A stretch of DNA of 64,000 nucleotides, taken from positions 4,377-68,376 of the forward strand of contig JBHHUB010000001.1 in the NCBI GenBank assembly GCA_046753625.1, in the 5' to 3' direction. A program made the position numbers and the translations under genes. This document shows, piece by piece, positions 1 to 64,000 of the stretch. This stretch comes from Phycisphaerae bacterium. Its GTDB lineage: Bacteria > Planctomycetota > Phycisphaerae > UBA1845. The number at the start of each line of letters is the position of its first letter. Within the stretch, counting starts at the first letter, position 1. The notes beneath the pieces are model-generated. The model was not told where the DNA came from. It saw only the letters and a list, made by a program, of their open reading frames with translations, and ran no database searches.

Positions 1-1048
1 GATGGCGGAACCAGCCGAACACGAGAAAGGCCAGGGTCACGACGGCGAGTTGCCCCAATTCGACGCCGATATTGAAGCCGACCAATGCGGAAGCGAACCG
101 CCCTTGCGGCATGCCGAGCTCGCGGAGTACGCCGGCGAAGCCCATGCCGTGAAGCAGTCCGAACAGAAAGACGACCGCCGGACGCCAAGCGGTCAGGTCG
201 CGCACGAACAGGTTTTCGACAGCGACGTACAGGATGGAGAGCGCGATAAGTGGCTCGACGATGTGCGACGGAAGCGACACCAAGCCGGCCATCGACAAGC
301 CCAAGGTAACCGAGTGGGCTACGGTGAACGCGCTGATCTGCAACAACAATGGTCGAAGCTGAACCGTCAGCAAGAAAAGCCCAAGAACGAACAAAACGTG
401 GTCAAGCCCCTTGGGCAAGATATGCTCGAAGCCCAAGGCCACGTACCGGCCGATGACGAGGCTGCCTTCTTCGGTCTTGGATTCGTGCAGATGGTATGGT
501 GGGCTGTCCTCCCCAGCTCCCAGGAGGTATTGGGCGCCTGTGGTCGCGGCCTCATCCAAAACGGTCAATTTGATCGCACCGAACGCGCGGGATGCGCCGA
601 ACGTAAACGTCGCTGCGCTGTCCGGGTATGGACCCAGCAAGCGGGCCGTGGAGCCAAACGCTGAGGTCGACACATCAGCAGCTGTGGCAGGATGTTCGTA
701 TTCGGGGAAGGTCACCTCCGGCGTTGCCTCTTGACCGTCGAAACGAATGCGAACGCGCCGCAAGATGGTATGGCGCGCCTGCTGGAGCGCGCGCTTCAGT
801 TCCTCCGGCGACAAGACCCGAAGCGCGTCCGCAAGCGCGGCGGAAGGATGTGCGGAGGACATGCCCAGAGCCAACGCATCCACAATGATGCGCATGTCGA
901 TTTCGTACGTGCCGTCCGCCTTCACGACGGCCACGACCTGCGTGATCGAAAAATCGTGTGCGCGGGCCGCGTCTGCCTGGATCATGGCCAGCGTGACCCC
1001 GACAAGAAACGCTGCGGATGCGAGTCTTTGCGTCCCTGAAGGCGTCAT
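1..1048 (-). CDS. HupE/UreJ-family (Ni/Co-type) transporter-like membrane protein with long N-terminal periplasmic domain; 3' end cut by window edge
   Basis: Absent from the ORF track because it runs off the left edge. My minus-strand translation from ATG 1048 starts MTPSGTQRLASAAFLVGVTLAMIQADAARAHDF (signal peptide). It continues ...GRYVALGFEHILPKGLDHVLFVLGLFLL..FTVAHSVTLGL..LFGLLHGMGFAGVL..GFNIGVELGQL. The GxxHIxxGxDHxLF and His-rich TM motifs are the HupE/UreJ signature. Track ORF 2..664(+) is its antisense shadow. Confidence 0.75.
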   Translation of the reverse strand, partial: MTPSGTQRLASAAFLVGVTLAMIQADAARAHDFSITQVVAVVKADGTYEIDMRIIVDALALGMSSAHPSAALADALRVLSPEELKRALQQARHTILRRVRIRFDGQEATPEVTFPEYEHPATAADVSTSAFGSTARLLGPYPDSAATFTFGASRAFGAIKLTVLDEAATTGAQYLLGAGEDSPPYHLHESKTEEGSLVIGRYVALGFEHILPKGLDHVLFVLGLFLLTVQLRPLLLQISAFTVAHSVTLGLSMAGLVSLPSHIVEPLIALSILYVAVENLFVRDLTAWRPAVVFLFGLLHGMGFAGVLRELGMPQGRFASALVGFNIGVELGQLAVVTLAFLVFGWFRH

Positions 1049-1140
1049 GAAATCTTGCCGGATTACTCACGATTGATAGCACGTTTCCGGGGTGATCATG
1101 CCAAAGAAGGCGTGTACGCTGCCCCACCCGCAACGGCGCG

Positions 1141-1169
1141 ATTCTAGCTGCTTTTGCCCAAGCACTCAA
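1141..1169 (-). promoter_or_regulatory. candidate sigma70-type promoter for the hupE-like gene
   Basis: Minus strand reads TTGAGT-N17-TAGAAT (-35 at 1169..1164, -10 at 1146..1141). This predicts a ~85-nt 5' UTR before ATG 1048. Confidence 0.35.
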
Positions 1170-1543
1170 TGGCAACGGCGAGATCAGGGAGGCAAGAGGG
1201 TGGATGACACCATCGGCGGCTGTGACGGCGCGCTGATGGCGTGCTCCAAGAGGCTGCGAACAAGACAGCGTTCCATCCGCCGGAAACGGCCCACGCCGGG
1301 ACGCGCTGCGCTGCCGCGACGCAAGGTCTTGGGACGCCGAGTGCGATTCCGTCAGCTCGAACGCCCCCACTTCGCAAACGCCTATTCTCTCGCGGTGGGC
1401 GGCGCAATGACTCCCGCCTTGGGTTCACCGCCGGTCGGAACTCACCCGCAGCGTCATGCGCCCGCACCGGCGTTGGTTGATGTTTTCAACACGATATGGG
1501 TGTTGTCTGACGGCCTGGGTATTGCTACGGTGGACCAGGGGAT

Positions 1544-2647
1544 GTGGAGGTTTTTGAGATCAAGAGCGAGCGGCTCAAGCCGGCAGGGGAGGCGTCCGCG
1601 GTCCATCGGCAAGACGCCCAACACCGCGTGCGGAGGAAATGGTGGCCCCGCGCGGTGGTGCGCCTGGGCAACCTGCATCGGCGTATGCTCGGTGTGTTCT
1701 TCGTGCTGATCGGCCCGAAGTACGCATACCGCCTTACCGGAGCCGCGGCTCGCTGGATCTATCGACTGCTGGATCCGCTACGCCTGCGCAGTGAAGCCCA
1801 ATGCCGTGCCGCGCTGAAGGACCAGGTGGCCGAGGAGGCCGTGCCGCGCATTGCGGAGCAATCCTTTGTGAATCGCGCGCGCAATCTGACGGACTTGATG
1901 TTGGCATCGCGATGGCTGCGCGCCGATACCTATCAGCGATTCGGTGGCCGAATTGAGCAGCCCTGGCTCAACCAACTGCTCGATGCGCAACACGACCGCA
2001 AGCCGGTCATCCTTTTGACCGCCTACTACGGTGCATTCGATTTGTTGCCCGTCTTCTTGGGCTACAACGGCATCCGCGCGACCGCGATTTACCTGCCTCA
2101 CGGCAATCCGGGCTTCGACGCCTACCGGCGGCGCATCCGCAGCCAGAGCGGCTGCGAACTGGTGCCGGTGAATCGCGCCGGATCGCGTATCGGGGACGTG
2201 TTGGAGCAGGGTGGGACCGTGGCGCTTGTGGCCGATCATCACGTCGCGTCGCGTGGGATGCCCGTGACGTTTCTGGGAATCAAGACCCGAGCGTTGCGTT
2301 CGGTTGGCTTGCTCGCGTGGCGGTACCACGCGGACGTGGTTGTGGCCGGGATTCGGCGGGTAGGGGAGGCCTTTCGCTTCGATCTGATCGTTGCGGACAC
2401 GGTTCGATACGAAGAACTGGCTGCGCAGGAGGATCCCGTCGCGTTCGTTACCGACCGGTATCTGCGCGCGTTGGAGCGCCTGATCATCGAAGACCCCACG
2501 CAGTACCTCTGGGGTTACGCCCGTTGGGGCGAGGATCACGCGCGCGAAGTCGTGGCGGGGCACGTCACTCGATCGCGCGGCGACATGCGCCCGGCGTCAG
2601 CTTCCGTTGGCGGAGTCGGCGATGGCCAGACCGAGGTCAAGGGATGA
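1544..2647 (+). CDS. lipid A biosynthesis (Kdo)2-lipid IVA-type acyltransferase family protein (LpxL/HtrB/MsbB-like LPLAT)
   Basis: Track ORF of 367 aa with the typical family layout. It has an N-terminal hydrophobic segment (LGVFFVLIGPKYAYRL) and then ..PVILLTAYYGAFDLLPVFLGYNG..AIYLPHGNPGFDAYRRRIR..VALVADHH... The GTG start at 1544 is uncertain and the last ~40 aa are not family-like. Confidence 0.7.
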   Translation: MEVFEIKSERLKPAGEASAVHRQDAQHRVRRKWWPRAVVRLGNLHRRMLGVFFVLIGPKYAYRLTGAAARWIYRLLDPLRLRSEAQCRAALKDQVAEEAVPRIAEQSFVNRARNLTDLMLASRWLRADTYQRFGGRIEQPWLNQLLDAQHDRKPVILLTAYYGAFDLLPVFLGYNGIRATAIYLPHGNPGFDAYRRRIRSQSGCELVPVNRAGSRIGDVLEQGGTVALVADHHVASRGMPVTFLGIKTRALRSVGLLAWRYHADVVVAGIRRVGEAFRFDLIVADTVRYEELAAQEDPVAFVTDRYLRALERLIIEDPTQYLWGYARWGEDHAREVVAGHVTRSRGDMRPASASVGGVGDGQTEVKG

Positions 2648-2752
2648 GCCGAAAATGTCGGTGGCGCCCGCCAACGCTTTTTCAGAAAGCGGGAAGCCCA
2701 CCAGGAATGCTACAAGACCGGCAGCCAGCAAACGCATGCGACCAAAACGCAT
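2597..2752 (-). CDS. candidate 51-aa secreted peptide (below track size cutoff)
   Basis: GGAGGAG lies 7 nt upstream of the ATG at 2752. Translation is MRFGRMRLLAAGLVAFLVGFPLSEKALA/GATDIFGSSLDLGLAIADSANGS-TGA, which looks like a signal peptide. It overlaps the 3' tail of the convergent LpxL-like ORF by ~50 nt. Confidence 0.25.
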   Translation of the reverse strand: MRFGRMRLLAAGLVAFLVGFPLSEKALAGATDIFGSSLDLGLAIADSANGS

Positions 2753-3233
2753 TGTGTTCTCCTCCTCGCGAGATTCGTCCTACCATCGAGCCTGAATCCT
2801 TGGGCCGGCCTGCGCTGCACGACCGGCCACATCGACTAAATCGACCAAACCGGGCACGGTTTTCCACTCGAAATTGACGGTGGCCTTGCTTCGCCGTCCC
2901 GGCAGCGGCACCACATCATGATACCGGCGTCCGCCATCATCGGTTTCATGCTGCCCCAACCCATTGAAACGGGTTGATGATCCAAGGCGGGAGGATGGCC
3001 TGCGTCCGGGCCTGACGTCGCTGTCCGGGGGCAAGGCCTCGAAGCGGTCTGCAAAGGCGGCCTGAGGAATATGGCCAAGGCGGTTTCCGGAGATGAATCC
3101 CTGAGAACACGTCACGCGGTATGACCCACAAGGCCGGCGCCGGGAGTCCTGCGCGCCCGAATGTCCGCAGGGAGCGCAGGTATTGCCCCAACGGGCCCCA
3201 TGGACAGCCGCGCCGTTTGAGGTAAACTAAAGC

Positions 3234-5225
3234 TTGCGGCGCGGTCTCGCTCCTGGTTTTCGGCGGTCGGACGCGGCGCGAGGGCCGACATGCTCGCTAC
3301 GCCATGCCGAGGGGCACGCGGGCCGAAGCAGATCGCGGCTGCGCAAATTGCGGCCGAAGCCGGGGTTGGTTCTTGCGGTCGCCAGGGAGAGTGCACACGT
3401 GGAACTGGCCAAACGTCCAAGCGGCGATGAGTATACACCGGCCGGCGCCTACCCGGCGTTGCGGCGGCGCGTTCGGGCCGCTGCCGCAGGGTTAAGCATT
3501 CCCACGGTGATCGCGTACGCCTTCGACCGGCGCACGCGCATCCTGCCCTACTTCTACAGCAGCCATCACATGGCGCCCGCGGGCGCGCGTGCCATAGGAT
3601 CGGCGTTGTACGATTCGGGATTCTCGGATATCCGAATTGTCTTGCAGCAATGGACGCCGAACTTTCGTCCGAGCCGGGCCTATGTCGGCGGCAAGCCCAT
3701 CGAGATGCTGCTGGTTTCGAGTATGCAGATTCACGCGGAATGTGCGTATGATTTGGTGGCGGATGCCTGCACTGTCCCGGTGGCATCACGCCCGCTGATT
3801 CTGGCCGGCGGACCTAAGGCGATCTACGAACCGTGGGATATGTTTGGTATCCGCGGCGACGCCCATGTCCAGGCCGACGTCGCGATCACGGGCGAGGAGT
3901 TTGTCTGTATCCAGCTCATGGAAGTATTGCTTTCCTACCGGGGCGCGCATTCGACCATGCGCGACGCTCTTGTGCGGGCCCGTAGGGATCAGGCGTTGAC
4001 GGCGATTCCCGGATTGGTGTACCGACAGGACGACGACATATACGCCCCGCTGGTCACCACGGGCGTTCAGCGGTTGGTTCAAGACCTGGATGAGATGCCG
4101 CATCCGGTGATCGGTTACCGTTTGCTGGAACGTCCCCATCGCAAGCGAGTCCTCTTTGCTGAGCCACTGGCCGTCGATCGAGTCCATCGGTACAGCACGA
4201 TCGGGTCGTTGACGATGACGCACGGATGCAAATTCAACTGCGACTATTGCCCGATTCCGGCATACAACCAAAGAACCTACCGCCACAAGAGCGGCGAGCG
4301 GATCGTGGACGAAATGCGCCAATTGCGGGAGCAAATCGGGATCCGGTATTTCTTCGGCACCGACGATAATTTTCTCAACGACCGGTCATCGGTCGAAGAG
4401 ATATTCGAGCAGATGGCGTCGGCGACCATCGGCGGCCGGCCCCTTCGCAAGATGGTGCGGTGGGGCACCGAGGCAACCGAATTCGACACGTGGAAGAATC
4501 GAGACCTGCTGCCGATCGCGCGGCGCTCCGGCCTTCGGGCGCTCTGGTTGGGGATTGAGGATTTGACGGCGACGCTCATCAAGAAAGGGCAGTCGGTCAG
4601 CAAGACGGGCGAGCTGTTCGCCCTGCTCAATAAGACCGGGATCAGCCCGATGCCCATGATGATGCACCACGACGGGCAGCCGTTGTACACGCGGGAAGGG
4701 TTGTACGGCCTGCTGAACCAAGTGCGGTTCCTGCGCAAAGCCGGAGCACAAAGCATGCAGGTCACGGTCCTCACGCCGGCCGTCGGTACGCGATCGTATG
4801 AGCCGACATTTGAAAAGGGGCTCGTCGTTGACACCGTCGCGGGACGGCCCGTGCTGCAGCACCAGTTCGATGGCAATCACGTAGTCGCCACCGACTCCAC
4901 TACGCCTTGGCGGGTACAGCTCAATGTGTTGTTGGCGTACGCCTGTTTTTACAATCCGCTCAATTTCCTGGCCTCGATGATTCGCCCTGCCAACCGGCTT
5001 TACCTGCTCAAGCTGGGCGATCAGCTCGTCGGAATGTCCGGCCTCATCAGCACCGCGATCAGTTCGGCCCGGTGGTCCTATCGGCTGCGGCGCGGCCCCA
5101 TCACCCGCCAGCTTATCCCGCCCGGCCCGAAGACGCCGTTGATCGATGTATCCGTTCCGTCAAAAAGTGCCAAATGTAAGTCACTCAATGTTGTGGCCAA
5201 GGCCGGCTCGCCGAACTTCGTGTGA
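3234..5225 (+). CDS. B12-binding-domain radical SAM protein
   Basis: Track ORF of 663 aa. The Cx3Cx2C cluster is present (TMTHGCKFNCDYCPIPAY). An N-terminal cobalamin-binding-like Rossmann segment is present (ILPYFYSSHHMAPAGARAIGSALYDSGF...LILAGGPKAIYEPWDMF). A hydrophobic C-terminal tail follows. The true start is probably downstream of 3234. Confidence 0.85.
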   Translation: MRRGLAPGFRRSDAARGPTCSLRHAEGHAGRSRSRLRKLRPKPGLVLAVARESAHVELAKRPSGDEYTPAGAYPALRRRVRAAAAGLSIPTVIAYAFDRRTRILPYFYSSHHMAPAGARAIGSALYDSGFSDIRIVLQQWTPNFRPSRAYVGGKPIEMLLVSSMQIHAECAYDLVADACTVPVASRPLILAGGPKAIYEPWDMFGIRGDAHVQADVAITGEEFVCIQLMEVLLSYRGAHSTMRDALVRARRDQALTAIPGLVYRQDDDIYAPLVTTGVQRLVQDLDEMPHPVIGYRLLERPHRKRVLFAEPLAVDRVHRYSTIGSLTMTHGCKFNCDYCPIPAYNQRTYRHKSGERIVDEMRQLREQIGIRYFFGTDDNFLNDRSSVEEIFEQMASATIGGRPLRKMVRWGTEATEFDTWKNRDLLPIARRSGLRALWLGIEDLTATLIKKGQSVSKTGELFALLNKTGISPMPMMMHHDGQPLYTREGLYGLLNQVRFLRKAGAQSMQVTVLTPAVGTRSYEPTFEKGLVVDTVAGRPVLQHQFDGNHVVATDSTTPWRVQLNVLLAYACFYNPLNFLASMIRPANRLYLLKLGDQLVGMSGLISTAISSARWSYRLRRGPITRQLIPPGPKTPLIDVSVPSKSAKCKSLNVVAKAGSPNFV

Positions 5226-5306
5226 GACGCTCCGGCCGATCGCGGCCGTTATCGTGTTGCCGGGGGCGCGAGCAGGGCGCGCTGCCGCGTGCACGCGAGC
5301 GGCGCG

Positions 5307-5963
5307 TTAGCGCTGGGCGAGTTGCTCGACCATCCTCAAGCCGCGTTGCTCGGTGAACGTGCCGATGCGTCGCCGTGAGGCGATATCGTATATGAGCAGC
5401 ATGTTCTTGGAGTGATCGTCGACCACGCAGAACGTGAACACCAGGTCTACGACTTTCCGCATGGATGTCAGGTCCAGCGCCGCAAAACCATCTTTCACCC
5501 ACAAGATCGCGGCGCTGGATCGGGCGTCGACGGCCGAAATGATGTCGTGCTCGCGGAGCCGGTCGATGGCCTTGGCTCGTGCCGACTGATCGGCTTGAAC
5601 GTCGCCGTGCCGGATCGATCCAGCAAGCGGTTGGGATGCGCCGGCCGCCATTCGAGAAGAACACGCCAAACAGGGGTAGCCGAGCGTCCGACGAAAGGGT
5701 CGAGTTCTGAGCAGGGGGCAGTCGGCGCCACCGGAATCCGAAGAGGCGACACGCCTGGGTGAATCGGGCACCTTTGGGTCGGTGCGTTCGAGAACGGATC
5801 CCGTGCCGGTGGGCCGATCCACGCCTCGATCCATGGTCGGCGGATCGGGGGCCACTCGTTGCGAAGCCGCATCCGACGGGTCGCTGCCGGGCGACCATGC
5901 GGAGAACCCCATCGTGGCGATGGCCGCTACCAACAAGAGCGGTACTGCTACTGTGGCTTTCAT
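5307..5963 (-). CDS. hypothetical secreted protein
   Basis: Internal ATG at 5963 is preceded by GGAGAAGGGA and gives the signal peptide MKATVAVPLLLVAAIATMGFSAW. The C-terminal ~90 aa look globular (ILWVKDGFAALDLTSMRKVVDLVFTFCVVDDHSKNMLLIYD). The track ORF extends to 6110. Confidence 0.55.
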   Translation of the reverse strand: MKATVAVPLLLVAAIATMGFSAWSPGSDPSDAASQRVAPDPPTMDRGVDRPTGTGSVLERTDPKVPDSPRRVASSDSGGADCPLLRTRPFRRTLGYPCLACSSRMAAGASQPLAGSIRHGDVQADQSARAKAIDRLREHDIISAVDARSSAAILWVKDGFAALDLTSMRKVVDLVFTFCVVDDHSKNMLLIYDIASRRRIGTFTEQRGLRMVEQLAQR

Positions 5964-6335
5964 GGCATCCCTTCTCCCAAGGGCGGGCAGTTGGGACCGG
6001 AGATGATCTTCGTCCCATAAGAAGCGATCGATTGGAACTGCCGCGACCACATCAATTCCATCTCCCTTGTAGTACCACAAGAAGCGCACAGGCGAAAGTG
6101 GAAAATCCAAAGTGACGGCTTGGCTTTTCGGACGTTGCCGCAGTGGTGGCGTAAGTGGTTTATTGGCAGTAGGTTACGGGATCACCGACCGTGGCGCGGA
6201 TGCCTGCCCGCTCCGTCGTGGCAGATTTTTACAAGGTTTTTCCATGATCTTTGTCAACTCGAGCCACGGTTTGCGTATTACCTTGTGAAACGCTTCCAAT
6301 AACCTCCGGAACGGATCAAACCGCTCTCTGCAGGG

Positions 6336-6380
6336 GGGAGCCTTGGCTGCCACGCAGCAAGGCTCCCTTCCGCTTTTTTA
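6336..6380 (+). terminator. intrinsic terminator-like hairpin with no upstream plus-strand gene
   Basis: GGGAGCCTTGGCTG-ccacg-CAGCAAGGCTCCC (13 bp, one bulge) is followed by TTCCGCTTTTTTA. The T-run exists only on the plus strand. Confidence 0.5.
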
Positions 6381-6411
6381 CCCAGCGCGGCCGGCTGCCA
6401 GGACGCTCGTG

Positions 6412-6510
6412 CTTTGACACACCTAAACTTTCGGGTTCGTTACGAGTCAGAGCCGCGGGCGCCAGCCCTCGGACTGGTCCCACCGCTGGCGCGGTGGGCT
6501 CTGATTCGCG
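6412..6510 (+). repeat. ~100-nt structured repeat, copy A (sense orientation)
   Basis: The sequence is TTGACACACCTAAACTTTCGGGTTCGTTACGAGTCAGAGCCGCGGGCGCCAGCCCTCGGACTGGTCCCACCGCTGGCGCGGTGGGCTCTGATTCGCG. It is near-identical to the reverse complement of 7983..8082 and similar to the reverse complement of 55130..55229. Confidence 0.85.
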
Positions 6511-6652
6511 CGCGCGATGAACTGCAGCACCGGCAACCAAACCATGTACCGGGTTCGTGTGCCGGATTCGTGTCCCTGGCGCGGTCATCCTCGCCGGGCA
6601 GTGACGGTTTCGCGGAGCGTGCCCGGACACCGCGGCACGGGCCTCGCAATCG

Positions 6653-7855
6653 CTAGCAGGAGCGGCGTGAGATTTCGAGAAAGAGGGCGAACTCGGCCTG
6701 GGACAACTCGACCCCACGGCGGGCCATTACTTTGCGCGCGACGTCCCGCAGTTTTTCCGCGTCGCCGGACTGGACACCTCGCTCGTCAAACCAACTCAAC
6801 GTCGGCACGGCCTTGGGCGCCACGCTGGTTGATACCACGTTGCCCGCAAAACCGATCACCGCACCGGTGGGGAGTGCCGCGTTGATGCCGATCTTGGCGT
6901 GATCGCCGATGATCGACCCCAGAAATTGAGCCCCTGTGTCAACATCACGTTTTCCCAGTCGAACGCGTATCGAACCGTAGGTATTCTTGAGGTCGGAGTT
7001 GGTCGAACCGGCTCCCAGATTTACCCAACTACCTACGTAGCTGTGCCCGAGAAACCCGTGGTGTGGCTTGTTGCTGTAGCCGTAGAACGTGCAGGCGTCG
7101 AGTTCGCCGCCGACCTTGCATACCGGTCCGATCGCACAACCGCCGTGCAACCAGGCATGCGGATGAACGTGCGAACCGGGACCGATGTAGGCTGGGCCTT
7201 CGATCACGGCGTAGGGGCCAACGGTGACGTCATGGCTGATGAAGACCGGACCGCCGTTCGTATCCAGGACGGCCGTCGGGTGGATGCGCGTGCGCACGCC
7301 AACGTGCAGCCGGTCGGATGCGCCGCTGACCTCCGGAATCGGTTCTTCGATCACGGCGTCCTCTGCCGTCCATTGCTCCGCGAATCGGTTCGAGGTGTTG
7401 AGTACCAGATCCCATGGGTACTCCAGCATGGTCCCACGCGCGTTATGGGTGGGCTGGCCGGAGATCGCTTGCCGCAACGCGGCGGCGTCCAGCATGGTCT
7501 CCGCCTTCAACGCGCCGGCCAGCGCGCGGTCACAGACGACAAAAGCCACGTCACCACCCAGCGTGCCTATTGCCGGTGCTTCGGGAAATGTGGTCTTGTC
7601 GGGGCACAGCCAGCGCCCGTTTACGAGCACATCGCCGGTGGTCGGAGTGTGATTCACCGGGGCACCGCACCGCTCGGCGGCGACGGACGCCATCCAGTCC
7701 CGCGTCCAGATTCCGGCCACGCTGCGCCCGGTGCATTGGGCGGCTCGATCCATCAGGAGCTTGCGGCCGAGGCGCAGTTCAAACAGGGTGCGCCAGCAGG
7801 TCAGCGGCTCGAGTTTGGACGTGCCGTGGTCCTCGAAGAGTAGGATGCTGTCCAT
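6653..7855 (-). CDS. GlmU-like sugar nucleotidyltransferase / left-handed beta-helix acyltransferase family protein
   Basis: Track ORF of 400 aa. The N-terminal half is nucleotidyltransferase-like. The C-terminal half carries hexapeptide repeats (IGPGSHVHPHAWLHGGCAIGPVCKVGGE...VGSWVNLGAGSTNSDLKN...IGDHAKIGINAALPTGAVIG). Confidence 0.75.
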   Translation of the reverse strand: MDSILLFEDHGTSKLEPLTCWRTLFELRLGRKLLMDRAAQCTGRSVAGIWTRDWMASVAAERCGAPVNHTPTTGDVLVNGRWLCPDKTTFPEAPAIGTLGGDVAFVVCDRALAGALKAETMLDAAALRQAISGQPTHNARGTMLEYPWDLVLNTSNRFAEQWTAEDAVIEEPIPEVSGASDRLHVGVRTRIHPTAVLDTNGGPVFISHDVTVGPYAVIEGPAYIGPGSHVHPHAWLHGGCAIGPVCKVGGELDACTFYGYSNKPHHGFLGHSYVGSWVNLGAGSTNSDLKNTYGSIRVRLGKRDVDTGAQFLGSIIGDHAKIGINAALPTGAVIGFAGNVVSTSVAPKAVPTLSWFDERGVQSGDAEKLRDVARKVMARRGVELSQAEFALFLEISRRSC

Positions 7856-7861
7856 GGGGAA

Positions 7862-7890
7862 ATTATATCGTGGATGACGCGTGCGCCCAA
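7862..7890 (-). promoter_or_regulatory. candidate promoter giving a leaderless glmU-like mRNA
   Basis: Minus strand reads TTGGGC-N17-TATAAT-TTCCCC-ATG. A perfect -10 hexamer lies only 6 nt upstream of the start codon, and there is no Shine-Dalgarno sequence. Confidence 0.4.
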
Positions 7891-7982
7891 GTCCGGCCGC
7901 CCCGTAGCTCAGCCGCCCAGGCTAGTGCTGCATCACACCCCAATCTATGGGTTGTCGCTGCCCGAGCCACCGGAATCGGGCC

Positions 7983-8082
7983 CGCGAATCAGAGCCCACC
8001 GCGCTAGCGGTGGGACCAGTCCGAGGGCAGCCGACCGCGGCTCTGACTCGTAACGAACCCGAAAGTTCAGGTGTGTCAAAGC
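7983..8082 (-). repeat. ~100-nt structured repeat, copy B
   Basis: The reverse complement matches copy A almost base for base. Differences are confined to the central hairpin and the loop of the CCCACCGC/GCGGTGGG hairpin (TGGC vs TAGC). Confidence 0.85.
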
Positions 8083-8120
8083 ACTCGCATGGTCACGCCG
8101 CCGAGGGCTGCTGTGCTCAT

Positions 8121-8160
8121 GGGCAAAAGACAAGGGCTTGCGCAGAAAGCACAAGCCCTT
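8121..8160 (-). terminator. Rho-independent terminator
   Basis: Minus strand reads AAGGGCTTG-tgctttctgcg-CAAGCCCTT followed by GTCTTTTGCCC. Confidence 0.6.
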
Positions 8161-8720
8161 CGTCACGTCTAAACGACCCGACCGCCGCAATGCCGGTGAA
8201 CGCTAACGGACGGAACCCTTTCGATAATGGGGTAAGCCCGCGGAAACCCGGACCGCCAACCTCAAGAGGGGTCGGTACGTCGTTTGGTTTCAACCTTCGA
8301 GCTTTCCAAGGTTCCTCTATAAGTTCCAGCCAACGAATCGCGCCCTGCCGAACATGAAAGTCCGGTCGCTTACGACTGCTACAGTATATCCTACCGGCGG
8401 CCCTCAGCCAAAGCCAAAAAGGGAAAGACTCGTCGAACAGCTCTAACCTTCCGTCGGCAACGGGGTTAGTTGCGCCGGCTTTTCTTGAGGGGGTCTCCGT
8501 ACGCTCGCAATACCGGCCGGTATCACCGGATGTGTGGCAGCATGCGCCTTGGCGACTGAAACGGCGCATACCGCGTGACGCCGTTGAACCCATTATCGGG
8601 CCAGGACACCCACGTGGCGGTGGCCGATAAAACGGGCCGCGCTGGTGGCGTTGCGAAGTTCCACTCGACAAATGGGTAGGGTAAGCGGTCCGTGTTTGCC
8701 TTCTGCGGCGGTTTGCTCAT
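8161..8720 (-). ncRNA. candidate large structured non-coding RNA (unclassified)
   Basis: The region has visibly lower GC than its flanks and no convincing ORF. It contains many local hairpins: ATGCGCC/GGCGCAT, CCGGT/ACCGG, AACCTT/AAGGTT, CCACGTGG. It also has long-range complementarities (CGATAATGGGT at ~8596 with ACCCCATTATCG at ~8232; CGTCACG at 8580 with CGTGACG at 8167). It ends directly at the 8121..8160 terminator. The 5' boundary is unknown. Confidence 0.3.
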
Positions 8721-8833
8721 GTTTGCCCTGGAAGAGAACGATCAATTGTCAAAGGTTGGCTGGTGCGTCGGTGTCGCGTCACTCGTAGGCAAGGGGCCCG
8801 TCGCGGCTGCGCGGGCGGTAGGCCCACGCACGA

Positions 8834-10186
8834 GTGGTGATCCGGCACTCGTTGATACACGCGCAGCCACACGCACTGGATCGCGTGTCTTATTGGGGGA
8901 TACCTGTCATTACGCCTAACGCAGAACGTATGCTGCTGGGGCCTTGGCCCCGGCGACTTCTTGGGGGATGCGCCGCGCTTACCGCGTGCGCGGTGGGTTT
9001 GCTATCCTACGCTCCGGTGGCCCCCGAGAGTGGTGGTTCGCTCTGGCTGGCCGGATCGGTGGCACCCGTGCTTGGCGCACTGGCGTGTATGTGGATCGTC
9101 GTGTGGCGTCTGTTGGGCCGGTGGCGTCGGAGGCTGGACGTTGCGCTGCGGCGGGAGGAAGCGACCGTCACGGAGCTGAGGCGGCAGGTGGGGCAGCTAT
9201 CAGATCAGTACAGCAGTTTGAAAGTGACGGAGAAAGCCCTTGCCGGTTCGCTGGCGGACAGCGAATCCGCCGTGTCCGAGCTTCATGGTCAAATCGAACA
9301 GCTCGAGGCGTTGCGCGAGGAACTCACCCGGACCCATGACGAAGCGACGCAACGCGACGAGGCCAAGAGCGCGTTCTTGGTTCGGATCGCACGCGAGCTG
9401 CGGACGCCGCTTACGGCGATTCTCGGGTTGGCTCACAGCCTGATTCACGAGGGTGATTTGCAGCAAGCTCCGCCGGAGCGTGTGGAAACGATTTACACCA
9501 TACGCCAGAAAGGGGAACAACTACTGGCCCTGGTCAATGAGATCATCGAATTGTCGGAGGTGGAGTCTGGCGTGGGCGTGCCGTCGCTGACGCGATGTCA
9601 GTTGACCGAGCTGCTGGGTGAGGTGCGCGGCTCGATGGAGGTCTGGGCAGATGCCAAAGATGTGACCCTTGTCATGGAGTACATCGGCCAGCTTCCTGAG
9701 ACCGTCGAGACGGACGCTACACGGGTTCAGCGGATTCTGCTCAATGTCGTGGGCAACGCGGTCAAGCACACCGATAGTGGCGGCATTCGCCTTCTCGTTC
9801 GATTGACGCGCGGCGAGCAGGAACAGCCGCAGTTGCAGATCGATATCGTCGACACGGGCATCGGCATGACCAATGAGCAGAAGGCGCGGTTGTTCCGCCC
9901 GTTCGCCGCCGTGGGCAGTGAGCACGAATACCACTTGCAAGGACCCGGTCTCGGGCTGACGATCAGCAAACGCTACGCGCAACAACTCGGCGGAGATCTT
10001 GAGCTTGTCGACACCGGCCCTGGATTGGGAACCCGTTTTCGTCTGTCTTTCGACGTCGGCGATTTGGAAGACGTCCGCATGTTCGAATTCGGCAACCCGG
10101 TTTCCGAATCATCGCACCCGACCGCCGCACAACCGGTCGACTGTGCCGCCGCCGCCGATACCGCTCCGGGGTCGTTACAGGTTTGA
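8834..10186 (+). CDS. sensor histidine kinase (two TM segments, coiled coil, HisKA + HATPase_c)
   Basis: H-box SAFLVRIARELRTPLTAILGLAHSL, N-box LLNVVGNAVKHT, G1 DTGIGM and G2 GPGLGLTISK are all present. An alternative start ATG at 8930 (MLLGPWPRRLL) is more plausible than 8834. No response regulator is adjacent. Confidence 0.85.
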   Translation: MVIRHSLIHAQPHALDRVSYWGIPVITPNAERMLLGPWPRRLLGGCAALTACAVGLLSYAPVAPESGGSLWLAGSVAPVLGALACMWIVVWRLLGRWRRRLDVALRREEATVTELRRQVGQLSDQYSSLKVTEKALAGSLADSESAVSELHGQIEQLEALREELTRTHDEATQRDEAKSAFLVRIARELRTPLTAILGLAHSLIHEGDLQQAPPERVETIYTIRQKGEQLLALVNEIIELSEVESGVGVPSLTRCQLTELLGEVRGSMEVWADAKDVTLVMEYIGQLPETVETDATRVQRILLNVVGNAVKHTDSGGIRLLVRLTRGEQEQPQLQIDIVDTGIGMTNEQKARLFRPFAAVGSEHEYHLQGPGLGLTISKRYAQQLGGDLELVDTGPGLGTRFRLSFDVGDLEDVRMFEFGNPVSESSHPTAAQPVDCAAAADTAPGSLQV

Positions 10187-11008
10187 TTGCATGGATCGAA
10201 AGGTTGTGAGCGATTCCGACAATTCCGTCGCCGGCGACGTCGCCTCTGCCCTCCGCAGGATGAAGTCGCCACGGTATTCGCAGTCTCGAAGTGCCACGAT
10301 CATGCCCCTGATATCCACCTCGCCTTCGCCCAGCGACGTTTCGCGCCCCACACGCCCGGGTTCTCCTGCTGTGGCGTCGCGCACGTGAACCAACGCGACG
10401 CGTGCGGCCCAATCGTCGAAACGGTCCAGAGGATTGCACCCGCGCATGACCATCTCCGCGGGATCCAGGCAGACGCCGACGGCCAAGCAGGCGATTGCGT
10501 TAAGCACATTGACCAGCCGCCCGCCGGCATCGAAGGCCGGCTTGAGAGCGAGCGTGGCGTTGCGCGCGTCCGACGCTTCCGCGAGCCGGCCCAGCGCTTC
10601 GCCGGCGACAGGCACGACGGCTCCGGACTCAGCGTCCGTTACCGCCCCGAGGGATGTTACGACGACGGGCACAGCCATGCTCGCCGCCATTTCGATCACT
10701 TCAATTGTCTGGTTGACGCGCTGGTCGATCGAGTTCGGCTGCGTCAGGCGCATGGATGGGAAGTCTGCGACCAGCGCGGCAATGTCCAAGCCAAGTCCCG
10801 CTGCAAAACGCTTCACATGCCGCCGGCCACTGATGGAAAGGGTTCGGGCGGAGAGTTCACCGGCAACCGCCGGGAATTGCACGGCCCGAAACCCCATCGC
10901 CGACGCGCGGCGCAGACCGGCCTTGGGGGGCAATCCAAGATCCTGCAAGTCGACACCGACGCGACCTGAGTCCATTCGCAAACCTCGCACGCTGGTCAAC
11001 AGTTCCAA
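10175..11008 (-). CDS. sugar phosphate isomerase/epimerase (xylose isomerase-like TIM barrel) family protein
   Basis: Track ORF of 277 aa with family-like segments (GFRAVQF, GLDIAAL, VPVVVTSLG, LALKP, HVRDA, GEGEVD). ORF 10187..10969(+) is its antisense shadow. Confidence 0.65.
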   Translation of the reverse strand: MELLTSVRGLRMDSGRVGVDLQDLGLPPKAGLRRASAMGFRAVQFPAVAGELSARTLSISGRRHVKRFAAGLGLDIAALVADFPSMRLTQPNSIDQRVNQTIEVIEMAASMAVPVVVTSLGAVTDAESGAVVPVAGEALGRLAEASDARNATLALKPAFDAGGRLVNVLNAIACLAVGVCLDPAEMVMRGCNPLDRFDDWAARVALVHVRDATAGEPGRVGRETSLGEGEVDIRGMIVALRDCEYRGDFILRRAEATSPATELSESLTTFRSMQSNL

Positions 11009-11148
11009 AACGATCCGCCCAGTTTATACGCGATTTGATTCTTGTGCAGCGGCCTGCCTGCCGGGCGGATCGGTCGACGTTCGTGACGGCTGGGGCGGGA
11101 AGGGGTGCCGCGTCGGGTGCCCGAACCGGCTTCTGTGGGGAGGCGGCC

Positions 11149-11751
11149 TCAAAGCCGCTTGTTGAGGCGATGGATTTCCGCGACCTGATAGAAGCAGCTC
11201 ATCACGGTGGGCACGAGCAGCCCGAAGCCCACGGCGAATCCGGCGTGGTCCGAGAAGGCCGCGTCCAGCGCGGGCATCGTCATCACCACCGCCGCGATGC
11301 CCGACACCAGCAGGACCGATCCCTGAAAGGCGGTCAGGGCAATGACGACAAGCTGCCGGTTGATAAACGCCAGGGCCGACGCTGAGAACAACGCGGTACC
11401 CACCAGAATCCAAAGCAGGCTGCCGCTGAATCCCGCAGACGAGAGGACTTCCATGATGGTTGCCGCGCCGACCAGACCGCCGAGCAAGGCCAGCGCGTAA
11501 TTGACGGGCCAATAACTGATCGCGGCCATCGCAGCGGCAATGCCCAGCGAGTACCAGACTTGGTTCGGATCGCCATCAAAAAAGTGGACGCCCAAACCGA
11601 ACCCGATCAGGCCGAACGAGATGACCACGCAGCCCTTCCACAGCCGCCAACCGAAGATCATCAGGCCCAATCCACACAGCATAAGCGGCAGACTGATGAT
11701 GGTTTCGCTCGATCGAAGAAACGTAGCCCAGTCCGGTAATGATGTAATCAT
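11149..11751 (-). CDS. polytopic membrane protein, unknown function
   Basis: Track ORF of 200 aa with about six Gly/Ala-rich hydrophobic helices. AAGAGG lies upstream of the ATG. Confidence 0.65.
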   Translation of the reverse strand: MITSLPDWATFLRSSETIISLPLMLCGLGLMIFGWRLWKGCVVISFGLIGFGLGVHFFDGDPNQVWYSLGIAAAMAAISYWPVNYALALLGGLVGAATIMEVLSSAGFSGSLLWILVGTALFSASALAFINRQLVVIALTAFQGSVLLVSGIAAVVMTMPALDAAFSDHAGFAVGFGLLVPTVMSCFYQVAEIHRLNKRL

Positions 11752-11971
11752 AATACGCTTGGCCTCTTGAAGCCCTGCCGTCGTAGTCCGTGCGTTAGCG
11801 GGGCCGGTCCACCTCGTACGCGACCGGGGGGCATGGGAACACCGGCTCCCCGGCCCACCGCGGGCGCTGCCAATCGGCGCGAATCGGCTCCGAGCGCACA
11901 GCGCAGGTTGCCGACCGATTGGTGATTTTCTGTGCCAAAAAACCTTACAATACGGGGAGTAGGGGGAACGA

Positions 11972-12814
11972 TCAGTCGTTCGAATCGGACGAACGTGAGT
12001 CAGCCAGTGGTTTGCGCGTCAGCAATCCCTGAAGCAACACGGAGGTGAGAAAAAAGCCACCAAGCGTAATGCCGCCTGCAAGGCTGCTGCCGACCAACGC
12101 CCGATAAGAACTCGGGAGGAACTCAGCCAGCAACGCGCACACACCCGAGGCGACGAGAATCGTGCCCGCCAGAGACGTGGCCAACACCAGCGCCCACCGA
12201 ACGGCAACGACGCCGAGGAAGAGGCCGATGACCATCGCCGCCAGGCCCACCGACAGCGCACGGTTTTCGATGCTCGGATCCTTGCCGGTGGCGAAGGTCC
12301 AGAATTCGCGCACCAGCTCGGCCGGTTTTTGGGCGATGTACGACGCTTTTTGTTGGGCCGTGGGGATCACAAAACCGTCTCCGTCACCCTGGACGGCCAC
12401 GAGCCGTGCTTGCTCGTATTCGTTGATCTGAGGAATGAGCTTGTCGTAACTGAACACACCGAGCGCGAGCACCGTGAGCACCGCGCCGACCGCGGCGCCG
12501 ACCCACAGACGAAACGTCAGGTGCCCGATCGCAGCCACCATGCCGCAACCGGCGATCACACAGAGCGGCAAGGAGTAGCCCGAAATCTCTGCAAAGTGCT
12601 TACCGCCGATGATGCCGACGGCGGCGAATCCGAGCATCAGGGCGACGCGGGCGAGCTTGGCACCGAGTACGCTGATCGTGATGCCCGCGATGAGCACGAG
12701 GACCGCTACCGGCACCATATTCGCCAGGGCCTCCGGCGGCAGGTGCTGGACGAAGAACTGATGGACTTGCTCGAGTCTGGCTGAGAAATCTGGCATAGCT
12801 GTCACCGTTTCCAT
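11972..12814 (-). CDS. polytopic membrane protein, unknown function
   Basis: Track ORF of 280 aa. It has 4+3 hydrophobic helices split by a ~70-aa soluble loop. The helix pattern resembles the neighbouring 200-aa protein. Confidence 0.65.
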   Translation of the reverse strand: METVTAMPDFSARLEQVHQFFVQHLPPEALANMVPVAVLVLIAGITISVLGAKLARVALMLGFAAVGIIGGKHFAEISGYSLPLCVIAGCGMVAAIGHLTFRLWVGAAVGAVLTVLALGVFSYDKLIPQINEYEQARLVAVQGDGDGFVIPTAQQKASYIAQKPAELVREFWTFATGKDPSIENRALSVGLAAMVIGLFLGVVAVRWALVLATSLAGTILVASGVCALLAEFLPSSYRALVGSSLAGGITLGGFFLTSVLLQGLLTRKPLADSRSSDSND

Positions 12815-12823
12815 AGTAGGCCG

Positions 12824-12832
12824 ATTCTACCA
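12824..12832 (-). promoter_or_regulatory. extended -10 element (TGGTAGAAT) 9 nt upstream of ATG 12814
   Basis: Minus strand reads TGGTAGAAT-CGGCCTACT-ATG. This would give a (near-)leaderless transcript, and there is no SD. Confidence 0.25.
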
Positions 12833-12925
12833 TGCTATTCGCCGGATGGGAGCGAATATTCTGTCCGTTATCGGGCGCTTCGGCCTGCGCTCCTGGACGG
12901 CTTGGATGGATGCCCGGCGCTGTGG

Positions 12926-13807
12926 TCAATTGGGGACTACGAACCGGTCTGGGAAGGTGGAAATGTCGATGACCGTGTGGTTGGCGTCGGCCCGTCCGGT
13001 TTCGCGATAATTGGTGCGGAGCATGGCGAGCTTGCGGGCGACGCTGTTTTCCTCGACTTCTTCGCCCGGCTCCGAGCCCCAGAGGATGCGCCCGCCGGCG
13101 ACGTCTGTGGCCAGTGCGATGTGGCTACTCCGGGGATCGACGCGACCACGATGGTTGTCCACGAGGACGGCGGTTATCTGATGGCGGTAGGGCTCTTGGG
13201 CAAGCCGGCCAATCACGCTGATTCCGGCTTTGATGTCCTCGCCGGGCCAGACTTGTCCCGGTTCCGGCGGTGGTCCGGCCACACCTTGAATCAGCGGTCG
13301 GTCGGGATCGTAGCGGTACAGTCCGGGCAACCGGACGGCATCGGCGCCAACGAGGCAGAAGCCCGTTTCAGATCGAATCATGGCGAAGGGAACCCGGAAG
13401 CGAGCCAGGACTTCAAAGCTTCCGTTGCTGCGTCGTCGGACGTGTTTGATATCCGCCACCCATGCGAGCGAGCCCACGCGATCGGCGATCCTCTTGCACA
13501 TCGTATGGTCCGTCCAATCTTCCTTTAGCAGATCGGACACGGAGGCATCCAAGTCCGGGCGTGCCAGCGAGGCCAAGGATTCGGGCAGGTTCGGGAAGAT
13601 TACGGTCGGGGATGCTCGATCGGCGAGCCGCGCGAGGACGTGGGCTTCAAGCCGATTCATACCCAAGAGTCCGGCCAAGACCAAGACGGCAGGCAGGGCG
13701 AGAAACGCGCCACAACGGGCGCAGCGCACGAGCGTTTCGGTCTGAACCGTGGGGACTCGGAATCGACCACGCGAACGGGGCTTTGGTTTTCTTTTTTTTC
13801 TTGCCAT
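12926..13807 (-). CDS. ftsQ: FtsQ-like cell division protein (N-terminal anchor + POTRA/FtsQ-type domain)
   Basis: Track ORF of 293 aa with a basic N-terminus (MARKKRKPKPRSRGR) and one TM (FLALPAVLVLAGLLG). Its position immediately after ddl in the dcw cluster supports the call. Confidence 0.6.
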   Translation of the reverse strand: MARKKRKPKPRSRGRFRVPTVQTETLVRCARCGAFLALPAVLVLAGLLGMNRLEAHVLARLADRASPTVIFPNLPESLASLARPDLDASVSDLLKEDWTDHTMCKRIADRVGSLAWVADIKHVRRRSNGSFEVLARFRVPFAMIRSETGFCLVGADAVRLPGLYRYDPDRPLIQGVAGPPPEPGQVWPGEDIKAGISVIGRLAQEPYRHQITAVLVDNHRGRVDPRSSHIALATDVAGGRILWGSEPGEEVEENSVARKLAMLRTNYRETGRADANHTVIDISTFPDRFVVPN

Positions 13808-13951
13808 AGGTTGGGGCTGTTTTGCTTAAGGTCGTCGTGTCTCGCAGGCTGGAAGCCGTCAGCCATCTACACGTCGTGGGGCCGTGCGGGCATCGAGCCT
13901 TCGGCCCGGTTTCGACTCGGACCATGCTGCGCTGTCGTATTTCGCGTCATA

Positions 13952-14917
13952 CTACGCGAGCGGTTTCTCCAAGGACAACTCGATGATCCGTTGACAAAGC
14001 CGGTCGAAGCTCATGCCGGCGCGCTGCGCCGCTTTGGGAACCAGGGAGTGGTTCGTGAAACCGGGAATCGTATTGATCTCCAGAATGAAAGGTTCCAGAC
14101 TGTCGGCGTCGACCATGAAATCGACGCGAGAAAGCACGTCGCAACCCAATGCGCGGTGCGATTCAAGCGCAATCTCTTGGATTCGTCGAATCAACTCCGC
14201 CGGCAAATCGAGATCGAAAAGATACTCCGTATCGTTATCGACGTACTTGGCTTCGTAGTTGTAAAACTCCCGCTTGGTTCGGATTTCACACACGGGCAGG
14301 GCTTGATTTCCAATGATGCCGCAGGTCAACTCCGGGCCGGCGATGTAGGCTTCCACCAGCACGCTGCCGTAACGCTCGACCAAGCCCGCTGCGGCCGATT
14401 GAAGCTGGCGCGGTGTCTTGACGATCACCGTGTCAACGCTGCTTCCGGATGCAACCGGTTTGGTCACGGCGGGGACGGGGAATCGCTCGGCCAGGCCGGC
14501 GATCGTCTCGGCCGTCACCAACTCGTAGGGGGGCGTGGGCAGCTTGCATTGCCTCAGGCGATTCTTGGTCTTGACTTTGTCCATGACCAGACGCGACACG
14601 TCCGCCGAGGAGCCGGAGTAGGCCATGTGGCGGCGATCGAGCTCGGCCTGTATCGTGCCGTCCTCGCCGAACGTACCGTGTAGGGCGATGAAGACGAAAT
14701 CGGCCTCGTTTTCCAGAATGGCCAGATCGTCCGGGCCGATGTCGCCTGCGATCACGCGATGCCCCAATAGGTCAAGCGCCGTGGCTACGGCATGGCCGCT
14801 TTGCAGGCTGACCTCCCGTTCTACGCTCGGGCCGCCGGAAAGGACGATGATGTCGAGAACACCACCTGGCGAGCTTGCTGGGGCGATGGTCTGCATGGCG
14901 GCTTGCGTTGTGGTCAT
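13952..14917 (-). CDS. ddl: D-alanine--D-alanine ligase
   Basis: Diagnostic segments are VLSGGPSVEREVSLQSG, ALHGTFGEDGTIQAEL, KPVASGSSVD and EINTIPGFT (ATP-grasp). Confidence 0.93.
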   Translation of the reverse strand: MTTTQAAMQTIAPASSPGGVLDIIVLSGGPSVEREVSLQSGHAVATALDLLGHRVIAGDIGPDDLAILENEADFVFIALHGTFGEDGTIQAELDRRHMAYSGSSADVSRLVMDKVKTKNRLRQCKLPTPPYELVTAETIAGLAERFPVPAVTKPVASGSSVDTVIVKTPRQLQSAAAGLVERYGSVLVEAYIAGPELTCGIIGNQALPVCEIRTKREFYNYEAKYVDNDTEYLFDLDLPAELIRRIQEIALESHRALGCDVLSRVDFMVDADSLEPFILEINTIPGFTNHSLVPKAAQRAGMSFDRLCQRIIELSLEKPLA

Positions 14918-15030
14918 AGTGCAATCCTTCTTGTCGGTGGTGCGAAGTCGTTCGGCATCAGCCGTCAGCCGAAGTCATGGGGTGTATGACTCTTCCGACG
15001 GCTTTGCGCTCTAGTGTCGCGTACTCGTAA

Positions 15031-15078
15031 GTGCGCGGGCTCGTGCGCCCGCGCGGGCTGAAGCCAGCGGCTCGGCAC
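15031..15078. repeat. GC-rich REP-like hairpin element (family 2)
   Basis: GCGCGGGC-tcgtgc-GCCCGCGC is followed by GGGCTGAAGCCAGCGGCTCGGC. About 30 nt match the reverse complement of 50368..50400 (CGCGCGGGCTGAAGCCmGCrGCTCrGC). It lies in the murB-ddl spacer. Confidence 0.55.
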
Positions 15079-15092
15079 ATTCGTATTGCCCG

Positions 15093-15977
15093 TTACCAGA
15101 TATCGACCTCGGTTTCGAGCTCTATGCCGAAAGCTTTGCCGACGGCTTCACGTATCTTTTCGATCAGCCGGATAACGTCGCACGCCCGCGCGTCCGGCCG
15201 GGTTACGATAAAGTTGGCATGTTTCTCAGAGACGCTGGCGCCACCGCAGGCAAGCCCTTTCAGCCCGGCGCGGTCGATCAGCGCGCCGGCCGACGCTCCG
15301 GTGGGGTTCTTAAAAACACATCCCGCGCTGCGGTCCTTCATCGGTTGCGACCGCTCTTTGTAAGCGAAGTATTCCGCGTACCGACCGCTGGATTCCCGGG
15401 GGTCGTCCTGAGCAAGCTGCATCGTGACCCGAACCACGATCTGATCGGTAATGTTGCTCCGGCGGTAGCCGAAGCCGAGCCGATCGGCGGACCAAGTCTC
15501 CAGATCGCCGGATCGCGTAACGAGCAGGATTTCACGAACCACCGTTCCGATTTCGCCAAACCTGCCCCCGGCGTTCATTTTGACAGCCCCGCCCACGGTG
15601 GCGGGGATGCCGGCCATGCACTCCAAGCCGGACCAACCTTGTTCGCTGAGGTCGCGCGATAGCGGCATCAAGTCGCCACCGCCGCCCACCATCCACGAAT
15701 CGTCCAGTCGCTCGACGTGCTTCAGCGCGGGCGCATCCAATCGTACGACCACGCCATCGAAGCCGTCGTCTCGAACCAGCACGTTGGCGCCGACGCCCAA
15801 TACCTTGACCGGTACGCGCTGTTCGGCGGCCCGGCTCATCAGGCAGGACAGGTCTTGGGCATCACGCGGCCGGAACAGGCATCGGGCGTTGCCGCCCAGC
15901 CGGAACCAGGTCATGCGTGCCAGCGGCACATCCTGTTGCATCCGGTCCGCAAAGTTTTTCCACCAGCTCATGGGCAA
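15093..15977 (-). CDS. murB: UDP-N-acetylenolpyruvoylglucosamine reductase
   Basis: Diagnostic segments are TWFRLGGNARCLF, VLGVGANVLV, AGIPATVGGAVKMNAGG and GCVFKNP. The TTG start at 15977 is uncertain (first ATG at 15971). The gene overlaps the murC 3' end by ~110 nt. Confidence 0.9.
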   Translation of the reverse strand: MPMSWWKNFADRMQQDVPLARMTWFRLGGNARCLFRPRDAQDLSCLMSRAAEQRVPVKVLGVGANVLVRDDGFDGVVVRLDAPALKHVERLDDSWMVGGGGDLMPLSRDLSEQGWSGLECMAGIPATVGGAVKMNAGGRFGEIGTVVREILLVTRSGDLETWSADRLGFGYRRSNITDQIVVRVTMQLAQDDPRESSGRYAEYFAYKERSQPMKDRSAGCVFKNPTGASAGALIDRAGLKGLACGGASVSEKHANFIVTRPDARACDVIRLIEKIREAVGKAFGIELETEVDIW

Positions 15978-17340
15978 TTTTCCAAACGTCTCCGGCGCCC
16001 ATCGTCACGACCAGGTCGCCGTCACGTACTTCATCGACCACCGTCTGCGCCACATCGGCCAGCGTGGGGAGGTAGCGGGCCTGACGCCCGTGGGCGCAGA
16101 TGCGCTCGACGAGTTTCGCCGACCCCTCGGCCACGCGCGCACCAGGCTCGCGGGCCGCATAGATGTCCGGAACGATGATTTCATCCGCGTCTGCGAAGGA
16201 GTCGGCGAATTCGTCCATCAGGTCGCAGGTCCGCGCGTACTGATGCGGTTGAAATACAACGAACATTCGCTTGGGTTGGTAGCGATCTCGCGCCGCGCCG
16301 ATCGTAACCTTGATCTCGGTGGGATGATGGGCGTAATCATCGACGATGGTGACGCCCTGTCCGTAGCCGCACCAACTCAATCGGCGCTGAATGCCCAAGA
16401 AATCCGGCATGGCGGCCGCCAGATCGTCCTCATCGGCGCCCGCATGATGCGCCAGCGCCGTGGCGGCCAATGCGTTGGCGACGTTGAACCGACCGGGGAT
16501 GCTGAGGTGGGTTGAAAGCAGGACCTTGCCACGGTAGGCAACGTCGAAACGGAAGCGTCCCAAATCGCACTCAAGATGGATCGCGCGCCAATCGGCCGCC
16601 TCATCGAATCCAAAGGTTTCGATCGTGGCTGCCGTCGCCGCGGCGGCTTGGATGGCGATCGGATCGTTGCTGTTGCAAACCAGAAGACCGTCCGGCGCTA
16701 CCTGCCCGGCAAACAATGCGAAGGCGTCGACCAGTTCGTCAAAGCTCATGTAGCAGTCAAGATGATCCCGCTCGACGTTGAGGATCGCCGCGAGCCGGGG
16801 ACGCAACTGTAGGAAGGACCGATCGAACTCACAGGCTTCCACAACAAAATGCTTGCCACGGTCGACCCCGCTGGGCCCGCCGAGTTGATCCGACTTGGCG
16901 CCGAAAATAAACGAAGGATTCAGCCCGGCGTTGCGGAGAAGCCAGGCCGCCAGGGCGGTTGTCGTGCTTTTGCCGTGCGTGCCCGCAATGGCCACGCCGA
17001 CTCGATGGCTCATGAGCCGGCCAAGCAATTCCGCGTACTTGATGACGGGCAGGTTTCGGCGCCGCGCTTCGACCAGTTCGGGATTCGTATCGGGCACGGC
17101 GGCGCTGATGACCACCAGATCGGTCCCCGGCTGCACCAAGTCGCTTCGATGGCCGATGGCGATTCGCGCACCGCGCGACACGAGCGTGCCGAGTCCCTCG
17201 AAGTCGCCCATGTCGGACCCGGATACGTCGGCCCCCATCTGAAGCAGCATGGCCGCCGCGCCGCTCATCCCGCACCCACCGATACCGATCAGGTGAACCC
17301 GACAATTGCGAAATGGGCCGAAGGAAGGCGGTGCGGTCAT
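15862..17340 (-). CDS. murC: UDP-N-acetylmuramate--L-alanine ligase
   Basis: Diagnostic segments are VHLIGIGGCGMSGAAAMLL and AGTHGKSTTT. The start was moved to ATG 17340 (MTAPPSFGPFRNCRVHLIG). The track ORF extends to 17451. Confidence 0.92.
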   Translation of the reverse strand: MTAPPSFGPFRNCRVHLIGIGGCGMSGAAAMLLQMGADVSGSDMGDFEGLGTLVSRGARIAIGHRSDLVQPGTDLVVISAAVPDTNPELVEARRRNLPVIKYAELLGRLMSHRVGVAIAGTHGKSTTTALAAWLLRNAGLNPSFIFGAKSDQLGGPSGVDRGKHFVVEACEFDRSFLQLRPRLAAILNVERDHLDCYMSFDELVDAFALFAGQVAPDGLLVCNSNDPIAIQAAAATAATIETFGFDEAADWRAIHLECDLGRFRFDVAYRGKVLLSTHLSIPGRFNVANALAATALAHHAGADEDDLAAAMPDFLGIQRRLSWCGYGQGVTIVDDYAHHPTEIKVTIGAARDRYQPKRMFVVFQPHQYARTCDLMDEFADSFADADEIIVPDIYAAREPGARVAEGSAKLVERICAHGRQARYLPTLADVAQTVVDEVRDGDLVVTMGAGDVWKIAHELVEKLCGPDATGCAAGTHDLVPAGRQRPMPVPAA

Positions 17341-17457
17341 CGCAACTCCTTTTGCGAAAGAGAAAACCGTACGCGGTTCGTACCGGTTCTGCCAGTTCCC
17401 GTTGCTTAACGATAACGAAATCGCACCCCCGCGAACAGGGGGCACGCACACGTATTT

Positions 17458-18645
17458 TCATCGGGCCGTTTGCGGCGCCGGCTCCAACAATTCACAGCCC
17501 GCGTCGGGCCCGGATCGGGCGGTCGTTTCCAGGAGCATCCGGGCGATTCGATCCGCCGCATCGCTGGCGCCCAGGGCTCCCGCCGCGTCGGACATGGCCT
17601 TACGGAGCCGCTCATCGGACATGATTTCCTGTAGTGCCCGTTGCAAGCGGGGCGCGTTGTCGCGCACGTTCTTGGCGTCGAGGACGATCCTGGCTGCCGG
17701 GCCACGTTCGGTATCCGCGAGGCATCGGGCGTTGGCGAGTTGGTGCATGTCCTTATGGTACGGATAGGGAAACAGAATCGACGGTTTCGCCAGCGCGGTG
17801 AGTTCCGCCAGCGTAGATGCGCCGCCCCGAGCGACAACCAGATCGGCGCACGCGAGCGCGTCGGCCATGTGCTCGGTGAAGGCGACGACCGCCGGGCTGT
17901 AGCCGGCATCGGCGTAGCCGGCGACAACGGATGCGTAGCCACCTCGCCCGGTCAGATGCAGCACCTGCCAGTCTACTTGATGTTTGAGGAACTCAGCGCA
18001 CGCTATGGTGGCTTCGTTGATCGTTCGCGCGCCTTGCGATGCACCGGTGACCAGCAGCGTTTTCTTGCCGGCGTCCAGGCCGAATCGTTGCAGCCCGTCG
18101 TCGCGGGAGCAGTGTGCGAAAGCGGCACGGACCGGACAGCCCACCACCTCAACATCGACGGAGCTTGGAAATGCGTCGCGCGCTTGGGGCCATTGCACGA
18201 ATACTGTGTCCACGCAGCGCGCCAGGTGCCGGTTGGCGCGGCCGGGCAACGCGTCGGGGTTGAGCAGCGCGGTTGCAATGCCCAACCTGGCGGCTTGCCG
18301 CACCGGGGGAACGCAGCCGAGACCGCCCGTCCCAATCACCCAGTCGGGGCGGTCTCGCAGAAAGCGACTCCGGCAATCGCCGGCCGCCCGATGATACGCG
18401 GCGATGATCCCCGGCCAGCGCCACGGCGCGGCCGATAGTTGCGCAAGTCGCTGGGGAATCAGATTCCATCGTGTGTTGGAAAGAATCTGTGCGTCGATCG
18501 GCCGGTTCGTTCCGAAAAAGACGATCCGGCAGCCTTTGAGCTGTCGCCTGAGCGCTCCGGCGACCGCCAGGGCGGGGTACAGATGACCGCCCGTTCCGCC
18601 GCCGGCGAACACGATGAGGGGTCGATTGGTTTCGGCGTGTTCCAT
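17458..18645 (-). CDS. murG: undecaprenyldiphospho-muramoylpentapeptide beta-N-acetylglucosaminyltransferase
   Basis: Diagnostic segments are IVFAGGGTGGHLYPALAVA, LVTGASQGA and VVARGGASTLAEL. Confidence 0.92.
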   Translation of the reverse strand: MEHAETNRPLIVFAGGGTGGHLYPALAVAGALRRQLKGCRIVFFGTNRPIDAQILSNTRWNLIPQRLAQLSAAPWRWPGIIAAYHRAAGDCRSRFLRDRPDWVIGTGGLGCVPPVRQAARLGIATALLNPDALPGRANRHLARCVDTVFVQWPQARDAFPSSVDVEVVGCPVRAAFAHCSRDDGLQRFGLDAGKKTLLVTGASQGARTINEATIACAEFLKHQVDWQVLHLTGRGGYASVVAGYADAGYSPAVVAFTEHMADALACADLVVARGGASTLAELTALAKPSILFPYPYHKDMHQLANARCLADTERGPAARIVLDAKNVRDNAPRLQRALQEIMSDERLRKAMSDAAGALGASDAADRIARMLLETTARSGPDAGCELLEPAPQTAR

Positions 18646-18648
18646 GGC

Positions 18649-19872
18649 TTACGGCATGCTGGCTTGGGAAGAGGCCGTGCCGAAGCGAATCGCCGCCCCG
18701 CCGGCCAACGACTTCTGCCGACCGGGTTCGGCAGCTTGGCCGCGGAATGCTATGGCAGCCAGAAGGCCGATCATCACCGAGTAGGTAAGGATGCCGCTTC
18801 CACCGGCGGAAATCAGCGGGAGTGATATCCCCGTCGTGGGGGTCACCACGGTAACTACGGCGATGTTCATGACCGCCTGCCAGGCGATCATGGAAGTCAG
18901 CCCAAACGCGAGCAGGCGTTCGAATTCCGTGGCGGCGGTGCGCATGGTTTTGATCCCCAGCCACACCATCGTGGCAAACAGGCCGATGATCACAAACCCG
19001 CCGAACACGCCCATCTCCTCGCAGACCATCGCGAAGACGAAGTCGGTGTGGCTTTCCGGCAGGTAGCCGTGTTTCTGAATGCCTGCGCCAAGCCCGACTC
19101 CGAACCAACCCCCCGATGCGATGGTGGTCAAGGATTGCAACGGTTGATAGCCGGAACCGAGCGGATCATGGTCGAGATTCAAGTAGGCTGTGACGCGCTT
19201 CCAGCGATAGGATTCGAAATAGATGAGGCCTGCCAGTCCGCCGGCACCGAGCAAGCCGGCCAAGCCGAGGTGGGTCCATCGGCACCCTGCCACGATCAGC
19301 ACCAGCACCGCCACCACCGCCATCAGGCCGGCCGTTCCCACGTCTTCGCGGCCTACCAGCGCCGCACACACGCCTACGCAGCCGATCACCGGCAAAAACC
19401 CTTGTCGTAACGAGCGCAGGTGGATGTTTGGGAGGGTCGTCCACCAGGCCAGGAACACCACCATCGCCAGTTTGCAGAATTCTGAGGGTTGGATGTTGAT
19501 CGTGGCGCCGCCGGCGGAAAACTGCAGCCAGCGGAGGGCGCCTCGATGTTGCGTTGCGAGGCCGGGAATCAATGGAAGTGCCAGGCCGATCATGGCTACG
19601 GCCCCCAAGGCGATCGCGGCGGCTGTTTGCCACGAGGCGGAGCCCAGCGCACCTGGGGCCAGACGGGAGACCAGCAGCATCAACCCAGCGCCTACGAGGA
19701 CGAAGAGTGACTGACGACCGAAGGGATCGTGCCACGACAGGGAATCGAGAAGCGGTCGGGCGGGGGACGCGGTGGCGGATGCTACCGCGACCAAGCCCAG
19801 GACGAGGAGGGCGTATGCGACGATGACAATGGCATCGCGTCGCGTTTTCGACGGCGCTGTTGATTCCGGCAT
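18649..19872 (-). CDS. ftsW: FtsW/RodA/SpoVE (SEDS) family peptidoglycan polymerase
   Basis: Track ORF of 407 aa with about ten TM segments and SEDS motifs (QPSEFCKLAMVVFLA, LPESHTDFVFAMVCEEMG, PLPLISAGGS). Confidence 0.9.
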   Translation of the reverse strand: MPESTAPSKTRRDAIVIVAYALLVLGLVAVASATASPARPLLDSLSWHDPFGRQSLFVLVGAGLMLLVSRLAPGALGSASWQTAAAIALGAVAMIGLALPLIPGLATQHRGALRWLQFSAGGATINIQPSEFCKLAMVVFLAWWTTLPNIHLRSLRQGFLPVIGCVGVCAALVGREDVGTAGLMAVVAVLVLIVAGCRWTHLGLAGLLGAGGLAGLIYFESYRWKRVTAYLNLDHDPLGSGYQPLQSLTTIASGGWFGVGLGAGIQKHGYLPESHTDFVFAMVCEEMGVFGGFVIIGLFATMVWLGIKTMRTAATEFERLLAFGLTSMIAWQAVMNIAVVTVVTPTTGISLPLISAGGSGILTYSVMIGLLAAIAFRGQAAEPGRQKSLAGGAAIRFGTASSQASMP

Positions 19873-19947
19873 GGCGAGTCTTCCCTGACTGTGGGGTACG
19901 CGCTCGCTCCGATCGCATATTTCGGGGCGTGCGCTACGCCTGGGAGG

Positions 19948-21159
19948 TTATCGTAACTTAATCGTTGCGAGTGCGAAACTCGCGAACATGGCCGCTACCA
20001 GCCAGAAGCGGACCACCGTCTGGGTTTCACTCCACCCGCCCAAATGAAAATGATGGTGGATCGGCGCGCAGCGAAGCACGCGTTGGCCACCGGAAAACTT
20101 GAAATACCCCACTTGCGTCATGACGGACAGGGCTTCGATCACAAAGACGCCTCCGGCGATCAGCAGCATCAACTCCTGGCGGGTCACGACGGCCACGTAG
20201 CCAATCAATCCGCCCAGAGGGAGCGATCCGGTGTCGCCCAGGAATACCTTGGCCGGATAGCAGTTGTACCAGAGAAACCCAAGGCACGCCCCGCAGATAG
20301 ACCCGCAGAACACCACGAGCTCGCCGCATTGGGGCACATGCAGGAACAGCAGTTTGGCCGCGAGCACTTCGTTGCCGACGATGTAGGTGAGTACCGCGAA
20401 CACCAACGAGCAGATGGCGACGCAGCCGGCGGCCAACCCATCCATGCCGTCCGTCAGATTGACCGCGTTGGACGTACCCGTCGTCACCAGGACCGTAACA
20501 AACATGAAGGCCAGAGCACCGAGCTGAATGCCGACTTTGTAAAACGGTACGGAGAGAATCTTGTACGCTTCCACGAGGCCCGGCTCTACCAGCGGGCTGG
20601 AAATCGCGAAATTGCTACGACCGTGATTGTAGACGTAGAAGCCGATCAGCACACCGAGCCCGATCTGAAAGAGCAGTTTTTCATAGGTTTTGAGCCCGTC
20701 ACGCGAGCCTTGCCGGCGGGCGGAGGTCAGCTTGAGCCAATCGTCAACGCCGCCGAGGACCGTGAGCCAAACCAGGCACGCGAGCCCGAGCTGCACGTAG
20801 AAATTGGTCAGATCGCAGAGCAAGAAAACCGCCAGGGCGATCGTTCCCAGAACCAGGACGCCGCCCATGGTCGGCACATTGGCCTTGCCGTGCATGAGTT
20901 GATTCAAAGTGGCGTGGTCGAATTCCGGTCGATCGCCGACCTTCCACTTCAGTAGTCGATCAATGACGGGAGGGGCGAGTACCAGGATGACTAGAAAACA
21001 AAAAAGCGCCGCACAGGCTCCGCGAAACAACGGATCTTGATAGGCGTAGGGCTTGCCTTCGAGCCAATAGTCCAGCAGATGATAAATCACGATGACGTCA
21101 AGCCACACATCCTGCGGTTCGAAATGATCATGTAGAAACGGTCGCCGTGGCCGTTTCAC
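19948..21159 (-). CDS. mraY: phospho-N-acetylmuramoyl-pentapeptide transferase
   Basis: Diagnostic segments are PTMGGVLVL, NAVNLTDGMDGLA, FLGDTGSLPLGG and APIHHHF. Confidence 0.93.
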   Translation of the reverse strand: MKRPRRPFLHDHFEPQDVWLDVIVIYHLLDYWLEGKPYAYQDPLFRGACAALFCFLVILVLAPPVIDRLLKWKVGDRPEFDHATLNQLMHGKANVPTMGGVLVLGTIALAVFLLCDLTNFYVQLGLACLVWLTVLGGVDDWLKLTSARRQGSRDGLKTYEKLLFQIGLGVLIGFYVYNHGRSNFAISSPLVEPGLVEAYKILSVPFYKVGIQLGALAFMFVTVLVTTGTSNAVNLTDGMDGLAAGCVAICSLVFAVLTYIVGNEVLAAKLLFLHVPQCGELVVFCGSICGACLGFLWYNCYPAKVFLGDTGSLPLGGLIGYVAVVTRQELMLLIAGGVFVIEALSVMTQVGYFKFSGGQRVLRCAPIHHHFHLGGWSETQTVVRFWLVAAMFASFALATIKLR

Positions 21160-22528
21160 CCAGTTGCGCCATCAGCACGTTCACCATGCGGTCGAGGGAC
21201 ATGGCTCGCGAGCCCTTGATCCAGACTGTGTCCCCGGCACGCACGATGGAGCACAGGTAGTGCCCGGCCTCCTCCTGCGATGGGAAACTCACGAGCCGAT
21301 CGCCGCCCGCCCGCGCGCCGTACAGCCCGACCGCTTGCATCATCACGTTGCCCACGCCGATGATCTTCTCAATAGGCGACGCCAGTGCTTGTTCCAAGAC
21401 CCGATCGTGCTGAGGCAAAGCGGCCTCGCCGAGTTCCAGCATGTCTCCCATGACCATGATCCGTCGCCCGCCGACCGCGCGAACCAGCGAGGCGACTGCG
21501 GCCGTCATGCTCGTGGGGTTCGCGTTGTACGCGTCATCAATGATGCTGACGCCGCCGACCAAGCGGCAGTCGGCGCGCCCCGGGGCCGCCTGAAAACTCG
21601 CCAGGCTTTGAATGATCTGTTTCGGAGCCAGCCCAAACCATCGCGCCACGCCGAAGACGACCGCCGCGTTGGTCGCGTGATGCCGTCCGGGCAGGGGCAA
21701 TTCGACGTGGAATCGCCCGCCCAATTCGAATGCCGTGTGTTCGATCGAACCTGTTGGATCGGTCACGCGAAGATCCACGTCTCGGCCGAAGCCGAACCGC
21801 ATCAGGCGACCGCCTTGAAACCGGCGCAAGAACGGCAGAATCTCGGGTCGATCCACGTTGACGAACGCCGCTCCGTTCGGATTGACCTGTTCGAGCAGAG
21901 ATGATTTTTCGTCGGCGATGGCCTCAATACTGCCGAACCCTTCCAGATGGGCCTCACCGATCGAGGTGATCACACCGACGTCGGGCGCCGCCACGGCGGC
22001 GAGCGCCGCGACCTCGCCACGGGCGTTGGATCCGATCTCGACGATCAGGTAGCGGTCCGTTTCCTGTGTGGACAAAATGGTGAGCGGCACGCCGAGGTCG
22101 TTGTTGAAACTGGCGGGCGCGGCCCGACCGGGGAGCTTCGCTTTCAACACGTGGTCCAGCATGAATTTCGTCGTCGTCTTGCCGTTGCTGCCGGTGATCG
22201 CCACGACCTTGGTGGTGTTCGGCATGATCGATTCTCGGTAATGGCTCGCTAGTTTGTTGAGCGCCGCAATCGTGTCCTTAACGAGAATCCTCCGGCTGTT
22301 CGAGGGGGCCGCGCCGTTGGTGCATTTTGAGACGAGGCAGCCTTCGGCGCCGCGCGCCAGAGCGGCTTCGACGAAGCGATGCCCGTCCATCCGGGCCCCG
22401 ACGATCGCCACAAACAGATCGCCCGCCTGAACCTCGCGCGAATCCGTAACGACCCGCCGGACCACGCGATCGCGGTGGGGGGCGAAGCTCGCGCCGTCGA
22501 CCGCGCCGGAGATGTCACCGAGGCTCAT
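21128..22528 (-). CDS. murF: UDP-N-acetylmuramoyl-tripeptide--D-alanyl-D-alanine ligase
   Basis: Diagnostic segments are VAITGSNGKTTTK and DAYNANPTSM. The start was set to ATG 22528 (MSLGDISGAV), 5 nt after the murE stop. Confidence 0.92.
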   Translation of the reverse strand: MSLGDISGAVDGASFAPHRDRVVRRVVTDSREVQAGDLFVAIVGARMDGHRFVEAALARGAEGCLVSKCTNGAAPSNSRRILVKDTIAALNKLASHYRESIMPNTTKVVAITGSNGKTTTKFMLDHVLKAKLPGRAAPASFNNDLGVPLTILSTQETDRYLIVEIGSNARGEVAALAAVAAPDVGVITSIGEAHLEGFGSIEAIADEKSSLLEQVNPNGAAFVNVDRPEILPFLRRFQGGRLMRFGFGRDVDLRVTDPTGSIEHTAFELGGRFHVELPLPGRHHATNAAVVFGVARWFGLAPKQIIQSLASFQAAPGRADCRLVGGVSIIDDAYNANPTSMTAAVASLVRAVGGRRIMVMGDMLELGEAALPQHDRVLEQALASPIEKIIGVGNVMMQAVGLYGARAGGDRLVSFPSQEEAGHYLCSIVRAGDTVWIKGSRAMSLDRMVNVLMAQLGETATATVST

Positions 22529-22533
22529 GGGAA

Positions 22534-24090
22534 TCACGCCACCACCTCGCTTACGGGGGTTCGGGATCGGGCACACGCCCTGGCGATGGCCACGTCGTCG
22601 AATTCGAGCACGGTGTCGCCGATCTGCTGAACCGCCTCGTGCCCCTTGCCGGCGATAAGGACCGTATCATCGGGCGCCGCCGATTCGATCGCACCTTGGA
22701 TCGCCTTGCGCCGATCCACCTCCACATGCAGCGCGCATTGGGGCGGTTGCGCGAATCCCATGACGATGTCGTCCAGGATCGCCCGCGGCGCTTCGTGGCG
22801 CGGATTGTCGCTCGTCACCCAAACCTCATCGCACAGCCGCTCTGCGACGGCCGCCATCCTGGGGCGTTTGGTCCGATCGCGGTCTCCCCCGCAACCAAAA
22901 ACGCAAATCAGTCGCCCTCGCGTGAGCGGGGCGAGCGTACCCAGCGCATGGGCAAGAGCGTCGTCGGTGTGGGCGTAATCGACGAGAACCGAGAACGGGC
23001 TGTCCGCGGAAACCGCCGACTGCAAGCGACCGGGGACGCCGGCGACGCGTTCGATGCCTTCTTTGATGGCGTCATGACTCACGCCGAGCAGGCTGGCCGC
23101 GGCCGCGGCGGCGAGCGCGTTGGCTACGTTGTACCGACCGGGCAAGTGGACGCGGACCGTGAACCCAAAGCGTTTGCCGCGGATGATCGCTTGGGTTGAG
23201 TGGATGTCTGCGTCGAGGATCTCCGCGCGGAAGTCGGCCGAAGTGCGATCCAAGGCGAAGGTGCGCACCCGCCCGCGCGCCGCGTCCATGACCGTTCGAG
23301 CCGCGGGATCATCCAAGTTGACAACGGCCCAGGCGTTGGTTCGCTGATTGGCGAACAGCCGACATTTGGACTCGAGGTAGGCCTCATGCGTTTTGTGGTA
23401 GTCGAGATGGTCGCCGCTGAGGTTCGTAAAGACGGTGGCGTCAAAATCGAGCCCGTCGGTGCGCCGTTGATCCAGGGCGTGCGATGACACTTCGAGCACA
23501 CCATAACGTGCGCCGGCGGCGGTTGAGCCGGCCAGGTGGCGGCAAAGCTCGATCGGCCCCGGCGTGGTCAGCGGTGCGTTAAGACGTCGATCCGTCAAAT
23601 CGTATTCGATCGTTCCCAGCAGGGCGGTCTTGGCGCCCCGCGCCTGCAGGATGGACCGAAGAAACCACGTTGTCGTGGATTTTCCGTTGGTTCCCGTGAC
23701 GCCGACCAGACGCAATCGGGGTCGGTCGGGGGCGTTGATTTCAAAGAAGGTCGCCGCCAGCCGCGCCAGTGCCAGGCGCGTGTCGGATACGAGGACGCGG
23801 GCGATGGGGGGCTCTACCGGCAAGTCGTGCTCGACGATGACCGCGGCGGCCCCGCGCCGGATGGCGTCGTCCAGGAAATCATGTCCGTCGCCGTTCAGCC
23901 CGCGCACGGCCACAAAACAGGCTCCGGGTGTTACGTGCCTTGAGTCGTCGCATAGTGCCGTTATATTGGCACCTCTTGCGGGGGTCAGGACGCATCGCGG
24001 CCGGGGGGCGCCCGCCTCGATCAGACTTTTCTCAAGCAGATCGAGAAACGACCACCATCGCGCGGCGGCTTCATGGTTGGCTCTGTTCAT
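22534..24090 (-). CDS. murE: UDP-N-acetylmuramoyl-L-alanyl-D-glutamate--2,6-diaminopimelate ligase
   Basis: Diagnostic segments are GVTGTNGKSTTT, VDYAHTDDAL and GCGGDRDRTKRP. Confidence 0.92.
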   Translation of the reverse strand: MNRANHEAAARWWSFLDLLEKSLIEAGAPRPRCVLTPARGANITALCDDSRHVTPGACFVAVRGLNGDGHDFLDDAIRRGAAAVIVEHDLPVEPPIARVLVSDTRLALARLAATFFEINAPDRPRLRLVGVTGTNGKSTTTWFLRSILQARGAKTALLGTIEYDLTDRRLNAPLTTPGPIELCRHLAGSTAAGARYGVLEVSSHALDQRRTDGLDFDATVFTNLSGDHLDYHKTHEAYLESKCRLFANQRTNAWAVVNLDDPAARTVMDAARGRVRTFALDRTSADFRAEILDADIHSTQAIIRGKRFGFTVRVHLPGRYNVANALAAAAAASLLGVSHDAIKEGIERVAGVPGRLQSAVSADSPFSVLVDYAHTDDALAHALGTLAPLTRGRLICVFGCGGDRDRTKRPRMAAVAERLCDEVWVTSDNPRHEAPRAILDDIVMGFAQPPQCALHVEVDRRKAIQGAIESAAPDDTVLIAGKGHEAVQQIGDTVLEFDDVAIARACARSRTPVSEVVA

Positions 24091-24292
24091 CCCTGATCAC
24101 ACACAACACGTCTTGTCCTGGCACGTCCGGCCCTGACGGGGCCGTACTGTAGCCAAAGATGCCCCTTTTTTCACGTTCGCTCGGTGATGTTTCGCCGCCT
24201 TTTCTTCTGCGATGAAGTGGTCGCTCCTGTGATAAACCAACAACCAACAGGCCCGGCGTTGAACCCTTCGAGCTACAGCAAGCCCGGTGACA

Positions 24293-24370
24293 TCCCACCG
24301 TGCGTGTCCGCAGGCTGGCGCCGACGGCTCTGATTCGGGGCGCCGAAAGTCCGCAGGCTGGCGCCGGCGG
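24293..24370 (+). repeat. partial copy D of the ~100-nt repeat plus a 22-nt direct repeat
   Basis: TCCCACCG...GGCTCTGATTCGGGG resembles the 3' half of copy A. GTCCGCAGGCTGGCGCCGACGG (24306..24327) is repeated as GTCCGCAGGCTGGCGCCGGCGG (24349..24370). Confidence 0.5.
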
Positions 24371-24403
24371 TTTCGAAACGGCGTACCGGAGCTGCCGGAA
24401 TCA

Positions 24404-26137
24404 TCAGGGGCCCATGGCAACCTGCCGATCCGCTGGGACTTGCAGGTATGCCAGGGTTGTCCCCAGGATCCTGCTCACCGCCGGGGCAGCCACGGTGGCG
24501 CCGTAATAGCCTTTCTTCATGTTGGGCCGCCGGACCATGACCACGGCCGCGACTTGCGGATTGCGCACGGGCGCGGCGCCCATGAAGGTCGAGAGGTACG
24601 CACCGGGCTCATACCCACTGCGATCCGGTTTCAGCAATTTGACCGTACCCGTCTTGCCCAGCGCGCGGTACGGCCCTTGAAAATGGGTTCTGGCTCCGCC
24701 GTGTTCCACGACCGACACCATTGCCGTTTGGACCATATATCGCGCAACCTCCGGTCGAACGACCCTGCGGACGGCTTCCGCGCCGGCATGCGACTGGACC
24801 ACCGTCCCATCGGGCCGGCTCAACTCCTTGACCAGATGGGGCTTGATGAGCACGCCGTCGTTGAGCAAACAGCAAAGCCCCGTAATCAGTTGAAGGGGGG
24901 TGACCGATACTTCGTAGCCGAACGACACCGACGTCGTCGACAAGTCGTTCCATTTCGAAAGGCTGTGTACGATGCCCGAGCATTCGCCGACCAGTTCGAT
25001 GCCGGTGCGCGTCCCGAAGCCAAAACCCTTGATTGTCGCATAGAGCAGATCGTTACCCATACGCTCAGCGATCTGCCCCATGCCGATGTTGCTGCTCTTC
25101 GTGATGATTCCGGTAAGGTCCAACAGCCCGTATGGGTGGGTATCCTGTACCAGTCGGCTGCCGAAGCGGAATCGGCCCATGTGGCAGTCTATTTCTTCCG
25201 TTAAAGTCACCAGCCCCCGATCCAACGCACCGGAGGCGATGAAGGGCTTGAATGTGCTGCCCGGTTCGACGGGGTCGGTGATGGCCCGGTTGCGACGCGT
25301 TCCCGCCGGAACACTCATGGGCTTATTCGGGTCGAACGTTGGATAACAGGCCATCGCCAGAATTTCACCCGTGGCGGGCGCCATGACAATGGCCACACCG
25401 CTTCGGGCTTCGAATTCGGTTACGGATTGTTCGAGGGCGGCTTCCGTGACGCGCTGGATTTCCGCATCCACGGTGAGCACGAGGTTGCCGCCGTCGACGG
25501 GAGGCCGACCGGCGTGTTCACCATGCCACAGCGCCCGCCGCTTGGCGTCTCGAATGGATTCGATGCGACCGTCGCGCCCCGCCAGATGCTCATCCAGCGC
25601 CAACTCGATGCCTTCCAAGCCGTGTCCATCGGCTCCGACAAACCCCAGCACGTGCGCCAGGGACGTACCCATCGGGTAGACCCGTGCCGCGCGGCGCGAG
25701 AGCCCCGCGCCGGGCTGTTTCATCTGCGCCACGGCCTCGGCCGTCACGGGGTCCACGCGTTTGGCGACGATCAAATAGCGAGCATTCGGTTGGGCTTGGA
25801 TCCGCTCCAGGAGATGTTCCGGGGCGACGTTGATCCGCGCGCCCAGTTCAGCGGCGAAAGCCTCGGCATCGGCCACCACCTTGGCGTCGATGAACACGTC
25901 CGGGAGGAACCGCGTGGTCGCCAGAACACGACCACGCCGATCGAGAATGTGTCCGCGGCGTGAGGGTAGGACGGATCGGCTTTCCTGCTGGCGCTTCGCG
26001 ATGGCCAGTAGCGTGGCCCGGCGAGCCGTGTTGATGTGGATGAGCCGGCCCAAGAGCCCCACAAAAGCCAGAAGGGTCAGTGCAAGCAGCACGGTTCCCG
26101 TGGTACGTTGCCGTTGGCTGTCCGGTCTGATTGGCAT
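24404..26137 (-). CDS. ftsI: penicillin-binding protein 3-type transpeptidase
   Basis: An N-terminal TM anchor is present. The SxxK (GSTFKPF), SxN (KSSNIG) and KTG (GKTGT) motifs are all present. Confidence 0.92.
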   Translation of the reverse strand: MPIRPDSQRQRTTGTVLLALTLLAFVGLLGRLIHINTARRATLLAIAKRQQESRSVLPSRRGHILDRRGRVLATTRFLPDVFIDAKVVADAEAFAAELGARINVAPEHLLERIQAQPNARYLIVAKRVDPVTAEAVAQMKQPGAGLSRRAARVYPMGTSLAHVLGFVGADGHGLEGIELALDEHLAGRDGRIESIRDAKRRALWHGEHAGRPPVDGGNLVLTVDAEIQRVTEAALEQSVTEFEARSGVAIVMAPATGEILAMACYPTFDPNKPMSVPAGTRRNRAITDPVEPGSTFKPFIASGALDRGLVTLTEEIDCHMGRFRFGSRLVQDTHPYGLLDLTGIITKSSNIGMGQIAERMGNDLLYATIKGFGFGTRTGIELVGECSGIVHSLSKWNDLSTTSVSFGYEVSVTPLQLITGLCCLLNDGVLIKPHLVKELSRPDGTVVQSHAGAEAVRRVVRPEVARYMVQTAMVSVVEHGGARTHFQGPYRALGKTGTVKLLKPDRSGYEPGAYLSTFMGAAPVRNPQVAAVVMVRRPNMKKGYYGATVAAPAVSRILGTTLAYLQVPADRQVAMGP

Positions 26138-26257
26138 CGCATCCCCTACTCGATCGTTTCCTCGTCCGGTTCCGACTCGCAGAACCGAGGGGCACCGTTT
26201 CGTCCGGCGGCCTGGTGTCCGGTCGATGTCGGCATCGAACCGGCACGCCGAACGCGG

Positions 26258-26533
26258 TTACTGCCGGGCAACATGCGTCGCCGCAGCTTGGGGGGGCGCC
26301 GGCGGGACCACGCTCTCGTCAAAGCGAATTACCCGGTTACGGATTTCGTCGGGCGTCCTGAGCCGGGCCACCCGTGCCTGAATCGACCAGAGCCGACGAC
26401 GCGCTTCCACTTGCTTGAGCTCCATCCGCACGGCGGTCGCGGCCGCCCGCGTTTGCAAGGTACGTACATGAACCAGCCCCAGGGCCAGGGCACCAAACGC
26501 AACGAGCAAGAACGCGGCGCGCTGCGTGGTCAA
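26258..26533 (-). CDS. ftsL: FtsL-like small bitopic division protein
   Basis: 91 aa with one TM (AAFLLVAFGALALGLVHV) followed by a coiled-coil-like segment. It sits directly upstream of ftsI. Its TTG start overlaps the upstream stop (TTGA). Confidence 0.55.
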   Translation of the reverse strand: MTTQRAAFLLVAFGALALGLVHVRTLQTRAAATAVRMELKQVEARRRLWSIQARVARLRTPDEIRNRVIRFDESVVPPAPPQAAATHVARQ

Positions 26534-27519
26534 CGTCGCGCTCCTCCTGCGGACGCGACCCGGCGACCGGGGAGCCTGATGCGCACGCCCGGTCGAATCA
26601 TGTCGGGCTTGGGAAACTTATCCTTGTTGAGCTCGAAGATTTCCCGCCAGCGGGATTCGTCGCCGAGCTGCTCCCGCGCGATCTTGGCGTAGCGGTCATT
26701 CTTCTGAATTTCGTACCATGGCGTATCCCCGGGCTCCGACCTCTCCTGGCGGTGGATGTCCTGGCCCGCTGCCGGCGAAGCGGGAACGCGGTGCGCCCCA
26801 GCGCTACGAGGCCCGTCGAACCCCGCAACCGGAGGAAGCGTGATGTTCAAGCCCGCACGTAGCTTGTCCACGCTCGGCAGCACGGCTCGATTCGCATCGA
26901 AGATGGCATTGATGACGGTTCGAGATCCGCTCCCGTAGAACAAACGTGCGATCTTTGAAAGCGAGTCCCCTGAAGCCACCGTGTAGGCCATGCCAGGCCG
27001 ATTGGCCCGCTCTTTCGCCGATCGGGCCGACAAGACGGCCGGCTCAGGCGGAGGCCCCGGCCGGTTTTGCTCTGCTGCGCGGCCTGGTAGTGCGCTGGTC
27101 GCTTGAGCCAGATGCTGGCGCTCAACCTGGGCGGCCAGCTCGTCGAGCCGACGTTCCAGTTCGGCGCGGCTGGCGGACGTCCATGCAGGATCCATGTTGG
27201 TTCTTGCGGGGCGGTCCTCGGTAAACTGCTCGTTTCGTTCAGGCCTCCCGCCGGCAGCGGGCCGCGTTGCGGTCGGAGCATCCACCGGAGGAATCGCGTC
27301 GTCCGCGGTAGCGTGTCGTCGCCAACCGGTACCCGGGTTACTGCCGTTGGCTTCGGGCGTGGTCTGTGCCGGTGGGGCGGAGTGGGCCGGGCGCGAATCG
27401 GCGCGCACGCCCAAATCTTCGTTGCTGAATCGCTCGTTGCCGCGATTGGTGAGGATGACCGCAAAACAAACGATAAAGGCCAGCCCCGCAAGCAATCCGA
27501 CTTTGGTTTCTTGTGCCAT
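26530..27519 (-). CDS. membrane-anchored protein with two LysM peptidoglycan-binding domains
   Basis: N-terminal TM is VGLLAGLAFIVCFAVIL, followed by a Pro/Ala-rich linker. The two LysM-like units are YTVASGDSLSKIARLFYG...LNITLP and YEIQKNDRYAKIAREQLGDESRWREIFELNK...GVRIRLP. Confidence 0.8.
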   Translation of the reverse strand: MAQETKVGLLAGLAFIVCFAVILTNRGNERFSNEDLGVRADSRPAHSAPPAQTTPEANGSNPGTGWRRHATADDAIPPVDAPTATRPAAGGRPERNEQFTEDRPARTNMDPAWTSASRAELERRLDELAAQVERQHLAQATSALPGRAAEQNRPGPPPEPAVLSARSAKERANRPGMAYTVASGDSLSKIARLFYGSGSRTVINAIFDANRAVLPSVDKLRAGLNITLPPVAGFDGPRSAGAHRVPASPAAGQDIHRQERSEPGDTPWYEIQKNDRYAKIAREQLGDESRWREIFELNKDKFPKPDMIRPGVRIRLPGRRVASAGGARR

Positions 27520-27668
27520 GGCAATGCCTCCGGGCCCTGATGCTCTGTCACACTCGCTGTGACGACGTTTTCTGAGTCATTCGTAAGCCCAGCCGCCCTC
27601 GACCGGGAGTTCGCCCACCCACGACGGCGTTTCGCCGGCCGCGCCATCCCATCCACATTGACGGTGCG

Positions 27669-28622
27669 TCACCCGGTTTCCAGAGCCGGGCGTGTCTCGA
27701 GGCGTCGCGCCACGCGGAGTTTCGCGCTGCGTGATCGAGGATTTCGCTCACGCTCCTCGGGCGATGCAATCACTGGTTTTTTGGTCAGCAATTCGTAGGT
27801 GCCTTCCGACTTACGCTTTCGAAAATTGAGTTTGACCGGTTTATCCTCAACACTGTGAAACGCGATGATTGCGATTCGGCCTCCCGGTTTGAGCACGTTC
27901 GGCGCGGCCTGGAGAAACGCCGCCAACGCGCCCGGCTCATCGTTGACCGCCATGCGCAGCGCTTGAAACGTTCGCGTGGCCGGGTGAATTCTGGATCGTC
28001 GGGACGACGGATCGCGAACCCCCAACGCACGGCAGGTGATTTCGGCCAGGCGACCGGTGGTGGTAATCCGCCGGTCGCGTCGCTGCCGGCAGATATGCCT
28101 GGCGATGCGGCGGCTTTTCATTTCCTGCGCGTTGAAGTAAATCAGATCGGCCAGCTCCCGTTCCGAAAGGCGATTCACCAGGTCCGAGGCGGTCACCTCG
28201 AGCCGCGGATCTAAGCGCATATCCAGTGGGCCATCCTGCTGAAAGGACAGCCCGCGTTCCGGGTCATCGAGCTGGGTCGAACTTACGCCCAAATCGGCCA
28301 GCACGACGTCCACATGTTCTACGTTTTGCGCCGCCAGCACAGCTCGAATTCTGCGGTAGTTCTCGTGGACCAGGTCGATTCGACAAGTGCACCCGGCCAA
28401 TGCCGCTCGGGCAATCGAAAGGTTGCCCGGATCGACATCCAGTCCGATCAGCCGCCCCTTGGGGCCCAGGCGCTGCGCCAGCATGCGCGCGTGACCGCCG
28501 GAGCCTACCGTCGCATCCACAACGGTGTCGCCCGCCTCGACGGGCAGAAAACCGGCGATTTCTTCGGGAAGTACCGGAATATGTACCAACGGCTTGCTGG
28601 ACTCCGGCACCGTTCCCATCAC
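27669..28622 (-). CDS. rsmH: 16S rRNA (cytosine1402-N4)-methyltransferase
   Basis: Diagnostic segments are HIPVLPEE, DATVGSGGHA, DLGVSSTQLD and FHSVEDKPVK. Confidence 0.93.
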   Translation of the reverse strand: MMGTVPESSKPLVHIPVLPEEIAGFLPVEAGDTVVDATVGSGGHARMLAQRLGPKGRLIGLDVDPGNLSIARAALAGCTCRIDLVHENYRRIRAVLAAQNVEHVDVVLADLGVSSTQLDDPERGLSFQQDGPLDMRLDPRLEVTASDLVNRLSERELADLIYFNAQEMKSRRIARHICRQRRDRRITTTGRLAEITCRALGVRDPSSRRSRIHPATRTFQALRMAVNDEPGALAAFLQAAPNVLKPGGRIAIIAFHSVEDKPVKLNFRKRKSEGTYELLTKKPVIASPEERERNPRSRSAKLRVARRLETRPALETG

Positions 28623-29061
28623 TTACCAACAAAAGGAGAAGGAGGCTGCCACTCATCCGTGACGACAGCGCTCCCATTCCCGTGGAGCTTTTCAAAACCA
28701 ACCAACGCGAACCCACAGTGCCTCCGTCCAAGAGGCCGGCCGCAGTTGTTTGTACCCAGCGGACCGAGTAATCCCCGTACGCCGCTTTGATCAGCCACAC
28801 ACTCCACTAACGATCGCGGATCGGCGACTCCCTTCGCCTCCTCAACCACGATCGAAACGAATTCGTGAAACATTCGCCCGCCAAAGAACCTTTGCCCGAG
28901 AAGACGAGGTCGCCACTGCAGAGACCTCTACCGCGCCGAGAGGCAGCCTCCGCCTTATTATCCCTCGCCCTCTTCGAAAGCTGCACGTCTTGGGACGCTC
29001 GCTTCATCCACTCGCTACGGTTCCGAATCCTTTCGGGCCGCAAACAGGCATAAGCCCCACG

Positions 29062-29532
29062 TCAATCCGTTGACCCGGGGCGTCTGCGCAAGAAACTTTG
29101 CCACTGGGGCCAATCCTCACCCTCCCAGTCGATACCCAAATCGCGATCCAACGCCGCGCGGTTCCATATTTCGATGCGATTCTTCTGGCCGATGAGGTAG
29201 ACTTCCTCGCCGAGTCCGGCTTTGCGCCGAAGTCGGTCGGGAAGCACGATACGGCCTTGCTTGTCGATCTCCACGGGCGATGCCAGGGAATAGAACTGCA
29301 ATTCGAAGCGCCGTGCGTCGGGTCCGGTGCTGTACTCCGTCTCCAGACGCGAGGCCAACTCCTCGAATCCGCGGGTGGTGAAGATGGCAAGGGTTCCGAT
29401 GGACTCCGCCAATGTGACGTAGAGGGTAGTTCCTTCCCGCTCGGGATCGACGACGCAACGTAGTTGGGCCGGCAATTGGACCCGATTCTTCGCATCGATC
29501 GTCCTCTCAAACTGTCCCGCGAATAGCCGCAT
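29062..29532 (-). CDS. mraZ: transcriptional regulator MraZ
   Basis: MRLFAGQFERTIDAKNRVQLPAQLR carries the first DxxxR-type motif. A second half-repeat follows (VEIDKQGRIVLPDRLR). The start was set to ATG 29532; the track ORF extends to 29565. Confidence 0.9.
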   Translation of the reverse strand: MRLFAGQFERTIDAKNRVQLPAQLRCVVDPEREGTTLYVTLAESIGTLAIFTTRGFEELASRLETEYSTGPDARRFELQFYSLASPVEIDKQGRIVLPDRLRRKAGLGEEVYLIGQKNRIEIWNRAALDRDLGIDWEGEDWPQWQSFLRRRPGSTD

Positions 29533-29551
29533 AAGGCTTAAACATCGGTAA

Positions 29552-29567
29552 CCACTTCTTGCCACTT
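29552..29567 (-). promoter_or_regulatory. candidate MraZ operator (two AAGTGG boxes, 10-bp phasing)
   Basis: Minus strand reads gatAAGTGGcaagAAGTGGtta, 20-35 nt upstream of the mraZ ATG. Published MraZ boxes are short GTGG/TGGG-type direct repeats with 10-bp periodicity. Confidence 0.35.
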
Positions 29568-29665
29568 ATCGACAAAATCTACCATCGCTACCCACAAAGG
29601 CAAGAGGAAAAAACGAGGAAGAGAAAAGATAAGGAGCTTTCCCCATTAGAGTGCTTCAGGCATCC

Positions 29666-29694
29666 ACAATATGTACCGCTGCAAGCTAGCACAA
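29666..29694 (-). promoter_or_regulatory. candidate dcw promoter
   Basis: Minus strand reads TTGTGC-N17-TATTGT, about 130 nt upstream of mraZ. It lies inside a clearly AT-richer leader. Confidence 0.25.
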
Positions 29695-30027
29695 GCACGA
29701 CATGGGGAGCGTGGTCGTCATGATCGCAAGAAATGAAGGCAGAATTTGCGCGGTTCGGACTAAGGACGTTCGTTCGAATCACAAGTGGATTGTCCCCACG
29801 TGGCGGCGTGATCTATTGGTGAAATTCAGCACAAAATCATATCTAATTGAAAGTTATCATCGGAAAGGCGGAGCAAAATGGAGCCGGGGCAACGCATGCC
29901 TGGTTGCGGCGAGTCACGGACGCGCTGGTTTGGATGGCCATGCGCTGATGTGCGTGGCCAAACCCTGTAGTTTTGCTTGCGGCTCAGATACGAGGAAAGG
30001 CAGCGCGGCATTGCAACGGCGGCGGAG

Positions 30028-31131
30028 TCATGCCATGGCTTCGCGGTATAGGGTTTCATACGATTCGAGCGTTTGATCGAATCGCCATCGCGTTGCCACC
30101 TCGTGTTGGGCGTTGGTGCCGAGTCGGGTGCGCAAAGCCGCATCGGTGAAGAGACGCAACAGCGCTTGGGATAGTAGGTCGGGGTCATCGAACGGAACAA
30201 GCAGCCCCGTGCGCTCGTGCGTGATGAGATCGCGACAGCCGGGAACGTCGGTCGTTACGATGGAACAGCCGCACGCCATGGCTTCAAGCAGCGCGTTGGG
30301 CAGTCCTTCCGTGCGCGAGGGGAACGCGAATACCTCGGTGGATCGAAGCAAGGCCGTAACGTCGCTGCGCACGCCCAGGAAATGAACTTGATCCGTCAGC
30401 CTCAACGTCGCGGCGAGCCGCTCCAATGGGACGCGGTAGGCGCCTTCACCGGCCAGCAGAAGATGGGCATCCACGCGTTGGCGGAGGCGTTCGAGCGCCT
30501 TGAGCAACACGTCGAGCCCCTTGACGACATCGAGGCGGCCGACCCAAAGGATCGTTCGGGCGTTTTGGGGGAGGCCCGCAGCGGGAAGAAGGGCCGCGTT
30601 CGGCGTGCGCGGAGCCGTACATCGCTTCGGATCGATTCCGCCACGAACCAGACGCAGCCGATGGGGGGGCAGGCAGGCACACGCCGCGAGATGCCGGACG
30701 ACGGACGGGGCATTGCCAATCGTCAGACGGCACAGGTCGTGTGTAAAATGATCCGCGACCAAGTGCCATCGTCGTTGCACCTCGACGGTCTGAATCTCGC
30801 AGAAGATTCGATCTCGCGGAAACTTCGCCCACTTACCCGCAAGCCGCGCCGCCAGGTTGGCGTGAAACAAAAACGCATGCACCATCCGTGGCTTGCATCG
30901 CCGCAGGATTGCGGCCAGTCGCGGTATGACCCGAACGTCGAAGCCGCCACGGCCGTCGCAGGAGCGTACTTCGATCCCCGCCTCGCGCAGCGACCGGCCG
31001 ACCGGTCCGGGCGGGTAGAGGCTTACGACGACGGGATGAAACCCGCGCGCGCGCATGGCCGGCGCCAAACGCTGTAGATGAAGCGGCACACCGCCCACCT
31101 CAAGATCGGTGATCACATACAGAATGGTCAT
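30028..31131 (-). CDS. glycosyltransferase family 4 (GT-B, RfaB-like)
   Basis: Diagnostic segments are MTILYVITDLEVGGVPLHL and FPSRTEGLPNALLEAMACGCSIVTTDVPG. The start was set to ATG 31131; the track ORF extends to 31194. Confidence 0.85.
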   Translation of the reverse strand: MTILYVITDLEVGGVPLHLQRLAPAMRARGFHPVVVSLYPPGPVGRSLREAGIEVRSCDGRGGFDVRVIPRLAAILRRCKPRMVHAFLFHANLAARLAGKWAKFPRDRIFCEIQTVEVQRRWHLVADHFTHDLCRLTIGNAPSVVRHLAACACLPPHRLRLVRGGIDPKRCTAPRTPNAALLPAAGLPQNARTILWVGRLDVVKGLDVLLKALERLRQRVDAHLLLAGEGAYRVPLERLAATLRLTDQVHFLGVRSDVTALLRSTEVFAFPSRTEGLPNALLEAMACGCSIVTTDVPGCRDLITHERTGLLVPFDDPDLLSQALLRLFTDAALRTRLGTNAQHEVATRWRFDQTLESYETLYREAMA

Positions 31132-31236
31132 AGCGTTTATCGCCACTGCCCCCGCTGGCCAGGGCCTGTCCCGCCTGCGTGCCGCAGGCTTCAATCCGTG
31201 CGGCCGTTCAAGCCCGTGGCTCGGGCCAAGTCCGGT

Positions 31237-32172
31237 TCAAAAATCGCGCCTGGAGAAACGCCACATTCCGAAGAGGATGACCGCCGCCTCGAAAAGCAAG
31301 GAGGATCCGATCGAGGCGAGCGGGCTTTTCTCAAGCTCCTGCTCTTCGATGGTACGTGCCTTGGCCATGTCGGCCACATCCTGATCGGAGAGCTTGCTTT
31401 GGGGAAACATGTCGGCGCTGGGGCCTACGCCGCCCCACCGAGCTACCAGGTATTCAATGTCCCCGGTTTTCGGCGGAATCCAACTCACCACCCGCACCGT
31501 ATTGTAGAGCGTAGTTTGCTTCTTCAGGCTTTCCACCATTTCGAAGAATTGCGGCGCCTGGTGGACGAGAGCGAACACCGCCCACGCCGTTATGGACACC
31601 AAGACGGCCGCCACCGTGCTACGCGTTTGCACGCCCACGACCGCGGTCACGCAGTAGACATAGCTGAAGAGAAGGACGAGTCCGGGGATCGCCAACAAAT
31701 AGCCCGGACACCAAACCCCCCAGCGCAACCCCATGGCCAAGAAGGTGCCGCCTACGAAGAAGATGCCTTGTACCGCGACGAAGACCATGCTCGCGAGGTA
31801 CTTGTAGAAAAAGAGCCGCGATCGGCTGATCGGCTTGGATAGCAGCACGCCGATCACGCCGCCGTCGATCATCGAGGGAAACACGCCGGCGGTGGCGATG
31901 AGCATCAGGATGACGCCGACCCAACCCAACAGGTTGCCGAACAACAAGTAAACGACGATCGCGGCTAACCGGGTGGGGCCTTGGTCGGCGAGGGGGTTGA
32001 ATGCGCCGCTATCGGTTTTCCAGATTCCAAAAATGAAACTGACCTGATTGCCCTCGAAGCCGACGCTCACCATCGCCAGAATCACGATGGCCGTGATCGC
32101 GATGAGCACCCAGAAGATCTTGCGATCCAGGGATTCACGAAAACTGGCGACGACGATGGCCCAAAACTGCAT
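31237..32172 (-). CDS. ABC-2 family transporter permease
   Basis: Track ORF of 311 aa with six TM helices. The N-terminus is MQFWAIVVASFRESLDRKIFWVLI. It is directly downstream of an ABC ATPase. Confidence 0.75.
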   Translation of the reverse strand: MQFWAIVVASFRESLDRKIFWVLIAITAIVILAMVSVGFEGNQVSFIFGIWKTDSGAFNPLADQGPTRLAAIVVYLLFGNLLGWVGVILMLIATAGVFPSMIDGGVIGVLLSKPISRSRLFFYKYLASMVFVAVQGIFFVGGTFLAMGLRWGVWCPGYLLAIPGLVLLFSYVYCVTAVVGVQTRSTVAAVLVSITAWAVFALVHQAPQFFEMVESLKKQTTLYNTVRVVSWIPPKTGDIEYLVARWGGVGPSADMFPQSKLSDQDVADMAKARTIEEQELEKSPLASIGSSLLFEAAVILFGMWRFSRRDF

Positions 32173-32185
32173 GGATTGCCGACTC

Positions 32186-33162
<977 letters not shown>

Positions 33163-33166
<4 letters not shown>

Positions 33167-34092
33167 CGATCTCCCTGGCGATTCATGACCTGATCCGCGA
33201 TCTGTCCGGCGGTGTCATCCGGTGACACATCGAGCCATTGTGCGGCTCGAAATCGCTTGAACCAGGTTCGCTGCGACTTGGCCAGTTGCCGGGTGTTGAT
33301 TTTGATCAATTCCGTCGCTTCCGCAAGGGACAATTCGCCGTTGAGGTGGGCCATGAGTTCCGCATAGCCTACGGCCTTACGCGCCGTTTCGCTCAGTGGC
33401 ATCGGTTCGGCCAGCAGCGAGCGAACTTCATCGAGCAGGCCCGCTTGCATCATGCTTTTGACGCGTTGGTTGGTTCGGTGATTCTGATCCTCCAGTGTCC
33501 TTCGGATCCCGAGGATGGTGCAGGGATAGCGGGTGCGATCTCGGTCCCACTGCGATTGCAGGGTGCTGATGGGGGTTCCGGTCAGTTCGTAGACCTCGAG
33601 GGCTCGGACGATCCGGCGCAGGTCGTTGGGATGAATGCGCGAGGCGGCGGTTGGGTCGACCTGCTGCAAGCGTGCATGTAGGGCGTCGGAACCGTGATCG
33701 CGGGAGAATCGCCTCAGTCTGTCGCGCAGATCGGGATCGGCGCCGGGTCCGTCGAACAACCCTTCCGTCAGCGCCTTGATGTACAGGGCGGTGCCGCCGA
33801 CCAGGTAAATCGGCTTGCCGAGTGCGGCGATTTGCTCGATGGCCCGCTCCGCCCGGGTGAGGTATTGGGCCACCGAGAAGTCGTCACACGGGTCCACGAT
33901 GTCGAGCAGGTGGTGCGGAATCTCCCGGCGAGCCCGGGCCGAGGGCTTGGCGGTCCCGATATCCATTCGCCGGTAGATTTTCATCGAATCCAGACTGATG
34001 ATGTGTCCGCCGGTTCGGCGCGCGAGTTCCCGTCCGAGCCCTCCTTTGCCGCAGCCGGTGCAGCCAATGATGAGTGTGAGATGAGGATTCAT
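33163..34092 (-). CDS. miaA: tRNA dimethylallyltransferase
   Basis: Diagnostic segments are LIIGCTGCGKGGL, SLDSMKIYRRMDIGTAKP and PHHLLD. The start was set to ATG 34092 (MNPHLTLIIG). Confidence 0.9.
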
Positions 34093-34337
34093 GGTCCTGG
34101 GGCCGGAGCCGTTCGCCCTGGAATTCAGGCCTGGGATTCTACGCGTTCGCAACGGCGGGCTGCTGCCCTACATCGGTGGCACGGCGCCGGGCATTGCCAT
34201 GTCGGTGCGCTCCCGGTACAAAAGGCGTTCGCTGGCCGAGCCTGCGGGATTCGCCCGGCGCGTATCCTCCGGCGCTTTGCTCAATCGGACCGTCACGTCG
34301 GCCGATAATCAAAGGGTGATTATCTGGGAGCGTAGAC

Positions 34338-36563
34338 TTGCCGCAAGTTGGTTCCACGGCTTTGAAACAGGCTCTCGCGCTGCTCATGCTCTCCATCACC
34401 TGGGGGGGCCATCAGCAGGAACCGCCCACCACCGAGGAGGTGGCCGAGTCCCCCAACCTCAGCCTGTTTGAAGACGGCCTGCTGGATCCCGAATCTCGTG
34501 AAGTGGATCGGCGGCGTTGGGCCAAGGTGTTGCTTGGCTATGACTCTGATGCGGCACGTGCAACGGTCGTACGCCTTCTCGGCTTGAGCAATCGGCCCGA
34601 AGTACAACTGGCTTTGGTTAAGGAGGTCGCCGACCGCGCCCGCAAGCATCCGGAGCAGCTCCATCTCGCGTTGGTCGATCCGCTCGTCATCCTTCTGGGC
34701 AGCGAGCATCCGGACCTGCGTACCGCGGCCGCCCAAGCCCTGGCGGCGTCCGATGAAGAATCGGTCACGAAGAGGCTCGGCACGCTGGCCCAGAACGCGG
34801 ACGCGCCCCTCGTGCAGCGTCTTGCCGCCATAGACGCCCTGGCTCCGAACATTCACCGGCGCATCGTACTGGTCGAATTGATCGCGGCCATCGACGATCC
34901 CTCCCCGGAGATTCGCGATCGGGTCGCCGCAGCCCTCGCCCCCGCCGCTCGAGAGGACTTGGGTGACGATCCGCGCGCCTGGCATGAGTGGTGGAGCCAT
35001 CAAAACGGGCTTAGCGATGAAAAGCGGCTGGCCGAGCAGTTTCGCACCAACCGCATGCGGTTGGAAGACTTGCGATCGGAGTTCGAGGCGTACCGCAAGC
35101 GTGTGCAGCAACGCCAGGAGGCGACCGCGCAGCGGATGCGCGAGTTTCAGCGTGAAATCGCCCGCTCGCTGGACGCGGGGCGGCTCAAGGAGGCCTTGGT
35201 ACGCTGGCTTGGTGATCCGGTTCCGCAGGTTGCGCTGACCGCCTTGGGTATCATCAAAGCGCAGATGGCGGATGAGGGCGTTCGGCCCGAAGGCGACGTA
35301 CTCTCGGCGCTGCTGCAATTGCTTCACCAGGGCTCCCCAAACGCGCGCCGGGAAGTCCTGTTGATCGTTCAAAACGTTAGCGAGGCGAAGGTGGTCGAGG
35401 AGGTTCTCAAGCAACTGGAGGTCGAGCAGGACGTCGAAACCCGGCTCGCCATTCTCAAAGCGATCGGCGCGTTGAACCGGGTTGAGGCGATCGAGAAGCT
35501 GGTTGCGGAGATTCAATCCGCGCAGACCCCGGTGGTTTGCGTTCGGGAAGCGGCGCTCGCGTTGGGCCACCTGGCCGCTCAGATCGATCCGCCGCTGAGT
35601 GATTCCGTCGCCGTTGTGGCGCTCAAGTCGCGCTACGCCGGTACGCCGGTGGATGACGTGCCTTTGCGCGCCGCGCTGTTGACCGCGATGGCCGGTGTCG
35701 GCGATGCCAAGTGTGCGCCGGAATTCCTCGATGCGGTCGAGTTCGACGAGCCGAGCATCGTGAAGCCGGCCATCTACGGGATGCAGCGCATTGGATACGT
35801 GACCAAACTCGCGAGACTGCGCGACCTTACCGCCCATCCCGATCCGTTGGTCCGCCTTTCCGCGATTGAGGCGGTCAGCCGGCTTGGTCATGAGACGGCG
35901 GACTTGGAGTGCCTGTTGGCACGGCTCAATCCGGTCAACGAGGAAAACGAGCTGGCCCGAGATGCCGCGTGGCGGGCGGTGCTCGATCTTATGAAGGACA
36001 AGTCGCACGCCGATCAACTCGCCCTGGCCGACCGCCTTCGCGAGATACCCGGCCGGGAAGTCGAGTATCTGGAACTGCTCGCCTCGTCTATCGACCCGAA
36101 GGCGTCGCAGGGGCAGCCCTTGCAGACGGTCTTGACCCGGCTTTCCAGCCTGCTGATGGCCGGCAACGATTACGTTCAGGCGGCCGATCACCTGAGGCAG
36201 CTCTACCAGTTGCGGTCTGCGTCCGGCGCCGACGATTTGATGGATGGCGGGGTTACCTGGCTCGATGCCTCGCTACGCGGCTATCCACGAACCGATCCGA
36301 CCACCGCGCTGTCCAGCATGTTGAACGCCGAGCCCGAGGCGGCGGCCGTAGAACGGATCATCGCAACCCTACGATCGCACTTGGCTTCAAAAGCGGTGCG
36401 GAAAGACTTGGACCGGCTGGTGCCGCTGGTGGAGGCGATCCGGAGCGTCAGAATCGAAGCACCGCCGCAGTTGTGGTCGGCGTTTGTTAATGAGCTGGAC
36501 GAGTTGGCCTCCTTGCGCAATGAGCCGCCTCCCGGTGCCGAGGCATCCACAGACGGGAACTGA
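34338..36563 (+). CDS. HEAT/armadillo-repeat protein with N-terminal signal-like segment
   Basis: Track ORF of 741 aa with repeated ~30-aa units (DPxVRxxAAxALG-type, e.g. HPDLRTAAAQALA, DPSPEIRDRVAAALA, HPDPLVRLSAIEAVSRLG). The 623-aa ORF on the opposite strand is a shadow. Confidence 0.75.
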   Translation: MPQVGSTALKQALALLMLSITWGGHQQEPPTTEEVAESPNLSLFEDGLLDPESREVDRRRWAKVLLGYDSDAARATVVRLLGLSNRPEVQLALVKEVADRARKHPEQLHLALVDPLVILLGSEHPDLRTAAAQALAASDEESVTKRLGTLAQNADAPLVQRLAAIDALAPNIHRRIVLVELIAAIDDPSPEIRDRVAAALAPAAREDLGDDPRAWHEWWSHQNGLSDEKRLAEQFRTNRMRLEDLRSEFEAYRKRVQQRQEATAQRMREFQREIARSLDAGRLKEALVRWLGDPVPQVALTALGIIKAQMADEGVRPEGDVLSALLQLLHQGSPNARREVLLIVQNVSEAKVVEEVLKQLEVEQDVETRLAILKAIGALNRVEAIEKLVAEIQSAQTPVVCVREAALALGHLAAQIDPPLSDSVAVVALKSRYAGTPVDDVPLRAALLTAMAGVGDAKCAPEFLDAVEFDEPSIVKPAIYGMQRIGYVTKLARLRDLTAHPDPLVRLSAIEAVSRLGHETADLECLLARLNPVNEENELARDAAWRAVLDLMKDKSHADQLALADRLREIPGREVEYLELLASSIDPKASQGQPLQTVLTRLSSLLMAGNDYVQAADHLRQLYQLRSASGADDLMDGGVTWLDASLRGYPRTDPTTALSSMLNAEPEAAAVERIIATLRSHLASKAVRKDLDRLVPLVEAIRSVRIEAPPQLWSAFVNELDELASLRNEPPPGAEASTDGN

Positions 36564-36644
36564 TTGCGGCGATACGGATAACCCGATCGCGTCTTGGTGA
36601 GCCTCAAGCCCCTGGTTGGGGCAGGTTCTGGGGATGGGCTCGGG

Positions 36645-37883
36645 TCAATCTTGACGGGTCTGAGGGACCGGCTCGGCGTAGCGAGCCAGTTCGTAATCGT
36701 CTCCGCAGGCCCTCCAGAAGTATACCGGAAGCGTTGTCGCTTGGGCCATAAAGCGTGCCGTTCGCTCCGCGGCCGTGGTGGACATGTTGGCAACGATTAC
36801 CGCATCGGCGGCGGTGGGATCGGTGCCTCGCCCGTACCGATCAAGAACTTCCTTCACGCTGTGCACGGGGACGCCGCGATAGCAGCGATCCAACGCGGTG
36901 AACCGATCGTCGGCGACGGCCACGACGTCGATGCCGGCCTGCCCACAGCCTCGATGAAACGCGTAGACGTTCTTGCCTAGATCGGCGAACACGACGCGGC
37001 TGATGCCCTCTTCCGCAAGTTGGCTCATGGCCGATTCCATGGCACCCCACCGAAAGAAAAACTCCAGCGCCGCCGCGTCAAGCCGAAAGCCAGCATACTC
37101 TTTGCGTTCCGAAGATTCGAGCGCGGATGCCTCGGACACGCCTTGTTCGTATTCTTTCACGTGGCCGCGTGCGACAGCCAGCCAGCGGTAGCGCTGCAAG
37201 GTGTCGTCGCGGTAGATGCGCAGATAGTCGTCGGGCAAGTATCGGGCGGCAACGCGCAGGTTGTTGCGTACGTCCAGACACGTGGTTCGCTCCGGCTTGC
37301 GCGCTTGCGGGCTCTTCTCGTGCCGGACCGAGAGATCGGGAAACACGCCGATCTTCCATCCCGCCGCGACCAGTCGGAAGGCCAGATCGTATTCTTCGGC
37401 TTGCATGAAAAAGCGTTTGTCCAAGCCGCCGACATCGCGCAGCGCCTCAAGCCGCAGGCCCACGCCGCACCCGACGAACACCCCCGGCAGCGCCGCGCCT
37501 TCATGCTGACCGTCGGGCAGAATCACGTCGAACCCGGCCGCTGCGAGGCGGCGATCCGCTCGGAAGTGTTGGATCATCTTGGCGATGCTGCCCGCTAGAG
37601 GGTGCGAATCGTCATCGAGAAAGACGACGTATTGCCCCCGCGCAACGTCTACGCCATACGCTTTCGCACAGCTTCCTTCGTTAGTATCCAGCGGGATCAC
37701 CTGATCGGCGAGCGCGGTGGCGAGATTTCGGGTACCGTCAGTCGAAGCGTTGTCGACCACAACGATCTCGAACAAATCCCGCGGCGGTCCGCAGTGCACT
37801 ACTGCGGCTAACGTGCGCTTGACCTCATCGTGGCGATTGTGGGTTGCCAGTACAAAACTAACCAGCAGCTCCGGTCTCAGCAT
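36645..37883 (-). CDS. glycosyltransferase family 2 with extra C-terminal Rossmann-like domain
   Basis: Diagnostic segments are VSFVLATHNRHDEVKRTL..IVVVDNASTDGT and VVFLDDDSHP. Confidence 0.85.
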   Translation of the reverse strand: MLRPELLVSFVLATHNRHDEVKRTLAAVVHCGPPRDLFEIVVVDNASTDGTRNLATALADQVIPLDTNEGSCAKAYGVDVARGQYVVFLDDDSHPLAGSIAKMIQHFRADRRLAAAGFDVILPDGQHEGAALPGVFVGCGVGLRLEALRDVGGLDKRFFMQAEEYDLAFRLVAAGWKIGVFPDLSVRHEKSPQARKPERTTCLDVRNNLRVAARYLPDDYLRIYRDDTLQRYRWLAVARGHVKEYEQGVSEASALESSERKEYAGFRLDAAALEFFFRWGAMESAMSQLAEEGISRVVFADLGKNVYAFHRGCGQAGIDVVAVADDRFTALDRCYRGVPVHSVKEVLDRYGRGTDPTAADAVIVANMSTTAAERTARFMAQATTLPVYFWRACGDDYELARYAEPVPQTRQD

Positions 37884-38128
37884 GACGCCTCCCCCTATTG
37901 CAAGGCTCTCGAACCGTACAACGCCGCCTCACCCATACGTCAGCCTAAATCAGGACCGGCACCGCAACGACGTTTCAGGCGAGATACCCGGCGGCGTTTC
38001 GGGTTGTGCAGCGCTCCACGCGATGGATATCGGCATTCTCGCGTTCGCCCTGTACGCCGGGTGTCGACAGCCGCGATTGACGCCCTGCAGCCGCTTTCCT
38101 AGGATGCTGTGGAAGAGGCGGAGAACCC

Positions 38129-38779
38129 ATGCCCCCGATCATCAACCGGCCTATCGGTACCCCCAAACCCATCGCGCTGTTCGGTGGGAGTTTCAACCCC
38201 ATCCACAATGGCCACCTGAGCATAGCTCGCGCCGTGGCAGCGCGCGTGGGCGTGGATCGCGTCGTTTTGCTGCCCAGCCAGTCGCCGCCGCACAAGTCCG
38301 CCGGGTCGCTGGTGGACGCCGCGCATCGGTTGGCGATGATCCAACTGGCTGTGGAGGACGATCCGATTTGTTCCGTCCACGAGTGGGATCTCGACCGTGC
38401 CGGGCCGACGTACACGATCGAAACCGTGGACCATTTCCGCCGCGAACTGGGCGAGCAAAGGGAAATCTGTTGGATCATCGGGGCGGATTCGCTGGCCGAA
38501 TTGCACCTCTGGCATCGCGTCGCCGAGTTGGTGGATCGTTGCCGGTTTCTTACTGCCGCCCGGCCAGGAAGCGAGGTGCTCGATTGGGAGCCGCTTGCTT
38601 CGTTGCTGTCTCCGCCCCAGCTCGAAAAGCTCAAGTCCGGCGTGCTGGAAACCCCCATGGTAGACATTTCGGCCACCGAGATTCGTCGCCGGGTCGCCGC
38701 GGGCGCGTCGCTCGAAGGGTTGGTTCCGCCGGGCGTCGCCGCGTACATAGCCGATCATGGGCTGTATGCCGGTGGGTAG
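38129..38779 (+). CDS. nadD: nicotinate-nucleotide adenylyltransferase
   Basis: Diagnostic segments are LFGGSFNPIHNGHL, PPHK and ISATEIRRR. Confidence 0.92.
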   Translation: MPPIINRPIGTPKPIALFGGSFNPIHNGHLSIARAVAARVGVDRVVLLPSQSPPHKSAGSLVDAAHRLAMIQLAVEDDPICSVHEWDLDRAGPTYTIETVDHFRRELGEQREICWIIGADSLAELHLWHRVAELVDRCRFLTAARPGSEVLDWEPLASLLSPPQLEKLKSGVLETPMVDISATEIRRRVAAGASLEGLVPPGVAAYIADHGLYAGG

Positions 38780-38793
38780 TGCTGCGAAGAAAA

Positions 38794-38943
38794 GTTGTAA
38801 CCGTTCACAGGGTGGAATCGGCTTTAGCGCTCCCCAAACGGCATTGTGAGGGGCACGTCGTCCCCGTTTCGACCGCCTTTCTGTACCGACCATCACGAAA
38901 ACCACTTATTCTATAGGGTCTTGACCCCGTGAACGGTTACGAA
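38794..38943. repeat. long inverted repeat enclosing ~110 nt
   Basis: GTAACCGTTCAC (38797..38808) pairs with GTGAACGGTTAC (38929..38940). The helix is extendable to ~16-18 bp with one mismatch. It lies in the nadD-downstream spacer. Confidence 0.5.
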
Positions 38944-38960
38944 AAGTTTGTTCTGCGGGG

Positions 38961-39377
38961 TTGGCGCGGCCATTTGTAGCCCGGCCGCCGTCGGCTGAGC
39001 GGTTGCATCAGGGAGCGAACGGATTGACGCCACGCGATGACCGTCAAGACCTGTTTTGCCTGCACTGTGGGTACAACCTTCGGGGACTGTCCGGTGATCC
39101 GCGGCGATGTCCGGAGTGCGGCCGCCAGAGCGCGGTTGCGGACATGCTCATTCCCGCGGATCAAATCCGTAAGGCGTTGCGCCGGCTCGAAACCGGCCCG
39201 GCGCTCGCGACGAGCGTAGTGTTGATTTCTTTGTGCTTTCTGGCCATGCGGTGGGTCGCCGAGCGAGCCAAGCGGGCGATCGCCCCGATTCAACGAGCTC
39301 GCGCGGCGGCGATGGTCCGCGAACATAGGATTACAGGAACGCCAGAAGTGCGAGCCGGTGGGGTGCCTGAAGATTGA
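38961..39377 (+). CDS. zinc-ribbon protein with one TM segment, unknown function
   Basis: The CxxC-x16-CxxC motif is present (CLHCGYNLRGLSGDPRRCPECG), followed by a hydrophobic helix (ALATSVVLISLCFLAM). The TTG start is uncertain. Confidence 0.5.
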   Translation: MARPFVARPPSAERLHQGANGLTPRDDRQDLFCLHCGYNLRGLSGDPRRCPECGRQSAVADMLIPADQIRKALRRLETGPALATSVVLISLCFLAMRWVAERAKRAIAPIQRARAAAMVREHRITGTPEVRAGGVPED

Positions 39378-39430
39378 ACGTCGAAAGTCCTGGGTGACGT
39401 TGTGCCTTGAGGGTCAGCACGTCGCAACGA

Positions 39431-40696
39431 CTATTCGTACAGCGGGAACTGCGCGCAGAGCGATTTCACTTCGTTGCCGACCTGCTCGATCACGTTCGCG
39501 TCTCCCTGTGATCGCAAGACACGGTCGATCAGCTCCGCGATCGCACCCATTTGGGCTTCCCTCATACCGCGCGTTGTGACGGCCGGGGTGCCGAGTCGCA
39601 GGCCGCTGGTCTGCGTGGGCTTGCGCTCGTCGAACGGGATCATGTTCTTGTTGGTGACGATGCCGGATTGAACGAGCCAGGTCTCCGCTTGCGCTCCGGT
39701 GACGTCCGGATAGGCCGGGCGAAGGTCGAGGAGCATCAAATGATTGTCCGTGCCGCCGGAGACCAACCGGTTGCCTTGTTCGGCCAGCGCCGCGGCCAGC
39801 GCGCCGGCGTTGGCGATGATCTGACGCTGATAGTCGGCGAACTCCCGCGTGAGGGCCTCGCCAAAGGCCACGGCCTTGCCCGCTATGGCATGCATCAGCG
39901 GGCCGCCTTGCGTGCCCGGGAAGATGCGGGAGTTGATCTTCTTGCCCCATTCCTCTTTGCACATGATGAGTCCGCCGCGCGGGCCGCGTAAGGTTTTGTG
40001 CGTGGTGCTGGTCACGAATGCGGCCGTGGGGACGGGGCTGGGATGCAACTCCGTGGCGACCAGACCGGCGATGTGGGCGATGTCGGCCATGTGCAGCGCG
40101 CCGACCTCATCGGCGATGGCGGAAAAGCGATCGAAATCAATGGTGCGCGGATAGGCGGACGCCCCGGAGATGATGAGCTTGGGGCGGTGTTCCTTGGCGA
40201 GTCGCTCGATTTCATCGTAGTCAAACTGCTCGGTCTCCCGATTCACACCGTAGGACACGATTTTGTAGAGCAGCCCGCTGACGTTGACCTTCAGCCCGTG
40301 CGAAAGGTGGCCGCCGTGCGCCAGGTCGAGCGAGAGAATCGTATCGCCCGGCTCAAGCGCCGCCAGATAGACGGCCGTGTTGGCGTTGGCCCCAGAATGC
40401 GGCTGCACGTTGCAGCACTCGCACCCGAACAACTTGGTCAGCCGATCTCGGGCCAGATTCTCGATGGTGTCCATGTTTGCGCAGCCGCCGTAATAGCGCT
40501 TGCCCGGATAACCTTCGGCGTACTTGTTGGTGAACACCGAGCCGACGGCTTCCAACACGGCCTGCGACACGTGGTTTTCCGAGGCGATAAGCTCGATGGT
40601 GTTCTGCTGACGATCGACCTCGGCCAGCATGGCGGGTAGGATTTCCGGGTCGGTTTCCGCGATGGCTTCAAACGCGGCGCGTGTCGCGATGCTCAT
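39431..40696 (-). CDS. glyA: serine hydroxymethyltransferase
   Basis: Diagnostic segments are [22 protein letters not shown] (PLP lysine) and [10 protein letters not shown]. Confidence 0.95.
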
Positions 40697-40778
40697 GGAA
40701 TCACCTCTGTTATGGGTTCAACGTACAATCTTGGCAACAGTCGCCACGTTATCCGCCGTCGAGCCGAAAATCAACGTG

Positions 40779-40820
40779 GGGTCGAAGGTCAAAGGTCAAA
40801 GGTCGAAAATCGAAAATCGG
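40779..40820 (+). repeat. heptamer tandem array GGTCRAA x4 + AATCGAA x2
   Basis: The sequence is GGGTCGAAGGTCAAAGGTCAAAGGTCGAAAATCGAAAATCGG. Related arrays occur at 41714..41748 (inverted) and 59905..59928. Confidence 0.8.
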
Positions 40821-41078
40821 AGGCGGCGCCGGTGTGGTCGGTAGTCGGGGGGATGGGGGTTCCCGTGCCCTACCCCGCGCGGGTGCCCCACCTCCTGTGG
40901 GAGGTGGGGGCGCCGATGATCGTGACCGACTGATGCCTGCTTCTGCCAACGACCCAAGCCGCCGCGCCGTGGCGGTCCACCCGGATGGCATTCGATTCCT
41001 AGTGGCCGCGAGATCATCGGCTCCCCCATGTCCAATAGGACATGGGCCACCCGCCAGCCGTGTTTTTGCGGGCGTGGC

Positions 41079-41627
41079 CTATTGGGGCGGCATTTCCGGC
41101 TCGAGGTCGACACCGAGGCCGTCCGCGATGCGGTTGATGTAGTTGAAATAGGCCACGGTCTGTGTGGCGTCGTGAATGGCGCGATCGGAAAGCCCCAGGT
41201 TTCGCAGGTCGGAGACATCCTCGGAGGACATTTGGCCGGGCGTTTTGGTCAGCTTCAAAGCGAACGCGCACAGCGCGCGGTCAACGCTCGACAGCTCCGC
41301 TTCATTGAAATCCGCTACGATCTGATCGACCCATTCGTTGTTGTCAACCTCAACCCGGAGGTTGTCCGCGTGGGCATGGGTTCAGTAGTGACATTCGTTG
41401 GCACGAGACACCACGACAGCCATCATCTCCCGTTGCGCGCGGGTCAGCGGAGAATCGCCGTGCATGACCGCCATGTAGAGGCCCATGCCCGCTTGGAGCA
41501 CGGGTGGGTTCTGGCTTTGAACGCGGACGATGTTGAACACGCGCCCGGCCCGCTTCACACCGGCGGCGTACACCCGGGCCAACTGCCCTTCGGCCTGATC
41601 CTCCGCTATCTGTTCAATCCATGCCAT
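41079..41627 (-). CDS. AhpD/carboxymuconolactone-decarboxylase-family 'peroxidase-related' protein with in-frame UGA (probable selenocysteine, C-H-Y-U)
   Basis: The track ORF 41382..41627 stops at TGA right after ...SRANECHY. The same frame stays open for 100 more codons to TAG 41079..41081. Those codons complete the domain (..SVDRALCAFALKLTKTP..LSDRAIHDATQTVAYFNYINRIADGLGV). The TGA occupies the position of the second Cys of the family CxxC motif. Confidence 0.7.
41329..41381 (-). promoter_or_regulatory. candidate bacterial SECIS element
   Basis: It starts directly 3' of the UGA. A lower stem ACCCAU/AUGGGU encloses an apical 7-bp stem CAACCUC/GAGGUUG (41364..41345). The apical loop is CGGGUU, 26-30 nt after the UGA. 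Confidence 0.5.
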
Positions 41628-41713
41628 AACTTACCTCATTGAGTGCGATCACGCTTACGCGTCTCCGAACAATCGGAACAACTCCGTATCCAACCCGCGA
41701 TCGTGAAGACCCA

Positions 41714-41748
41714 TTGACCTTCGCCCTTTGGCTCTTGACCTTCGACCC
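41714..41748 (-). repeat. GAAGGTC-type repeat (inverted relative to 40779..40820)
   Basis: Minus strand reads GGGTCGAAGGTCAAGAGCCAAAGGGCGAAGGTCAA. It starts a few nt after the L,D-transpeptidase stop codon. Confidence 0.65.
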
Positions 41749-41757
41749 TCCCACGCC

Positions 41758-42846
41758 TCAATTCAGCACCCTCACGGTGGAATGAGTTTCTACTAAATAG
41801 GCGTACAGTTGCGCCACGTCGTCATTGTACATGCGGATGCAGCCCAACGATACGCTGTGTCCGATGCTGTTGGGCTCGATCGTCCCGTGGATGCCGTACC
41901 GCTGAGCGCCGAGGGCATCTCCATCCGCACCGATCAGGGCGATCCAGCGCTCGCCGAGTGGGTTGGCCGGATCGTCCGCGGCGATCATCTGACCACCACG
42001 CGGCGGGTAATAAGTGGGGTTCCTGAGTTTGGTGCCCACACGCCATGTCCCCGTGGGGGTGCCGTCATCGGCTCCCAGGCCGACCTTGAAGTGCGTGACG
42101 AAGGTATCGCCCAGATAGACGTCCAAGACGTATTCGTGCTTGTGCACGACGGCTCGGAACGGTCCATAGATGACTTTGATTACCTGCCCCGCGCGAATGA
42201 GATTGATGTTTTCGATGTTGTTGATCGATGCCAGCAGCCCGGCGGATATCTTGTGGGCTTTGGCGATCTCGCCCAGGGTATCGCCCGGCTTGATCGAATA
42301 CCGACCGACGTGCGCATCGCCGGACCAGGTGCGCGGCGAGAGAATCGTGTCGTTGCCGATGCGCGTCAGCGCCGTGCGCAGGCGCGTGCGATCGGGCTCG
42401 CCGATCTCCGCGAGCATGGCTTCACTGTACCGGGCTCGGGCCGTGAGCACGTCGTTTTCGGCCATCGCTTGATCCCCGGCACGAATCAAGGCGGCCAGAC
42501 GATTTCCGTTGGCTTCGCGGCTCGCGGGGGGCTTGGCCGGCGTGCGCTTGGCGCGTTTCGCTGATACAGGCCTTTTAGGGGATCGTGCGGTGGCGGTTTC
42601 GGACCGGTCCGGTACCGTCTGGCGCTTGGCTGCATCCGACGTGGCCCCAGGCATGCCTGCAAGCAGCGGCTTCTGATTGCCCAGCGGACTGGCCGCGAGC
42701 CCTTGAGCGGGATCGGGCGGCGACGCATCCGGCGTCAGCCACCACGCTCCGGCGGCCAGAACCGCAAGGCCCGCAACGATCGGAACAACAGGTAGGCCGC
42801 GCCGCCGGCGAGTCCGACGGGGGCGGTAGGAACGGCGTCTTGCCAT
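41758..42846 (-). CDS. LysM domain-containing L,D-transpeptidase (YkuD family)
   Basis: The LysM unit is YSIKPGDTLGEIAKAHKISAGLLASINNI..AGQVIKV. The catalytic motif is YGIHGT...SVSLGCIRM. The start was set to ATG 42846 (GGAGG upstream; MARRRSYRPRRTRRRRGLPVVPIVAGLAVLAAGAWW). Confidence 0.88.
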   Translation of the reverse strand: MARRRSYRPRRTRRRRGLPVVPIVAGLAVLAAGAWWLTPDASPPDPAQGLAASPLGNQKPLLAGMPGATSDAAKRQTVPDRSETATARSPKRPVSAKRAKRTPAKPPASREANGNRLAALIRAGDQAMAENDVLTARARYSEAMLAEIGEPDRTRLRTALTRIGNDTILSPRTWSGDAHVGRYSIKPGDTLGEIAKAHKISAGLLASINNIENINLIRAGQVIKVIYGPFRAVVHKHEYVLDVYLGDTFVTHFKVGLGADDGTPTGTWRVGTKLRNPTYYPPRGGQMIAADDPANPLGERWIALIGADGDALGAQRYGIHGTIEPNSIGHSVSLGCIRMYNDDVAQLYAYLVETHSTVRVLN

Positions 42847-43251
42847 GGTTTCGCCTCCATGCGCGAAAGTTGATGCGGGGGCCAGCCGCAAAACGGCCTG
42901 ACCATTCGTGGGTACCACACCTGTAATCAAGCTTACGCCCATTTCGCTCGGATGCAAGTGGAATTACCGCGATCGGGAGTGGCCGCGGCACAATCGCGTC
43001 CAAACGCCAAACCTTAGCCGAACACCCGGCAACGCGGTTCCCCGCGCTCGAGCAGTTCTCATTCGACGGCTACCCGCCGCGATTCGATCGGCATCGCTCG
43101 TGAAGAGACAGAATCTCACAGAGCCTAGCGCCGATAGATTCGGACGGTCATGGTAAAAAGAGGCCGTCATCGCGTTCTTGTGGTGGTGCTGCTTGACGGA
43201 ACGCGCCGGTCTGTCTCCAATGCGGATGCGATTTGCGGAGAAACACAGGCG

Positions 43252-43833
43252 ATGGCAAGCTCCAAGATCAATCCCATGGCGCCGCGTTGGGACGTCGAGC
43301 GGACCAGTGGGGTCTGCGCGCAAACCGGGGAAACGATCCATGAGGGGGAGGCTTTCTACTCCGTCTTGTTCGAGGAGGGGGATTCCTTCCGCCGCGCCGA
43401 CTACAGCCTGGCCGCGTGGGACGGACCGCCGGAAGGCGCTTACTGCCATTACAAGACGCGTATGGCCGTCAAAGAGAAACGCAAAAAAACCTTCGTCGAC
43501 AACGAAATGCTGCGCGCGTTTTTTCTGCGGCTCGCGGACGAGCAGGAACCGGCCCGGGTCCGTTTTCGCTTCGTGATCGCGTTGATTCTGATGCGCAAAC
43601 GCATTTTGCGGTATGAACATTCCGTGACCACGGATGGTATTGAAGTCTGGGACATGCATTTGACTAGAGATCCGTCGGTCCACAAGGTTGTCAATCCCCG
43701 TATGTCGGAAGATCAAATCGAGGAGGTCAGCGGCCAACTCTCGGGCATTCTGCACGCGGACATGGGCGAATGGGACATCGAAGATACTTCCGCTGATGGC
43801 ATCGATGACGAAGGATCGCCGGATGAAGCTTGA
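43252..43833 (+). CDS. hypothetical protein with acidic C-terminus
   Basis: ATG 43252 begins MASSKINPMAPRWDVERTSGVCAQTGETIHEGEAFYSVLFEE. The coding-like composition contrasts with the antisense 293-aa shadow ORF. The stop overlaps the next gene's start by 11 nt. Confidence 0.6.
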   Translation: MASSKINPMAPRWDVERTSGVCAQTGETIHEGEAFYSVLFEEGDSFRRADYSLAAWDGPPEGAYCHYKTRMAVKEKRKKTFVDNEMLRAFFLRLADEQEPARVRFRFVIALILMRKRILRYEHSVTTDGIEVWDMHLTRDPSVHKVVNPRMSEDQIEEVSGQLSGILHADMGEWDIEDTSADGIDDEGSPDEA

Positions 43834-44662
43834 GGTCATCCTCAAGCCCGGCGTGCGGGTGGCGCTGTTCGCGGTGGCGATGACGTGCGGAGCGTGTCAG
43901 CCCAAGACCATCGAAGTGGTCCCCGCGCGGGAAACACCGCTCGCGCGGGCGTGCGCGGTGGTCAACGGCAACGTAGCACGCATCGCCGGCACACTGCGCG
44001 CGACCGGTCCGGTGGACGCGCGCGTAGTCGACGCGGACGGCAGAACGCGCACCTTTTCACTCGACGGCACTCTTTTCTACCTGGCGCCGCATTTCGTGCG
44101 GTTTGATTTGAAGAAGCTGGGCGCAACGCAGGTTCGCGTAGGTTCCAATGCGACGCGGTTTTGGTACTACGCCAAGGACACCGACCGCTATGAGTGTGGG
44201 TGGCACGGGCGGCATCGGGTTCGGGGGTGGGATCTTCCCATCATGCCCGAGGAGCTCGTCGAGGCGTTTGGCCTGACGCCGATTCCGACCGGTCTGATCG
44301 TTCCGGGCGAGGTCACGCGATTGCAGCGCATCGAGCGAGACTATCAGCAAGTGCTTTTCCTGCACGAGTCGGCCGGGCGCGGTATTCGGATTGCAAAGGA
44401 ATACTGGCTCGATCGTTATCCACCTCACCTCACGCGGCGGGTCGTGTTCCGCAACGAAATAGGCGGCGTCGACATGCTTTCCAACCTTGGTGACTACAGG
44501 CGGCTCGGTGCCGGCGGACCTTTGTTGCCCCATCGCCTGGATGTGGAGTGGTTCGACCCCCCGCTGAAGTTGCGTTTCAAGGTTCGCCGATGGAAGTCGG
44601 TACCCCAGGTCGTTGAAGATGGGATTCAGTTTCGGACCCCCGGCGAGTGTGCGAATCCATGA
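43823..44662 (+). CDS. lipoprotein, unknown function (LolA/LolB-like size and pattern)
   Basis: ATG 43823 begins MKLEVILKPGVRVALFAVAMTCGAC, a lipobox-like signal. The rest is beta-rich. Confidence 0.6.
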   Translation: MKLEVILKPGVRVALFAVAMTCGACQPKTIEVVPARETPLARACAVVNGNVARIAGTLRATGPVDARVVDADGRTRTFSLDGTLFYLAPHFVRFDLKKLGATQVRVGSNATRFWYYAKDTDRYECGWHGRHRVRGWDLPIMPEELVEAFGLTPIPTGLIVPGEVTRLQRIERDYQQVLFLHESAGRGIRIAKEYWLDRYPPHLTRRVVFRNEIGGVDMLSNLGDYRRLGAGGPLLPHRLDVEWFDPPLKLRFKVRRWKSVPQVVEDGIQFRTPGECANP

Positions 44663-45282
44663 GACGCGGTCGACGCATGCTTTCCCCAAACTACATCGAG
44701 CGGTGGTGGCGGCTTGGCTTGCTCGGATTGTCGCTGTGCGGCACCGGCATCCTTCCTGCGCTGGCCGATCCGCCCGACGAGCTGTTTGGCGTGGCCGGCA
44801 ATCAGCGGATTATCTGGCTGTTTCAGAACATGACGCATGCTGAGAGCAAGCAGACGGCGCTCTTTTTTACCTACCGGCCACTTGATAAAGCCAAGAAGAC
44901 CCGGTTTGCCCCGCGACCATTCGGACCGATCGGCGGTGAGATTGCCGCCATGGCGGTTTCCGGGCGGAAACTGCACATCATTTACAGCGATGGGACGCAT
45001 CAATCTTTGGTTCCGCCGACCGGGCCTTGGAGCATGATCGCCGGATGCAAGCAGGTGCGCGAGCGCAATCTCCCGGATTCGACCGTGCCGATGGCGCTGG
45101 CCGGAGACCTCGGTAGTGAACAGCTCTACGCTTTGATTACGTCGCGCCGCGCCGCCGCCCTGATGCCCTCGGTGGAGCCGGCGGCCGCGGGCACGTCCGG
45201 AAAGGCGGCTCCCGAAGGCGATGGCTTCGTTACGTGCGGACGTAGAGGAGAACGCGCGGGCGCAATCCGCGCTGAGCGTTGA
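44647..45282 (+). CDS. signal-peptide protein, probably the N-terminal part of a disrupted larger gene
   Basis: A signal-like segment is present (WWRLGLLGLSLCGTGILPALA). The motif GRKLHIIYSDGTH is echoed by AGRIHLIYRPD in the next ORF. The reading frame changes near 45215..45225. Confidence 0.45.
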   Translation: MCESMRRGRRMLSPNYIERWWRLGLLGLSLCGTGILPALADPPDELFGVAGNQRIIWLFQNMTHAESKQTALFFTYRPLDKAKKTRFAPRPFGPIGGEIAAMAVSGRKLHIIYSDGTHQSLVPPTGPWSMIAGCKQVRERNLPDSTVPMALAGDLGSEQLYALITSRRAAALMPSVEPAAAGTSGKAAPEGDGFVTCGRRGERAGAIRAER

Positions 45283-46423
45283 TTTGACCGTCGTTCGCTT
45301 CGAACAAGGACGCTGGGTCTTGGATCGTGCTGCTCCGGCCGATTTCAAGTTGCACGGGCGACCCTTGGCGTTTTGGGCGTCGGCAGGGCGAATCCACCTC
45401 ATCTACAGGCCGGACCGGCAAGCCAACGAGTGGCTCTACCGGGTTAGTGCGGCATCTGACGATTCCTGGTCCGAGTCCGTGGTCTGGCCCGCCACGAGGG
45501 ATCCTGAGTTCGCGTCCGGGTCGGTGGCGCAAGATCAACCCGTGCTTCTGGTCGGTAGGCAATCGGGTGGGGATCCGTTCTTGCAATACTGGCGGCTCGA
45601 CGTCGCCGGCTGGGAACCGGTGGCGCTGGCCGGGAGCGAATTCGCACGCGTTGCGTTGTTCGGGAGCAGGTTTTGCGCCTACGCTGCCGGCACCTATATC
45701 GGGTTGGCACGCCGCGAAAAGGGGGAACCGCTTCATTTTGGACGCTGGGACGTGGCGGACGGGTCGACCTTGGATCCGCTTGCCGTAGTCCCCGCGCTGG
45801 TTCCGCCCGAACCGCCGACGGTCACCACCGCTGCCAAGCATCTGTTGGAGTACACGGTGTTGGGCTTGGCGTTGGCTGCGGTGTTCATCTGGCGGCGCAG
45901 CAGCATTGCGCACCATCCGACGCTGGCGCCCAATCAGAGGCTCGCCCGCCTGTCGCGCCGGGCCATGGCGTTCAGCATCGACATGCTCATTCTCACACCG
46001 GCGGTGATCGCGGTTTTCTACCGCCTCCTGTTGCTCGAAGAGGCCGCGTTTCCGATCTGGAACTCCGGCGGTGTATCCAGCGACCTTTCCGGTCGCTAGT
46101 GGTTTCGAGCTCTAGTGGGCGTTTGCGTGGGAATTTACGGCGCGATTTTCGAGGCGGCTATGAGTGCTACGCCCGGCAAGCGGGCGTTGCGATTGACCGT
46201 GGTTCGCGCGGATGGGAGGCCGATCGCGTTCGGCGGCGCCCTGGTCCGCAATCTCGCCCGGGCCGTTGAGTTTCATTTTGTTCCGTTGGTCCTGCTCGTC
46301 GCGGTCACCTTCGGCAAGCAGCGTCTGGGGGATTTGCTCGCCCGGTCCTACGTAGTGGAGCCGACCGAGACCACTCTCTTGTCGTTGGACATGAATTCCG
46401 ACGACGATTCCGACTTCGACTGA
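45221..46423 (+). pseudogene. RDD-family membrane protein gene interrupted by in-frame TAG (46097..46099)
   Basis: ORFs 45221..46099 and 46115..46423 are in the same frame. The RDD domain spans the stop: RLARLSRRAMAFSIDMLILTPAVIAVFY...SGR-TAG-WFRALVGVCVGIYGAIFEAAMSATPGKRALRLTVVRADGRPI... Confidence 0.5.
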
Positions 46424-46696
46424 AGCCGTTGCCTGTTACAAATTCGCGCCGGGACAGGCGGCTTGGGATACCGCGGGAAGCGGCGTGTTCGTGGCAGATC
46501 CCCCTGTTTTTGAGGGCGACTGGGCGGGTGTCGCACCGATCCGGGCCGCGGGCCATCTTTGACCGATAACTTAAGGGTTGCTTGGCTTGTGCCGATGACC
46601 CAACTGGATGATGGGGCGCGCGGATTGCCATCGGAGGCTCAGCGCCAAGGCGGCCGGCGATAGGATGCTCGCTTTTTGGCAACAGGTACTCACGCG

Positions 46697-49600
46697 ATGT
46701 ACACAAAGTTTTTTAGGCTATCTCGGCGTCCGTTTGAAGAACGGGCGGACCCCCAGTTTTACTTTCCGACGCCGCACGGCGATGAGGTGTTGGCGGCTCT
46801 GGAGTACGAATCCCAGTACGGCCAATCCATCGCGCTTTTGATCGGCGAAGCAGGGACGGGAAAGACCCTGCTCATTCGCTCGTTGCTGATGCGCGGGCAG
46901 CCGACCGACCAGAGCGTCGTGCTGACGTGGACGGCAGACGGGAAGGCGAGCGTGATCCGGGAGGCGTGCAAGGCGTTCGGCGTCACGCTGCCTTCGGCGT
47001 TCAGTACCAATCGCGGACTGGCCAGAATCCGCCGGCATCTCAGCCGCATCACGGCCGATGGGCGGCGCGCACTGCTGGTGATTGACCAGGGGGAGAACCT
47101 CTCGAGCGAGAATCTTGCGGAGATCAGCGCGCTGACCTCGCTGCATTTGGGCGACCAGTCTATGCTGACGGTCATGCTCGCCGGTCAGCCGCAGATCAAA
47201 ACGCTGTTGGAGGCAACGGAGCTTTCGAGTCTGCGGCAGCGGCTCTTCGGTGAGCGCGTGCTTACGCCGTTCTCACGATCGGAGACGGGAAACTACATCG
47301 CCCATCGGTTGAAAGTGGCCGGTGCCGCCGACCCCAACTTGTTCGAACCGCCTGCCTTGGATTTGATTCATCGTGTCTCCGGCGGCATTCCACGTTTGCT
47401 CAATCGCCTCGCGGGCGAGGCGATGCTCAGCGCGTATGGGGCGTCGCGAAAAACGGTGACCGGGCCGGTGGTTGCTGAACTGGTCAAAGAGAACGCTTAC
47501 GAAGAGCCGGCGCCGATGGGGGCTTGCAAGATGGATGCCGACGGCAGCGGCGTGGATAGCGCCGTGGCTTCGGATGCGGAGTTCAGCGGCGACGTGGTGA
47601 GCCGAGCATCCACGTCTCGCGATCGACTGGTGTTCGACGATGCGTCGCCGATCAAATCATATGAGTCGGAAACGGATCGCTTAGCTGGTGCGGAATACGA
47701 CGCCGGATCGTCGACGCTTCCGGATCCGAATGGAAGTGCCGTATTTACGACACTTGATCCTTGTGGAAGTAGTGGGCAGGGGGAGGAGATGCTGGAGCGG
47801 GGGCGTTTGCTGCTGGAACAGTTGGAGCGCGCGATGGCTCGTGCGGAGCGGATGAGCGCTACGTCGCAGGCGTCGCTGACGCAGACTACGGCTGTCGAGA
47901 CGCATCTCGAAACGCTTGTCGGTCATGCGGAGCGAATCGCCGGTGAGCTGGGCGGGTCGGTGAGCCGCGCCCATGAGTCACTGAATTCCTTGAACGCCCG
48001 CATCCGTTCGGAGGTTTCGACGACGCAGGACCGGGTGACGGCGGTCGAGGAACGGCTCGCCGCCATTCCGGAGGTGCTCGAGCAGGCGGACCACAGGCTG
48101 GATCGATTGCAGGATGCCTGCAGCAGTGCGGAACATGTGGAGTCCTCTTTGCGCAAGTTTGGGGAGGAGCTTGCCGATCAGGCGGACACGGTGCAGGAGC
48201 GGATCGGCATCGCCGTGGCCGGTACGCAAGCGGGGAAGGAGACCCTCGACCGGGCCACGCAACTGATCGAGACGGTAGAGCGTGAGAAAGCCTCGCAGGA
48301 ACAATTGATCCGGCGGACGGCGGAGCAGGTGGACACCAAGCTGCGCACGTTGAACCAATCCCTGGCGAAGGCGGATCGAGTTATCGAGTCGCTGCAGACC
48401 CAAAGCCGCAACATGACGTCCGAGGCGGAACGGATCAAAGAGGATCTGCTTCGCAAGAGCATCAGCCGGTTCGAGGAATCGCTCCAACAAGCGCTGGATC
48501 GGTTTACCACGGCGCAGCTCGAAGCATTGGATGCCATGGAATCTCGGGAAGTGGAATTGCGATCCCAGGTCCACGCGTTTGAGGAGCGAACGGCCGGGTT
48601 GCAGCGCACGCTACATGCCGCGGATCATGAGATCGACGCGACGCAGAAGAAAACGTCGGCGGTCGCTACCGAATGCAAGAAGCTGCTCGCTGAAGTCGCC
48701 ACGAAGGAGCAAAGGATTACGCACATCAGTCGTGATCTGGACAACAGCATCGAGCGAGGAGAAACCCACAAGACGGATGTCCAGCGTGTGACGGGCAAGG
48801 CCGAGGAACTCCGGCGAAGCGTCGCGGCCATCCTCGTCGATGTGGGCGCCGCCCAGGAGCGTGCGGTCGCCGCACGCGCTCAATTCGACGGGTACAAGGA
48901 GATCGTCTCCGAAATCGACCAAGCGGTGCAGCGCGGACAATCCGCGCTCCGCGATGTGGACGAAATCGTATCCCACGTGGACCAACTGCAAGGCAACATC
49001 GCGGCGGTCGCTCACGAGGCGTCGGCCAAGACGGAGGCGTTTCGTTCCGACGTCGATCGGGTGCATCGCGACCTCGCCGTGGTTGCCGAAGATGCGGCGG
49101 TCAAGACGGAGGCATTCCGCCAAGGCGTTCGCAACGTCCAGCAGGGGGCGGACGAGACCATCGCGCGAATTACCCAAGCGGTGGCGCAGGGGTCGGACGC
49201 CATCGCGATTGTTTCTGCGGAGGCGCAGACTAAAGTGACACAGCTTGACTCCCACAACGCCGCCGCCCGCGTCGTGTTGCAGGAGTTGTCCGAGATGAAC
49301 CAAAAGGGGCACAGTCTTCTCGATCAGGCCAAGGCGGTGCTCGAGGACACGGAAGACAAAACCAAGCAAGCTGCGTCGACGATTGAGTCTCTTTGGGGAT
49401 TGGCCGGCGGGGCCGAAGCCCAGACCAAAGCACTGGCGACCAAGCTGCAGGAGTCTGAAAAAGTGGTCACCCAGCTTGCCGGCGAGGTCAAGAGTGCGCA
49501 AGCGGCGCTCTCCAGGCTTGCGGAACAATCGTCGGGCGCCGACGCGCAGTATCAGATTGTCGAAAAGCGCTGCCGCGACGCGAAAAAAATCGCCGATCGG

Positions 49601-50362
49601 CTTGTTTCCATCAGCAAGCTGCTCAAAACGGCCAAGGAAACCGAACAGTCCATCACGGAAATGGTCGACGGAGCACGCCGGGTCGCCGACGATCTGACAA
49701 ACGCGGCCGGGACTTCTGATCAGCTCTTGGAGCAGTTCAGCCGGCAGGGCGAAGGCATCGCGGCGACCATCGGCGAACTGGAAACGCGGGCAGCCAAGAT
49801 CGAATCGACCATCGACCAGGTTACGGAGAAGCCGGCTGAGTTGGTTCGGACCGCCAAAGCGCAGGCCGCGCAGCTCGAACGGGTATGTGCTGCGGTCCGC
49901 AAGGTGTTTGCGTCGCTGTCGAAGACAACCTTGGAAGCCAAGAAGCAGACGGAGGCGTGCGGGAAGATCAACCACAGCGCGGCGCAGCAAATCCGCAACC
50001 TCCGCGTCGAGACCGATCGCTCGTGCAAGACGTTGCGCGAATGGATTGCCGAAGCCATTCGGGTACAAACGCGGCTGGAGCGATCGCTGGACCAGGCTCC
50101 GTCGATCCACCAAACGCATCCGATCGAGGAATTGGCCGAAGTCTCGGATCGCATGACCGTGGGGGACGCGATTCCCGAACCTTTGGCGGGCGGTGAACTG
50201 ACCATGCTGGACGAACCGCAAGGCGCCGCCATACCCGGTTGGGCGGATGGGGTTCCGCCCTCGGAATCCGAACCTGCCGCCTCGGAGCTTGGGGCGCGAA
50301 TCGGCAATCGCGCGGACGAAATATCCAGGCTTCTTGCGGATGCCAAGAATCTGGTTCCCTGA
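46697..50362 (+). CDS. ExeA/GspA-like AAA ATPase domain fused to a ~950-aa coiled-coil region
   Basis: The N-terminus is MYTKFFRLSRRPFEERADPQFYFPT...ALLIGEAGTGKTLL (Walker A)...LLVIDQGENL (Walker B-like)...GGIPRLLNRL. The remainder is E/A/Q/R/L/T-rich heptad-like sequence with internal repeats (KTEAFRSDV / KTEAFRQGV). The start was set to ATG 46697. Confidence 0.85.
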   Translation: MYTKFFRLSRRPFEERADPQFYFPTPHGDEVLAALEYESQYGQSIALLIGEAGTGKTLLIRSLLMRGQPTDQSVVLTWTADGKASVIREACKAFGVTLPSAFSTNRGLARIRRHLSRITADGRRALLVIDQGENLSSENLAEISALTSLHLGDQSMLTVMLAGQPQIKTLLEATELSSLRQRLFGERVLTPFSRSETGNYIAHRLKVAGAADPNLFEPPALDLIHRVSGGIPRLLNRLAGEAMLSAYGASRKTVTGPVVAELVKENAYEEPAPMGACKMDADGSGVDSAVASDAEFSGDVVSRASTSRDRLVFDDASPIKSYESETDRLAGAEYDAGSSTLPDPNGSAVFTTLDPCGSSGQGEEMLERGRLLLEQLERAMARAERMSATSQASLTQTTAVETHLETLVGHAERIAGELGGSVSRAHESLNSLNARIRSEVSTTQDRVTAVEERLAAIPEVLEQADHRLDRLQDACSSAEHVESSLRKFGEELADQADTVQERIGIAVAGTQAGKETLDRATQLIETVEREKASQEQLIRRTAEQVDTKLRTLNQSLAKADRVIESLQTQSRNMTSEAERIKEDLLRKSISRFEESLQQALDRFTTAQLEALDAMESREVELRSQVHAFEERTAGLQRTLHAADHEIDATQKKTSAVATECKKLLAEVATKEQRITHISRDLDNSIERGETHKTDVQRVTGKAEELRRSVAAILVDVGAAQERAVAARAQFDGYKEIVSEIDQAVQRGQSALRDVDEIVSHVDQLQGNIAAVAHEASAKTEAFRSDVDRVHRDLAVVAEDAAVKTEAFRQGVRNVQQGADETIARITQAVAQGSDAIAIVSAEAQTKVTQLDSHNAAARVVLQELSEMNQKGHSLLDQAKAVLEDTEDKTKQAASTIESLWGLAGGAEAQTKALATKLQESEKVVTQLAGEVKSAQAALSRLAEQSSGADAQYQIVEKRCRDAKKIADRLVSISKLLKTAKETEQSITEMVDGARRVADDLTNAAGTSDQLLEQFSRQGEGIAATIGELETRAAKIESTIDQVTEKPAELVRTAKAQAAQLERVCAAVRKVFASLSKTTLEAKKQTEACGKINHSAAQQIRNLRVETDRSCKTLREWIAEAIRVQTRLERSLDQAPSIHQTHPIEELAEVSDRMTVGDAIPEPLAGGELTMLDEPQGAAIPGWADGVPPSESEPAASELGARIGNRADEISRLLADAKNLVP

Positions 50363-50367
50363 TCTCC

Positions 50368-50400
50368 GCGCTGAGCTGCGGGCTTCAGCCCGCGCGGCGC
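50368..50400. repeat. GC-rich REP-like hairpin element (family 2)
   Basis: The hairpin GCGGGC-ttca-GCCCGC is present. The reverse complement matches 15047..15078. It lies between convergent genes. Confidence 0.55.
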
Positions 50401-50522
50401 ACCGGGCTCATTGGGGATCCCGGTTTCCGGTGGGCGCTGCACGCGTAGCACGTGCATTGACCGACGGCCGCGCAGGCTAAAGCATGCGGCTCGGGTCGAC
50501 GCGGAACCCACGAAACGCGGCG

Positions 50523-51590
50523 CTAGGAAAGGGGTTTCTCGGCGCCGGTCAGTTTGCGCAGCTCGGCTACTTCCTTCTCAAGTGCCTTGATTCTCTTGAA
50601 CCATTGCGGAAGCTTGCGCATCGCGGTGTGGGAACGGTGCGCCTCGGTAATCGGCACAGCCGGTGATCCGAAATAAGTCTTCCCGCCCTCCAGATCGCCG
50701 ACCACCCCTGCTTGTGCGGCGACGACGGCATGATCGCCGATGGTCTGGTGGCCCGCCAAGCCTACCTGTCCGGCCAGCGTTACGTGGCGCCCCACGTTGA
50801 CCGATCCTGCGAGCCCAACCTGGCCAACGAACAGGCAGTGCTCGCCGATCTTGCAGCCGTGTCCGATGGTCACATTGTCGCTGAATTTGGTGCCGGAGTG
50901 GACTTCGGTACTGCCCAATGTGGCGCGATCGATGGAGCAATTGGCCCCGATTTCGACGTCGTCGCCGAGCACGGCATTGCCGATCTGGGGGATTTTGACC
51001 CACTTCCCTTCATGCGGTGCGAACCCCAAGCCGTCCTGACCGATGACCGAGCCTGCATGAATCGTACATCGGTCGCCGAGCACGCACCCATCGTAGATGA
51101 CGACGTTGGGGAACAGGGTACAGTCATGGCCTATGCGCGCGTCCTTGGCGATGTAGCAACCCGGATAAATCGTGCAGTTGTCCCCGAGGACGGCGCCTTC
51201 GGCGATGGTGGCCCCGGCCGCAATATTGAGATGGCTGCCGATTTGGGCGGTTTCGTGGATGTTCGCCCGGTCGGAAACGCCCCACTGAGGGTGCCGGCGA
51301 TAGCCATATAGGGCAATAATCGCCACCGCCAGAGCCGCGTAGGGATCATCAATGCGGATCGCGGATTTGCCCGGTGGGATCGAGACGCCGTCCTTGCAAA
51401 TGATGGCGGACGCATCGGTTTCGGCGACGGCCTTGAGGTATTTTTCATTGGATAGAAACGAAAGCTCGCCGGCGGATGCGGATTCGAGCGTGTTGATGGC
51501 CTTTATGGGCAGATCTTCGCCCTCCAAGGAGGCACGAAACCCGTGTTGATCGAGAATCTCGCAAAGCTGGCTCAAGCGATAACTGTTCAT
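50523..51590 (-). CDS. lpxD: UDP-3-O-(3-hydroxyacyl)glucosamine N-acyltransferase
   Basis: The LpxD N-terminal domain (SFLSNEKYLKAV) and long hexapeptide-repeat beta-helix are present. The start was set to ATG 51590 (MNSYRLSQL). Confidence 0.9.
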   Translation of the reverse strand: MNSYRLSQLCEILDQHGFRASLEGEDLPIKAINTLESASAGELSFLSNEKYLKAVAETDASAIICKDGVSIPPGKSAIRIDDPYAALAVAIIALYGYRRHPQWGVSDRANIHETAQIGSHLNIAAGATIAEGAVLGDNCTIYPGCYIAKDARIGHDCTLFPNVVIYDGCVLGDRCTIHAGSVIGQDGLGFAPHEGKWVKIPQIGNAVLGDDVEIGANCSIDRATLGSTEVHSGTKFSDNVTIGHGCKIGEHCLFVGQVGLAGSVNVGRHVTLAGQVGLAGHQTIGDHAVVAAQAGVVGDLEGGKTYFGSPAVPITEAHRSHTAMRKLPQWFKRIKALEKEVAELRKLTGAEKPLS

Positions 51591-52076
51591 TCTTGGCGTC
51601 GAATCCTTACCGAAGCTCTCCAAAACATCCATTCTCAGCGTGGATTCGTGGAGTGTCAATGAAAAGCGCGCGGTTTGACGGGCACCCCGACCACCGGTCG
51701 TCCAACCCGCGTCGCGCGTTCCGCCTGGCGTCGGTCGGTGCGGAGCGTCCCTTGCGATCCTCGGCCTATCTCCAGTTCCTGCTCATGTTTGGGTGCCCTG
51801 GTTCTCCTGTGGCCGACATACCGCCCCGAATTCACGTTAAAGGGGGCGGATGTCTCTGGAATTTGTGAACTTGTGCATTAGACTACCGCGTCCGGAACGG
51901 TCTGTGGGCGGACGACTCCGGACGCTGGTGGGAATAATCCGGGCCGTGATCGAATATGGATTCCAGGGATCCAGTCCCTCGGACGACTGCCGGCCTTGAT
52001 CTGTCGTTGGGTTGGGCTTATTTCAGGGCTATGCGGGCGGCCCGGCGCGTTGGCTCCAGTTGGATTCGAGTTAATT

Positions 52077-53636
52077 ATGCCGTTAAGTTCGATGTTGCTG
52101 TGGGTCGTCTTCGCGGTATTTGTCGTTGCGACCCTGGCGCTGGCCGTGTACGGGTTGCACCTGTACGTCTTGCTGGTGCTGTTTCGCAGGCAGTCCAAGC
52201 ACCATCGTGTCCGACAAGGGTTCACGATTCTTCAGTATGCCCGGAATACGGACGATGCCGCTTGGCCTCGGGTAACGAGCCAGATTCCTGTTTTCAACGA
52301 AGCCGATGTCGCCGTCCGCGTGATCGAGGCCGTTGCAGCGATCCAGTACCCCGCGGGCAAGCATGAGATCCAAGTTCTCGACGACAGCACGGACCACACG
52401 CGGGACATCATCGATCAAGTGGCAGCTCGACTCGTCGCGCGCGGGGTGGACGCCAAGGTCATCCGCCGGGCGGACCGGACCGGTTACAAGGCCGGGGCGC
52501 TGTCGCATGGATTGGCCACGGCGACCGGCAAGTATGTGGCGATTTTTGATGCGGACTTCGTTCCGCCCGCGTCGTTTTTGCGGAAGGCTGTGCCGCTATT
52601 GGAGTCGGATTCCAAGATGGCGTGCCTTCAGGGTCGTTGGACCCACCTCAATCGCTTTGAATCATGGTTGACCTCGGCACAGGCGCTGGGCATCGACGGT
52701 CATTTTGCGATCGAGCAGGGAGCCCGCGCGTGGAACGGCCTCATGATGAATTTCAACGGGACGGCGGGCGTGTGGCGCAAGGCCGCGATCGACGATCCGG
52801 CCGTGGGCGGGTGGAGCGGGGATACGCTTACGGAAGACCTGGATTTGTCCTACCGGGCGCAGTTGGCGGGCTGGCGTTTGGAGTACAGCCTTGACCTGCC
52901 TTGTCCCGCCGAGCTACCCGGGACGGTGGCGGCGCTTAAGAGTCAACAACGGCGTTGGGCGACCGGATCGATCCAAGTGGCGCGCAAGCTGCTGCCGCGG
53001 ATTTGGAAGGCGCCGATTTCCTGGGAGGAAAAGATTGAGGCGACGTTACACCTGACGCACTATTCGGTTGCGCTGTGGATGTTGATTCTGGCGCTGGTTG
53101 CTCGCCCGATGCTGCTGATCTTCGCCGACGCGCGACTCTTTACGGGATGGGCTTGGGCGATTTGGGGGGTTATTCTTCTTTCCGCGTTCGCGCCGTCGTT
53201 GGTATACGCCTATGCCCGGTACAGCCTGGACGGTCGATGGAGCGGGCTGCGGACCATCCCCTCGATGCTCGTGTTGGGATGCGGCTTGTGTTTGAACAAC
53301 GCCATCGCCGTGCTTCGCGGCTTGCGGCTGCGTGGCGGGGAGTTTGTGCGCACGCCCAAGTCGGGCAGCGCCGGTTTCCAAAGAAAACGATCGAGTTATG
53401 TGACTTCCGCGTGCGGGCTGTGGATCGGCGAGCTGGCGCTAGGCGTATATGCGGCGTTTTCGTTCGTTCTTTGTTTCACCCAATACCATCGGGCGTTCAG
53501 CTTCTTTCTGCTGGTCTACGCGGTGGGGTTCGTGGTGATTGGATGGCTGTCGCGGCCGCGGCGGCTTCGTGACGACGCCAACGAATCGGAATCGATGGAC
53601 GTTCCCACACTCATCGGCGCAGAAGCGTCAACGTAG
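52077..53636 (+). CDS. processive family-2 glycosyltransferase (cellulose/chitin/glucomannan-synthase-like, membrane-integrated)
   Basis: Motifs present are LDDSTD, AIFDADF, TEDLDLSYR and QQRRW. There is one N-terminal and about five C-terminal TM helices. The start was set to ATG 52077. Confidence 0.88.
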   Translation: MPLSSMLLWVVFAVFVVATLALAVYGLHLYVLLVLFRRQSKHHRVRQGFTILQYARNTDDAAWPRVTSQIPVFNEADVAVRVIEAVAAIQYPAGKHEIQVLDDSTDHTRDIIDQVAARLVARGVDAKVIRRADRTGYKAGALSHGLATATGKYVAIFDADFVPPASFLRKAVPLLESDSKMACLQGRWTHLNRFESWLTSAQALGIDGHFAIEQGARAWNGLMMNFNGTAGVWRKAAIDDPAVGGWSGDTLTEDLDLSYRAQLAGWRLEYSLDLPCPAELPGTVAALKSQQRRWATGSIQVARKLLPRIWKAPISWEEKIEATLHLTHYSVALWMLILALVARPMLLIFADARLFTGWAWAIWGVILLSAFAPSLVYAYARYSLDGRWSGLRTIPSMLVLGCGLCLNNAIAVLRGLRLRGGEFVRTPKSGSAGFQRKRSSYVTSACGLWIGELALGVYAAFSFVLCFTQYHRAFSFFLLVYAVGFVVIGWLSRPRRLRDDANESESMDVPTLIGAEAST

Positions 53637-53648
53637 CGGCACCATATT

Positions 53649-55154
53649 GTGATGCGCCAAGGCCCATCGGGCTCGCCTTCCGCGAGTCCTTGTCCGGAGC
53701 CGGTTTGGCTTCGTGTGATTTGCGGCGCGGCTTGGCTGCCGCTTTTCTATTTCGCCTTCCACGTCGCCCGATTGGGGGCGATTGCGAAGGACGTTCGCTC
53801 GTTTCAAATCGCTTACGTTGTCGCATTCCTCGGGTACGCCGGCGTGTTGTGGTTGTGGCTTCGGCGGCCGGCACCTTCGAATCGATCGCGCGCTCGTTGG
53901 CTGATTCCTTGCCTGCTGATCCGGGTGATTCCCCTAGCGGTCGAACCCACTGACGATGCCCATCGGTACTTGTGGGAGGGGCATGTCCAACTGGCGGGCC
54001 ACAATCCGTTTGCCCTGGCTCCTGATAGTGCCATTCTGGAGTCTCTTAGAGATGAGGACTGGGAGCGCATCAACCATCGGGATTACCCGGCGATTTACCC
54101 GCCCCTGGCGCAACTGGAGTTTTGGGCCGCCGCGGCGCTGCATCCTTCGGTGTATACGCTCAAAGTGCTTCACACCATTTGGGATGCGTTGGGTGTGGTT
54201 GTGCTTGCGTCCATCCTTGCCGCCGGGGGCGTCGCGCCGGCGCGTGCGCTGCTTTACGGGGCTTGCCCGCTTGTACTCACGGCGTTTTGCGTGGAGGGGC
54301 ATGTGGACAGCCTGATGATTCTGCTGCTGTTGCTTTGCTGGCGGTGGGATCAGCGCGGTCATCGCATGGCCGCGGGGATCGCGTTGGGCGGAAGCATTGC
54401 GGCCAAACTGTTTCCCGTCGTCTTCTTGCCGTGGTTCTTTTTTCGATCCAAGCGCGTGCTTTGCGCGGCCCTTGTGACCGTTGCGATCTTATACCTGCCG
54501 TATTGCAGCGCCGGTAGTTCGCTGTTCGGGAGCCTTGGTCGGTTCTCATCAACAGATTCGTTCTTCAGCTTTCTAGGTACGATGTTGGAACTGGACTTTT
54601 CGAATCCGGCCGTACGTCTTGGTCTTGCGGTTTCGCTTGCGGTGGTGCTGACGGCGCTGGCGGTAGGGGGGGCGCGTGGGTCGGCTCGCACGGGCGATGC
54701 ACCGGCAACGGTGGGGGAGGGGGCTGACGTTCGAAGGCGGCTCGGGCTGAAGCTCGTGGCTGGTAGGGGGCGCCGCGCGTGGCGGGCGTATGTGTGGCCA
54801 AGGGGGGACCGGACGGACGGCCTGGATTTCGGTCGATACGGCGTTGCTGCGACGGGCTTGCTTGTCTTGACAATCCCTGTCGTGCATTACTGGTACTTTG
54901 CGTTGCCGATGGTGTTTCTGGCTGTCCGTTGGCACCTGGCGTGGATGATGGCCGCGCTCCTGATCGTCGTCTATTTTGGCGCACAAGAGGCACAGGTGGC
55001 AACCGGAACGTGGGCGATGCCCGTTGATGCGCCGCTCTGGGTGTGGCGAGGCTTTGTCGCGGCCTGGGTTGCTCAAGTATGGCTTGATTACAGGTGCATT
55101 CGGCCTGCGCCGCTCACCGAGAACGGGGGCGCGAATCAGAGTCCACCGCGCTAG
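53649..55154 (+). CDS. GT-C-type polyprenyl-phosphate-sugar-dependent glycosyltransferase (DUF2029/PIG-M-like)
   Basis: About 12 TM helices. The first loop reads PTDDAHRYLWEGHVQLAGHNPFA...NHRDYPAIYPPLAQLEF. The last ~8 codons and the stop lie inside repeat copy C. Confidence 0.7.
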   Translation: MMRQGPSGSPSASPCPEPVWLRVICGAAWLPLFYFAFHVARLGAIAKDVRSFQIAYVVAFLGYAGVLWLWLRRPAPSNRSRARWLIPCLLIRVIPLAVEPTDDAHRYLWEGHVQLAGHNPFALAPDSAILESLRDEDWERINHRDYPAIYPPLAQLEFWAAAALHPSVYTLKVLHTIWDALGVVVLASILAAGGVAPARALLYGACPLVLTAFCVEGHVDSLMILLLLLCWRWDQRGHRMAAGIALGGSIAAKLFPVVFLPWFFFRSKRVLCAALVTVAILYLPYCSAGSSLFGSLGRFSSTDSFFSFLGTMLELDFSNPAVRLGLAVSLAVVLTALAVGGARGSARTGDAPATVGEGADVRRRLGLKLVAGRGRRAWRAYVWPRGDRTDGLDFGRYGVAATGLLVLTIPVVHYWYFALPMVFLAVRWHLAWMMAALLIVVYFGAQEAQVATGTWAMPVDAPLWVWRGFVAAWVAQVWLDYRCIRPAPLTENGGANQSPPR

Positions 55155-55229
55155 CGGTGGGACCAGTCCGCGGGCTGTCGCCCGCGGATCTGATCCGTAA
55201 CCAAGCCGAAAGTCTAGGTGTGTCCAATC
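55130..55229 (-). repeat. ~100-nt structured repeat, copy C
   Basis: The reverse complement aligns to copy A along its length. The central hairpin is perfect here (TCCGCGGGC-gaca-GCCCGCGGA). The outer stem has AG->GA swaps that keep A-U/G.U pairing. Confidence 0.8.
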
Positions 55230-55230
55230 A

Positions 55231-56382
55231 CTAGGGTTGGGCGGCCATCTTGGCTTCGCGATCTTCCTGGGAGCCGCCGGGCGTGTCGAATGTTTTCTTG
55301 AACACGGGGGGGCCGACGGGGGACGCCTGGGCGATGGTAAAGTATCCGTCGTCTCGAATTTTGCCGCTGATGATCGCCAGGTCCGCCAGAACCAGATTGA
55401 GCCGATCCATGGCCAAAACGGCCGATTCATAGAGTCGCTCGTCCTTGGCGATCAGTCCCGCGGTTCCCTTCCCTTGTTCGATGTCGTTGATCAGATGGAC
55501 CAGGCCGGTTGCGGCCTGTCCGACCTGAGCCAGAAACTGATCGAGGAGCTCGAATGATCCATCGAGTTTGGATTCGGTGCGATCGATTGCGCCGGTGGCG
55601 GTGTCGGCCAGCTTGGCGGATTGCCGTTTCCAGAGTTCGACCGTCTCTTTCAGCGTCGCGCTGGCATCCTTCAAGTCCCGGACAACGCCCTTGACGTCCG
55701 ATTGGACTTCCACGTCGCCGAGAACCGCGTTGAGGTTGGCGACGAGCTGGTCCATCCGCTCGACGACGGTGGAAATGTTGGCCATGGGCGGGGGCTCGCC
55801 CAGCGCGGGATGATCCACGTCGGCTACGCTTCTCTGTTTGATCAGTTCATCGAGGCTTGCGGCCACCGGCTCGGCGGCGACGGCGAGGTTACCGATGCCA
55901 TCGAGCGTTCTTTGGAAGGATTGTACCATCGATGGCGTAATGATTTCATTGAGCATGCTCGCCATTTCGCCGCGCATCGTGGCCTTTTCGCGCGGCATCA
56001 AGGCGGAGGTGACGTTCTCCTCGACGACGATGTTGATCTGTCCGGTTCCGATGCCCAGCGTTGCGCCGTAGACTTTGGCGTAGGCGCCCATGGGTACGGA
56101 AAACTCCCGACTGATCAGAGTGCGGATGACGACACCTTTTTCGGGGGCTGTGCGGTCCTGAAAATCCAGGCCGGAAACCCGTCCGATTTCAACGCCGTTG
56201 AGTTTGACCGGGGTTCCTTCGGCGACGCCGCGCAGATCACGCACGCCGACAATGCTGAGCTCCCAATCGGTCGTGCGCAGCCATGTCGGGGCTTCGCCGA
56301 ACCACACCATCAACACGCCGAGCGCGCCTATGGACGCGACGACGAAAACACCGACCAACAAGTCTCGCGATTTTTCTTTCAT
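55231..56382 (-). CDS. mlaD: MCE/MlaD-family protein with long C-terminal helical region
   Basis: An N-terminal TM is present (LLVGVFVVASIGALGVLMVWF). The Mce domain reads GVAEGTPVKLNGVEIGRVSGLDF. Confidence 0.8.
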   Translation of the reverse strand: MKEKSRDLLVGVFVVASIGALGVLMVWFGEAPTWLRTTDWELSIVGVRDLRGVAEGTPVKLNGVEIGRVSGLDFQDRTAPEKGVVIRTLISREFSVPMGAYAKVYGATLGIGTGQINIVVEENVTSALMPREKATMRGEMASMLNEIITPSMVQSFQRTLDGIGNLAVAAEPVAASLDELIKQRSVADVDHPALGEPPPMANISTVVERMDQLVANLNAVLGDVEVQSDVKGVVRDLKDASATLKETVELWKRQSAKLADTATGAIDRTESKLDGSFELLDQFLAQVGQAATGLVHLINDIEQGKGTAGLIAKDERLYESAVLAMDRLNLVLADLAIISGKIRDDGYFTIAQASPVGPPVFKKTFDTPGGSQEDREAKMAAQP

Positions 56383-57182
56383 AATCGGGTCTGCTCGTGA
56401 ATTTCTCTAAGCACTTCTTCGCCGCATCGGCCTTCCACGAAGTTGCGCACGCGCATGTCATCGCATTCCATGACGGACTTGGCTTCGCCGTCGAAAATAA
56501 ACCTTCCCTGGTACAACATGACGATGCGGTCCGCCACTTTGTTGGCGCTCGCCATGTCGTGCGTCACCACCACGCTCGTCACCCCGAGCTCACGCTGCAG
56601 CTTGAGGATCAATTCGTTGATTTCATCGGCCCGCGGCGGGTCCAGCCCGGTCGTCGGTTCATCGTAGAGCACCAGCTCAGGATTGACCGCGATGGCTCGC
56701 GCCAACGCGACCCTTTTTTTCTGGCCGCCTGAAAGCTCCGCGGGCCATTTGTCCTGAATGCCATCGAGGCCGACCATCGCCAGCTTTTCCTTCACGACGC
56801 GCGCGATCTCCGCCTTTCGCCGTCCGGTGTGTTCTTGAATGGGGAAGGCGATGTTTTCCGCAACGGTCATCGAATCGAACAGCGCGCTGAGCTGAAAAAG
56901 AAAGCCGAACCGGGGTCGGATTTGAACGAGCTCTCGTTCTGACATCGTATCCAAGCGTATGTCGCGGTAGTACACCGCGCCCTTGTCGGGCTTGAGCAAG
57001 CGGACGATGTGCTTGAGGATCACGCTCTTACCCGAGCCCGATTCTCCGATCACCACGGTGGTCTGCCCCGTCTTGAGTTCCAGATCGATGCCCTTGAGCA
57101 CCTCGAGTTCGCCGAAGCGCTTGTGCACGTCGACGAGTCGAATGATAGGCTGGGTGTTGGGATGGGGCGTAGCCGGCGGCAT
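56379..57182 (-). CDS. mlaF: ABC transporter ATP-binding protein (MlaF-type)
   Basis: Diagnostic segments are GESGSGKSV, LSGGQKKRVALARA and LVLYDEPTTGLD. A 4-nt overlap with mlaD is present. Confidence 0.9.
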   Translation of the reverse strand: MPPATPHPNTQPIIRLVDVHKRFGELEVLKGIDLELKTGQTTVVIGESGSGKSVILKHIVRLLKPDKGAVYYRDIRLDTMSERELVQIRPRFGFLFQLSALFDSMTVAENIAFPIQEHTGRRKAEIARVVKEKLAMVGLDGIQDKWPAELSGGQKKRVALARAIAVNPELVLYDEPTTGLDPPRADEINELILKLQRELGVTSVVVTHDMASANKVADRIVMLYQGRFIFDGEAKSVMECDDMRVRNFVEGRCGEEVLREIHEQTRL

Positions 57183-57200
57183 CGGTGCATTATCCCAAGG

Positions 57201-58010
57201 TCATACAAGCGATTGAAACCCGTACAGCGCCCGGTAGATACCGTTCATCACCGTGCCGAACAGGAAATCCGTAACCAAAATGATGATAAATACGATGACA
57301 AATGACTCGGTACACGCACGCCCCACGCCCTCTGCGCCTGCGCGGCAGTGGAACCCCTTGTAACACGCCACCATCCCGATGGCGCCGCCGAACACCACGC
57401 TCTTGACGACGCCCACAATCACATCGAACTTGACGAGCGCGTTGGCGATGTTGTACCAGTACGGCGAGGAGGGAATGCCCTTGAGCATGACCGCGACAAA
57501 CCACCCGGCGAGCTGTCCGCAAACATCGCAGAAGAGCGTTAGCAGGGGTGTCATGATCAAGCAGGCCAGGAACCGGGGCACGACCAGTTGGCGGATCGGA
57601 TCCGCCCCCATCACGCTCAACGCGCTGATTTGCTCGGTCACCTTCATAGTGCCCAGCTCAGCCGTCAACGCTCCTCCGATGCGCCCGGCCACCATCACGC
57701 CGGACAGAACCGGGCCGAGTTCCTGCATTAGGGTCACCGAAAGCAGGACGCCCATGTGCTGCTCGAATCCGGCGGCGTGGAGTTGGGCGTAGCTTTGATT
57801 CGCGAGGACCAGTCCTACGAACGTTCCCGTGATGATGATCACCGCGAGTGTGCGGTTGCCGACTTCGTAAAACAGCGGCATCGCCCGGACCCACATGTTC
57901 CACCGGATTAGCCCGGGTATGAGCCACCGCAGCATGTGCCAGCAGAATATGGAGAATCGTCCCGTGGCCGAAACGGATTCGATCGTCTTGGCGCCGATTG
58001 TGGCAAGCAT
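57201..58010 (-). CDS. mlaE: MlaE-family ABC transporter permease
   Basis: Family-like TM pattern is present (YEVGNRTLAVIIITGTFVGLVLANQ, ELGPVLSGVMVAGRIGGALTAELGTMKVTEQISAL). ATG 58010 was chosen; the track ORF starts at TTG 58061. Confidence 0.85.
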   Translation of the reverse strand: MLATIGAKTIESVSATGRFSIFCWHMLRWLIPGLIRWNMWVRAMPLFYEVGNRTLAVIIITGTFVGLVLANQSYAQLHAAGFEQHMGVLLSVTLMQELGPVLSGVMVAGRIGGALTAELGTMKVTEQISALSVMGADPIRQLVVPRFLACLIMTPLLTLFCDVCGQLAGWFVAVMLKGIPSSPYWYNIANALVKFDVIVGVVKSVVFGGAIGMVACYKGFHCRAGAEGVGRACTESFVIVFIIILVTDFLFGTVMNGIYRALYGFQSLV

Positions 58011-58417
58011 GGTCGATCCACTCACATTCGAGAAACAGATCTTCTGAACAACGCGCGGCAACCCACTGCTATGTATCTAGCCAAGCCGGGCCTGTCAAAC
58101 CGATTTCGCGCCGTTGCCGGGAGTGCCGGGGGGGCCGGCGATTGCGGCACGGAGCGGGATGCATCGGGCAGATGACGCGTCGTTCTTGCTTTCCTGCAGC
58201 CTGAAAGACTGCCCTGTGTTGGCGCGGGTCCGCAGCACGCGGACCCGCCGTTGCTGCACAAGCTATTGCGTTCGACCCCGCCGAGGGCGACTCAGCGCTG
58301 CGCCACGCCGATCTCACAAGAAAGCCGACTCGTTTCGGGTTGGCTCGGACGGATGCGGCGCGCTTCCGCGTACCCATCGGCGCCGGTCGCCTTCCGAACT
58401 CCGTTGTTGTCATACCG

Positions 58418-59227
58418 ATGCCAGACCCTATAGTTGCGGGCTCCATGGCTATTTCCCCGGCGGTTTCAATCGTGGTTCCCACCTACAAAGAGGCCCCCAA
58501 CCTCGTGCCGCTCGTCGAACGCATCTTCGCCGCCCTCGCGCCGACCAACATCAACGCGGAAGTTCTTATCGTTGATGACGACTCTCGTGACGGAACCGAG
58601 GAGATTGTCGAAACGCTGGCGAATCAGTATTCGGTGCGTCTTCTGGTTCGCGAAGGGGAAAAGGGGCTTTCCAGCGCCGTCCTGGCGGGATTCGCGGCCG
58701 CGCGGTTTCCGACGCTGGTTGTGCTGGACGCCGATTTGCAGCATCCGCCGGAGCTGATCCCCCAATTCGTCGAGCAACTTCATCGCGATCAGGCTGATTT
58801 TGTGGTCGGCTCTCGCTATCATCCGGAAGGGGACATTCAGCGCGATTGGCCCTGGTGGCGCCTAGTCGGGAGCAAGCTGGCCACTTCGCTCGCCCGGCCG
58901 CTCACGCCTGTTTCCGATCCGCTTTCGGGATTCTTCGCCTTGCGACGGGCGACCTGGCAGCGGGCGGAGCAGCTCGATCCGATCGGCTACAAAATCGCGC
59001 TGGAGCTATACGTTAAGTGTGGGTGCCGCCGCCCGGTGGAGTTGCCGATCCAATTCGCCGCACGAACGGCCGGAAGGAGCAAGCTCGGCGGGGCGGTAGT
59101 GGCCCGCTATCTGATTCATCTTGCCAAACTCTATCGATTCCGATACCCCGGTTGGTGGTGGACCGTTGGGTTGGGGCTCGGGATTGTGCTGATGGTCTCG
59201 TTGTGGGTGGGCGTGGGGGGCGGGTAG
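58418..59227 (+). CDS. polyprenol-phosphate mannose/glucose synthase (Dpm1-like GT2) with C-terminal TM
   Basis: Diagnostic segments are VSIVVPTYKEAPNL, LIVDDDSRDGT and VVLDADLQHPPE. The start is at 58418 or 58445. Confidence 0.85.
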   Translation: MPDPIVAGSMAISPAVSIVVPTYKEAPNLVPLVERIFAALAPTNINAEVLIVDDDSRDGTEEIVETLANQYSVRLLVREGEKGLSSAVLAGFAAARFPTLVVLDADLQHPPELIPQFVEQLHRDQADFVVGSRYHPEGDIQRDWPWWRLVGSKLATSLARPLTPVSDPLSGFFALRRATWQRAEQLDPIGYKIALELYVKCGCRRPVELPIQFAARTAGRSKLGGAVVARYLIHLAKLYRFRYPGWWWTVGLGLGIVLMVSLWVGVGGG

Positions 59228-59507
59228 GTGAACTTGCTGGGCCGTGAGTCCGTGCGATGGGCTGACCCGAAACGCCGCGCACGCTACCGACATGCGGCTC
59301 GGCAGACGCATGCGGCTTGGAATCGGCCACCGCTTGCAGATGGCTCACGACGTGCGGGAGCGCGGCGTGTTGCAACTGCCGCAAGCGTCGCCACGCCAAG
59401 CGCGTTTGTGGCATCGTGGCTGGCCGACGCTCTGTCTTGCAGCGGAGCGACAGCTTGCCCTTGGTTCTATGGATCGTTCGGTACTCTTACGGGAGGTGTG
59501 TACCCCT

Positions 59508-59906
59508 ATGTCGCGAGAACCCATTGCAGCCACCGGCGAACCGGCCATTCGAACCGTGATGATGCCCCGCGATACCAACGCCGACGGGACGATCTTCGGA
59601 GGCGTCATCCTTTCGCTCATGGACCAAGCCGCCTACGTCGAGGCCATGCGCCAACACCACGGCCGCTACGTCACGGTTGCGTTTCACAAAGTTGATTTCA
59701 AACAACCGGTTTTTGTCGGCGATGTGCTGTCGCTCTACGCCGACACAACCAAAATCGGTACCACCTCCATAAGAATCAAGGTGCGCGTCTGTGCACAGCG
59801 CAGGAGCCTTGCGGCGCAGCCTATTCGGGTGACCGATGGCGAACTGGTTTTTGTCGCCGTGGACGAGAACGGTAAGCCGCGACCGTTCCCGAAGCGGGAG
59901 GATTGA
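59508..59906 (+). CDS. acyl-CoA thioesterase (hotdog fold, YciA-like)
   Basis: GGGAGG lies 12 nt upstream of ATG 59508. The sequence includes MMPRDTNADGTIFGGVILSLMDQAA... Confidence 0.85.
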   Translation: MSREPIAATGEPAIRTVMMPRDTNADGTIFGGVILSLMDQAAYVEAMRQHHGRYVTVAFHKVDFKQPVFVGDVLSLYADTTKIGTTSIRIKVRVCAQRRSLAAQPIRVTDGELVFVAVDENGKPRPFPKRED

Positions 59907-59928
59907 AGGTCGAAGGTCCGAAGGTCCA
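59905..59928 (+). repeat. GAAGGTC x3 tandem motif starting in the thioesterase stop codon
   Basis: The sequence is tGAAGGTCGAAGGTCcGAAGGTCc. Confidence 0.7.
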
Positions 59929-59979
59929 ACGTCTAAAGCCGTTGACGGGCGACGGTGGGCCGGATGGACGGGAAGGAGA

Positions 59980-61764
59980 ATGGGAAACGAAATGCGACTC
60001 GATATGGTTGTACTTGTGTTCTTGGGTGGCACGATGCCAGGCCTCTACGCTGCGCCGCCGGCGGAGCAGGACACGGTGGCCGCCGTGGCCGCGCGCTATT
60101 GGGATGCGGTCATGCAGCGCTACCCGACCCGAGCCACCGAGACCGGAGACCACCGCTTCGATAACCAACTCGAGGATCTCAGCGAGCCGGCACGGCGGCG
60201 GTGGCAGGGCACGCTCGAAGGCTTGCTCGAAGCGCTGCGTGCCGTTGACGAGGCCGGGGATTCCGCCGAACAGCACCTGAATCGGACGCTTTTGAAGCGT
60301 TCCCTGCGTGACTCGCTCATGTCGCTTGCCTGCCTTGGGCACTACATGCCGCTCGATCCGCTCGACGGTGCGCACTTGAAATTCCCGTTGATCCTGGTGT
60401 CACAACCATTTCACAATCGGCACGATTTCGAAAGCTACATAGAGCGACTCCGGGCGTTTCCCGTTCAAGTGGACCAGATGATTGAGAACATGCGGCGAGG
60501 TCAATCCGTCGGTCTGGTTCCGCCGAGGGTTCTTGTTCAGCGCGTCATGCCGCAAATCCGGCGGCACATCGTCGTCGACGTCACGCAGAGCGAATTCTAC
60601 GCACCGGTCAAGCGACTCGATGTGTTGCAAGGGGCCGATCAACAGGCGATGCGCGACGCTATCGTTTCGGCTATTCGCGCGTCGGTCGTCCCCGGATACC
60701 GGCACTTGCTCACTTACGTCGAGGATGAGGCCCTCCCGAAATCGCGGACCACGATTGGCATCAGCGGGGTGCCCAACGGCGATAAGGTTTACGGCGCCCT
60801 CGCCTATTTGAACATGACGGTCCCGATGCCCGCCGACGACGTGCACCAACTCGGTTTGTCGGAAGTTGCACGAATCCGATCCGAGATGGATAAGGTCAAA
60901 GCCGCGATTGGTTTTGACGGAAGCCTGGACGCATTTCTTGAGAAAATGCGAACCGATCCGGCGCGTCGATTCGCGTCGCGAGAGGAGATGCTCGCTGCCG
61001 CCGACGCGATTCTTCGGCGGACCCGGCAATCGGTCAAGAAACTCTTCGGCCGACTGCCTCAATCGGACATTGTGATGAAGGAAATCGAGGCGTTTCGCGC
61101 CGCGTCGTCGCCTATGGCCTACTACGGTCCGATCCCTGAAGACGGATCGCGGCCGGGTTATTTCTACATCAATACCTACAGGCCTCAGGATCGCCTGAAA
61201 TTCACGCTCGAAGCGCTGGCCTACCATGAGAGCATCCCGGGCCACCATCTTCAAATCGCCATGGATGTGGAAAACAAAAAACTGCCGCGATTTCGGCGCT
61301 TCTATGGGAACTTCACCGCCTACGTCGAAGGTTGGGCGCTTTATGCGGAAAAGCTCGGATATGAACTCGGCGGCTACACCGATCCGTATCAGCAATTCGG
61401 CCAACTGACGCTGGAAATGTGGCGGGCCTGCCGGTTGGTTGTGGATACGGGCATCCACGTCCAAGGTTGGTCGCGCCAGCGGGCCATCGATTTCATGGCC
61501 GGCAACACCTGCCTTTCGAAGCTGGACATTGAAGCTGAAGTTGATCGATACATTACCTGGCCTGGTCAGGCGTTGGCATACAAGATCGGCGAGCTGCGCA
61601 TTCTGGCGCTGCGCAAGGAGGCGGAACAGGCGCTCGGCGAGCGGTTTTCATTACCGGATTTCCACGACGCCTTGCTGGCCGACGGGCCCATGCCGATCGA
61701 CCTGCTCGAAGAGCGCATGCGAAAGTGGATCCGAGATTTCACCAGCAAGACAGGCAAGCGCTAG
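59980..61764 (+). CDS. DUF885-family protein (secreted, metallopeptidase-like HExxH-type site)
   Basis: GGAAGGAGA precedes ATG 59980. A signal peptide is present (MGNEMRLDMVVLVFLGGTMPGLYA). The family hallmark YHESIPGHHLQ is present. Confidence 0.85.
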   Translation: MGNEMRLDMVVLVFLGGTMPGLYAAPPAEQDTVAAVAARYWDAVMQRYPTRATETGDHRFDNQLEDLSEPARRRWQGTLEGLLEALRAVDEAGDSAEQHLNRTLLKRSLRDSLMSLACLGHYMPLDPLDGAHLKFPLILVSQPFHNRHDFESYIERLRAFPVQVDQMIENMRRGQSVGLVPPRVLVQRVMPQIRRHIVVDVTQSEFYAPVKRLDVLQGADQQAMRDAIVSAIRASVVPGYRHLLTYVEDEALPKSRTTIGISGVPNGDKVYGALAYLNMTVPMPADDVHQLGLSEVARIRSEMDKVKAAIGFDGSLDAFLEKMRTDPARRFASREEMLAAADAILRRTRQSVKKLFGRLPQSDIVMKEIEAFRAASSPMAYYGPIPEDGSRPGYFYINTYRPQDRLKFTLEALAYHESIPGHHLQIAMDVENKKLPRFRRFYGNFTAYVEGWALYAEKLGYELGGYTDPYQQFGQLTLEMWRACRLVVDTGIHVQGWSRQRAIDFMAGNTCLSKLDIEAEVDRYITWPGQALAYKIGELRILALRKEAEQALGERFSLPDFHDALLADGPMPIDLLEERMRKWIRDFTSKTGKR

Positions 61765-61920
61765 GCCGCCAAGGTTTCAGGCCGCGCGGCCATGCGGTGT
61801 CGCGCGCGTCGCCGGGTGGCCGTGGGTGTTATGGCTAGACCAGCCCGGACGCTCCTGGCCTTAACGGTCCATGCCGGATACACTGATCGCAGTTCGTTGG
61901 CCAAACATAGGGGCCGCTTT

Positions 61921-63123
61921 ATGCCCAACTCGACCATGCAACCCATCATTTCGCCCGTGGGTCGGGAATTCCTTCGGCTGCACCTCGTGCCCGATGTGGG
62001 TGCGATTCTGGCGAGGCGGCTCCTCGATTACTTCGGCGGTCCTGCGGAGATATTCACGGCCTCGCGGGCCGCACTGCAACGCGTCGACAAAGTCGGACCG
62101 AAGGTGGCCGACTCCATCTTTAAGGGCGTTCGAAGCGACCGCGCGGACGTTGAAACCGACCGGGCCGGCAAGCTGGGGATTCGTATCGTTTGCATTGAGG
62201 ATCCGGACTATCCGGCACCGCTGAAGAACATCAACGATCCGCCCATCTGTCTTTTTGTGCGCGGTCATTGGGAGCCGCAGGATGCTGTGGCCGTCGCCAT
62301 CGTAGGCACGCGCCGCTGCTCGCACTACGGGCGGGAACAGGCGATCCGCTTCGGGCGGGCGTTGAGCGCGGCCGGGTTCACGGTTGTTTCCGGGTTGGCC
62401 CGGGGGATCGACGGATTTGCGCACCGGGGCGCGTTGCAGGGCGGCGGACGCACGGTGGCCGTGCTCGGTGGTGGGCTTGCTTCGATTTATCCCGTGGAGC
62501 ACGAATCGCTGGCGGATGAAATCGCGGCCGGGCGGGGCGCGTTGATCTCCGAGTATGCGGTCGATTGTGCGCCGGTCGCCGGCAACTTTCCGCAGCGCAA
62601 CCGCATCATCACGGGTTTGTCGTTGGGTGTGCTTGTCGTTGAGGCGGGGCGGCGCAGCGGTGCGTGCATCACGGCGCGTCTGGCATCGGAATACAACCGG
62701 GAACTCTTCGCCATTCCCGGCCGCATCGACCAACCCGAGATGACCGCCGGCGTCAACGCATTGATTCGAGATGCGCAGGCCAAGCTGATTACCGGTATCG
62801 ACGACATCCTTGACGAATTCGGCGAGGTGGGCGACATCATGCGCGGGGCGGCGTCGGCAGGCAGTCGCGATGAGCACGCCCGGGGAGACGGCGGCGAGCA
62901 GGTGCTCGGCGCGGGCAAGCCCGCGCCCCGCCCACGACTCGCACCACACGAGCACGCCGTCTATTCGTCGGTCGTCGGGGGCGAAGAATCGGCCGAGCGC
63001 ATCTCCAACAAGACGCACCTTTCGATGGGGCAGGTCACCTCGACATTGACATCACTGCAGCTCAAGGGGTTGGTGCGTTGCCTTCCAGGCAGCCGTTTCG
63101 TCCCGAGAAAAGCCGGCATGTAG
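61921..63123 (+). CDS. dprA: DNA-processing protein DprA (Smf)
   Basis: Diagnostic segments are VAIVGTRRCS, VSGLARGIDGFAHRGAL, FPQRNRIITGLSLGVLVVEA and a C-terminal winged-helix tail. Confidence 0.9.
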   Translation: MPNSTMQPIISPVGREFLRLHLVPDVGAILARRLLDYFGGPAEIFTASRAALQRVDKVGPKVADSIFKGVRSDRADVETDRAGKLGIRIVCIEDPDYPAPLKNINDPPICLFVRGHWEPQDAVAVAIVGTRRCSHYGREQAIRFGRALSAAGFTVVSGLARGIDGFAHRGALQGGGRTVAVLGGGLASIYPVEHESLADEIAAGRGALISEYAVDCAPVAGNFPQRNRIITGLSLGVLVVEAGRRSGACITARLASEYNRELFAIPGRIDQPEMTAGVNALIRDAQAKLITGIDDILDEFGEVGDIMRGAASAGSRDEHARGDGGEQVLGAGKPAPRPRLAPHEHAVYSSVVGGEESAERISNKTHLSMGQVTSTLTSLQLKGLVRCLPGSRFVPRKAGM

Positions 63124-63333
63124 TCTGGCCGCCCTCGGCCGGGATGCCGATGCACATGGCCGCCTCCGGGGCCGGCGTGAACAAGCCTTGGCTTCTACTC
63201 GGAACACACTCGAGGGCGGGTGTGCTACACACAATCGCGGGCAAGGCCTTTGTTGACGATCTTCTCCCTGAACCCAACAATACCGCCATCGCAATAGAAC
63301 GTAGGCAAGCAAGACTCCATCAGGGGATCGGCC

Positions 63334-64000
63334 ATGACAAACGGACAGCCGCTGTGGCGGCCATCGGAGGACCGCGTTGGGGCATCGCAGATGTATGCCT
63401 TTATGGTGCGCATGGCCGAGAAGTATGGATTGGATGCCAGTTGGACAGCACTGCACGAATGGTCGGTCAGTCGGCGGGATTGCTTCTGGGAGGAAATGCT
63501 CAAGATCGCGCAGATCCAGACCGGCGGATCCCTCACGCCGACGTCGACGGGATCGTCGATGGTGGCGACCAAGTGGTTCCCCAACGCCACGCTCAACTTC
63601 GCCCGGCATTTGCTCCGGTTCGATGACGAGCTGATCGCCATTGACGCCGAGGACGAACTCGGCCGAACGCGGTCGCTGACCTTCGGTCAGCTGCGCGATC
63701 AGGTGGCCCGCGCGGCCTCCGGCATGCGCCGGCTCGGCATCGAACGAGGTGATCGCGTCGCCGGCTTTCTTCCGAACATCCCCGAAGCGGTCGTGGCTAT
63801 GTTGGCGACGGCGAGTCTCGGCGCCATCTGGTCGTCGTGCAGCCCGGACTTCGGCATCAGCGGGGTCTTCGATCGATTCGGACAGATCAAGCCTAAGCTC
63901 CTGTTCGCGGCCGACGGCTATTCCTACAACGGTAAGCCGATTTCCTGCGTGGAGAAGACCGCCGGCATCCTCGAGCGCATCGAAAGCATCGAAACCTGCG
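63334..64000 (+). CDS. acetoacetyl-CoA synthetase (acyl-CoA synthetase family), 3' end cut by window edge
   Basis: Absent from the track because it runs off the right edge. My translation is MTNGQPLWRPSEDRVGASQMYAFMVRMAEKYGLDASWTALHEWSVSRRDCFWEEM...WFPNATLNFARHLL...LATASLGAIWSSCSPDFG. This is a typical AACS N-terminus. Confidence 0.75.
   Translation, partial: MTNGQPLWRPSEDRVGASQMYAFMVRMAEKYGLDASWTALHEWSVSRRDCFWEEMLKIAQIQTGGSLTPTSTGSSMVATKWFPNATLNFARHLLRFDDELIAIDAEDELGRTRSLTFGQLRDQVARAASGMRRLGIERGDRVAGFLPNIPEAVVAMLATASLGAIWSSCSPDFGISGVFDRFGQIKPKLLFAADGYSYNGKPISCVEKTAGILERIESIETC

What the first reader, a model, noticed from the sequence alone, without database searches (positions are those of the whole stretch)
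6412..6510. Novel ~100-nt structured repeat family (three full copies, one partial) with RNA-type covariation
Copies lie at 6412..6510(+), 7983..8082(-) and 55130..55229(-), and they share the same architecture:
- A ~30-nt 5' leader (TTGACACACCT.AACTTTCGG.TT.GTTAC).
- An 11-bp outer helix (CGAGTCAGAGC with GCTCTGATTCG).
- A variable central GC hairpin, which is perfect in copy C (TCCGCGGGC-gaca-GCCCGCGGA).
- The linker ACTGGT.
- A conserved 8-bp hairpin (CCCACCGC-tRgc-GCGGTGGG).

In the outer helix, copies A and B have AG opposite TT (A-U plus G.U). Copy C has GA opposite the same TT (G.U plus A-U). Pairing is therefore kept only if the element is read as RNA in the copy-A orientation. A partial 3' half lies at 24293..24340. 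All copies are intergenic. I do not recognise it as any named RNA family, and it has no terminal inverted repeats like a typical MITE.
Basis: seen in the sequence. Interest (0 to 1): 0.65.

Follow-up and report, generated by a model that had tools for sequence, protein, structure and literature searches.

The report
Miniature transposon, not an RNA gene
The ~100-nt "structured repeat" is the left end and hairpin-rich centre of a ~160-bp miniature inverted-repeat transposable element (MITE) scattered through a Phycisphaerae genome and some other metagenome-derived genomes, so it is an ordinary kind of selfish DNA and not a new RNA gene.

Summary
The three copies are real: A 6409-6518(+), B 7975-8084(-), C 55122-55231(-). 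They are 84-94% identical and share the described fold (outer helix, two 8-bp GC hairpins, ACUGGU linker). No Rfam family matches.

I searched with peptides translated from the repeat and recovered eight more copies in other genomes and metagenomes. Full copies run 138-197 nt. They consist of a ~34-nt terminal inverted repeat (TA|GTGCTTTGWCACACCTNAAYCTTCGGGTT...), the 66-nt core, a spacer hairpin, and the inverted repeat again. TA flanks 14 of 18 ends, mostly within CTAG. Window copy B is complete (7925-8084, right repeat 7925-7956, then TA). Copies A and C have lost the right end.

Copies lie in unrelated intergenic sites in either orientation. A and B are absent from the syntenic loci of the closest relative, and short-read assemblies break at the copies.

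Compensatory changes occur in the hairpins, but G·T (9) and A·C (10) mismatches are balanced. The pairing therefore favours neither strand, and there is no promoter or terminator.

Best reading: a TA/CTAG-targeting MITE of IS630/Tc1-mariner or IS5 type, whose parent transposase was not found. It is a new member of a known kind and of low interest.

The parts
7925..8084 (-). Copy B, the only complete element in the window (160 nt).
   Evidence: Sub-parts on the minus strand: left inverted repeat 8051-8084, core 7985-8050, spacer with third hairpin 7957-7984, right inverted repeat 7925-7956. The right end is followed by TA at 7923-7924. The left flank is GA. Searches (nhmmer on the repeat: E = 8.7e-10 left, 5.1e-7 right; full-length HMM E = 5.9e-47).
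6409..6518 (+). Copy A, with left inverted repeat and core only; the right end is decayed.
   Evidence: Sub-parts: left inverted repeat 6409-6442, outer helix 5' strand 6443-6452, hairpin 1 6453-6472, linker 6473-6478, hairpin 2 6479-6498, outer helix 3' strand 6499-6508. Covariance model 138 bits. The full-length HMM matches only model positions 2-116 and finds no right repeat. The left flank lacks TA.
55094..55233 (-). Copy C, with TA, left inverted repeat, core and part of the spacer; no recognisable right repeat.
   Evidence: Sub-parts: TA 55232-55233, left inverted repeat 55198-55231, core 55132-55197, part of the spacer down to about 55094. Covariance model 130.5 bits. The full-length HMM matches model positions 2-139. 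The flanking CTAG contains the TAG stop codon of gene 55231-56382(-).
24306..24380 (-). Two tandem partial remnants (24306-24337 and 24349-24380) that match the outer-helix 5' strand plus hairpin 1. They have no inverted repeats.
   Evidence: nhmmer E = 1.7e-4 and 0.05. The first piece is 29 of 32 nt identical to the family consensus when read on the minus strand, from direct comparison of the sequences. The covariance model was not significant.

Best explanation
The repeat is a non-autonomous DNA transposon, a MITE.

Anatomy of a complete copy (138-197 nt):
- a 66-nt GC-rich core, made of a 10-bp outer helix that encloses two 8-bp hairpins joined by ACNGGT;
- a short spacer with a third hairpin;
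- the inverted repeat again, in reverse orientation.

The element is flanked by TA, usually inside CTAG.

Inferred mechanism: a DDE transposase encoded elsewhere binds the two inverted repeats, excises the element, and inserts it at TA in CTAG with duplication of TA. The enzyme would be of the IS630/Tc1-mariner type. An IS5-type enzyme that duplicates CTAG fits the data equally well.

The hairpins are palindromic DNA that folds equally well on either strand. Their compensatory changes reflect maintenance of the palindrome, not a strand-specific RNA.

Shown here: the anatomy, the TA/CTAG flanks, dispersal to unrelated loci and genomes, and absence at syntenic sites.
Inferred only: the transposase family, whether TA or CTAG is the duplicated target, and current activity.

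In the window, B is complete, A and C are decayed one-ended copies, and 24306-24380 is a fragment.
For: 1. Inverted repeats. Eighteen ends from 10 copies align to one consensus. A profile built from them finds paired, inward-facing hits around every core. The full-length alignment shows repeat, core, spacer, repeat. A full copy folds into one long rod closed by CTAGTG...CACTAG.
2. Flanks. In the alignment, TA abuts 14 of 18 ends and CTAG spans 9 of 18. Each of 8 two-ended copies has TA at one end at least, and 4 have it at both. In L015 two elements abut and share a single TA, as expected if one inserted at the other's flanking CTAG.
3. Dispersal. Copies lie in 11 different contexts and in both orientations: after a small-RNA terminator, before a promoter, at a stop codon, between recR and ybaB, and between mraZ and rsmH.
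4. Presence and absence. The closest relative (L013; the NTP_transf_4 protein is 74% identical and gene order is the same) lacks A and B, although adjacent non-coding blocks align at about 93%. The L018 copies beside mraZ are absent from the syntenic window region at 27.7-31.1 kb.
5. Multi-copy status. Logan short-read contigs of the same organism end inside copies A, B or C.
6. Wider occurrence. Spurious ORFs that encode the element occur in 13 protein clusters from NCBI and ENA assemblies.
7. No RNA-gene signals. There is no promoter or terminator, no Rfam family, and no strand bias in wobble pairs.
8. Literature. IS630/Tc1-mariner elements insert at TA and duplicate it, and IS630 prefers TA within CTAG (PMC2170065 and the Tenzen and Ohtsubo 1991 paper it cites). 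The IS5-derived MITEPsy1 duplicates CTAG (PMC3189936).
Against: - No autonomous element with the same inverted repeats and a transposase gene was found in about 245 kb of fetched sequence. The only transposase nearby, a RAYT-like Y1_Tnp in L016, is flanked by different repeats.
- TA and CTAG are palindromic, so they could be the outermost bases of the inverted repeats and not a target duplication. No clean filled-versus-empty site pair was obtained, because the L013 flanks are too diverged next to the insertion.
- A and C lack a right repeat, and A and B lack TA on the left.
- One copy (L017) is also flanked by an imperfect 17-nt direct repeat outside the TA, which a simple 2-bp duplication does not explain.
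- The core is more conserved than the inverted repeats (91% versus 70% mean pairwise identity). That is unusual for a MITE. It is partly an ascertainment effect, because the extra copies were found through core-encoded peptides.
Confidence: 0.8

Rival explanations
1. A family of strand-specific structured small RNA genes. The 'leader' supplies a promoter, and the three-way junction is the functional RNA.
For: - The fold is stable: z = -2.4 to -3.9.
- Hairpins 1 and 2 show compensatory changes: C-G to A-U, A-U to G-C, and C-G to U-A.
- Within the window, the AG to GA swap keeps pairing only with G·U.
- A and B carry TTGACA.
Against: - TTGACA is not conserved in C, L014, L016 or L018-L020, and no -10 element or terminator is present.
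- Wobble-type mismatches are equal on the two strands, 9 versus 10.
- The opposite strand folds about as well, and the covariance model also hits it.
- Copies occur in either orientation relative to neighbouring genes and are absent from syntenic loci of relatives.
- The 'leader' recurs inverted at the other end, with TA flanks.
Confidence: 0.04
2. A REP/REPIN-type or 'TIRtron'-type palindromic element, mobilised as single-stranded DNA by a RAYT/TIRYT HUH tyrosine transposase that recognises the hairpins.
For: - The whole element is an imperfect palindrome with conserved hairpins and lies between genes.
- Hairpin stems are kept by compensatory change on both strands.
- Planctomycetes are reported to carry many tyrosine transposases with flanking repeats (PMC3733652).
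- A Y1_Tnp gene lies 3.5 kb from the copy in L016.
Against: - That Y1_Tnp gene is flanked by its own, unrelated REP hairpins (GCCCTGAAGGGGC and CCCAGGGTGAAACCCTGGG). No repeat or core hit lies near it.
- There is no GTAG or CGTC tag next to a short stem-loop.
- The ~34-nt ends are not themselves palindromes.
- TA/CTAG at both ends is a hallmark of DDE transposons, not of HUH elements, which make no target duplication (own knowledge of IS200/IS605 and REPINs).
Confidence: 0.08
3. A MITE whose conserved Y-shaped core has been co-opted by the host or the element. The core might act as a bidirectional transcription barrier, an RNA-stabilising structure, or a binding site for a host or transposase protein. 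On this view the core, not only the inverted repeats, is under selection.
For: - The core is 91% identical across genomes whose proteins are only 50-73% identical, while the inverted repeats are 70% identical.
- Loops and linker are conserved as well as stems.
- Copies sit right after terminators and between convergent genes.
Against: - Ascertainment bias: the extra copies could only be found through core-encoded peptides.
- Elements with the same termini but different cores exist (L017 10700-10810, L015 446 to about 590).
- There is no T-run terminator.
- No functional data exist.
Confidence: 0.15

Closest known systems
Correia (NEMIS) elements of Neisseria
   Same: Size of about 100-160 bp, terminal inverted repeats of about 26-35 bp, TA at both ends, intergenic and often abutting genes, folds into a long hairpin, and no parent transposase known. 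This rests on my own knowledge and was not tested here.
   Different: There is no sequence similarity. Correia elements carry an IHF site and outward promoters, which were not seen here. This family has a GC-rich twin-hairpin core and lives in Phycisphaerae.
IS630/Tc1-mariner-derived MITEs (Stowaway-like; bacterial examples are RUP and Nezha)
   Same: TA flanks and a preference for TA inside CTAG, as reported for IS630 (PMC2170065 and the Tenzen and Ohtsubo 1991 paper it cites). Short inverted repeats, no coding capacity, mobilised in trans.
   Different: No IS630-type transposase with matching inverted repeats has been identified. TA as a true duplication is unproven, because it could be part of the repeat.
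IS5-derived MITEs such as MITEPsy1 of Pseudomonas syringae
   Same: A ~100-nt element with inverted repeats that inserts at CTAG/YTAA and duplicates 4 nt (PMC3189936). The CTAG seen at both ends here fits this equally well.
   Different: The inverted-repeat sequences are unrelated (GGAAGGTCTGAAAAAGCC versus GTGCTTTGWCACACC...). This element is longer and has a structured core.
REPIN/BIME and 'TIRtron' repeats (mobilised by RAYT/TIRYT)
   Same: Palindromic, intergenic and hairpin-forming, with stems kept on both strands. Such repeats are reported in Planctomycetes (PMC3733652).
   Different: No GTAG or CGTC tag. The one RAYT-like gene examined has different flanking repeats. TA/CTAG flanks are not expected for HUH elements.
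Acido-Lenti-1 RNA motif (Rfam RF01687)
   Same: Hairpin 2 (CCCACCGCUGGCGCGGUGGGCU) resembles that motif's first hairpin.
   Different: The score is 22.5 bits against a gathering threshold of 37. The second half of the model is deleted in the match. The opposite strand and hairpin 1 also give weak hits, which marks it as a generic GC-hairpin resemblance.

Membership tests
MITE (generic) | Small size (under about 300 bp) and no coding capacity | tested here: met
   Full copies are 138-197 nt. Substitutions between copies do not follow codon positions, and the ORFs that cross them are spurious.
MITE (generic) | Terminal inverted repeats | tested here: met
   Inverted repeats of about 32-34 nt are present in B and in 7 copies outside the window. 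They are not detectable at the right end of A and C, which are decayed.
MITE (generic) | Target-site duplication | tested here: inconclusive
   TA lies at 14 of 18 ends and CTAG at 9 of 18. Both motifs are palindromic, so they could belong to the inverted repeat. No clean empty site was obtained.
MITE (generic) | Many dispersed copies at non-homologous sites, with presence/absence differences between relatives | tested here: met
   There are 3 copies plus a remnant in 64 kb and 8 more loci elsewhere. Copies are absent at syntenic sites in L013 and in the window relative to L018. Short-read contigs break at copies. The genome-wide copy number was not measured.
MITE (generic) | An autonomous partner IS with the same inverted repeats | tested here: not met
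   None was found in about 245 kb of window plus loci.
IS630/Tc1-mariner-derived MITE | 2-bp TA duplication, with a CTAG preference | tested here: inconclusive
   The flanks are compatible. Two abutting elements in L015 share one TA. A 4-bp CTAG duplication of the IS5 type cannot be told apart from this.
REP/REPIN (RAYT-mobilised) | A GTAG or CGTC tag next to a short palindrome, and a RAYT gene flanked by the repeat | tested here: not met
   There is no such tag. The RAYT-like gene in L016 is flanked by unrelated REPs.
Acido-Lenti-1 RNA (RF01687) | Score at or above the Rfam gathering threshold over the whole model | tested here: not met
   22.5 and 19.5 bits against a threshold of 37, on hairpin 2 only.
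Independent structured sRNA gene | Own promoter and terminator, and covariation specific to the transcribed strand | tested here: not met
   No promoter or terminator. G·T 9 versus A·C 10. Expression itself cannot be tested with these tools.

The most novel reading that the evidence does not exclude
The Y-shaped twin-hairpin core (66 nt; loops GCCA and UAGC, linker ACNGGU) may be a selected functional module that rides on a MITE. It could be a cruciform or RNA structure bound by a host or transposase protein, or a bidirectional transcript-end element. That would explain why the core stays about 91% identical in genomes whose proteins have diverged to 50-73% identity while the inverted repeats drift to about 70%.
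Probability: 0.15. Interest if true: 0.5.

Novelty: new member of a known kind. Interest (0 to 1): 0.22.

Why it matters
- It removes a false lead. This is not a new RNA class.
- It documents a MITE family in Phycisphaerae (Planctomycetota). I found no paper that describes small mobile elements in this group. The one full-text search on MITEs and Planctomycetes returned nothing relevant.
- The element fragments short-read assemblies of these genomes.
- It inserts at stop codons and next to small-RNA terminators and promoters, so it can remodel gene ends. Copy C supplies part of one stop codon and the last codons of a convergent ORF.
- The inverted-repeat profile and covariance model built here could be used to mask the element in RNA-motif screens and to look for the parent transposase.

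Tried and rejected
- Rfam at gathering and E-value thresholds gave no family. Only a sub-threshold Acido-Lenti-1 hairpin match appeared.
- My exact-pattern scans returned only chance hits: genome contigs (CTGGTCCCN{10,20}GGNCTCTGATTCG) and metagenome contigs (CTGGTCCCACCGCTNGCGCGG), checked. In hindsight both patterns were too strict, because the copies found later differ at those very positions. These scans therefore say nothing about how rare the family is.
- Viral contigs gave no hits. Plasmids gave no hits.
- Promoter reading of TTGACA: rejected.
- Coding reading: frames are open, but substitutions are not synonymous-biased.
- Link to the RAYT-like gene in L016: rejected, because its flanking repeats are different.
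- A hairpin within the 'leader' (ACCYG...CGGGU) is present in some copies but is not consistently kept. This comes from inspecting the sequences, and I did not pursue it.
- An alternative long-hairpin fold of copy A (GCGCCAGC pairing with GCUGGCGC, the centroid) cannot form in copy B, whose sequence differs there.
- Extending the genome beyond the window: 3.3 kb more sequence held no further copy. One protein look-up failed.

Full report
OBSERVATION

A 39-nt core pattern and a 19-nt 'leader' pattern each match exactly three sites in the window, against 0.00 and 0.04 expected by chance. Repeat finding and alignment set the shared block at about 110 nt: A 6409-6518(+), B 7975-8084(-), C 55122-55231(-). 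A and B are 94% identical, and C is 84-86% identical to them.

Each copy can form a 10-bp outer helix that encloses hairpin 1 (8 bp, imperfect in A and B, perfect in C), the linker ACUGGU, and hairpin 2 (8 bp). Folding z-scores are -2.4 to -3.9 on the stated strand and -1.4 to -4.5 on the opposite strand. A covariance model of the three copies also hits the opposite strand of each core at 34-48 bits. The core is therefore structurally palindromic.

Rfam gives nothing at gathering thresholds in the whole window. At relaxed thresholds it gives only a 22.5-bit match of hairpin 2 to Acido-Lenti-1, whose gathering score is 37.

ORGANISM AND CONTEXT

The flanking 400-aa NTP_transf_4 protein is identical to a protein of a 'MAG: Phycisphaerae bacterium' (MFQ5460997.1; contig of 73,481 nt).

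- A lies 30 nt after the terminator of a conserved small-RNA-like block. It faces the 3' end of the NTP_transf_4 gene.
- B lies between the terminator of a second conserved non-coding block and that gene's own promoter. The promoter has TATAAT 7 nt before the ATG and is conserved in the relative. B is therefore not this gene's leader.
- C starts at the stop codon of an MlaD-like gene and overlaps the end of a convergent ORF.

Short-read (Logan) contigs of the same organism end inside or beside copies A, B and C. This is what assemblers do at multi-copy repeats.

FINDING RELATIVES

My two exact-pattern scans of the genome and metagenome collections returned only chance hits. In hindsight the patterns were too strict.

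I then translated the repeat in its open frames and searched the protein databases for spurious ORFs that run through copies. This gave seven such ORFs (P0121-P0127). A later profile search of the 50%-identity representatives gave six more (P0136-P0141).

I fetched the DNA of the seven ORFs and scanned it with the covariance model. It held eight new copies at 62-109 bits, in L014, L015, L016, L017, L018 (two copies), L019 and L020. These come from two NCBI assemblies (GCA_029260075.1, GCA_044232495.1) and four ENA metagenome assemblies.

L018 is syntenic with the window's dcw cluster at only 50-73% protein identity. The family therefore spans quite divergent genomes.

THE KEY FINDING

In the new copies the 'leader' recurs on the far side of the core in inverted orientation. 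Eighteen ends align to one consensus, (C)TA|GTGCTTTGWCACACCTNAAYCTTCGGGTTGTCG. A profile of these ends finds paired, inward-facing hits around every core, including a diverged right end for window copy B at 7925-7956.

A full-length alignment shows: left inverted repeat (~34 nt), core (66 nt), spacer with a third covarying hairpin (absent in L020; L018a carries an extra 36-nt internal duplication), and right inverted repeat (~32 nt). Total length is 138-197 nt. A complete copy folds as one long rod closed by CTAGTG...CACTAG.

TA abuts 14 of 18 ends, and CTAG spans the junction at 9 of 18. Each of eight two-ended copies has TA on at least one side, and four have it on both. In L015 two elements abut head-to-head and share one TA.

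Elements with the same termini but different centres also occur (L017 10700-10810; L015 446 to about 590).

Within the window, A matches the full-length model only to position 116 and C only to position 139. Neither has a detectable right repeat.

MOBILITY

The closest available relative is L013 (GCA_964651325.1). Its NTP_transf_4 protein is 74% identical, and the gene order HisKA, NTP_transf_4, hypothetical gene, radical SAM is the same. It has no copy anywhere in 21 kb. Alignment of the two intergenic regions shows about 93%-identical non-coding blocks right next to A and B, but the elements themselves are missing. At the site of B, L013 instead carries about 95 nt of unrelated sequence. Conversely, the two L018 copies beside mraZ have no counterpart in the syntenic window region.

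The immediate flanks are too diverged to read a precise empty site. Whether TA (or CTAG) is a duplication or the outermost part of the repeat therefore remains formally open.

RNA OR DNA?

With 12 sequences the proposed structure is 90.7% paired. Six pairs have changes on both sides: hairpin 1 C-G to A-U, hairpin 2 A-U to G-C and C-G to U-A, and the outer helix A-U and G·U to G-C. These values were reached by 13 of 500 shuffles for pairs and 6 of 500 for cells. The stems are therefore maintained.

The test that separates RNA from DNA fails, however. G·T cells (wobble if the A strand is RNA) number 9 and A·C cells (wobble if the other strand is RNA) number 10. That gives 90.7% versus 91.0% paired.

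There is no sigma-70-type promoter using the TTGACA and no T-run terminator. The TTGACA is not conserved outside A and B.

MECHANISM

The anatomy is that of a MITE moved in trans by a DDE transposase that recognises the inverted repeats. Insertion at TA with a CTAG preference is the signature of IS630/Tc1-mariner elements (PMC2170065, which cites Tenzen and Ohtsubo 1991). A 4-bp CTAG duplication is the signature of IS5-type elements and their MITEs (PMC3189936). The data cannot separate these two.

No parent element was found in the ~245 kb I could read. The RAYT-like Y1 transposase 3.5 kb from the L016 copy is bracketed by unrelated REP hairpins and is not linked to this family. I therefore give the REPIN/TIRtron alternative (PMC3733652) a low weight.

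UNEXPLAINED

- The core is more conserved than the ends (91% versus 70% mean pairwise identity). This is partly ascertainment, because the extra copies were found through core-encoded peptides. Within the window the bias is absent and the difference is smaller. I keep a 15% possibility that the core has a selected function.
- The L017 copy is flanked, outside its TA, by an imperfect 17-nt direct repeat that duplicates the ybaB stop region.

VERDICT

The repeat is real. Its interpretation as a novel strand-specific structured RNA is not supported. It is a previously unnamed MITE family of Phycisphaerae, a new member of a known kind and of modest interest.

Noticed in passing
window 8125-8411 (- strand): Candidate non-coding RNA of about 258 nt. 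It has a TTGGCT-17-TATACT promoter (about 8383-8411) and an intrinsic terminator (8125-8161). It is about 93% identical to L013 9553-9810, although flanking proteins are only about 74% identical. No Rfam family matches at E <= 1. The consensus fold is a long closed rod (6S-like shape), and every variable paired position keeps its pairing.
   Followed up: partly
window 6255-6379 (+ strand): Candidate small RNA of about 125 nt that ends in a strong terminator (6336-6379). It is highly conserved in L013 11277-11404(-) and matches no Rfam family. MITE copy A sits 30 nt downstream of it.
   Followed up: partly
window 7852-7870 (- strand): The NTP_transf_4 gene (6653-7855) has a conserved TATAAT only 7 nt before its ATG, in both the window and L013. 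This suggests a leaderless mRNA.
   Followed up: no
window 55132-55233: Copy C sits exactly at the CTAG that contains the TAG stop of the MlaD-like gene (55231-56382, -). The element's first G completes that stop codon. The convergent ORF 53649-55154(+) takes its last codons and its stop from inside the MITE core.
   Followed up: partly
window 6409-6518 and 7975-8084: A and B are 94%-identical inverted repeats 1456 nt apart that bracket a single gene. Their right-hand parts have diverged much more than the left repeat plus core. This could reflect gene conversion between them, and the pair is a potential substrate for inversion.
   Followed up: no
L016 13300-14500: A RAYT-like Y1_Tnp gene (13935-14387) is bracketed by its own REP-type hairpins (GCCCTGAAGGGGC and CCCAGGGTGAAACCCTGGG, several copies). 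This is a second, unrelated repeat system in a genome that carries the MITE.
   Followed up: partly
L017 10130-10360: Outside its TA flanks, this MITE copy is bordered by an imperfect 17-nt direct repeat (GGCGG[A/T]TCGTAACGTAC). The repeat duplicates the stop-codon region of ybaB. A 2-bp target duplication does not explain it.
   Followed up: no
L017 10700-10810; L015 446-590: Short elements with the same GTGC...CGGGTT / ...GCAC termini but different central sequences. They may be sister MITE subfamilies that use the same ends.
   Followed up: partly
L018 9270-9466: This copy carries an internal 36-nt duplication of hairpin 2 plus the outer-helix 3' strand. It lies between mraZ and rsmH inside the dcw cluster.
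   Followed up: no
L013 2469-2502 and 3737-3770; L013 6644-6768: The relative without the MITE has its own repeated GC hairpin (CCGCGGGCTTCAGCCCGCGCGG, two copies). It also has a multi-hairpin intergenic block closed by TCAGAGC...GCTCTGA, which is reminiscent of the MITE's outer helix.
   Followed up: no
window 40779-40807 and 41720-41748: An inverted pair of AAGGTC heptad-like repeats (GGGTCGAAGGTCAAAGGTCAAAGGTCGAA), 912 nt apart. It was not examined.
   Followed up: no
window 48971-49119: Two tandem units of about 75 nt, 72% identical. This is probably a coding repeat and was not examined.
   Followed up: no

Follow-up and report, generated by a model that had tools for sequence, protein, structure and literature searches.

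A probable divergent 6S RNA gene next to an alternative glmU in a Phycisphaerae bacterium

What occupies the long gap between a GlmU-like gene and a histidine kinase gene in a Phycisphaerae genome? The question arises in a stretch of 64,000 nucleotides (‘the window’), where an initial annotation flagged some 560 nt (8161-8720) as a candidate large non-coding RNA ending at an intrinsic terminator on the minus strand. The gap is indeed long, running from 7856 to 8833 (~978 nt) between the minus-strand GlmU-like gene and the plus-strand histidine kinase gene, and the drop in GC content remarked on upstream of the terminator is real (0.555 at 8200-8499 versus 0.62-0.70 in the flanks). The gene at 7855..6653 (minus strand) encodes an alternative bacterial GlmU (TIGR03991 match, 327.8 bits). 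The histidine kinase gene starts at 8834 or later; its start (8834-8932, plus strand) is uncertain, and protein conservation with L024, the closest relative, begins at VITP.AERMLLGPWPRRLL. On this alignment, translation may really begin at the GTG near 8877 or at the ATG at 8932 and not at the GTG at 8834. A blastn search of a plasmid collection gave no match.

We conclude that the gap holds a non-coding RNA gene of ~210 nt on the minus strand (8376..8167; ~255 nt counting its terminator), which is very probably a divergent 6S RNA (ssrS) of this Phycisphaerae (Planctomycetota) bacterium, and that the rest of the flagged stretch is ordinary spacer. A well-known bacterial small RNA, 6S RNA binds RNA polymerase and throttles it.

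Extent and fold of the conserved RNA

Related loci were gathered via the GlmU-like protein from Phycisphaerae and other Planctomycetota assemblies, with one genome per species, and the minus strand of the window from 8840 to 7856 was compared with them by nhmmer. In 21 of 22 planctomycete loci, a conserved element sits directly 5' of the GlmU-like gene and shares its strand. Conservation spans window positions ~8362-8121 in all 21 and extends to ~8490 in a few; in most loci it begins at window 8491-8362 (query 350-480), and L024 (74% protein identity) is the only locus that aligns farther upstream. A pattern scan of metagenome contigs, followed by scoring with the covariance model R1 described below, added 44 copies (100-198 bits), giving 65 homologs in total (21 Phycisphaerae genome loci and 44 metagenome contigs).

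The features of the locus are as follows.

8411..8406, minus strand: -35-like hexamer TTGGCT, with a 17-nt spacer to the -10 hexamer (promoter scan; hexamers alone are weak evidence)
8388..8383, minus strand: -10 hexamer TATACT (promoter scan), which in homologs is TGnTATAAT, an extended -10
8376..8167, minus strand: body of the probable 6S RNA (ssrS), one long rod with its 5' and 3' ends paired (model R1, covariation, RF00013)
8322..8376, minus strand: 5' strand of the closing (‘downstream’) stem, helices 1-4, aligned to the Rfam 6S consensus GUUCG..AG and CuGAgCC; within it the conserved AUGUUCGGCAG and GGCUGGAAC, the predicted template of the product RNA
8308..8321, minus strand: 5' side of the central bubble (UAUAGAGGAACCUU), holding U8319 and GGAACC (8315..8310)
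8231..8307, minus strand: terminal (‘upstream’) stem, helices 5-8, consisting of the helix GGAAAGCUCG/CGGGCUUACC and then inner helices and an apical hairpin
8249..8285, minus strand: near-invariant apical module AAACGACGUACCGACC...GGUUGGCGGUCCG with internal loop GUA/CG (invariant alignment columns)
8208..8230, minus strand: 3' side of the central bubble (CCAUUAUCGAAAG) and 3' strand of the bubble-proximal helix (GGGUUCCGUCC), aligned to E. coli CACCUUGAACCAAGGGUUC and the Rfam consensus CCCACCU..GGuUC
8160..8122, minus strand: intrinsic terminator of the probable 6S gene, with a stem at 8160..8132 (12 pairs, 5-nt loop) and the tail GTCTTTTG
8412..8720, no strand assigned: unconserved spacer outside the RNA (nhmmer conservation, fold z-score, broken ORF)

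In an alignment of 22 sequences, these parts run in the order -10 box, ~7 nt, conserved sequence (~210 nt), short variable linker, terminator hairpin. Indels come in lengths other than multiples of three, and conservation does not extend to any start codon. The TATAAT column block is kept in all 22 aligned loci, ~7 nt before conservation of the RNA begins, and places the predicted transcript start at ~8377-8375. The terminator, which had been picked out on the minus strand from the sequence of the window, is confirmed by its homologs, in which the stem (helix 9) is 93.8% paired with changes on both sides in 7 of 11 pairs. Because a conserved -10 box lies just 5' of the RNA and a conserved terminator just 3' of it, the alignment indicates a free-standing gene, flanked by a sigma-70-type promoter and an intrinsic terminator of its own.

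Folded, the RNA forms one rod made up of a long closing stem, a central bubble of ~14 nt per side and a terminal stem that carries the near-invariant hairpin. RNAalifold finds 55 pairs, with compensatory changes in 27. Extension of the outer closing stem and a helix added by eye (GGGAGGCUCG with CGAGCCACCC) bring the structure to 71 pairs, for which 88.9% of cells are paired over the 22 sequences, compared with 34-47% after the 3' partners have been shifted by 1-3 columns. Both sides have changed in 38 of the 71 pairs, and none of 500 shuffles matches any of five covariation measures. Double-sided changes are frequent in helices 5 and 6 of the terminal stem (13 of 16 pairs), whilst helix 7 and its loop are 100% identical across the 22 genome-set sequences; the 44 metagenome copies were retrieved by the apical motif and so are no independent test of this invariance. 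A 45-sequence alignment (41 distinct rows), fitted to the model structure, is 89.9% paired and shows double-sided changes in 44 of 60 pairs. Folded together, the RNA and its terminator (8122-8379) have an energy z-score of -2.6.

Assignment to 6S RNA and the leader alternative

The rod architecture and the motifs CUGAACCGAUA and AAGGGUUC resemble E. coli 6S RNA, which was therefore tested for directly. The covariation-supported helices flanking ~14 unpaired nt per side are the rod architecture of a 6S RNA. A covariance model, R1 (211 positions, 60 pairs), was built from Phycisphaerae rod sequences only; it scores 181 bits on the window copy (8165..8379). Applied to the E. coli K-12 ssrS locus (RefSeq), it gives 38.3 bits (E 1.7e-8 to 1.8e-6, R1 E-values being rough) for a match at 985-1164 that runs the length of the annotated ssrS (984-1166), the runner-up in the locus scoring 9.1 bits. 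In 264 kb of loci, ssrS is the sole outside match, all others being training homologs and their antisense strands (antisense at most 23 bits), and in 200 kb of E. coli sequence that includes ffs (4.5S), rnpB (RNase P) and the smpB region, nothing but ssrS exceeds 10 bits. When a sequence-only nhmmer profile was run on the E. coli locus, its top match too fell within ssrS, with the register unchanged (E 0.0065). A second R1 match in the window, at 14585-14688 (14.6 bits, E 0.055), was treated as noise.

Rod shape adds to the R1 score, as can be seen from L110, a pattern-scan pick that reached 31.7 bits and was rejected as a perfect palindrome scoring equally on either strand. Since rod shape and pattern pre-selection can together reach ~30 bits, weight is placed on the E. 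coli controls and on the reciprocal match from Rfam. The Rfam 6S model, RF00013, gives 139.8 bits on E. coli as a positive control, and reaches 39.4 bits (E 6.8e-7) over the full length of one homolog, L015. On the window copy it is the top family (8175-8366, minus strand), with a score of 17.5 bits and an E-value of 0.1 that is marginal by itself. The matches to L015 and the window copy emerged only when the sequence was trimmed to the RNA itself. Nucleotides common to the element and the Rfam 6S consensus are the GUUCG..AG/CGGCA helix, CUGAnCCGAUA, CCCAC and GGGUUC. Significant covariance-model similarity to established 6S RNA is thus found in both directions, and the earlier judgement that the stretch did not fit 6S RNA by eye was mistaken.

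An Rfam search had been suggested as a check. At gathering thresholds, nothing was found on the 6S element in the whole window or in 18 homologous loci, and E-value scans of 1201-nt and 281-nt stretches gave terminator look-alikes only. The default scans are empty because RF00013 scores the window copy, L015 and all 18 scanned loci below its curated gathering cut-off of 46.4 bits, which is an operational criterion for annotation and not a biological one. A scan for tRNA and tmRNA found none.

The location of the RNA could also suggest a cis-acting leader, a riboswitch or attenuator of the downstream alternative GlmU gene with the terminator as its expression platform. The RNA does end in a terminator, and it lies directly 5' of the GlmU-like gene on the same strand, at 34-280 nt, in 28 of 45 metagenome loci as well as in 21 of 22 genome loci. 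However, a riboswitch sits in the 5' UTR of the gene that it controls and always accompanies it, and this is not what is seen. A TATAMT box belonging to the GlmU-like gene itself precedes the start codon by 6-8 nt in about 20 of 23 loci (in the window, TATAAT at 7867..7862 on the minus strand, six nt ahead of the ATG at 7855), which points to a conserved leaderless glmU mRNA with its own promoter in Phycisphaerae. At least 10 contigs with enough downstream sequence carry the RNA without the GlmU-like gene, the Rfam scans gave no match to a riboswitch family, and the RNA has its reciprocal match to 6S RNA. The leader reading was rejected on account of the separate promoter and of the loci that lack the gene, and is very unlikely. 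A c-di-GMP-I riboswitch (63.5 bits) was observed ~3 kb away from the 6S gene of a single related Phycisphaerae genome (L006 1880-1959, minus strand).

A structured repeat of ~105 nt was also observed around the alternative glmU. It has three copies in the window (7981-8086, plus strand; 6409-6510, minus strand; 55130-55232, plus strand) with 86-95% identity, two of which flank glmU in inverted orientation. In each, a CAGAGCC/GGCUCUG stem encloses a hairpin, CCCACCGC-GCUA-GCGGUGGG; the folding energy is predicted at -43 to -46 kcal/mol, and Rfam offers nothing better than a weak Acido-Lenti-1 look-alike (19.5 bits). The repeat is missing at the equivalent place in L024, and a single metagenome contig has a copy (L042 3483-3584, 77% identity). 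Its features suggest a small mobile or REP-like element. Public short-read contigs end there; an exact-protein lookup with the GlmU-like gene gave Logan contigs only, which stop inside the repeat, 96 nt upstream of the gene, and so show nothing of the context beyond.

The remainder of the flagged stretch

The initial annotation took 8161-8720 as one structured unit, a single large RNA of ~560 nt and of unknown class. The absence of protein-family matches from the stretch and the folding of the whole 641 nt (z = -3.0) would favour such a molecule, but the fold signal comes from the 3' 258 nt (z = -2.6), whereas 8392-8720 gives z = +0.68, with 75 of 100 shuffles folding as well or better. The conserved -10 box at 8388..8383 would fall inside the proposed transcript, and sequence upstream of ~8490 can be aligned with the closest relative only, and poorly even there. 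The long-range pairings proposed between 8596 and 8232 and between 8580 and 8167 join spacer to conserved RNA and are absent from the covariation-supported fold; the spacer that holds their upstream partners is poorly conserved even in L024. Structure and conservation are limited to 8122-8411, so that comparison with relatives, proposed as a further check, supports that part of the locus and fails for the upstream half of the flagged stretch. What survives of the original claim is that a structured non-coding RNA ends at the terminator; at ~210 nt it is less than half the length envisaged, and is in all probability 6S. A single RNA of ~560 nt is hardly credible.

The remaining reading, a decayed or small protein-coding gene, can be set aside with a near-negligible probability, since, although 65-aa and 184-aa ORFs are present (8720..8523 and 8671..8117) and a block, ATGAGCAA, is conserved with L024, no ORF in the gap matches Pfam or NCBIfam, the 65-aa frame is MSKV-stop in L024 and so ends after 4 codons, and the 184-aa ORF overlaps the 6S rod, where substitutions keep base pairs and indels are not multiples of three. 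The gap holds no conserved ORF by these measures and its ORFs are spurious, in agreement with the view taken at the outset that no frame was convincing.

Two local features of the spacer may be mentioned. A block of ~50 nt at ~8708-8757 (CCTTTGACAATTGATCGTTCTCT...CAAACATGAGCAA) is nearly identical between the window and L024 amid diverged spacer between the 6S and histidine kinase genes. It could be a regulatory site or a distal promoter; it contains a TTGACA, with no good -10 box after it. A stable local hairpin of ~12 pairs at 8543-8570 (GGUAUGCGCCGU...GCGCAUGCUGCC, minus strand) lies in unconserved spacer, has no U-run, is not kept in L024 and is consistent with chance given the regional z-score. 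What was flagged as an unknown large RNA now appears as a housekeeping gene and ordinary spacer.

Product RNA, bubble refolding and relation to known 6S-type RNAs

In E. coli, product RNA (pRNA) synthesis on 6S RNA begins with ATP opposite U44 (PMC9670815). E. coli G42-A43-U44-A45 aligns to the gAUA of R1, and a U followed by an A is found at the U44-equivalent position in 51 of 59 sequences, so that the conserved template U at the 5' edge of the bubble that is characteristic of 6S RNA is present here. In the window this is U8319, the predicted equivalent of U44 and start of the product RNA. By analogy, the product RNA of this genome is predicted to be 5'-AUAAGUUCCAGCC, and that of the homolog consensus 5'-AUCGGUUCAGCC; the E. 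coli counterpart is AUCGGCUCAGGG.

In 22 of 22 sequences, GGAACC (8315..8310), the 3' part of the 5' bubble, is able to pair with GGGUUCC, which belongs to the 3' strand of the bubble-proximal helix. The alternative helix has a mean energy of -11.0 kcal/mol, versus -4.6 kcal/mol for shuffled bubbles, and shows matched changes (GAAACC/GGUUUC, AGAACCC/GGGUUCU). It and the native bubble-proximal helix are mutually exclusive.

A working scheme can be built on the E. coli and B. subtilis paradigm. The rod would mimic an open promoter and occupy the housekeeping RNA polymerase holoenzyme, and this occupation would damp sigma-70-type transcription under nutrient scarcity. On outgrowth, the polymerase would take the RNA as a template, initiating at the conserved U8319, and the product RNA would strip the bubble-proximal helix of its 5' strand. 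GGGUUCC, the 3' strand thus set free, could then pair with GGAACC of the 5' bubble, and the new helix would collapse the bubble and release the polymerase. We infer that this refolding step mirrors the product-RNA-induced release of polymerase in known 6S RNAs.

A 6S RNA has been sought in this phylum before. Infernal found none in the planctomycete Thermogutta, and a 2014 survey, as cited in the same paper, had none in Pirellula or Rhodopirellula (PMC5673643). Our full-text literature searches found no account of 6S RNA in Planctomycetota. Annotations of Planctomycetota usually lack 6S RNA because the threshold of the standard model is not reached. It is a tentative but quite plausible view that the RNA described here is the first described member of a Phycisphaerae-specific 6S subfamily, with 65 homologs, all below the cut-off where tested, and two lineage-specific features, the invariant apical module and the 5'-bubble collapse helix. 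If so, the subfamily supplies a 6S RNA that was reported as undetectable in Planctomycetota. The alignment of 66 sequences and the covariance model could be used to annotate ssrS across Phycisphaerae, and provide a starting point for other planctomycete classes, whilst the predicted product-RNA start and refolding helix are directly testable at the bench. 6S RNA is a global regulator of transcription in starvation and outgrowth.

The closest comparison is with E. coli 6S RNA (SsrS; RF00013). The two share the rod with closing stem, central bubble and terminal stem; the bubble-region nucleotides CUGAnCCGAUA, CACnUUG, AAGGGUUC and GUUCG/CGGCA; the alignment of the U that templates the first base of the product RNA; and covariance-model matches in both directions. 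In contrast, the Phycisphaerae RNA is the longer by ~25 nt, has an outer closing stem that is extended and one more internal loop, which is variable, falls under the Rfam cut-off, has its own terminator and adjoins the alternative glmU and not the gene for 5-formyltetrahydrofolate cyclo-ligase. It also has the near-invariant apical module, for which sigma region 4 or a further protein is a possible contact; no description of such a module was found in the 6S literature examined. The two RNAs differ too in the partner of the freed strand, since GGGUUCC would pair with the 5' bubble in Phycisphaerae, whereas the hairpin of E. coli uses the 3' bubble (from a reading of the ssrS sequence and PMC9670815).

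In B. subtilis 6S-1 RNA, refolding induced by the product RNA is involved in release (PMC8876501), and the alternative helix proposed here would collapse the central bubble in a comparable way, a likeness of mechanism only. 6S-Flavo, the lineage-specific Bacteroidota model of Weinberg et al. 2010, whose pipeline enlarged the 6S collection (PMC2864571), is an earlier case of a 6S variant at the level of a phylum that escapes the general model and had to be given a separate alignment. It belongs to a different phylum, and no Rfam scan gave a 6S-Flavo match to the Phycisphaerae RNA. The Ms1 RNA of Actinobacteria is likewise rod-like, binds RNA polymerase and is structurally related to 6S RNA (PMC9130861), but Ms1 binds the core enzyme, is ~300 nt long and is confined to Actinobacteria, whereas the homology seen here is to true 6S. 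Thus, the Phycisphaerae RNA belongs to a known family and is not a new kind of element; it is a lineage-specific form of 6S RNA that is missed at current thresholds.

Follow-up and report, generated by a model that had tools for sequence, protein, structure and literature searches.

A reading frame on the minus strand of the window (the whole 64-kb stretch of DNA analysed here) starts with an ATG at 41627-41625, opens with MAWIEQIAED and, as called, ends after 81 amino acids with the residues SRANECHY at a TGA (41384..41382). Past this TGA the same frame continues without a stop for 100 further codons (THAHADNLRVEV...LEPEMPPQ), up to a TAG at 41081..41079. The mechanical list of open reading frames gives the 81-residue N-terminal piece and a 59-residue piece from an internal TTG. 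The start residues MAWI... are common to the homologues described below, and a GAGG shortly before the ATG probably serves as the ribosome-binding site. The frame lies between genes for an L,D-transpeptidase with LysM (41758-42957) and a serine hydroxymethyltransferase (39431-40696). The coordinates and sequence statements of the first-pass annotation of this DNA all hold on re-reading the sequence, and the features of the locus are collected in Table 1.

Table 1. Features of the AhpD-like locus, in window coordinates, with the evidence on which each is placed.
Feature	Coordinates	Strand	Basis
Predicted AhpD-like (TIGR01926) selenoprotein coding sequence; 182 codons with UGA as Sec at codon 82, plus TAG stop	41079..41627	minus	translation, TIGR01926, PF02627, 6K40
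Shine-Dalgarno-like GAGG, 6 nt before the ATG	41634..41637	minus	read from sequence
E67, partner in the AhpD-type proton-relay set E/C/Y/U/H	41427..41429	minus	invariant in 83 homologues
Active-site helix codons C79-H-Y-U-T-H-A-H86	41370..41393	minus	invariance in 83 homologues, AhpD-like spacing
In-frame TGA, predicted Sec codon 82, second position of C79-H-Y-U82	41382..41384	minus	alignment with Cys homologues, conservation
SECIS-like apical hairpin CAACCUC/GAGGUUG; 7-bp stem, 6-nt loop CGGGUU	41345..41364 (loop 41352..41357)	minus	bacterial SECIS model, covariation, codon constraint

Both halves of the frame are composed like real genes of the window: in this DNA of 62% G+C, codon positions 1/2/3 have a GC content of 0.70/0.43/0.78 upstream of the TGA and of 0.65/0.37/0.75 downstream. 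This TGA is also the only one in the 64 kb that bridges two coding-like segments, and a search of the 64-kb window for such bridges, with coding composition on both sides, returned no further selenoprotein genes. Among the ordinary stops of the window TGA is the most frequent, ending 14 of the 23 composition-supported genes, which means that there has been no genome-wide reassignment of the codon.

The first-pass annotation had proposed that reading through the TGA completes a carboxymuconolactone decarboxylase (CMD)/AhpD-like 'peroxidase-related' domain and that the UGA takes the place of the second active-site cysteine; profile searches bear out the first point, and alignment to cysteine homologues and solved structures the second. 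The 182-residue read-through product matches TIGR01926 (peroxidase-related, AhpD-like) with 155.1 bits (E=1.5e-45) against a curated cutoff of 81.8, and PF02627 (the CMD/AhpD core) matches it as well. The TIGR01926 match is one stretch that places residues 3-177 on model positions 2-177 of 178, and because it runs uninterrupted across the TGA, the two halves make one domain. The product also aligns over residues 8-178 with 6K40 (DR1765 of Deinococcus radiodurans; E=6e-28) and with the structural-genomics proteins 2OYO, 3C1L, 2PFX and 2PRR, and the full-length sequence matches to these five solved homologues fix the fold. Two other family identities were ruled out. The score against TIGR00777, the model of AhpD sensu stricto (M. 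tuberculosis type), is 18.1 bits, far under its cutoff of 191.95; NF041238 (AhpD_rel_CFYUT, 357 positions) gives a partial match over model positions 151-339 only, with 73.3 bits against a cutoff of 175.

At the positions aligned with C79..U82, cysteine-containing TIGR01926 homologues carry CQYC (P0047), CPYC (P0048) and CTYC (P0065), and the solved structures carry CVYC (6K40), CLYC (2OYO) and CYYC (3C1L). The C-x-Y-C motif thus falls exactly on C79-H-Y-TGA82, which means that the UGA stands in for the second redox cysteine. The spacing of E67, C79, Y81, U82 and H86 is identical to that of the proton relays of PA0269 (Glu36/Cys48/Tyr50/Cys51/His55) and of M. tuberculosis AhpD (Glu118/Cys130/His132/Cys133/His137) (PMC3141380); the relay residues of AhpD sensu stricto are present here, with AhpD spacing.

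A scan for homologues, taking one genome per species, recovered 80 loci that encode relatives of essentially full length, with 48-67% identity. With the contigs obtained from protein look-ups these make 88 loci, or 83 non-redundant ones (the 80 genomes and three further contigs) after duplicates of the window and of one other locus (L004) are removed. The search patterns were not biased to TGA, and the sole pattern spanning the site demanded a Cys codon. TGA occupies the aligned codon in all 83 non-redundant loci (88 of 88 with the duplicates). Protein identity is about 47-67% and continuous through the TGA, over residues 1-176 or more, and E67, C79, Y81 and H86 are invariant in the 83 homologues. 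These belong to at least five phyla, Planctomycetota (the majority), Acidobacteriota, Actinomycetota, Gemmatimonadota and Chloroflexota, and the groups among the 80 loci include Bryobacterales, Vicinamibacterales, Thermoanaerobaculia and Acidimicrobiia. The closest, at 64-67% identity, are Phycisphaerae MAGs.

Public annotation agrees with the earlier expectation that callers would truncate or split this gene. In public assemblies the same gene, found unchanged in contigs of runs SRR29324588, SRR29324591 and SRR29324594, is called as 81 amino acids and its homologues appear as C-terminal fragments of 100-120 amino acids; the gene is cut up because its internal UGA, on our reading, encodes selenocysteine (Sec). 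Some public predictions of Sec-form homologues show W (P0002, P0003, P0019), G (P0004) or a gap (P0001) at the Sec position, presumably through the use of genetic codes 4 or 25 or through other caller behaviour. At the DNA level the codon of P0003 is TGA, so its W is an artefact of the caller's genetic code.

The hairpin that follows the UGA spans nucleotides 21-40 counted from the U of the UGA and encodes N-L-R-V-E-V. Its energy is -8.4 kcal/mol, its spacing from the UGA is 24 nt, and position 2 of its loop is a G, followed by another G. The first-pass annotation had recognised the geometry of a bacterial SECIS element, and every constraint of the published model is satisfied: a loop of 3-9 nt, a stem of 4-16 bp, a spacing of 16-37 nt, a minimum free energy of at most -7.5, and a G at loop position 1 or 2, with G or U as the usual next base (PMC13188914). 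The fold of the single sequence is not significant (z=-1.55; 18 of 200 shuffles fold equally well), and a hairpin that satisfies the model follows 86 of the 1618 UGA triplets in the window, a chance level of 5.3%. Taken alone, the hairpin is weak evidence; the comparative signal is strong.

The 84 sequences align gap-free over 48 nt from the UGA onwards. In this alignment a stem is formed by nucleotides 21-27 and 34-40, with the consensus CGACCUC, a 6-nt loop and GAGGUCG. Paired cells make up 94% of the total; shifting the partners by 1-3 columns lowers this to 25-49%, and none of 500 shuffles reached the observed pairing or covariation score. Two-sided changes are found in four of the seven stem pairs. 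Pair 21-40 is CG in 40 sequences, GC in 12 and UG in 12; pair 22-39 is GC in 73, GU in 7 and AU in 1; pair 24-37 is CG in 70 and UA in 8; and pair 25-36 is CG in 81 and UA in 2. The sole A-U at pair 22-39 is that of the window, where a GUC-to-GUU change, itself synonymous, offsets an Asp-to-Asn change (GAC to AAC). Protein constraint adds to the conservation of the hairpin, which encodes the conserved D/N-L-R-x-E-V. We therefore turned to a synonymous site in the loop. The Arg codon there (loop positions 1-3) is CGG in 43 of the 84 sequences, CGU in 40 and CGC in none, as against 54% CGC and only 7.6% CGU among the other 1311 Arg codons of the same genes, and G or U comes after the loop G in 83 of the 84. 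The bias falls on a synonymous site, so the protein cannot explain the conservation of the G-G/U loop, and the hairpin is clearly under constraint at the RNA level.

Two Cys homologues have TGC at the Sec codon; the more distant one (L092) is without the hairpin, and the closer one (L091) has a degenerate hairpin. A close homologue in a Logan contig (L093:2001-2582, SRR8466080) has AGA (Arg) at the Sec codon and keeps a perfect hairpin, GACCUC-CGGGCU-GAGGUC. Possible explanations are a recent loss of Sec that probably inactivated the protein, and a sequencing error.

The hairpin had originally been drawn in two parts, of which the apical stem CAACCUC/GAGGUUG is conserved and the lower stem ACCCAU/AUGGGU is not. 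The lower stem does form in the window sequence. With the apical stem enforced, at least four enclosing pairs arise in 80% of the 84 homologues and in 82% of shuffled flanks, with no gain in energy, and we rejected the lower stem as part of the element. A search of Rfam gave no match at the gathering threshold for the window and no match at E up to 10 for 41250-41450; no curated Rfam model covers the element.

Decoding of Sec depends on the machinery encoded by selA, selB, selC and selD, and we assume that the host genome carries the sel genes and hence is competent for it. No tRNA genes, tRNA-Sec included, were found in the 64-kb window, and tblastn with E. coli SelA, SelB and SelD gave no match there; as the window is 64 kb of a multi-megabase genome, this absence says little. 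Some Planctomycetes have been reported with the full Sec machinery (PMC4807772). Two of the homologous loci adjoin parts of it. In a Planctomycetaceae MAG (L032), a full-length selB (L032:10773-12638; E=2e-63, covering SelB residues 1-598 of 614) lies directly downstream, beginning 220 nt past the gene. In an Actinomycetes MAG (L073), a tRNA-Sec with anticodon tca lies 2 kb upstream (L073:7929-8021), and selB and selA lie 1.2-3.5 kb downstream (L073:11743-13996).

Apart from these cases, neighbouring genes offer little guidance to function. A clustering of the open reading frames within 5 kb on each side over the 80 loci was swamped by spurious ORFs in overlapping frames of the GC-rich DNA; no real neighbour appeared in more than ~15 loci, and the gene context therefore points to no functional partner. 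The ten neighbours scanned in the window include genes for YkuD/LysM, serine hydroxymethyltransferase, cytidylyltransferase-like, HEAT-repeat, ABC transporter and RDD proteins and three without a Pfam match; no peroxiredoxin/ahpC or other redox partner is among these ten. An L,D-transpeptidase gene with LysM is also found upstream of the homologue in L007.

We conclude with high confidence that a single intact gene occupies the locus and encodes a 182-residue AhpD-like (TIGR01926/COG2128) thiol-selenol oxidoreductase, with UGA codon 82 decoded as Sec; that Sec itself is inserted at position 82 is a prediction from these comparisons. The UGA might instead be read without selenium in an organism that has no Sec machinery, with Trp, Cys or Gly entering by near-cognate decoding or reassignment. 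We consider this very unlikely. It would agree with the failure to find sel genes in the 64-kb window and with the W at this codon in public calls such as P0002, P0003 and P0019, but the W of P0003 is a genetic-code artefact over a TGA, and a codon that ends 14 of the 23 composition-supported genes of the window, with no second coding-like TGA bridge, is still in use as a stop. Homologous loci that adjoin selB, selA and tRNA-Sec also argue against it, and selenium-free read-through gives no role to the conserved G-G/U-loop hairpin or to the synonymous codon constraint.

It is highly improbable that two products are made, with translation ending at the TGA after 81 residues and the downstream part either untranslated or translated on its own. 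Although this is what automatic annotation of the gene and of its homologues says, the break would divide the active-site motif and split a single compact AhpD-type domain. The earliest in-frame start 3' of the TGA is a TTG at 41258, 42 codons on, and the start codons picked by callers for the homologous fragments vary case by case. A nonsense pseudogene, in which a Cys codon (TGC/TGT) became TGA in a dead gene with a decaying downstream frame, is scarcely credible: a single C/T-to-A change would suffice, callers give the 81-residue fragment only, and the AGA of L093 indicates that the codon position can mutate, but such a gene cannot account for the same 'stop' in 83 of 83 non-redundant loci over several phyla at 47-67% identity through it (which disposes of the refuting case that the first-pass annotation had named), for 100 intact downstream codons with coding-type GC3 and a profile match to the last positions, or for the two-sided G-C to A-U change that maintains the hairpin in the window lineage.

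A mechanism for the proposed decoding of codon 82 as Sec can be modelled on E. coli fdhF, in which SelB with Sec-tRNA(Sec) binds the apical loop of a hairpin and Sec is delivered to the UGA. By analogy, the hairpin 21-40 nt downstream may offer its G-G/U loop to SelB-Sec-tRNA(Sec) as the ribosome nears the UGA, and Sec would then go in at the UGA in place of termination. The window element resembles the fdhF SECIS in being a hairpin within the coding sequence, just 3' of the UGA, that exposes G-G/U in a small apical loop. It differs in that the homologue comparison detected no conserved bulged U or lower stem. A 4-nt GGUC loop closed by C-G, as in fdhF, is present in 13 of the 84 homologues and not in the window, whose loop is more distant from the UGA, by a few nucleotides, than that of fdhF (24 nt here; 16-37 nt in the consensus model).

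Once inserted, Sec82 would, from what is known of the family, occupy the place of the exposed, attacking second cysteine of the AhpD CxxC motif, and the invariant His86/Glu67 relay would activate it. In M. tuberculosis AhpD this second cysteine, Cys133, is exposed and attacks AhpC, and the first is partly buried (PMC6626918). The Sec82 selenolate may attack a peroxide or an oxidised partner, for example the sulfenic acid of a peroxiredoxin; resolution of the adduct by Cys79 would then give a selenenylsulfide, which a cellular dithiol system could re-reduce. DR1765 of D. radiodurans is the closest characterised homologue; its mutant is sensitive to H2O2, and variants with an altered CxxC complement it much less well (PMC8945050).

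That AhpD-like Sec proteins form an established class was correctly stated in the first-pass annotation. The AhpD-like family with CxxU (COG2128) was introduced as a new bacterial selenoprotein family, with 27 sequences, in the Sargasso Sea study of 2005 (Zhang, Fomenko & Gladyshev; PMC1088965). The GOS survey placed it fourth in abundance among selenoprotein families, counting 299 Sec and 902 Cys forms (PMC2398784), and it stands under TIGR01926 in the table of a 2026 review (PMC13188914). The window gene agrees with this 'AhpD-like 1' family in each feature compared here: a TIGR01926 score above cutoff, CxxU with a predicted Sec at the second redox position, a UGA/Cys pair through its Cys homologues, homologues with UGA, and a bacterial SECIS hairpin with a loop G directly 3' of the UGA. 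There is no essential difference between the two, although the window copy is Planctomycetota-like and the family was first known from marine metagenomes.

DR1765 (6K40), 2OYO, 3C1L, 2PFX and 2PRR share the TIGR01926-type fold with the window protein and have CxYC in register; they carry Cys at the second position, where the window gene would have Sec, and are without the DLRxEV hairpin region. M. tuberculosis AhpD (Rv2429) is the adaptor/reductase of AhpC. It has the same relay, Glu-x11-Cys-x-x-Cys/Sec-x3-His, and its attacking second Cys is the Sec position here, but the profile match is weak and the motif lies in another part of the chain. The NF041238 family (AhpD_rel_CFYUT, 'hypothetical protein 1' of the Sargasso Sea) is likewise AhpD-related, with C-x-Y-U followed by T, but is a separate and larger family with a 357-residue model.

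The gene, for a small enzyme of antioxidant type, is a mis-annotated member of a long-known selenoprotein family, and its novelty is low because that family was described in 2005. What our comparisons add is that the nearest 80 species all have the TGA, that a fixed DLRxEV hairpin carries a CGG/CGU loop codon, and that the AhpD-like Sec gene is occasionally linked to selB, selA and selC. They bring a Planctomycetota-like genome among the users of this family and offer a clean example of an RNA signal that constrains codon choice and amino-acid sequence together. For annotation, one 182-residue selenoprotein should be recorded here, rather than an 81-residue fragment followed by non-coding DNA. 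The same mis-annotation recurs in the public records of dozens of genomes, where it masks both a redox enzyme and the use of selenium.

A wider scenario can be sketched, which we think unlikely. The Sec form of TIGR01926 would be a single, horizontally spread lineage with its SECIS hard-wired in D-L-R-x-E-V. Many aerobic Planctomycetota, Acidobacteriota, Actinomycetota, Gemmatimonadota and Chloroflexota of soil and fresh water would have it, each time split by annotation, and it would perhaps be one of the main selenoproteins by which these groups retain Sec decoding. If this were true, the occasional adjacency of selB, selA and tRNA-Sec would fit, as with fdhA in Proteobacteria.

Some of the homologous loci have peculiarities of their own. 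An in-frame insertion of ~55 residues, low-complexity and non-homologous, follows straight after the SECIS hairpin in L004:2893-3363 (GCA_964494205.1), L005 and L006, and the 120-residue 'gene' called in L004 (P0120) has a part of this insertion as its false N-terminus. On a contig labelled 'uncultured Bifidobacteriaceae' (L016, CAYJPQ010000003.1), a tRNA-Pro directly precedes a homologue that shares 59% identity with the window protein; the label looks odd among Planctomycetota-like top matches, and wrong binning or labelling may be the reason.

In the window itself, a scan of 40650-41850 for promoters and terminators gave background levels, with terminator-like matches only within coding sequence. 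The spacer between the selenoprotein stop and glyA is 380 nt long and contains GC-rich inverted repeats. One, at 41018-41053, starts 26 nt past the TAG and has 16-nt arms 4 nt apart; a longer one joins 40879-40921 with 41012-41054, with 43-nt arms that are 81% complementary and 90 nt apart. These repeats are without a T-run and are therefore not classical intrinsic terminators. Short tandem heptads GGTC[G/A]AA occupy the two intergenic regions that flank the gene, oriented oppositely at 40779-40807 (plus strand) and 41714-41748 (minus strand), and together form a 29-nt inverted repeat, 86% complementary, with its arms 912 nt apart. Among the 93 fetched loci, only contigs of the same organism have the heptad motif. 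Counting copies with up to 2 mismatches, the window contains the 13-mer GGTCGAAGGTCAA 11 times where 1.8 would be expected, and the two heptad spots account for 5 of these copies; the heptads could be the site of a regulator or the remnant of a repeat.

Follow-up and report, generated by a model that had tools for sequence, protein, structure and literature searches.

Organization of the locus

The window, a 64,000-nt stretch of DNA from a Phycisphaerae MAG, contains at positions 43252-50362 a module of four genes, named here A, B, C and D, of which C is broken in this assembly (Table 1). An ORF check of the window reproduced the coordinates and the common plus-strand orientation of the five ORFs described in an earlier sequence-only reading. 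The number of genes is, however, four, because gene C is split into three ORFs by a frameshift and a TAG codon. The reported overlap of the ends 43833/43823 is real, as the stop of A and the start of B share 11 nt. The second reported overlap, 44662/44647, relied on a GTG start at 44647, which we reject; intact C starts at ATG 44659, which overlaps the stop of B as ATGA. The longest ORF covering A starts at 43150 and encodes 227 aa. It includes the conserved promoter-like element of A, and 43252 is therefore the preferred start.

Table 1 Features of the module and its flanks in the window.
Feature	Position	Strand	Description
LysM + YkuD L,D-transpeptidase gene	41758-42957	-	Pfam YkuD 1.3e-16, LysM 8e-12
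Promoter-like element of the A-B(-C) unit	43193-43221	+	TTGACG-N17-TCCAAT; single occurrence in window
Gene A	43252-43833	+	193 aa; degenerate zinc-ribbon N-domain, α-α-β3-α C-domain, acidic disordered tail
Gene B	43823-44662	+	279-aa lipoprotein, predicted LolA/LolB-superfamily fold
B lipobox Cys25	43895-43897	+	
Gene C	44659-46423	+	signal peptide, ~355-aa periplasmic domain, one TM, RDD membrane domain; disrupted here
ORFs of C in window	44647-45282, 45221-46099, 46115-46423	+	
C deletion	after ~45223	+	8 bp; frameshift
C in-frame TAG	46097-46099	+	
D-specific conserved upstream element	46563-46597	+	CCGATAASTTMA-N17-CCGATG; single occurrence in window
Gene D	46697-50362	+	1221-aa soluble protein; ATG start
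D ExeA-type P-loop domain	46697-47506 (aa 1-270)	+	Pfam AAA_22, TIGR03015
D Walker A	46844-46867	+	GEAGTGKT; conserved in family alignment
D Walker B	47084-47095	+	DQGE; DQ[AGV]E family-wide
D disordered linker	aa 275-365	+	~90 aa
D helical rod	47789-50101 (aa 365-1135)	+	~770 aa
D conserved C-terminal peptide	last 20 aa	+	
lpxD	50523-51659	-	convergent with D; Pfam LpxD + Hexapep

The element upstream of A is found once in the window, against 0.01 occurrences expected by chance, and once per locus in 35 fetched loci, in 34 of them on the plus strand upstream of A. Its sequence suggests a sigma-70-like promoter. The D element has exactly one copy per locus in 25 fetched loci; every one of these has the D gene, and no D-less locus is among them. 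It precedes the D start by 108-232 nt (19 unique loci measured) and stays beside D in loci L006, L015, L018 and L035, where other genes intervene between B and D. The element has neither a consensus RNA structure nor an Rfam match. The gap before the D gene spans 160-430 nt. Since a separate conserved element precedes A and another precedes D, we argue that A-B(-C) and D probably form two linked transcription units. The idea of one uniform five-gene operon is not borne out, as the A-B core is universal, whereas roughly half of the loci have C and D is confined to a subclade, and A and D have separate upstream elements.

Conservation of the A-B core and variability of C and D

In 75 of 76 loci from GTDB species, gene B lies next to A in the same orientation, with gene ends that overlap or abut, and this arrangement recurs in 66 of 80 metagenomic loci of a distant A clade. 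Synteny in relatives is genuine but layered. Gene C directly follows B in 31 of 66 species loci and in 13 loci of the distant clade. Gene D follows A-B in 16 of 52 loci, all from close relatives, and is missing within 10 kb of A-B in the remaining 36. The six D homologues that were looked up by contig are all located downstream of A-B. The A-B pair is an ancient, tightly conserved core of Planctomycetota, to which C and D were added in some lineages. The proposal of a lineage-specific system thus describes D, for which only 22 family members were found among 5.8 billion proteins, but not A-B, which extends well beyond the lineage: an exhaustive profile search identified 2013 clusters of A at 50% identity, 1124 of them with E<1e-10.

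The module was described as lying between a LysM L,D-transpeptidase gene and lpxD, which is correct for the window but does not hold for all loci. The YkuD gene is a common though not invariable neighbour: 20 of 65 species loci, mainly those of closer relatives, have it divergently upstream of A. lpxD is downstream of D only in loci L001/L008 and L062, other D loci end in unrelated genes, and lpxD lies outside the conserved module. Envelope genes near module loci include those for YkuD-LysM, LpxD, MlaDEF and glycosyltransferases.

Pfam, NCBIfam, PADLOC and PDB sequence searches provided no independent functional annotation for any of the four genes, in agreement with the earlier statement that they have no assignable pathway, and our literature search found no paper or experiment on proteins A, B, C or D. 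With synteny kept in relatives and profile searches giving no independent annotation, the cluster of the sequence-only reading stands. The cluster is real, and a role in the cell envelope is suggested.

Predicted structures of proteins A, B and C

Protein A has the N-terminal cysteines and acidic tail noted previously: the cysteines are Cys22 and Cys65, and 11 of the final 30 residues are aspartate or glutamate. The AlphaFold2 (AF2) model of A has a pLDDT of 81, falling below 50 in the tail. The CxxC...CxxC pattern is retained in 46 of 127 full-length representatives. The protein has no signal peptide and no transmembrane (TM) segment (maximum KD19 = 0.95). Homologues in Phycisphaerae MAGs share 51-91% identity, and A is conserved far above B, C or D. 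No match was found in Pfam, NCBIfam (E<0.1) or PDB sequences. A Foldseek search gave no significant structural match (best E = 0.13); most of the weak hits are to dsRNA-binding domains. A is a new, widespread, unannotated cytoplasmic family. The small zinc-ribbon proteins with an acidic tail of TIGR02300 'FYDLN_acid', which we take to be look-alikes of A, were rejected as its relatives, as A does not match NCBIfam models at E<0.1.

Protein B starts with a hydrophobic stretch followed by [GA]-C. Cys25 is kept in 38 of 40 aligned homologues, and B is predicted to be a lipid-anchored lipoprotein. The AF2 model (pLDDT 89.6, pTM 0.83) confidently predicts the LolA/LolB fold, an open β half-barrel with an N-terminal helix, so that the earlier description of a lipoprotein of LolA/LolB size is corroborated at the level of predicted structure. 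Foldseek retrieved 50 matches from the PDB at E<1e-3, nearly all of them LolA or LolB. The best include Porphyromonas gingivalis LolB (9tpm), and P. gingivalis LolA3, 3bk5, 3buu and many other LolA/LolB entries match at E of 3e-9 to 1e-5. With normalisation to the target, LolB entries reach TM-scores of 0.62-0.65 and LolA entries 0.43-0.60. The LolA fold is used in other roles too, by RseB, LppX/LprG and DUF1329 proteins.

The signal peptide of B is, like that of LolB, of the lipoprotein type and includes a lipobox cysteine. In the model of B, a conserved hydrophobic residue is placed at the tip of an early hairpin. Position 99, between the third and fourth strands of the model, is leucine (22/40) or phenylalanine (18/40) and is followed by the invariant Gly100. 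The exposed, functional Leu68 of Escherichia coli LolB belongs to the loop that joins strands 3 and 4 (PMC11885536); Bacteroidota LolB-like proteins were described recently (PMC11885536, PMC13103446). Compared by the secondary structure of the model rather than by superposition, the L/F99-G100 tip of B may correspond to the Leu68 loop. In contrast to LolB and LolA, B is about 70-90 residues longer, has a conserved pair of cysteines, Cys125 and Cys276, and shows no sequence-level similarity to them: no Pfam or NCBIfam model, those of LolA/LolB included, matched at E<0.1, and a profile search against PDB sequences retrieved no Lol protein. Its gene overlaps that of the cytoplasmic protein A rather than belonging to a lol, hemA or ispE neighbourhood.

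Gene C is disrupted in this assembly. From end to end, but in two frames, the window C can be aligned with the intact 587-aa product of locus L001 at 69-71% identity, the TAG being opposite a tyrosine. The Logan assemblies of SRR29324588 and SRR29324589 (L092 and L093), two independent assemblies of the same population as the window, contain an intact ORF of 590 aa. They are 99.9% identical to the window over 9.4 kb, and the only three differing sites are all within C. Residues 432-564 of intact C from L092 match Pfam RDD (PF06271) at 52.4 bits (gathering threshold 24.1; model positions 2-136/137). Because the gene is split in the window, the RDD match there is confined to its last fragment (56-136/137). 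Intact C has hydrophobic segments at residues 19-37, 395-413, 437-465, 485-506 and 534-556. The signal peptide and the RDD domain had been recognised before; the repeats and the continuous reading frame had also been claimed, but BLAST self-comparison detected no internal repeats, and the window has three ORFs. The periplasmic domain has no detectable relatives.

The RDD model is thus covered along its whole length by the final ~135 aa of intact C. Members of this family include the Mce-associated Mas1B, fusions of VanZ with RDD and an RDD protein of Halobacillus andaensis; relative to the family, C adds a cleavable signal peptide, the periplasmic domain and one extra TM segment. RDD domains are reported to have an intramembrane binding site facing the cytoplasm and to be fused to lipid-related VanZ and to kinase domains (PMC12419801); they also occur in Mce-associated proteins (PMC1810536).

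Predicted structure of protein D

Protein D is composed of an N-terminal ExeA-type P-loop domain, a disordered linker and a helical rod. Its start is the same as in NCBI protein P0001, and every homologue begins with MY..FF. The previously reported length of 1221 aa and the AAA domain are correct, but the ~950 residues assigned to coiled coil comprise the linker and a shorter rod. The N-terminal domain matches Pfam AAA_22 (1.7e-17) and TIGR03015 (6.3e-53, model positions 1-265/269), the latter at 179.9 bits, below the NCBIfam cut-off of 324.5. The rod contains a stretch of 587 residues without proline. Conserved blocks cover residues 351-500, 1051-1150 and the last 20 aa; the conservation of both rod ends is consistent with an antiparallel fold-back.

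The closest sequence relatives outside the D family are ExeA/GspA-type proteins. D shares with ExeA/GspA, MshM and the XrtA/PEP-CTERM-associated ATPase (TIGR03015) the P-loop domain of the N-terminal ~270 aa and the Walker A motif GxxGxGKT. Walker B, however, is DQ[AGV]E in all 22 D-family members, whereas ten canonical relatives (P0023-P0032) have DEAQ, DEGQ or DEAH in the same columns, DEAQ being the ExeA/GspA motif. In canonical ExeA, the ATPase, a membrane span and a wall-binding domain are on one polypeptide. D has no TM segment, as its maximum KD19 is 1.13, and the maximum 19-residue Kyte-Doolittle means of six homologues are 1.0-1.3. PG_binding, SPOR and OmpA domains are absent from D in Pfam searches, whereas relatives P0027-P0032 carry SPOR, OmpA or TonB_C domains. 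D instead has ~950 extra residues, the linker and the rod. The neighbourhoods of six D homologues contain no GspB/ExeB or secretin gene and no exosortase/EPS locus, the genomic partners expected of ExeA/GspA genes. The earlier observation that the ExeA domain occurs here in a different context is thereby confirmed. The nucleotide-binding head and very long helical rod of D resemble SMC, Rad50 and MukB; those proteins, however, have a hinge or zinc hook and an ABC-type head split between the termini, whereas D has an ExeA-type P-loop and no hinge.

Possible functions of the module

We tentatively favour, as one possibility among several, a trans-envelope module for the handling of lipids or lipoproteins, or for their sensing, with a lineage-specific nucleotide-switch scaffold. 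The first unit comprises A in the cytoplasm, B, predicted to be lipid-anchored, in the periplasm and, in about half of the lineages, C in the inner membrane, with the start of B translationally coupled to A through the overlap. In the manner of LolB and LolA, B may take up acylated cargo, a lipoprotein or lipid, into a hydrophobic half-barrel and act at or between the membranes; A would be the cytoplasmic partner or regulator. The second unit, D, was gained in one Phycisphaerae lineage and lies beside the first unit in every case. From general knowledge of P-loop proteins, the DQxE motif is expected to slow hydrolysis, and D may bind nucleotide, hydrolyse it slowly and, as a scaffold that can be switched, organise or position the module. 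C and B, together with the LysM-YkuD enzyme encoded nearby, could provide in trans the membrane and wall contacts that D lacks. Because C is inactivated in the assembly of the window, this genome variant would run the module without it. Several observations count against this explanation. C, the proposed bridge, is absent from about half of the loci and broken in the window. With A and D in the cytoplasm and B in the periplasm, direct contact of A with B is impossible after export. Since 36 of the 52 loci have no D near A-B, the module does not need D.

Alternatively, A-B-C could be a signalling system for envelope stress or lipid status, in which B as a sensor similar to RseB/MucB acts through the periplasmic domain and RDD domain of C on A, the output, which binds a regulator or nucleic acid. 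The arrangement would resemble that of RseB/MucB with RseA, a LolA-fold periplasmic protein with a membrane-spanning partner and cytoplasmic output, and is in line with the predicted LolA fold of B and the association of RDD domains with signalling at the cytoplasmic face and kinase fusions (PMC12419801). It also fits protein A, with its zinc-ribbon-derived and α-β3-α domains, its weak structural matches, mostly to dsRNA-binding domains, and its outstanding conservation. We nevertheless consider it rather unlikely: RseB is unlipidated, whereas B has a lipobox, and neither RseB nor MucB is among the 50 Foldseek matches, in which LolA and LolB predominate. Furthermore, A lacks a TM segment, Pfam and NCBIfam searches reveal no known signature of an anti-sigma or DNA-binding protein in it, no sigma factor gene is consistently adjacent in the neighbourhoods examined, and half of the loci lack C.

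It is similarly doubtful that D has nothing to do with the adjoining genes and acts on its own in the cytoskeleton or as a scaffold, for example in the shape, polarity or division of these FtsZ-less cells. Its upstream element and the gap before it, the persistence of D with its element where genes intervene, the rod with an NTPase head and the occurrence of A-B without D in most lineages are as expected of an autonomous gene. However, all D genes examined are downstream of A-B on the same strand, although the orthologues are only ~30% identical and the neighbourhoods otherwise unrelated, a linkage not easily accounted for unless D is functionally tied to them. A family of this size, limited to one subclade, is also too rare for a general division protein.

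That D is a canonical assembly factor of the ExeA/GspA, MshM or PEP-CTERM type, for a secretin, pilus or exopolysaccharide export, is very improbable. TIGR03015 is its top family match, spanning the whole ATPase domain, and its nearest outside relatives are of this type; against this stand the score below the cut-off, the replacement of DEAQ by DQxE and the missing TM segment and peptidoglycan-binding domain. No secretin, GspB, pilus or exosortase genes were found in the Pfam-annotated neighbourhoods of six D homologues, and the Poly_export/glycosyltransferase locus of a related MAG holds a canonical DEAQ paralogue instead. We give equally little credence to the genes being unrelated and their cluster a by-product of conserved gene order. 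The predicted location of the products in different compartments, the variable presence of C and D and the two promoter-like elements would agree with it, but the A-B stop/start overlap persists from 91% to ~35% identity of A with unrelated flanks, and the position of C after B is constant. An anti-phage defence or SMC-like DNA-handling system (Lamassu/Wadjet-like) has next to no chance of being correct: the D matches to PADLOC LmuB and JetC and to NCBIfam SMC and Rad50 models all lie in the rod (residues 360-1136; PADLOC at 361-1113 only), are far under the family cut-offs (SMC_prok_B 57 bits against 567, Rad50 25 against 1087) and are attributable by sequence to coiled-coil composition, D has no SMC head, hinge or nuclease, A, B and C have no PADLOC matches, and the window has uniform GC content and no detected mobility genes.

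Implications for planctomycete envelope biology

Planctomycetes are diderm bacteria that have peptidoglycan and lack FtsZ, and little of their envelope biogenesis has been mapped. No LolB equivalent of planctomycetes is on record in the searchable literature, and B, as a strictly conserved lipoprotein of predicted LolB fold that is always encoded behind highly conserved A, is a concrete test candidate for this role. In the furthest-reaching version of the lipid-handling module, which we offer as speculation and think unlikely to hold in full, A-B(-C) would be an unrecognised phylum-wide trans-envelope system of Planctomycetota, with B as the missing LolB-type acceptor or insertase for acylated cargo, C as an RDD-based transmembrane coupler and A as a new cytoplasmic partner derived from a zinc ribbon; in one Phycisphaerae lineage it would have recruited a coiled-coil scaffold of a new, nucleotide-gated class, in which a rod of 60-115 nm bears an ExeA head with the DQxE switch.

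Even if the functional proposal is wrong, the gene boundaries, the two conserved cis elements and the C allele of the window, a natural loss-of-function allele, provide testable material. A represents a large family, of about 2000 clusters at 50% identity, to which neither Pfam and NCBIfam nor structural comparison gives an annotation. As D demonstrates, an ExeA ATPase module can leave the membrane and the wall and become fused to a giant rod, with its catalytic motif changed throughout the family.

Gene layout and conservation of the cluster

The plus-strand ORFs described by the sequence-only reading are present between positions 43150 and 50362 in the ORF listing, and the GC content is uniform across the window (0.60-0.65). 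The best start of A, which yields a protein of 193 residues, is at 43252, because a conserved promoter-like element lies within the longer ORF opening at 43150. The window belongs to a metagenome-assembled genome of the Phycisphaerae. Its D protein is 100% identical to the NCBI entry 'MAG: AAA family ATPase [Phycisphaerae bacterium]'; its B protein is identical to that of locus tag ACE5E5_00205.

Features of the A-D cluster and its surroundings (window positions)
Feature	Position	Strand	Remarks
Gene called as an 81-residue CMD fragment	41079-41627	-	Call ends ...ANECHY-TGA; TGA at 41382-41384
LysM and YkuD L,D-transpeptidase	41758-42957	-	Upstream of A
A-upstream promoter-like element	43193-43221		TTGACG-N17-TCCAAT; conserved
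A	43252-43833	+	Small cytoplasmic protein
B	43823-44662	+	Lipoprotein; 11-nt overlap with the stop of A
C	44659-46423	+	RDD membrane protein
C difference 1	after about 45223		8-bp deletion (GAAGACGC) in the window
C difference 2	45426		A/G (Asn/Ser)
C difference 3	46099		G/T (TAG vs TAT)
D-upstream bipartite element	46563-46597		CCGATAASTTMA-N17-CCGATG; invariant; one copy in the window
D	46697-50362	+	ATG at 46697 (MYTKFF...); start common to all homologues
Walker B of D	47084-47095		Residues 130-133
lpxD	50523-51659	-	After D
GT2 glycosyltransferase, large membrane protein, MlaD-ABC-MlaE operon	51996-58061	- (Mla operon)	Downstream of lpxD

All six contigs examined that carry homologues of D at 30-56% identity share the gene order small protein, ~270-residue protein, D. 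Two of the six have an intact RDD gene of 570-587 residues between B and D, and a divergent LysM-YkuD gene is located upstream in four. Scanning one genome per GTDB species with an alignment of A identified relatives in 317 species, and nearly all of the 80 best-matching ones are labelled as Phycisphaerae or Planctomycetota MAGs. These 80 loci were searched with purpose-built profiles, and only loci with flanks long enough to judge were counted. B directly follows A in 75 of 76 loci, C follows B in 31 of 66, D is located downstream in 16 of 52 (mostly the closest relatives), and YkuD upstream in 20 of 65, while lpxD after D is confined to the nearest relatives. Metagenomes were then scanned with a distant clade of A, about 35% identical to the A of the window, and 80 loci were covered. 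A B-like gene immediately follows A in 66 of these loci and a C-like gene is present in 13; neither D nor YkuD was found in the 80. The counts from the two scans show that the cluster is layered: its oldest part is the A-B pair, C often joins this core as a third gene, and D was acquired late by one lineage and was found next to A-B in every case. A-B(-C) forms a conserved module to which the D gene is tied by position, and it is unlikely that A to D are unrelated neighbors.

The sole clear exception to the A-B pairing seen is L091, a distant A-family locus lacking a recognizable B. At 8001-12307 of this locus, A is followed by a secreted transglutaminase-core protein and then a T2SSE-type ATPase, in place of the B-like lipoprotein. 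In four other loci, L006 (4709-7395), L015, L018, and L035, other genes spanning 3-4 kb are inserted between B and D. In L006, one of the inserted genes encodes an N6_N4 DNA methylase and runs on the opposite strand. The orientation of D and its upstream element are retained despite the inserts.

Envelope-lipid genes, including the MlaD-ABC-MlaE lipid-transport operon, are abundant in the wider surroundings both in this genome and in L001, the locus of the nearest relative. The large membrane protein downstream of lpxD has no Pfam match in the window, and its L001 counterpart matches GT87/MptA_B.

Separate upstream elements of A and D

The element upstream of A has one copy in each of 35 fetched loci, and lies on the plus strand upstream of A in 34 of the 35. 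The generic promoter and terminator scan was uninformative and missed this element because of its -10 box, TCCAAT. Each of 25 loci, all with D and none D-less, has a single copy of the element upstream of D, which is common to orthologs that are only ~30% identical as proteins. It is positioned 108-232 nt 5' of the D start in the 19 unique loci measured. The second boxes of the two elements are alike, TCCGATG upstream of D and TCCAATG upstream of A. The possibility of a riboswitch or other structured RNA in front of D was rejected: the D element matches nothing in Rfam, and no conserved pairs are predicted by RNAalifold. We therefore infer that it is a DNA-level promoter or operator.

The earlier proposal of a single five-ORF operon at 43252-50362 is not supported, as A-B(-C) and D have separate conserved upstream elements and probably form two transcription units. 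D might even be functionally independent of A-B-C, with an element of its own that persists when other genes separate it from B; D is always found beside the core, and we regard its independence as rather improbable.

Structure of protein B

Searches of Pfam, NCBIfam, and PDB sequences assigned B to no sequence-level family. The predicted structure of B is confident (pLDDT 89.6, pTM 0.83). Foldseek returned 50 significant matches, almost all of them LolA, LolB, or 'lipoprotein-sorting' structures, topped by P. gingivalis LolA3 and LolB, 3bk5, and 3buu. Target-normalized TM-scores are 0.62-0.65 for LolB entries and lower, 0.43-0.60, for LolA entries. In the model, B has a LolA/LolB fold. The lipobox cysteine is present in 38 of 40 homologs, Cys125 is invariant, and Cys276 is near-invariant.

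The hairpin of strands 3 and 4 of B carries a leucine or phenylalanine at its tip, followed by an invariant glycine. LolB of E. coli and Flavobacterium requires a hydrophobic residue in the loop joining strands 3 and 4 for its function (PMC11885536). The hairpin tip of B may parallel this residue, which is a lead only. LolB-like proteins beyond Proteobacteria were recognized only recently, in Bacteroidota (PMC11885536, PMC13103446), and a literature search turned up no publication about Lol components of Planctomycetes.

Structure and family of protein A

A has no match in Pfam, NCBIfam, PADLOC, or PDB sequences. Pfam scans of ten distant family members gave nothing useful, and the clusters of the family are named 'hypothetical protein' throughout. 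Of the four proteins, A shows the strongest conservation, with 51-91% identity among the Phycisphaerae-type MAG homologs listed. An exhaustive profile search recovered 2013 clusters (50% identity), of which 1124 have E<1e-10, and most members are 160-190 residues long. The motif CxxC...CxxC is present in 46 of 127 full-length representatives. The zinc ribbon of the window clade is degenerate, as only Cys22 and Cys65 are retained.

In the AF2 model of A (pLDDT 81, pTM 0.49), an N-domain of three strands and a basic linker precede an alpha-alpha-beta3-alpha C-domain, and the acidic tail is disordered. Foldseek found nothing significant in the PDB (best E = 0.13); the weak matches, mostly dsRNA-binding domains, provide a lead only. 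Neither a signal peptide nor a transmembrane segment was found in A. Among homologs from loci L008-L087, with kinship ignored, the acidic tail has a median of 39 residues including 13 D/E where C is present, and 27 residues including 7 D/E where it is absent. No link was seen between tail length and the presence of D (medians of 28 residues with D and 30 without).

Disruption of gene C in the window

C had been described as a signal-peptide repeat protein continuing into an RDD domain. In the window, it does not form one frame: the gene is spread over three ORFs that occupy two frames, an in-frame TAG stands at 46097-46099, and BLAST shows no internal repeats. In L001, whose D is 56% identical to that of the window, C is a single 587-residue gene. 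The window C can be aligned with it over the whole length (69-71% identity), with the TAG opposite a tyrosine. The Logan assemblies of SRR29324588 and SRR29324589 contain an identical D protein and an intact C of 590 residues. These are independent assemblies of the window's own population, and the window differs from them at only three positions in 9,390 bp, all within C; two of the differences are inactivating. The probability that all three would fall in C is about 0.007 if they were randomly spread along the 9.4 kb. Either the assembly captured a loss-of-function allele of the population or the region is mis-assembled; the differences may represent a genuine loss-of-function allele instead of random error.

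Intact C has a signal peptide or anchor at residues 19-37, a transmembrane segment at 395-413, and three further hydrophobic segments within the RDD domain, an end-to-end Pfam match at residues 432-564. The periplasmic part of ~355 residues has no detectable relatives, including in a search of PDB sequences. One RDD-domain member has been functionally characterized (PMC5996927), and the domain is present in Mce-associated proteins (PMC1810536). A recent analysis of RDD domains described a cytoplasm-facing intramembrane binding site and noted that they are often fused to lipid-related VanZ and kinase domains (PMC12419801).

Altered ExeA-type head and helical rod of protein D

Residues 1-270 of D form an ExeA-type P-loop domain (AAA_22, 1.7e-17; TIGR03015, 6e-53 across the full model), which scores 180 bits against the TIGR03015 cut-off of 324.5. 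Walker A is intact. The Walker B motif reads DQ[AGV]E in 22 of 22 family members, whereas ten canonical ExeA-type relatives have DEAQ, DEGQ, or DEAH in the same columns, as if the glutamate and glutamine of DEAQ had swapped places in D. Unlike D, canonical relatives carry SPOR, OmpA, or TonB_C wall-binding domains; no transmembrane segment was found in D. D carries an altered ExeA head and is unlikely to be a canonical ExeA.

Loci with Poly_export and glycosyltransferase genes are the usual home of TIGR03015 proteins. At 8001-12203 of L174, a locus from a related MAG, a 1400-residue ExeA-like protein with canonical DEAQ lies beside Poly_export, AAA_31, FemAB-like, and glycosyltransferase genes. 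This long paralog points to D as a distinct offshoot, and places long ExeA-type proteins in at least two distinct contexts within the group.

Instead of the ~950-residue coiled coil proposed earlier, D has a helical rod of about 770 residues (365-1135), which includes a 587-residue proline-free stretch; residues 275-365 are an acidic, serine-rich, weakly conserved linker. One conserved end of the rod contains 'RLERALARAERM..TTEASL.Q.TAVEKHL', and the other 'QAAQLERVCAAVRKVF' ... 'EW.EEA.R.Q.RLE' ... 'PSI..THP'. The C-terminal peptide 'R.EEI..LI.EAK' is also conserved. The conservation pattern of its ends is consistent with the rod being an antiparallel fold-back that would place both ends beside the head. 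D was also considered as an SMC or defense protein. The matches to SMC, Rad50, LmuB, and JetC are confined to the rod and far under the cut-offs, so this reading was rejected as unlikely.

Probable selenoprotein upstream of the cluster

The frame of the CMD fragment upstream of the cluster is open for ~100 codons past its TGA. If this TGA is translated as Cys or Sec, the 182-residue product matches the TIGR01926 'peroxidase-related enzyme' model end to end (155 bits; cut-off 81.8) and also an 'AhpD-related (seleno)protein' model. The gene probably encodes a selenoprotein wrongly called truncated, because the read-through yields a CxxU motif. The truncated call of ~81 residues recurs in L001, L002, L005, L006, and L092. 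A 7-bp hairpin is located 20 nt past the UGA, and its folding energy is not significant. The window contains no tRNA genes.

Possible role of the A-D cluster

A and D are predicted to be cytoplasmic, B a periplasmic lipoprotein, and C membrane-spanning. We tentatively hypothesize that B would handle acylated cargo by analogy with Lol proteins, that A would be the cytoplasmic partner, and that D would serve as a slow-hydrolyzing nucleotide switch and scaffold. The main alternatives, which we find less probable, are an RseB-like envelope-sensing module and the functional independence of D. No description of any part, alone or combined with others, was found in the searchable literature; each is either a new family or a known fold in a new architecture.
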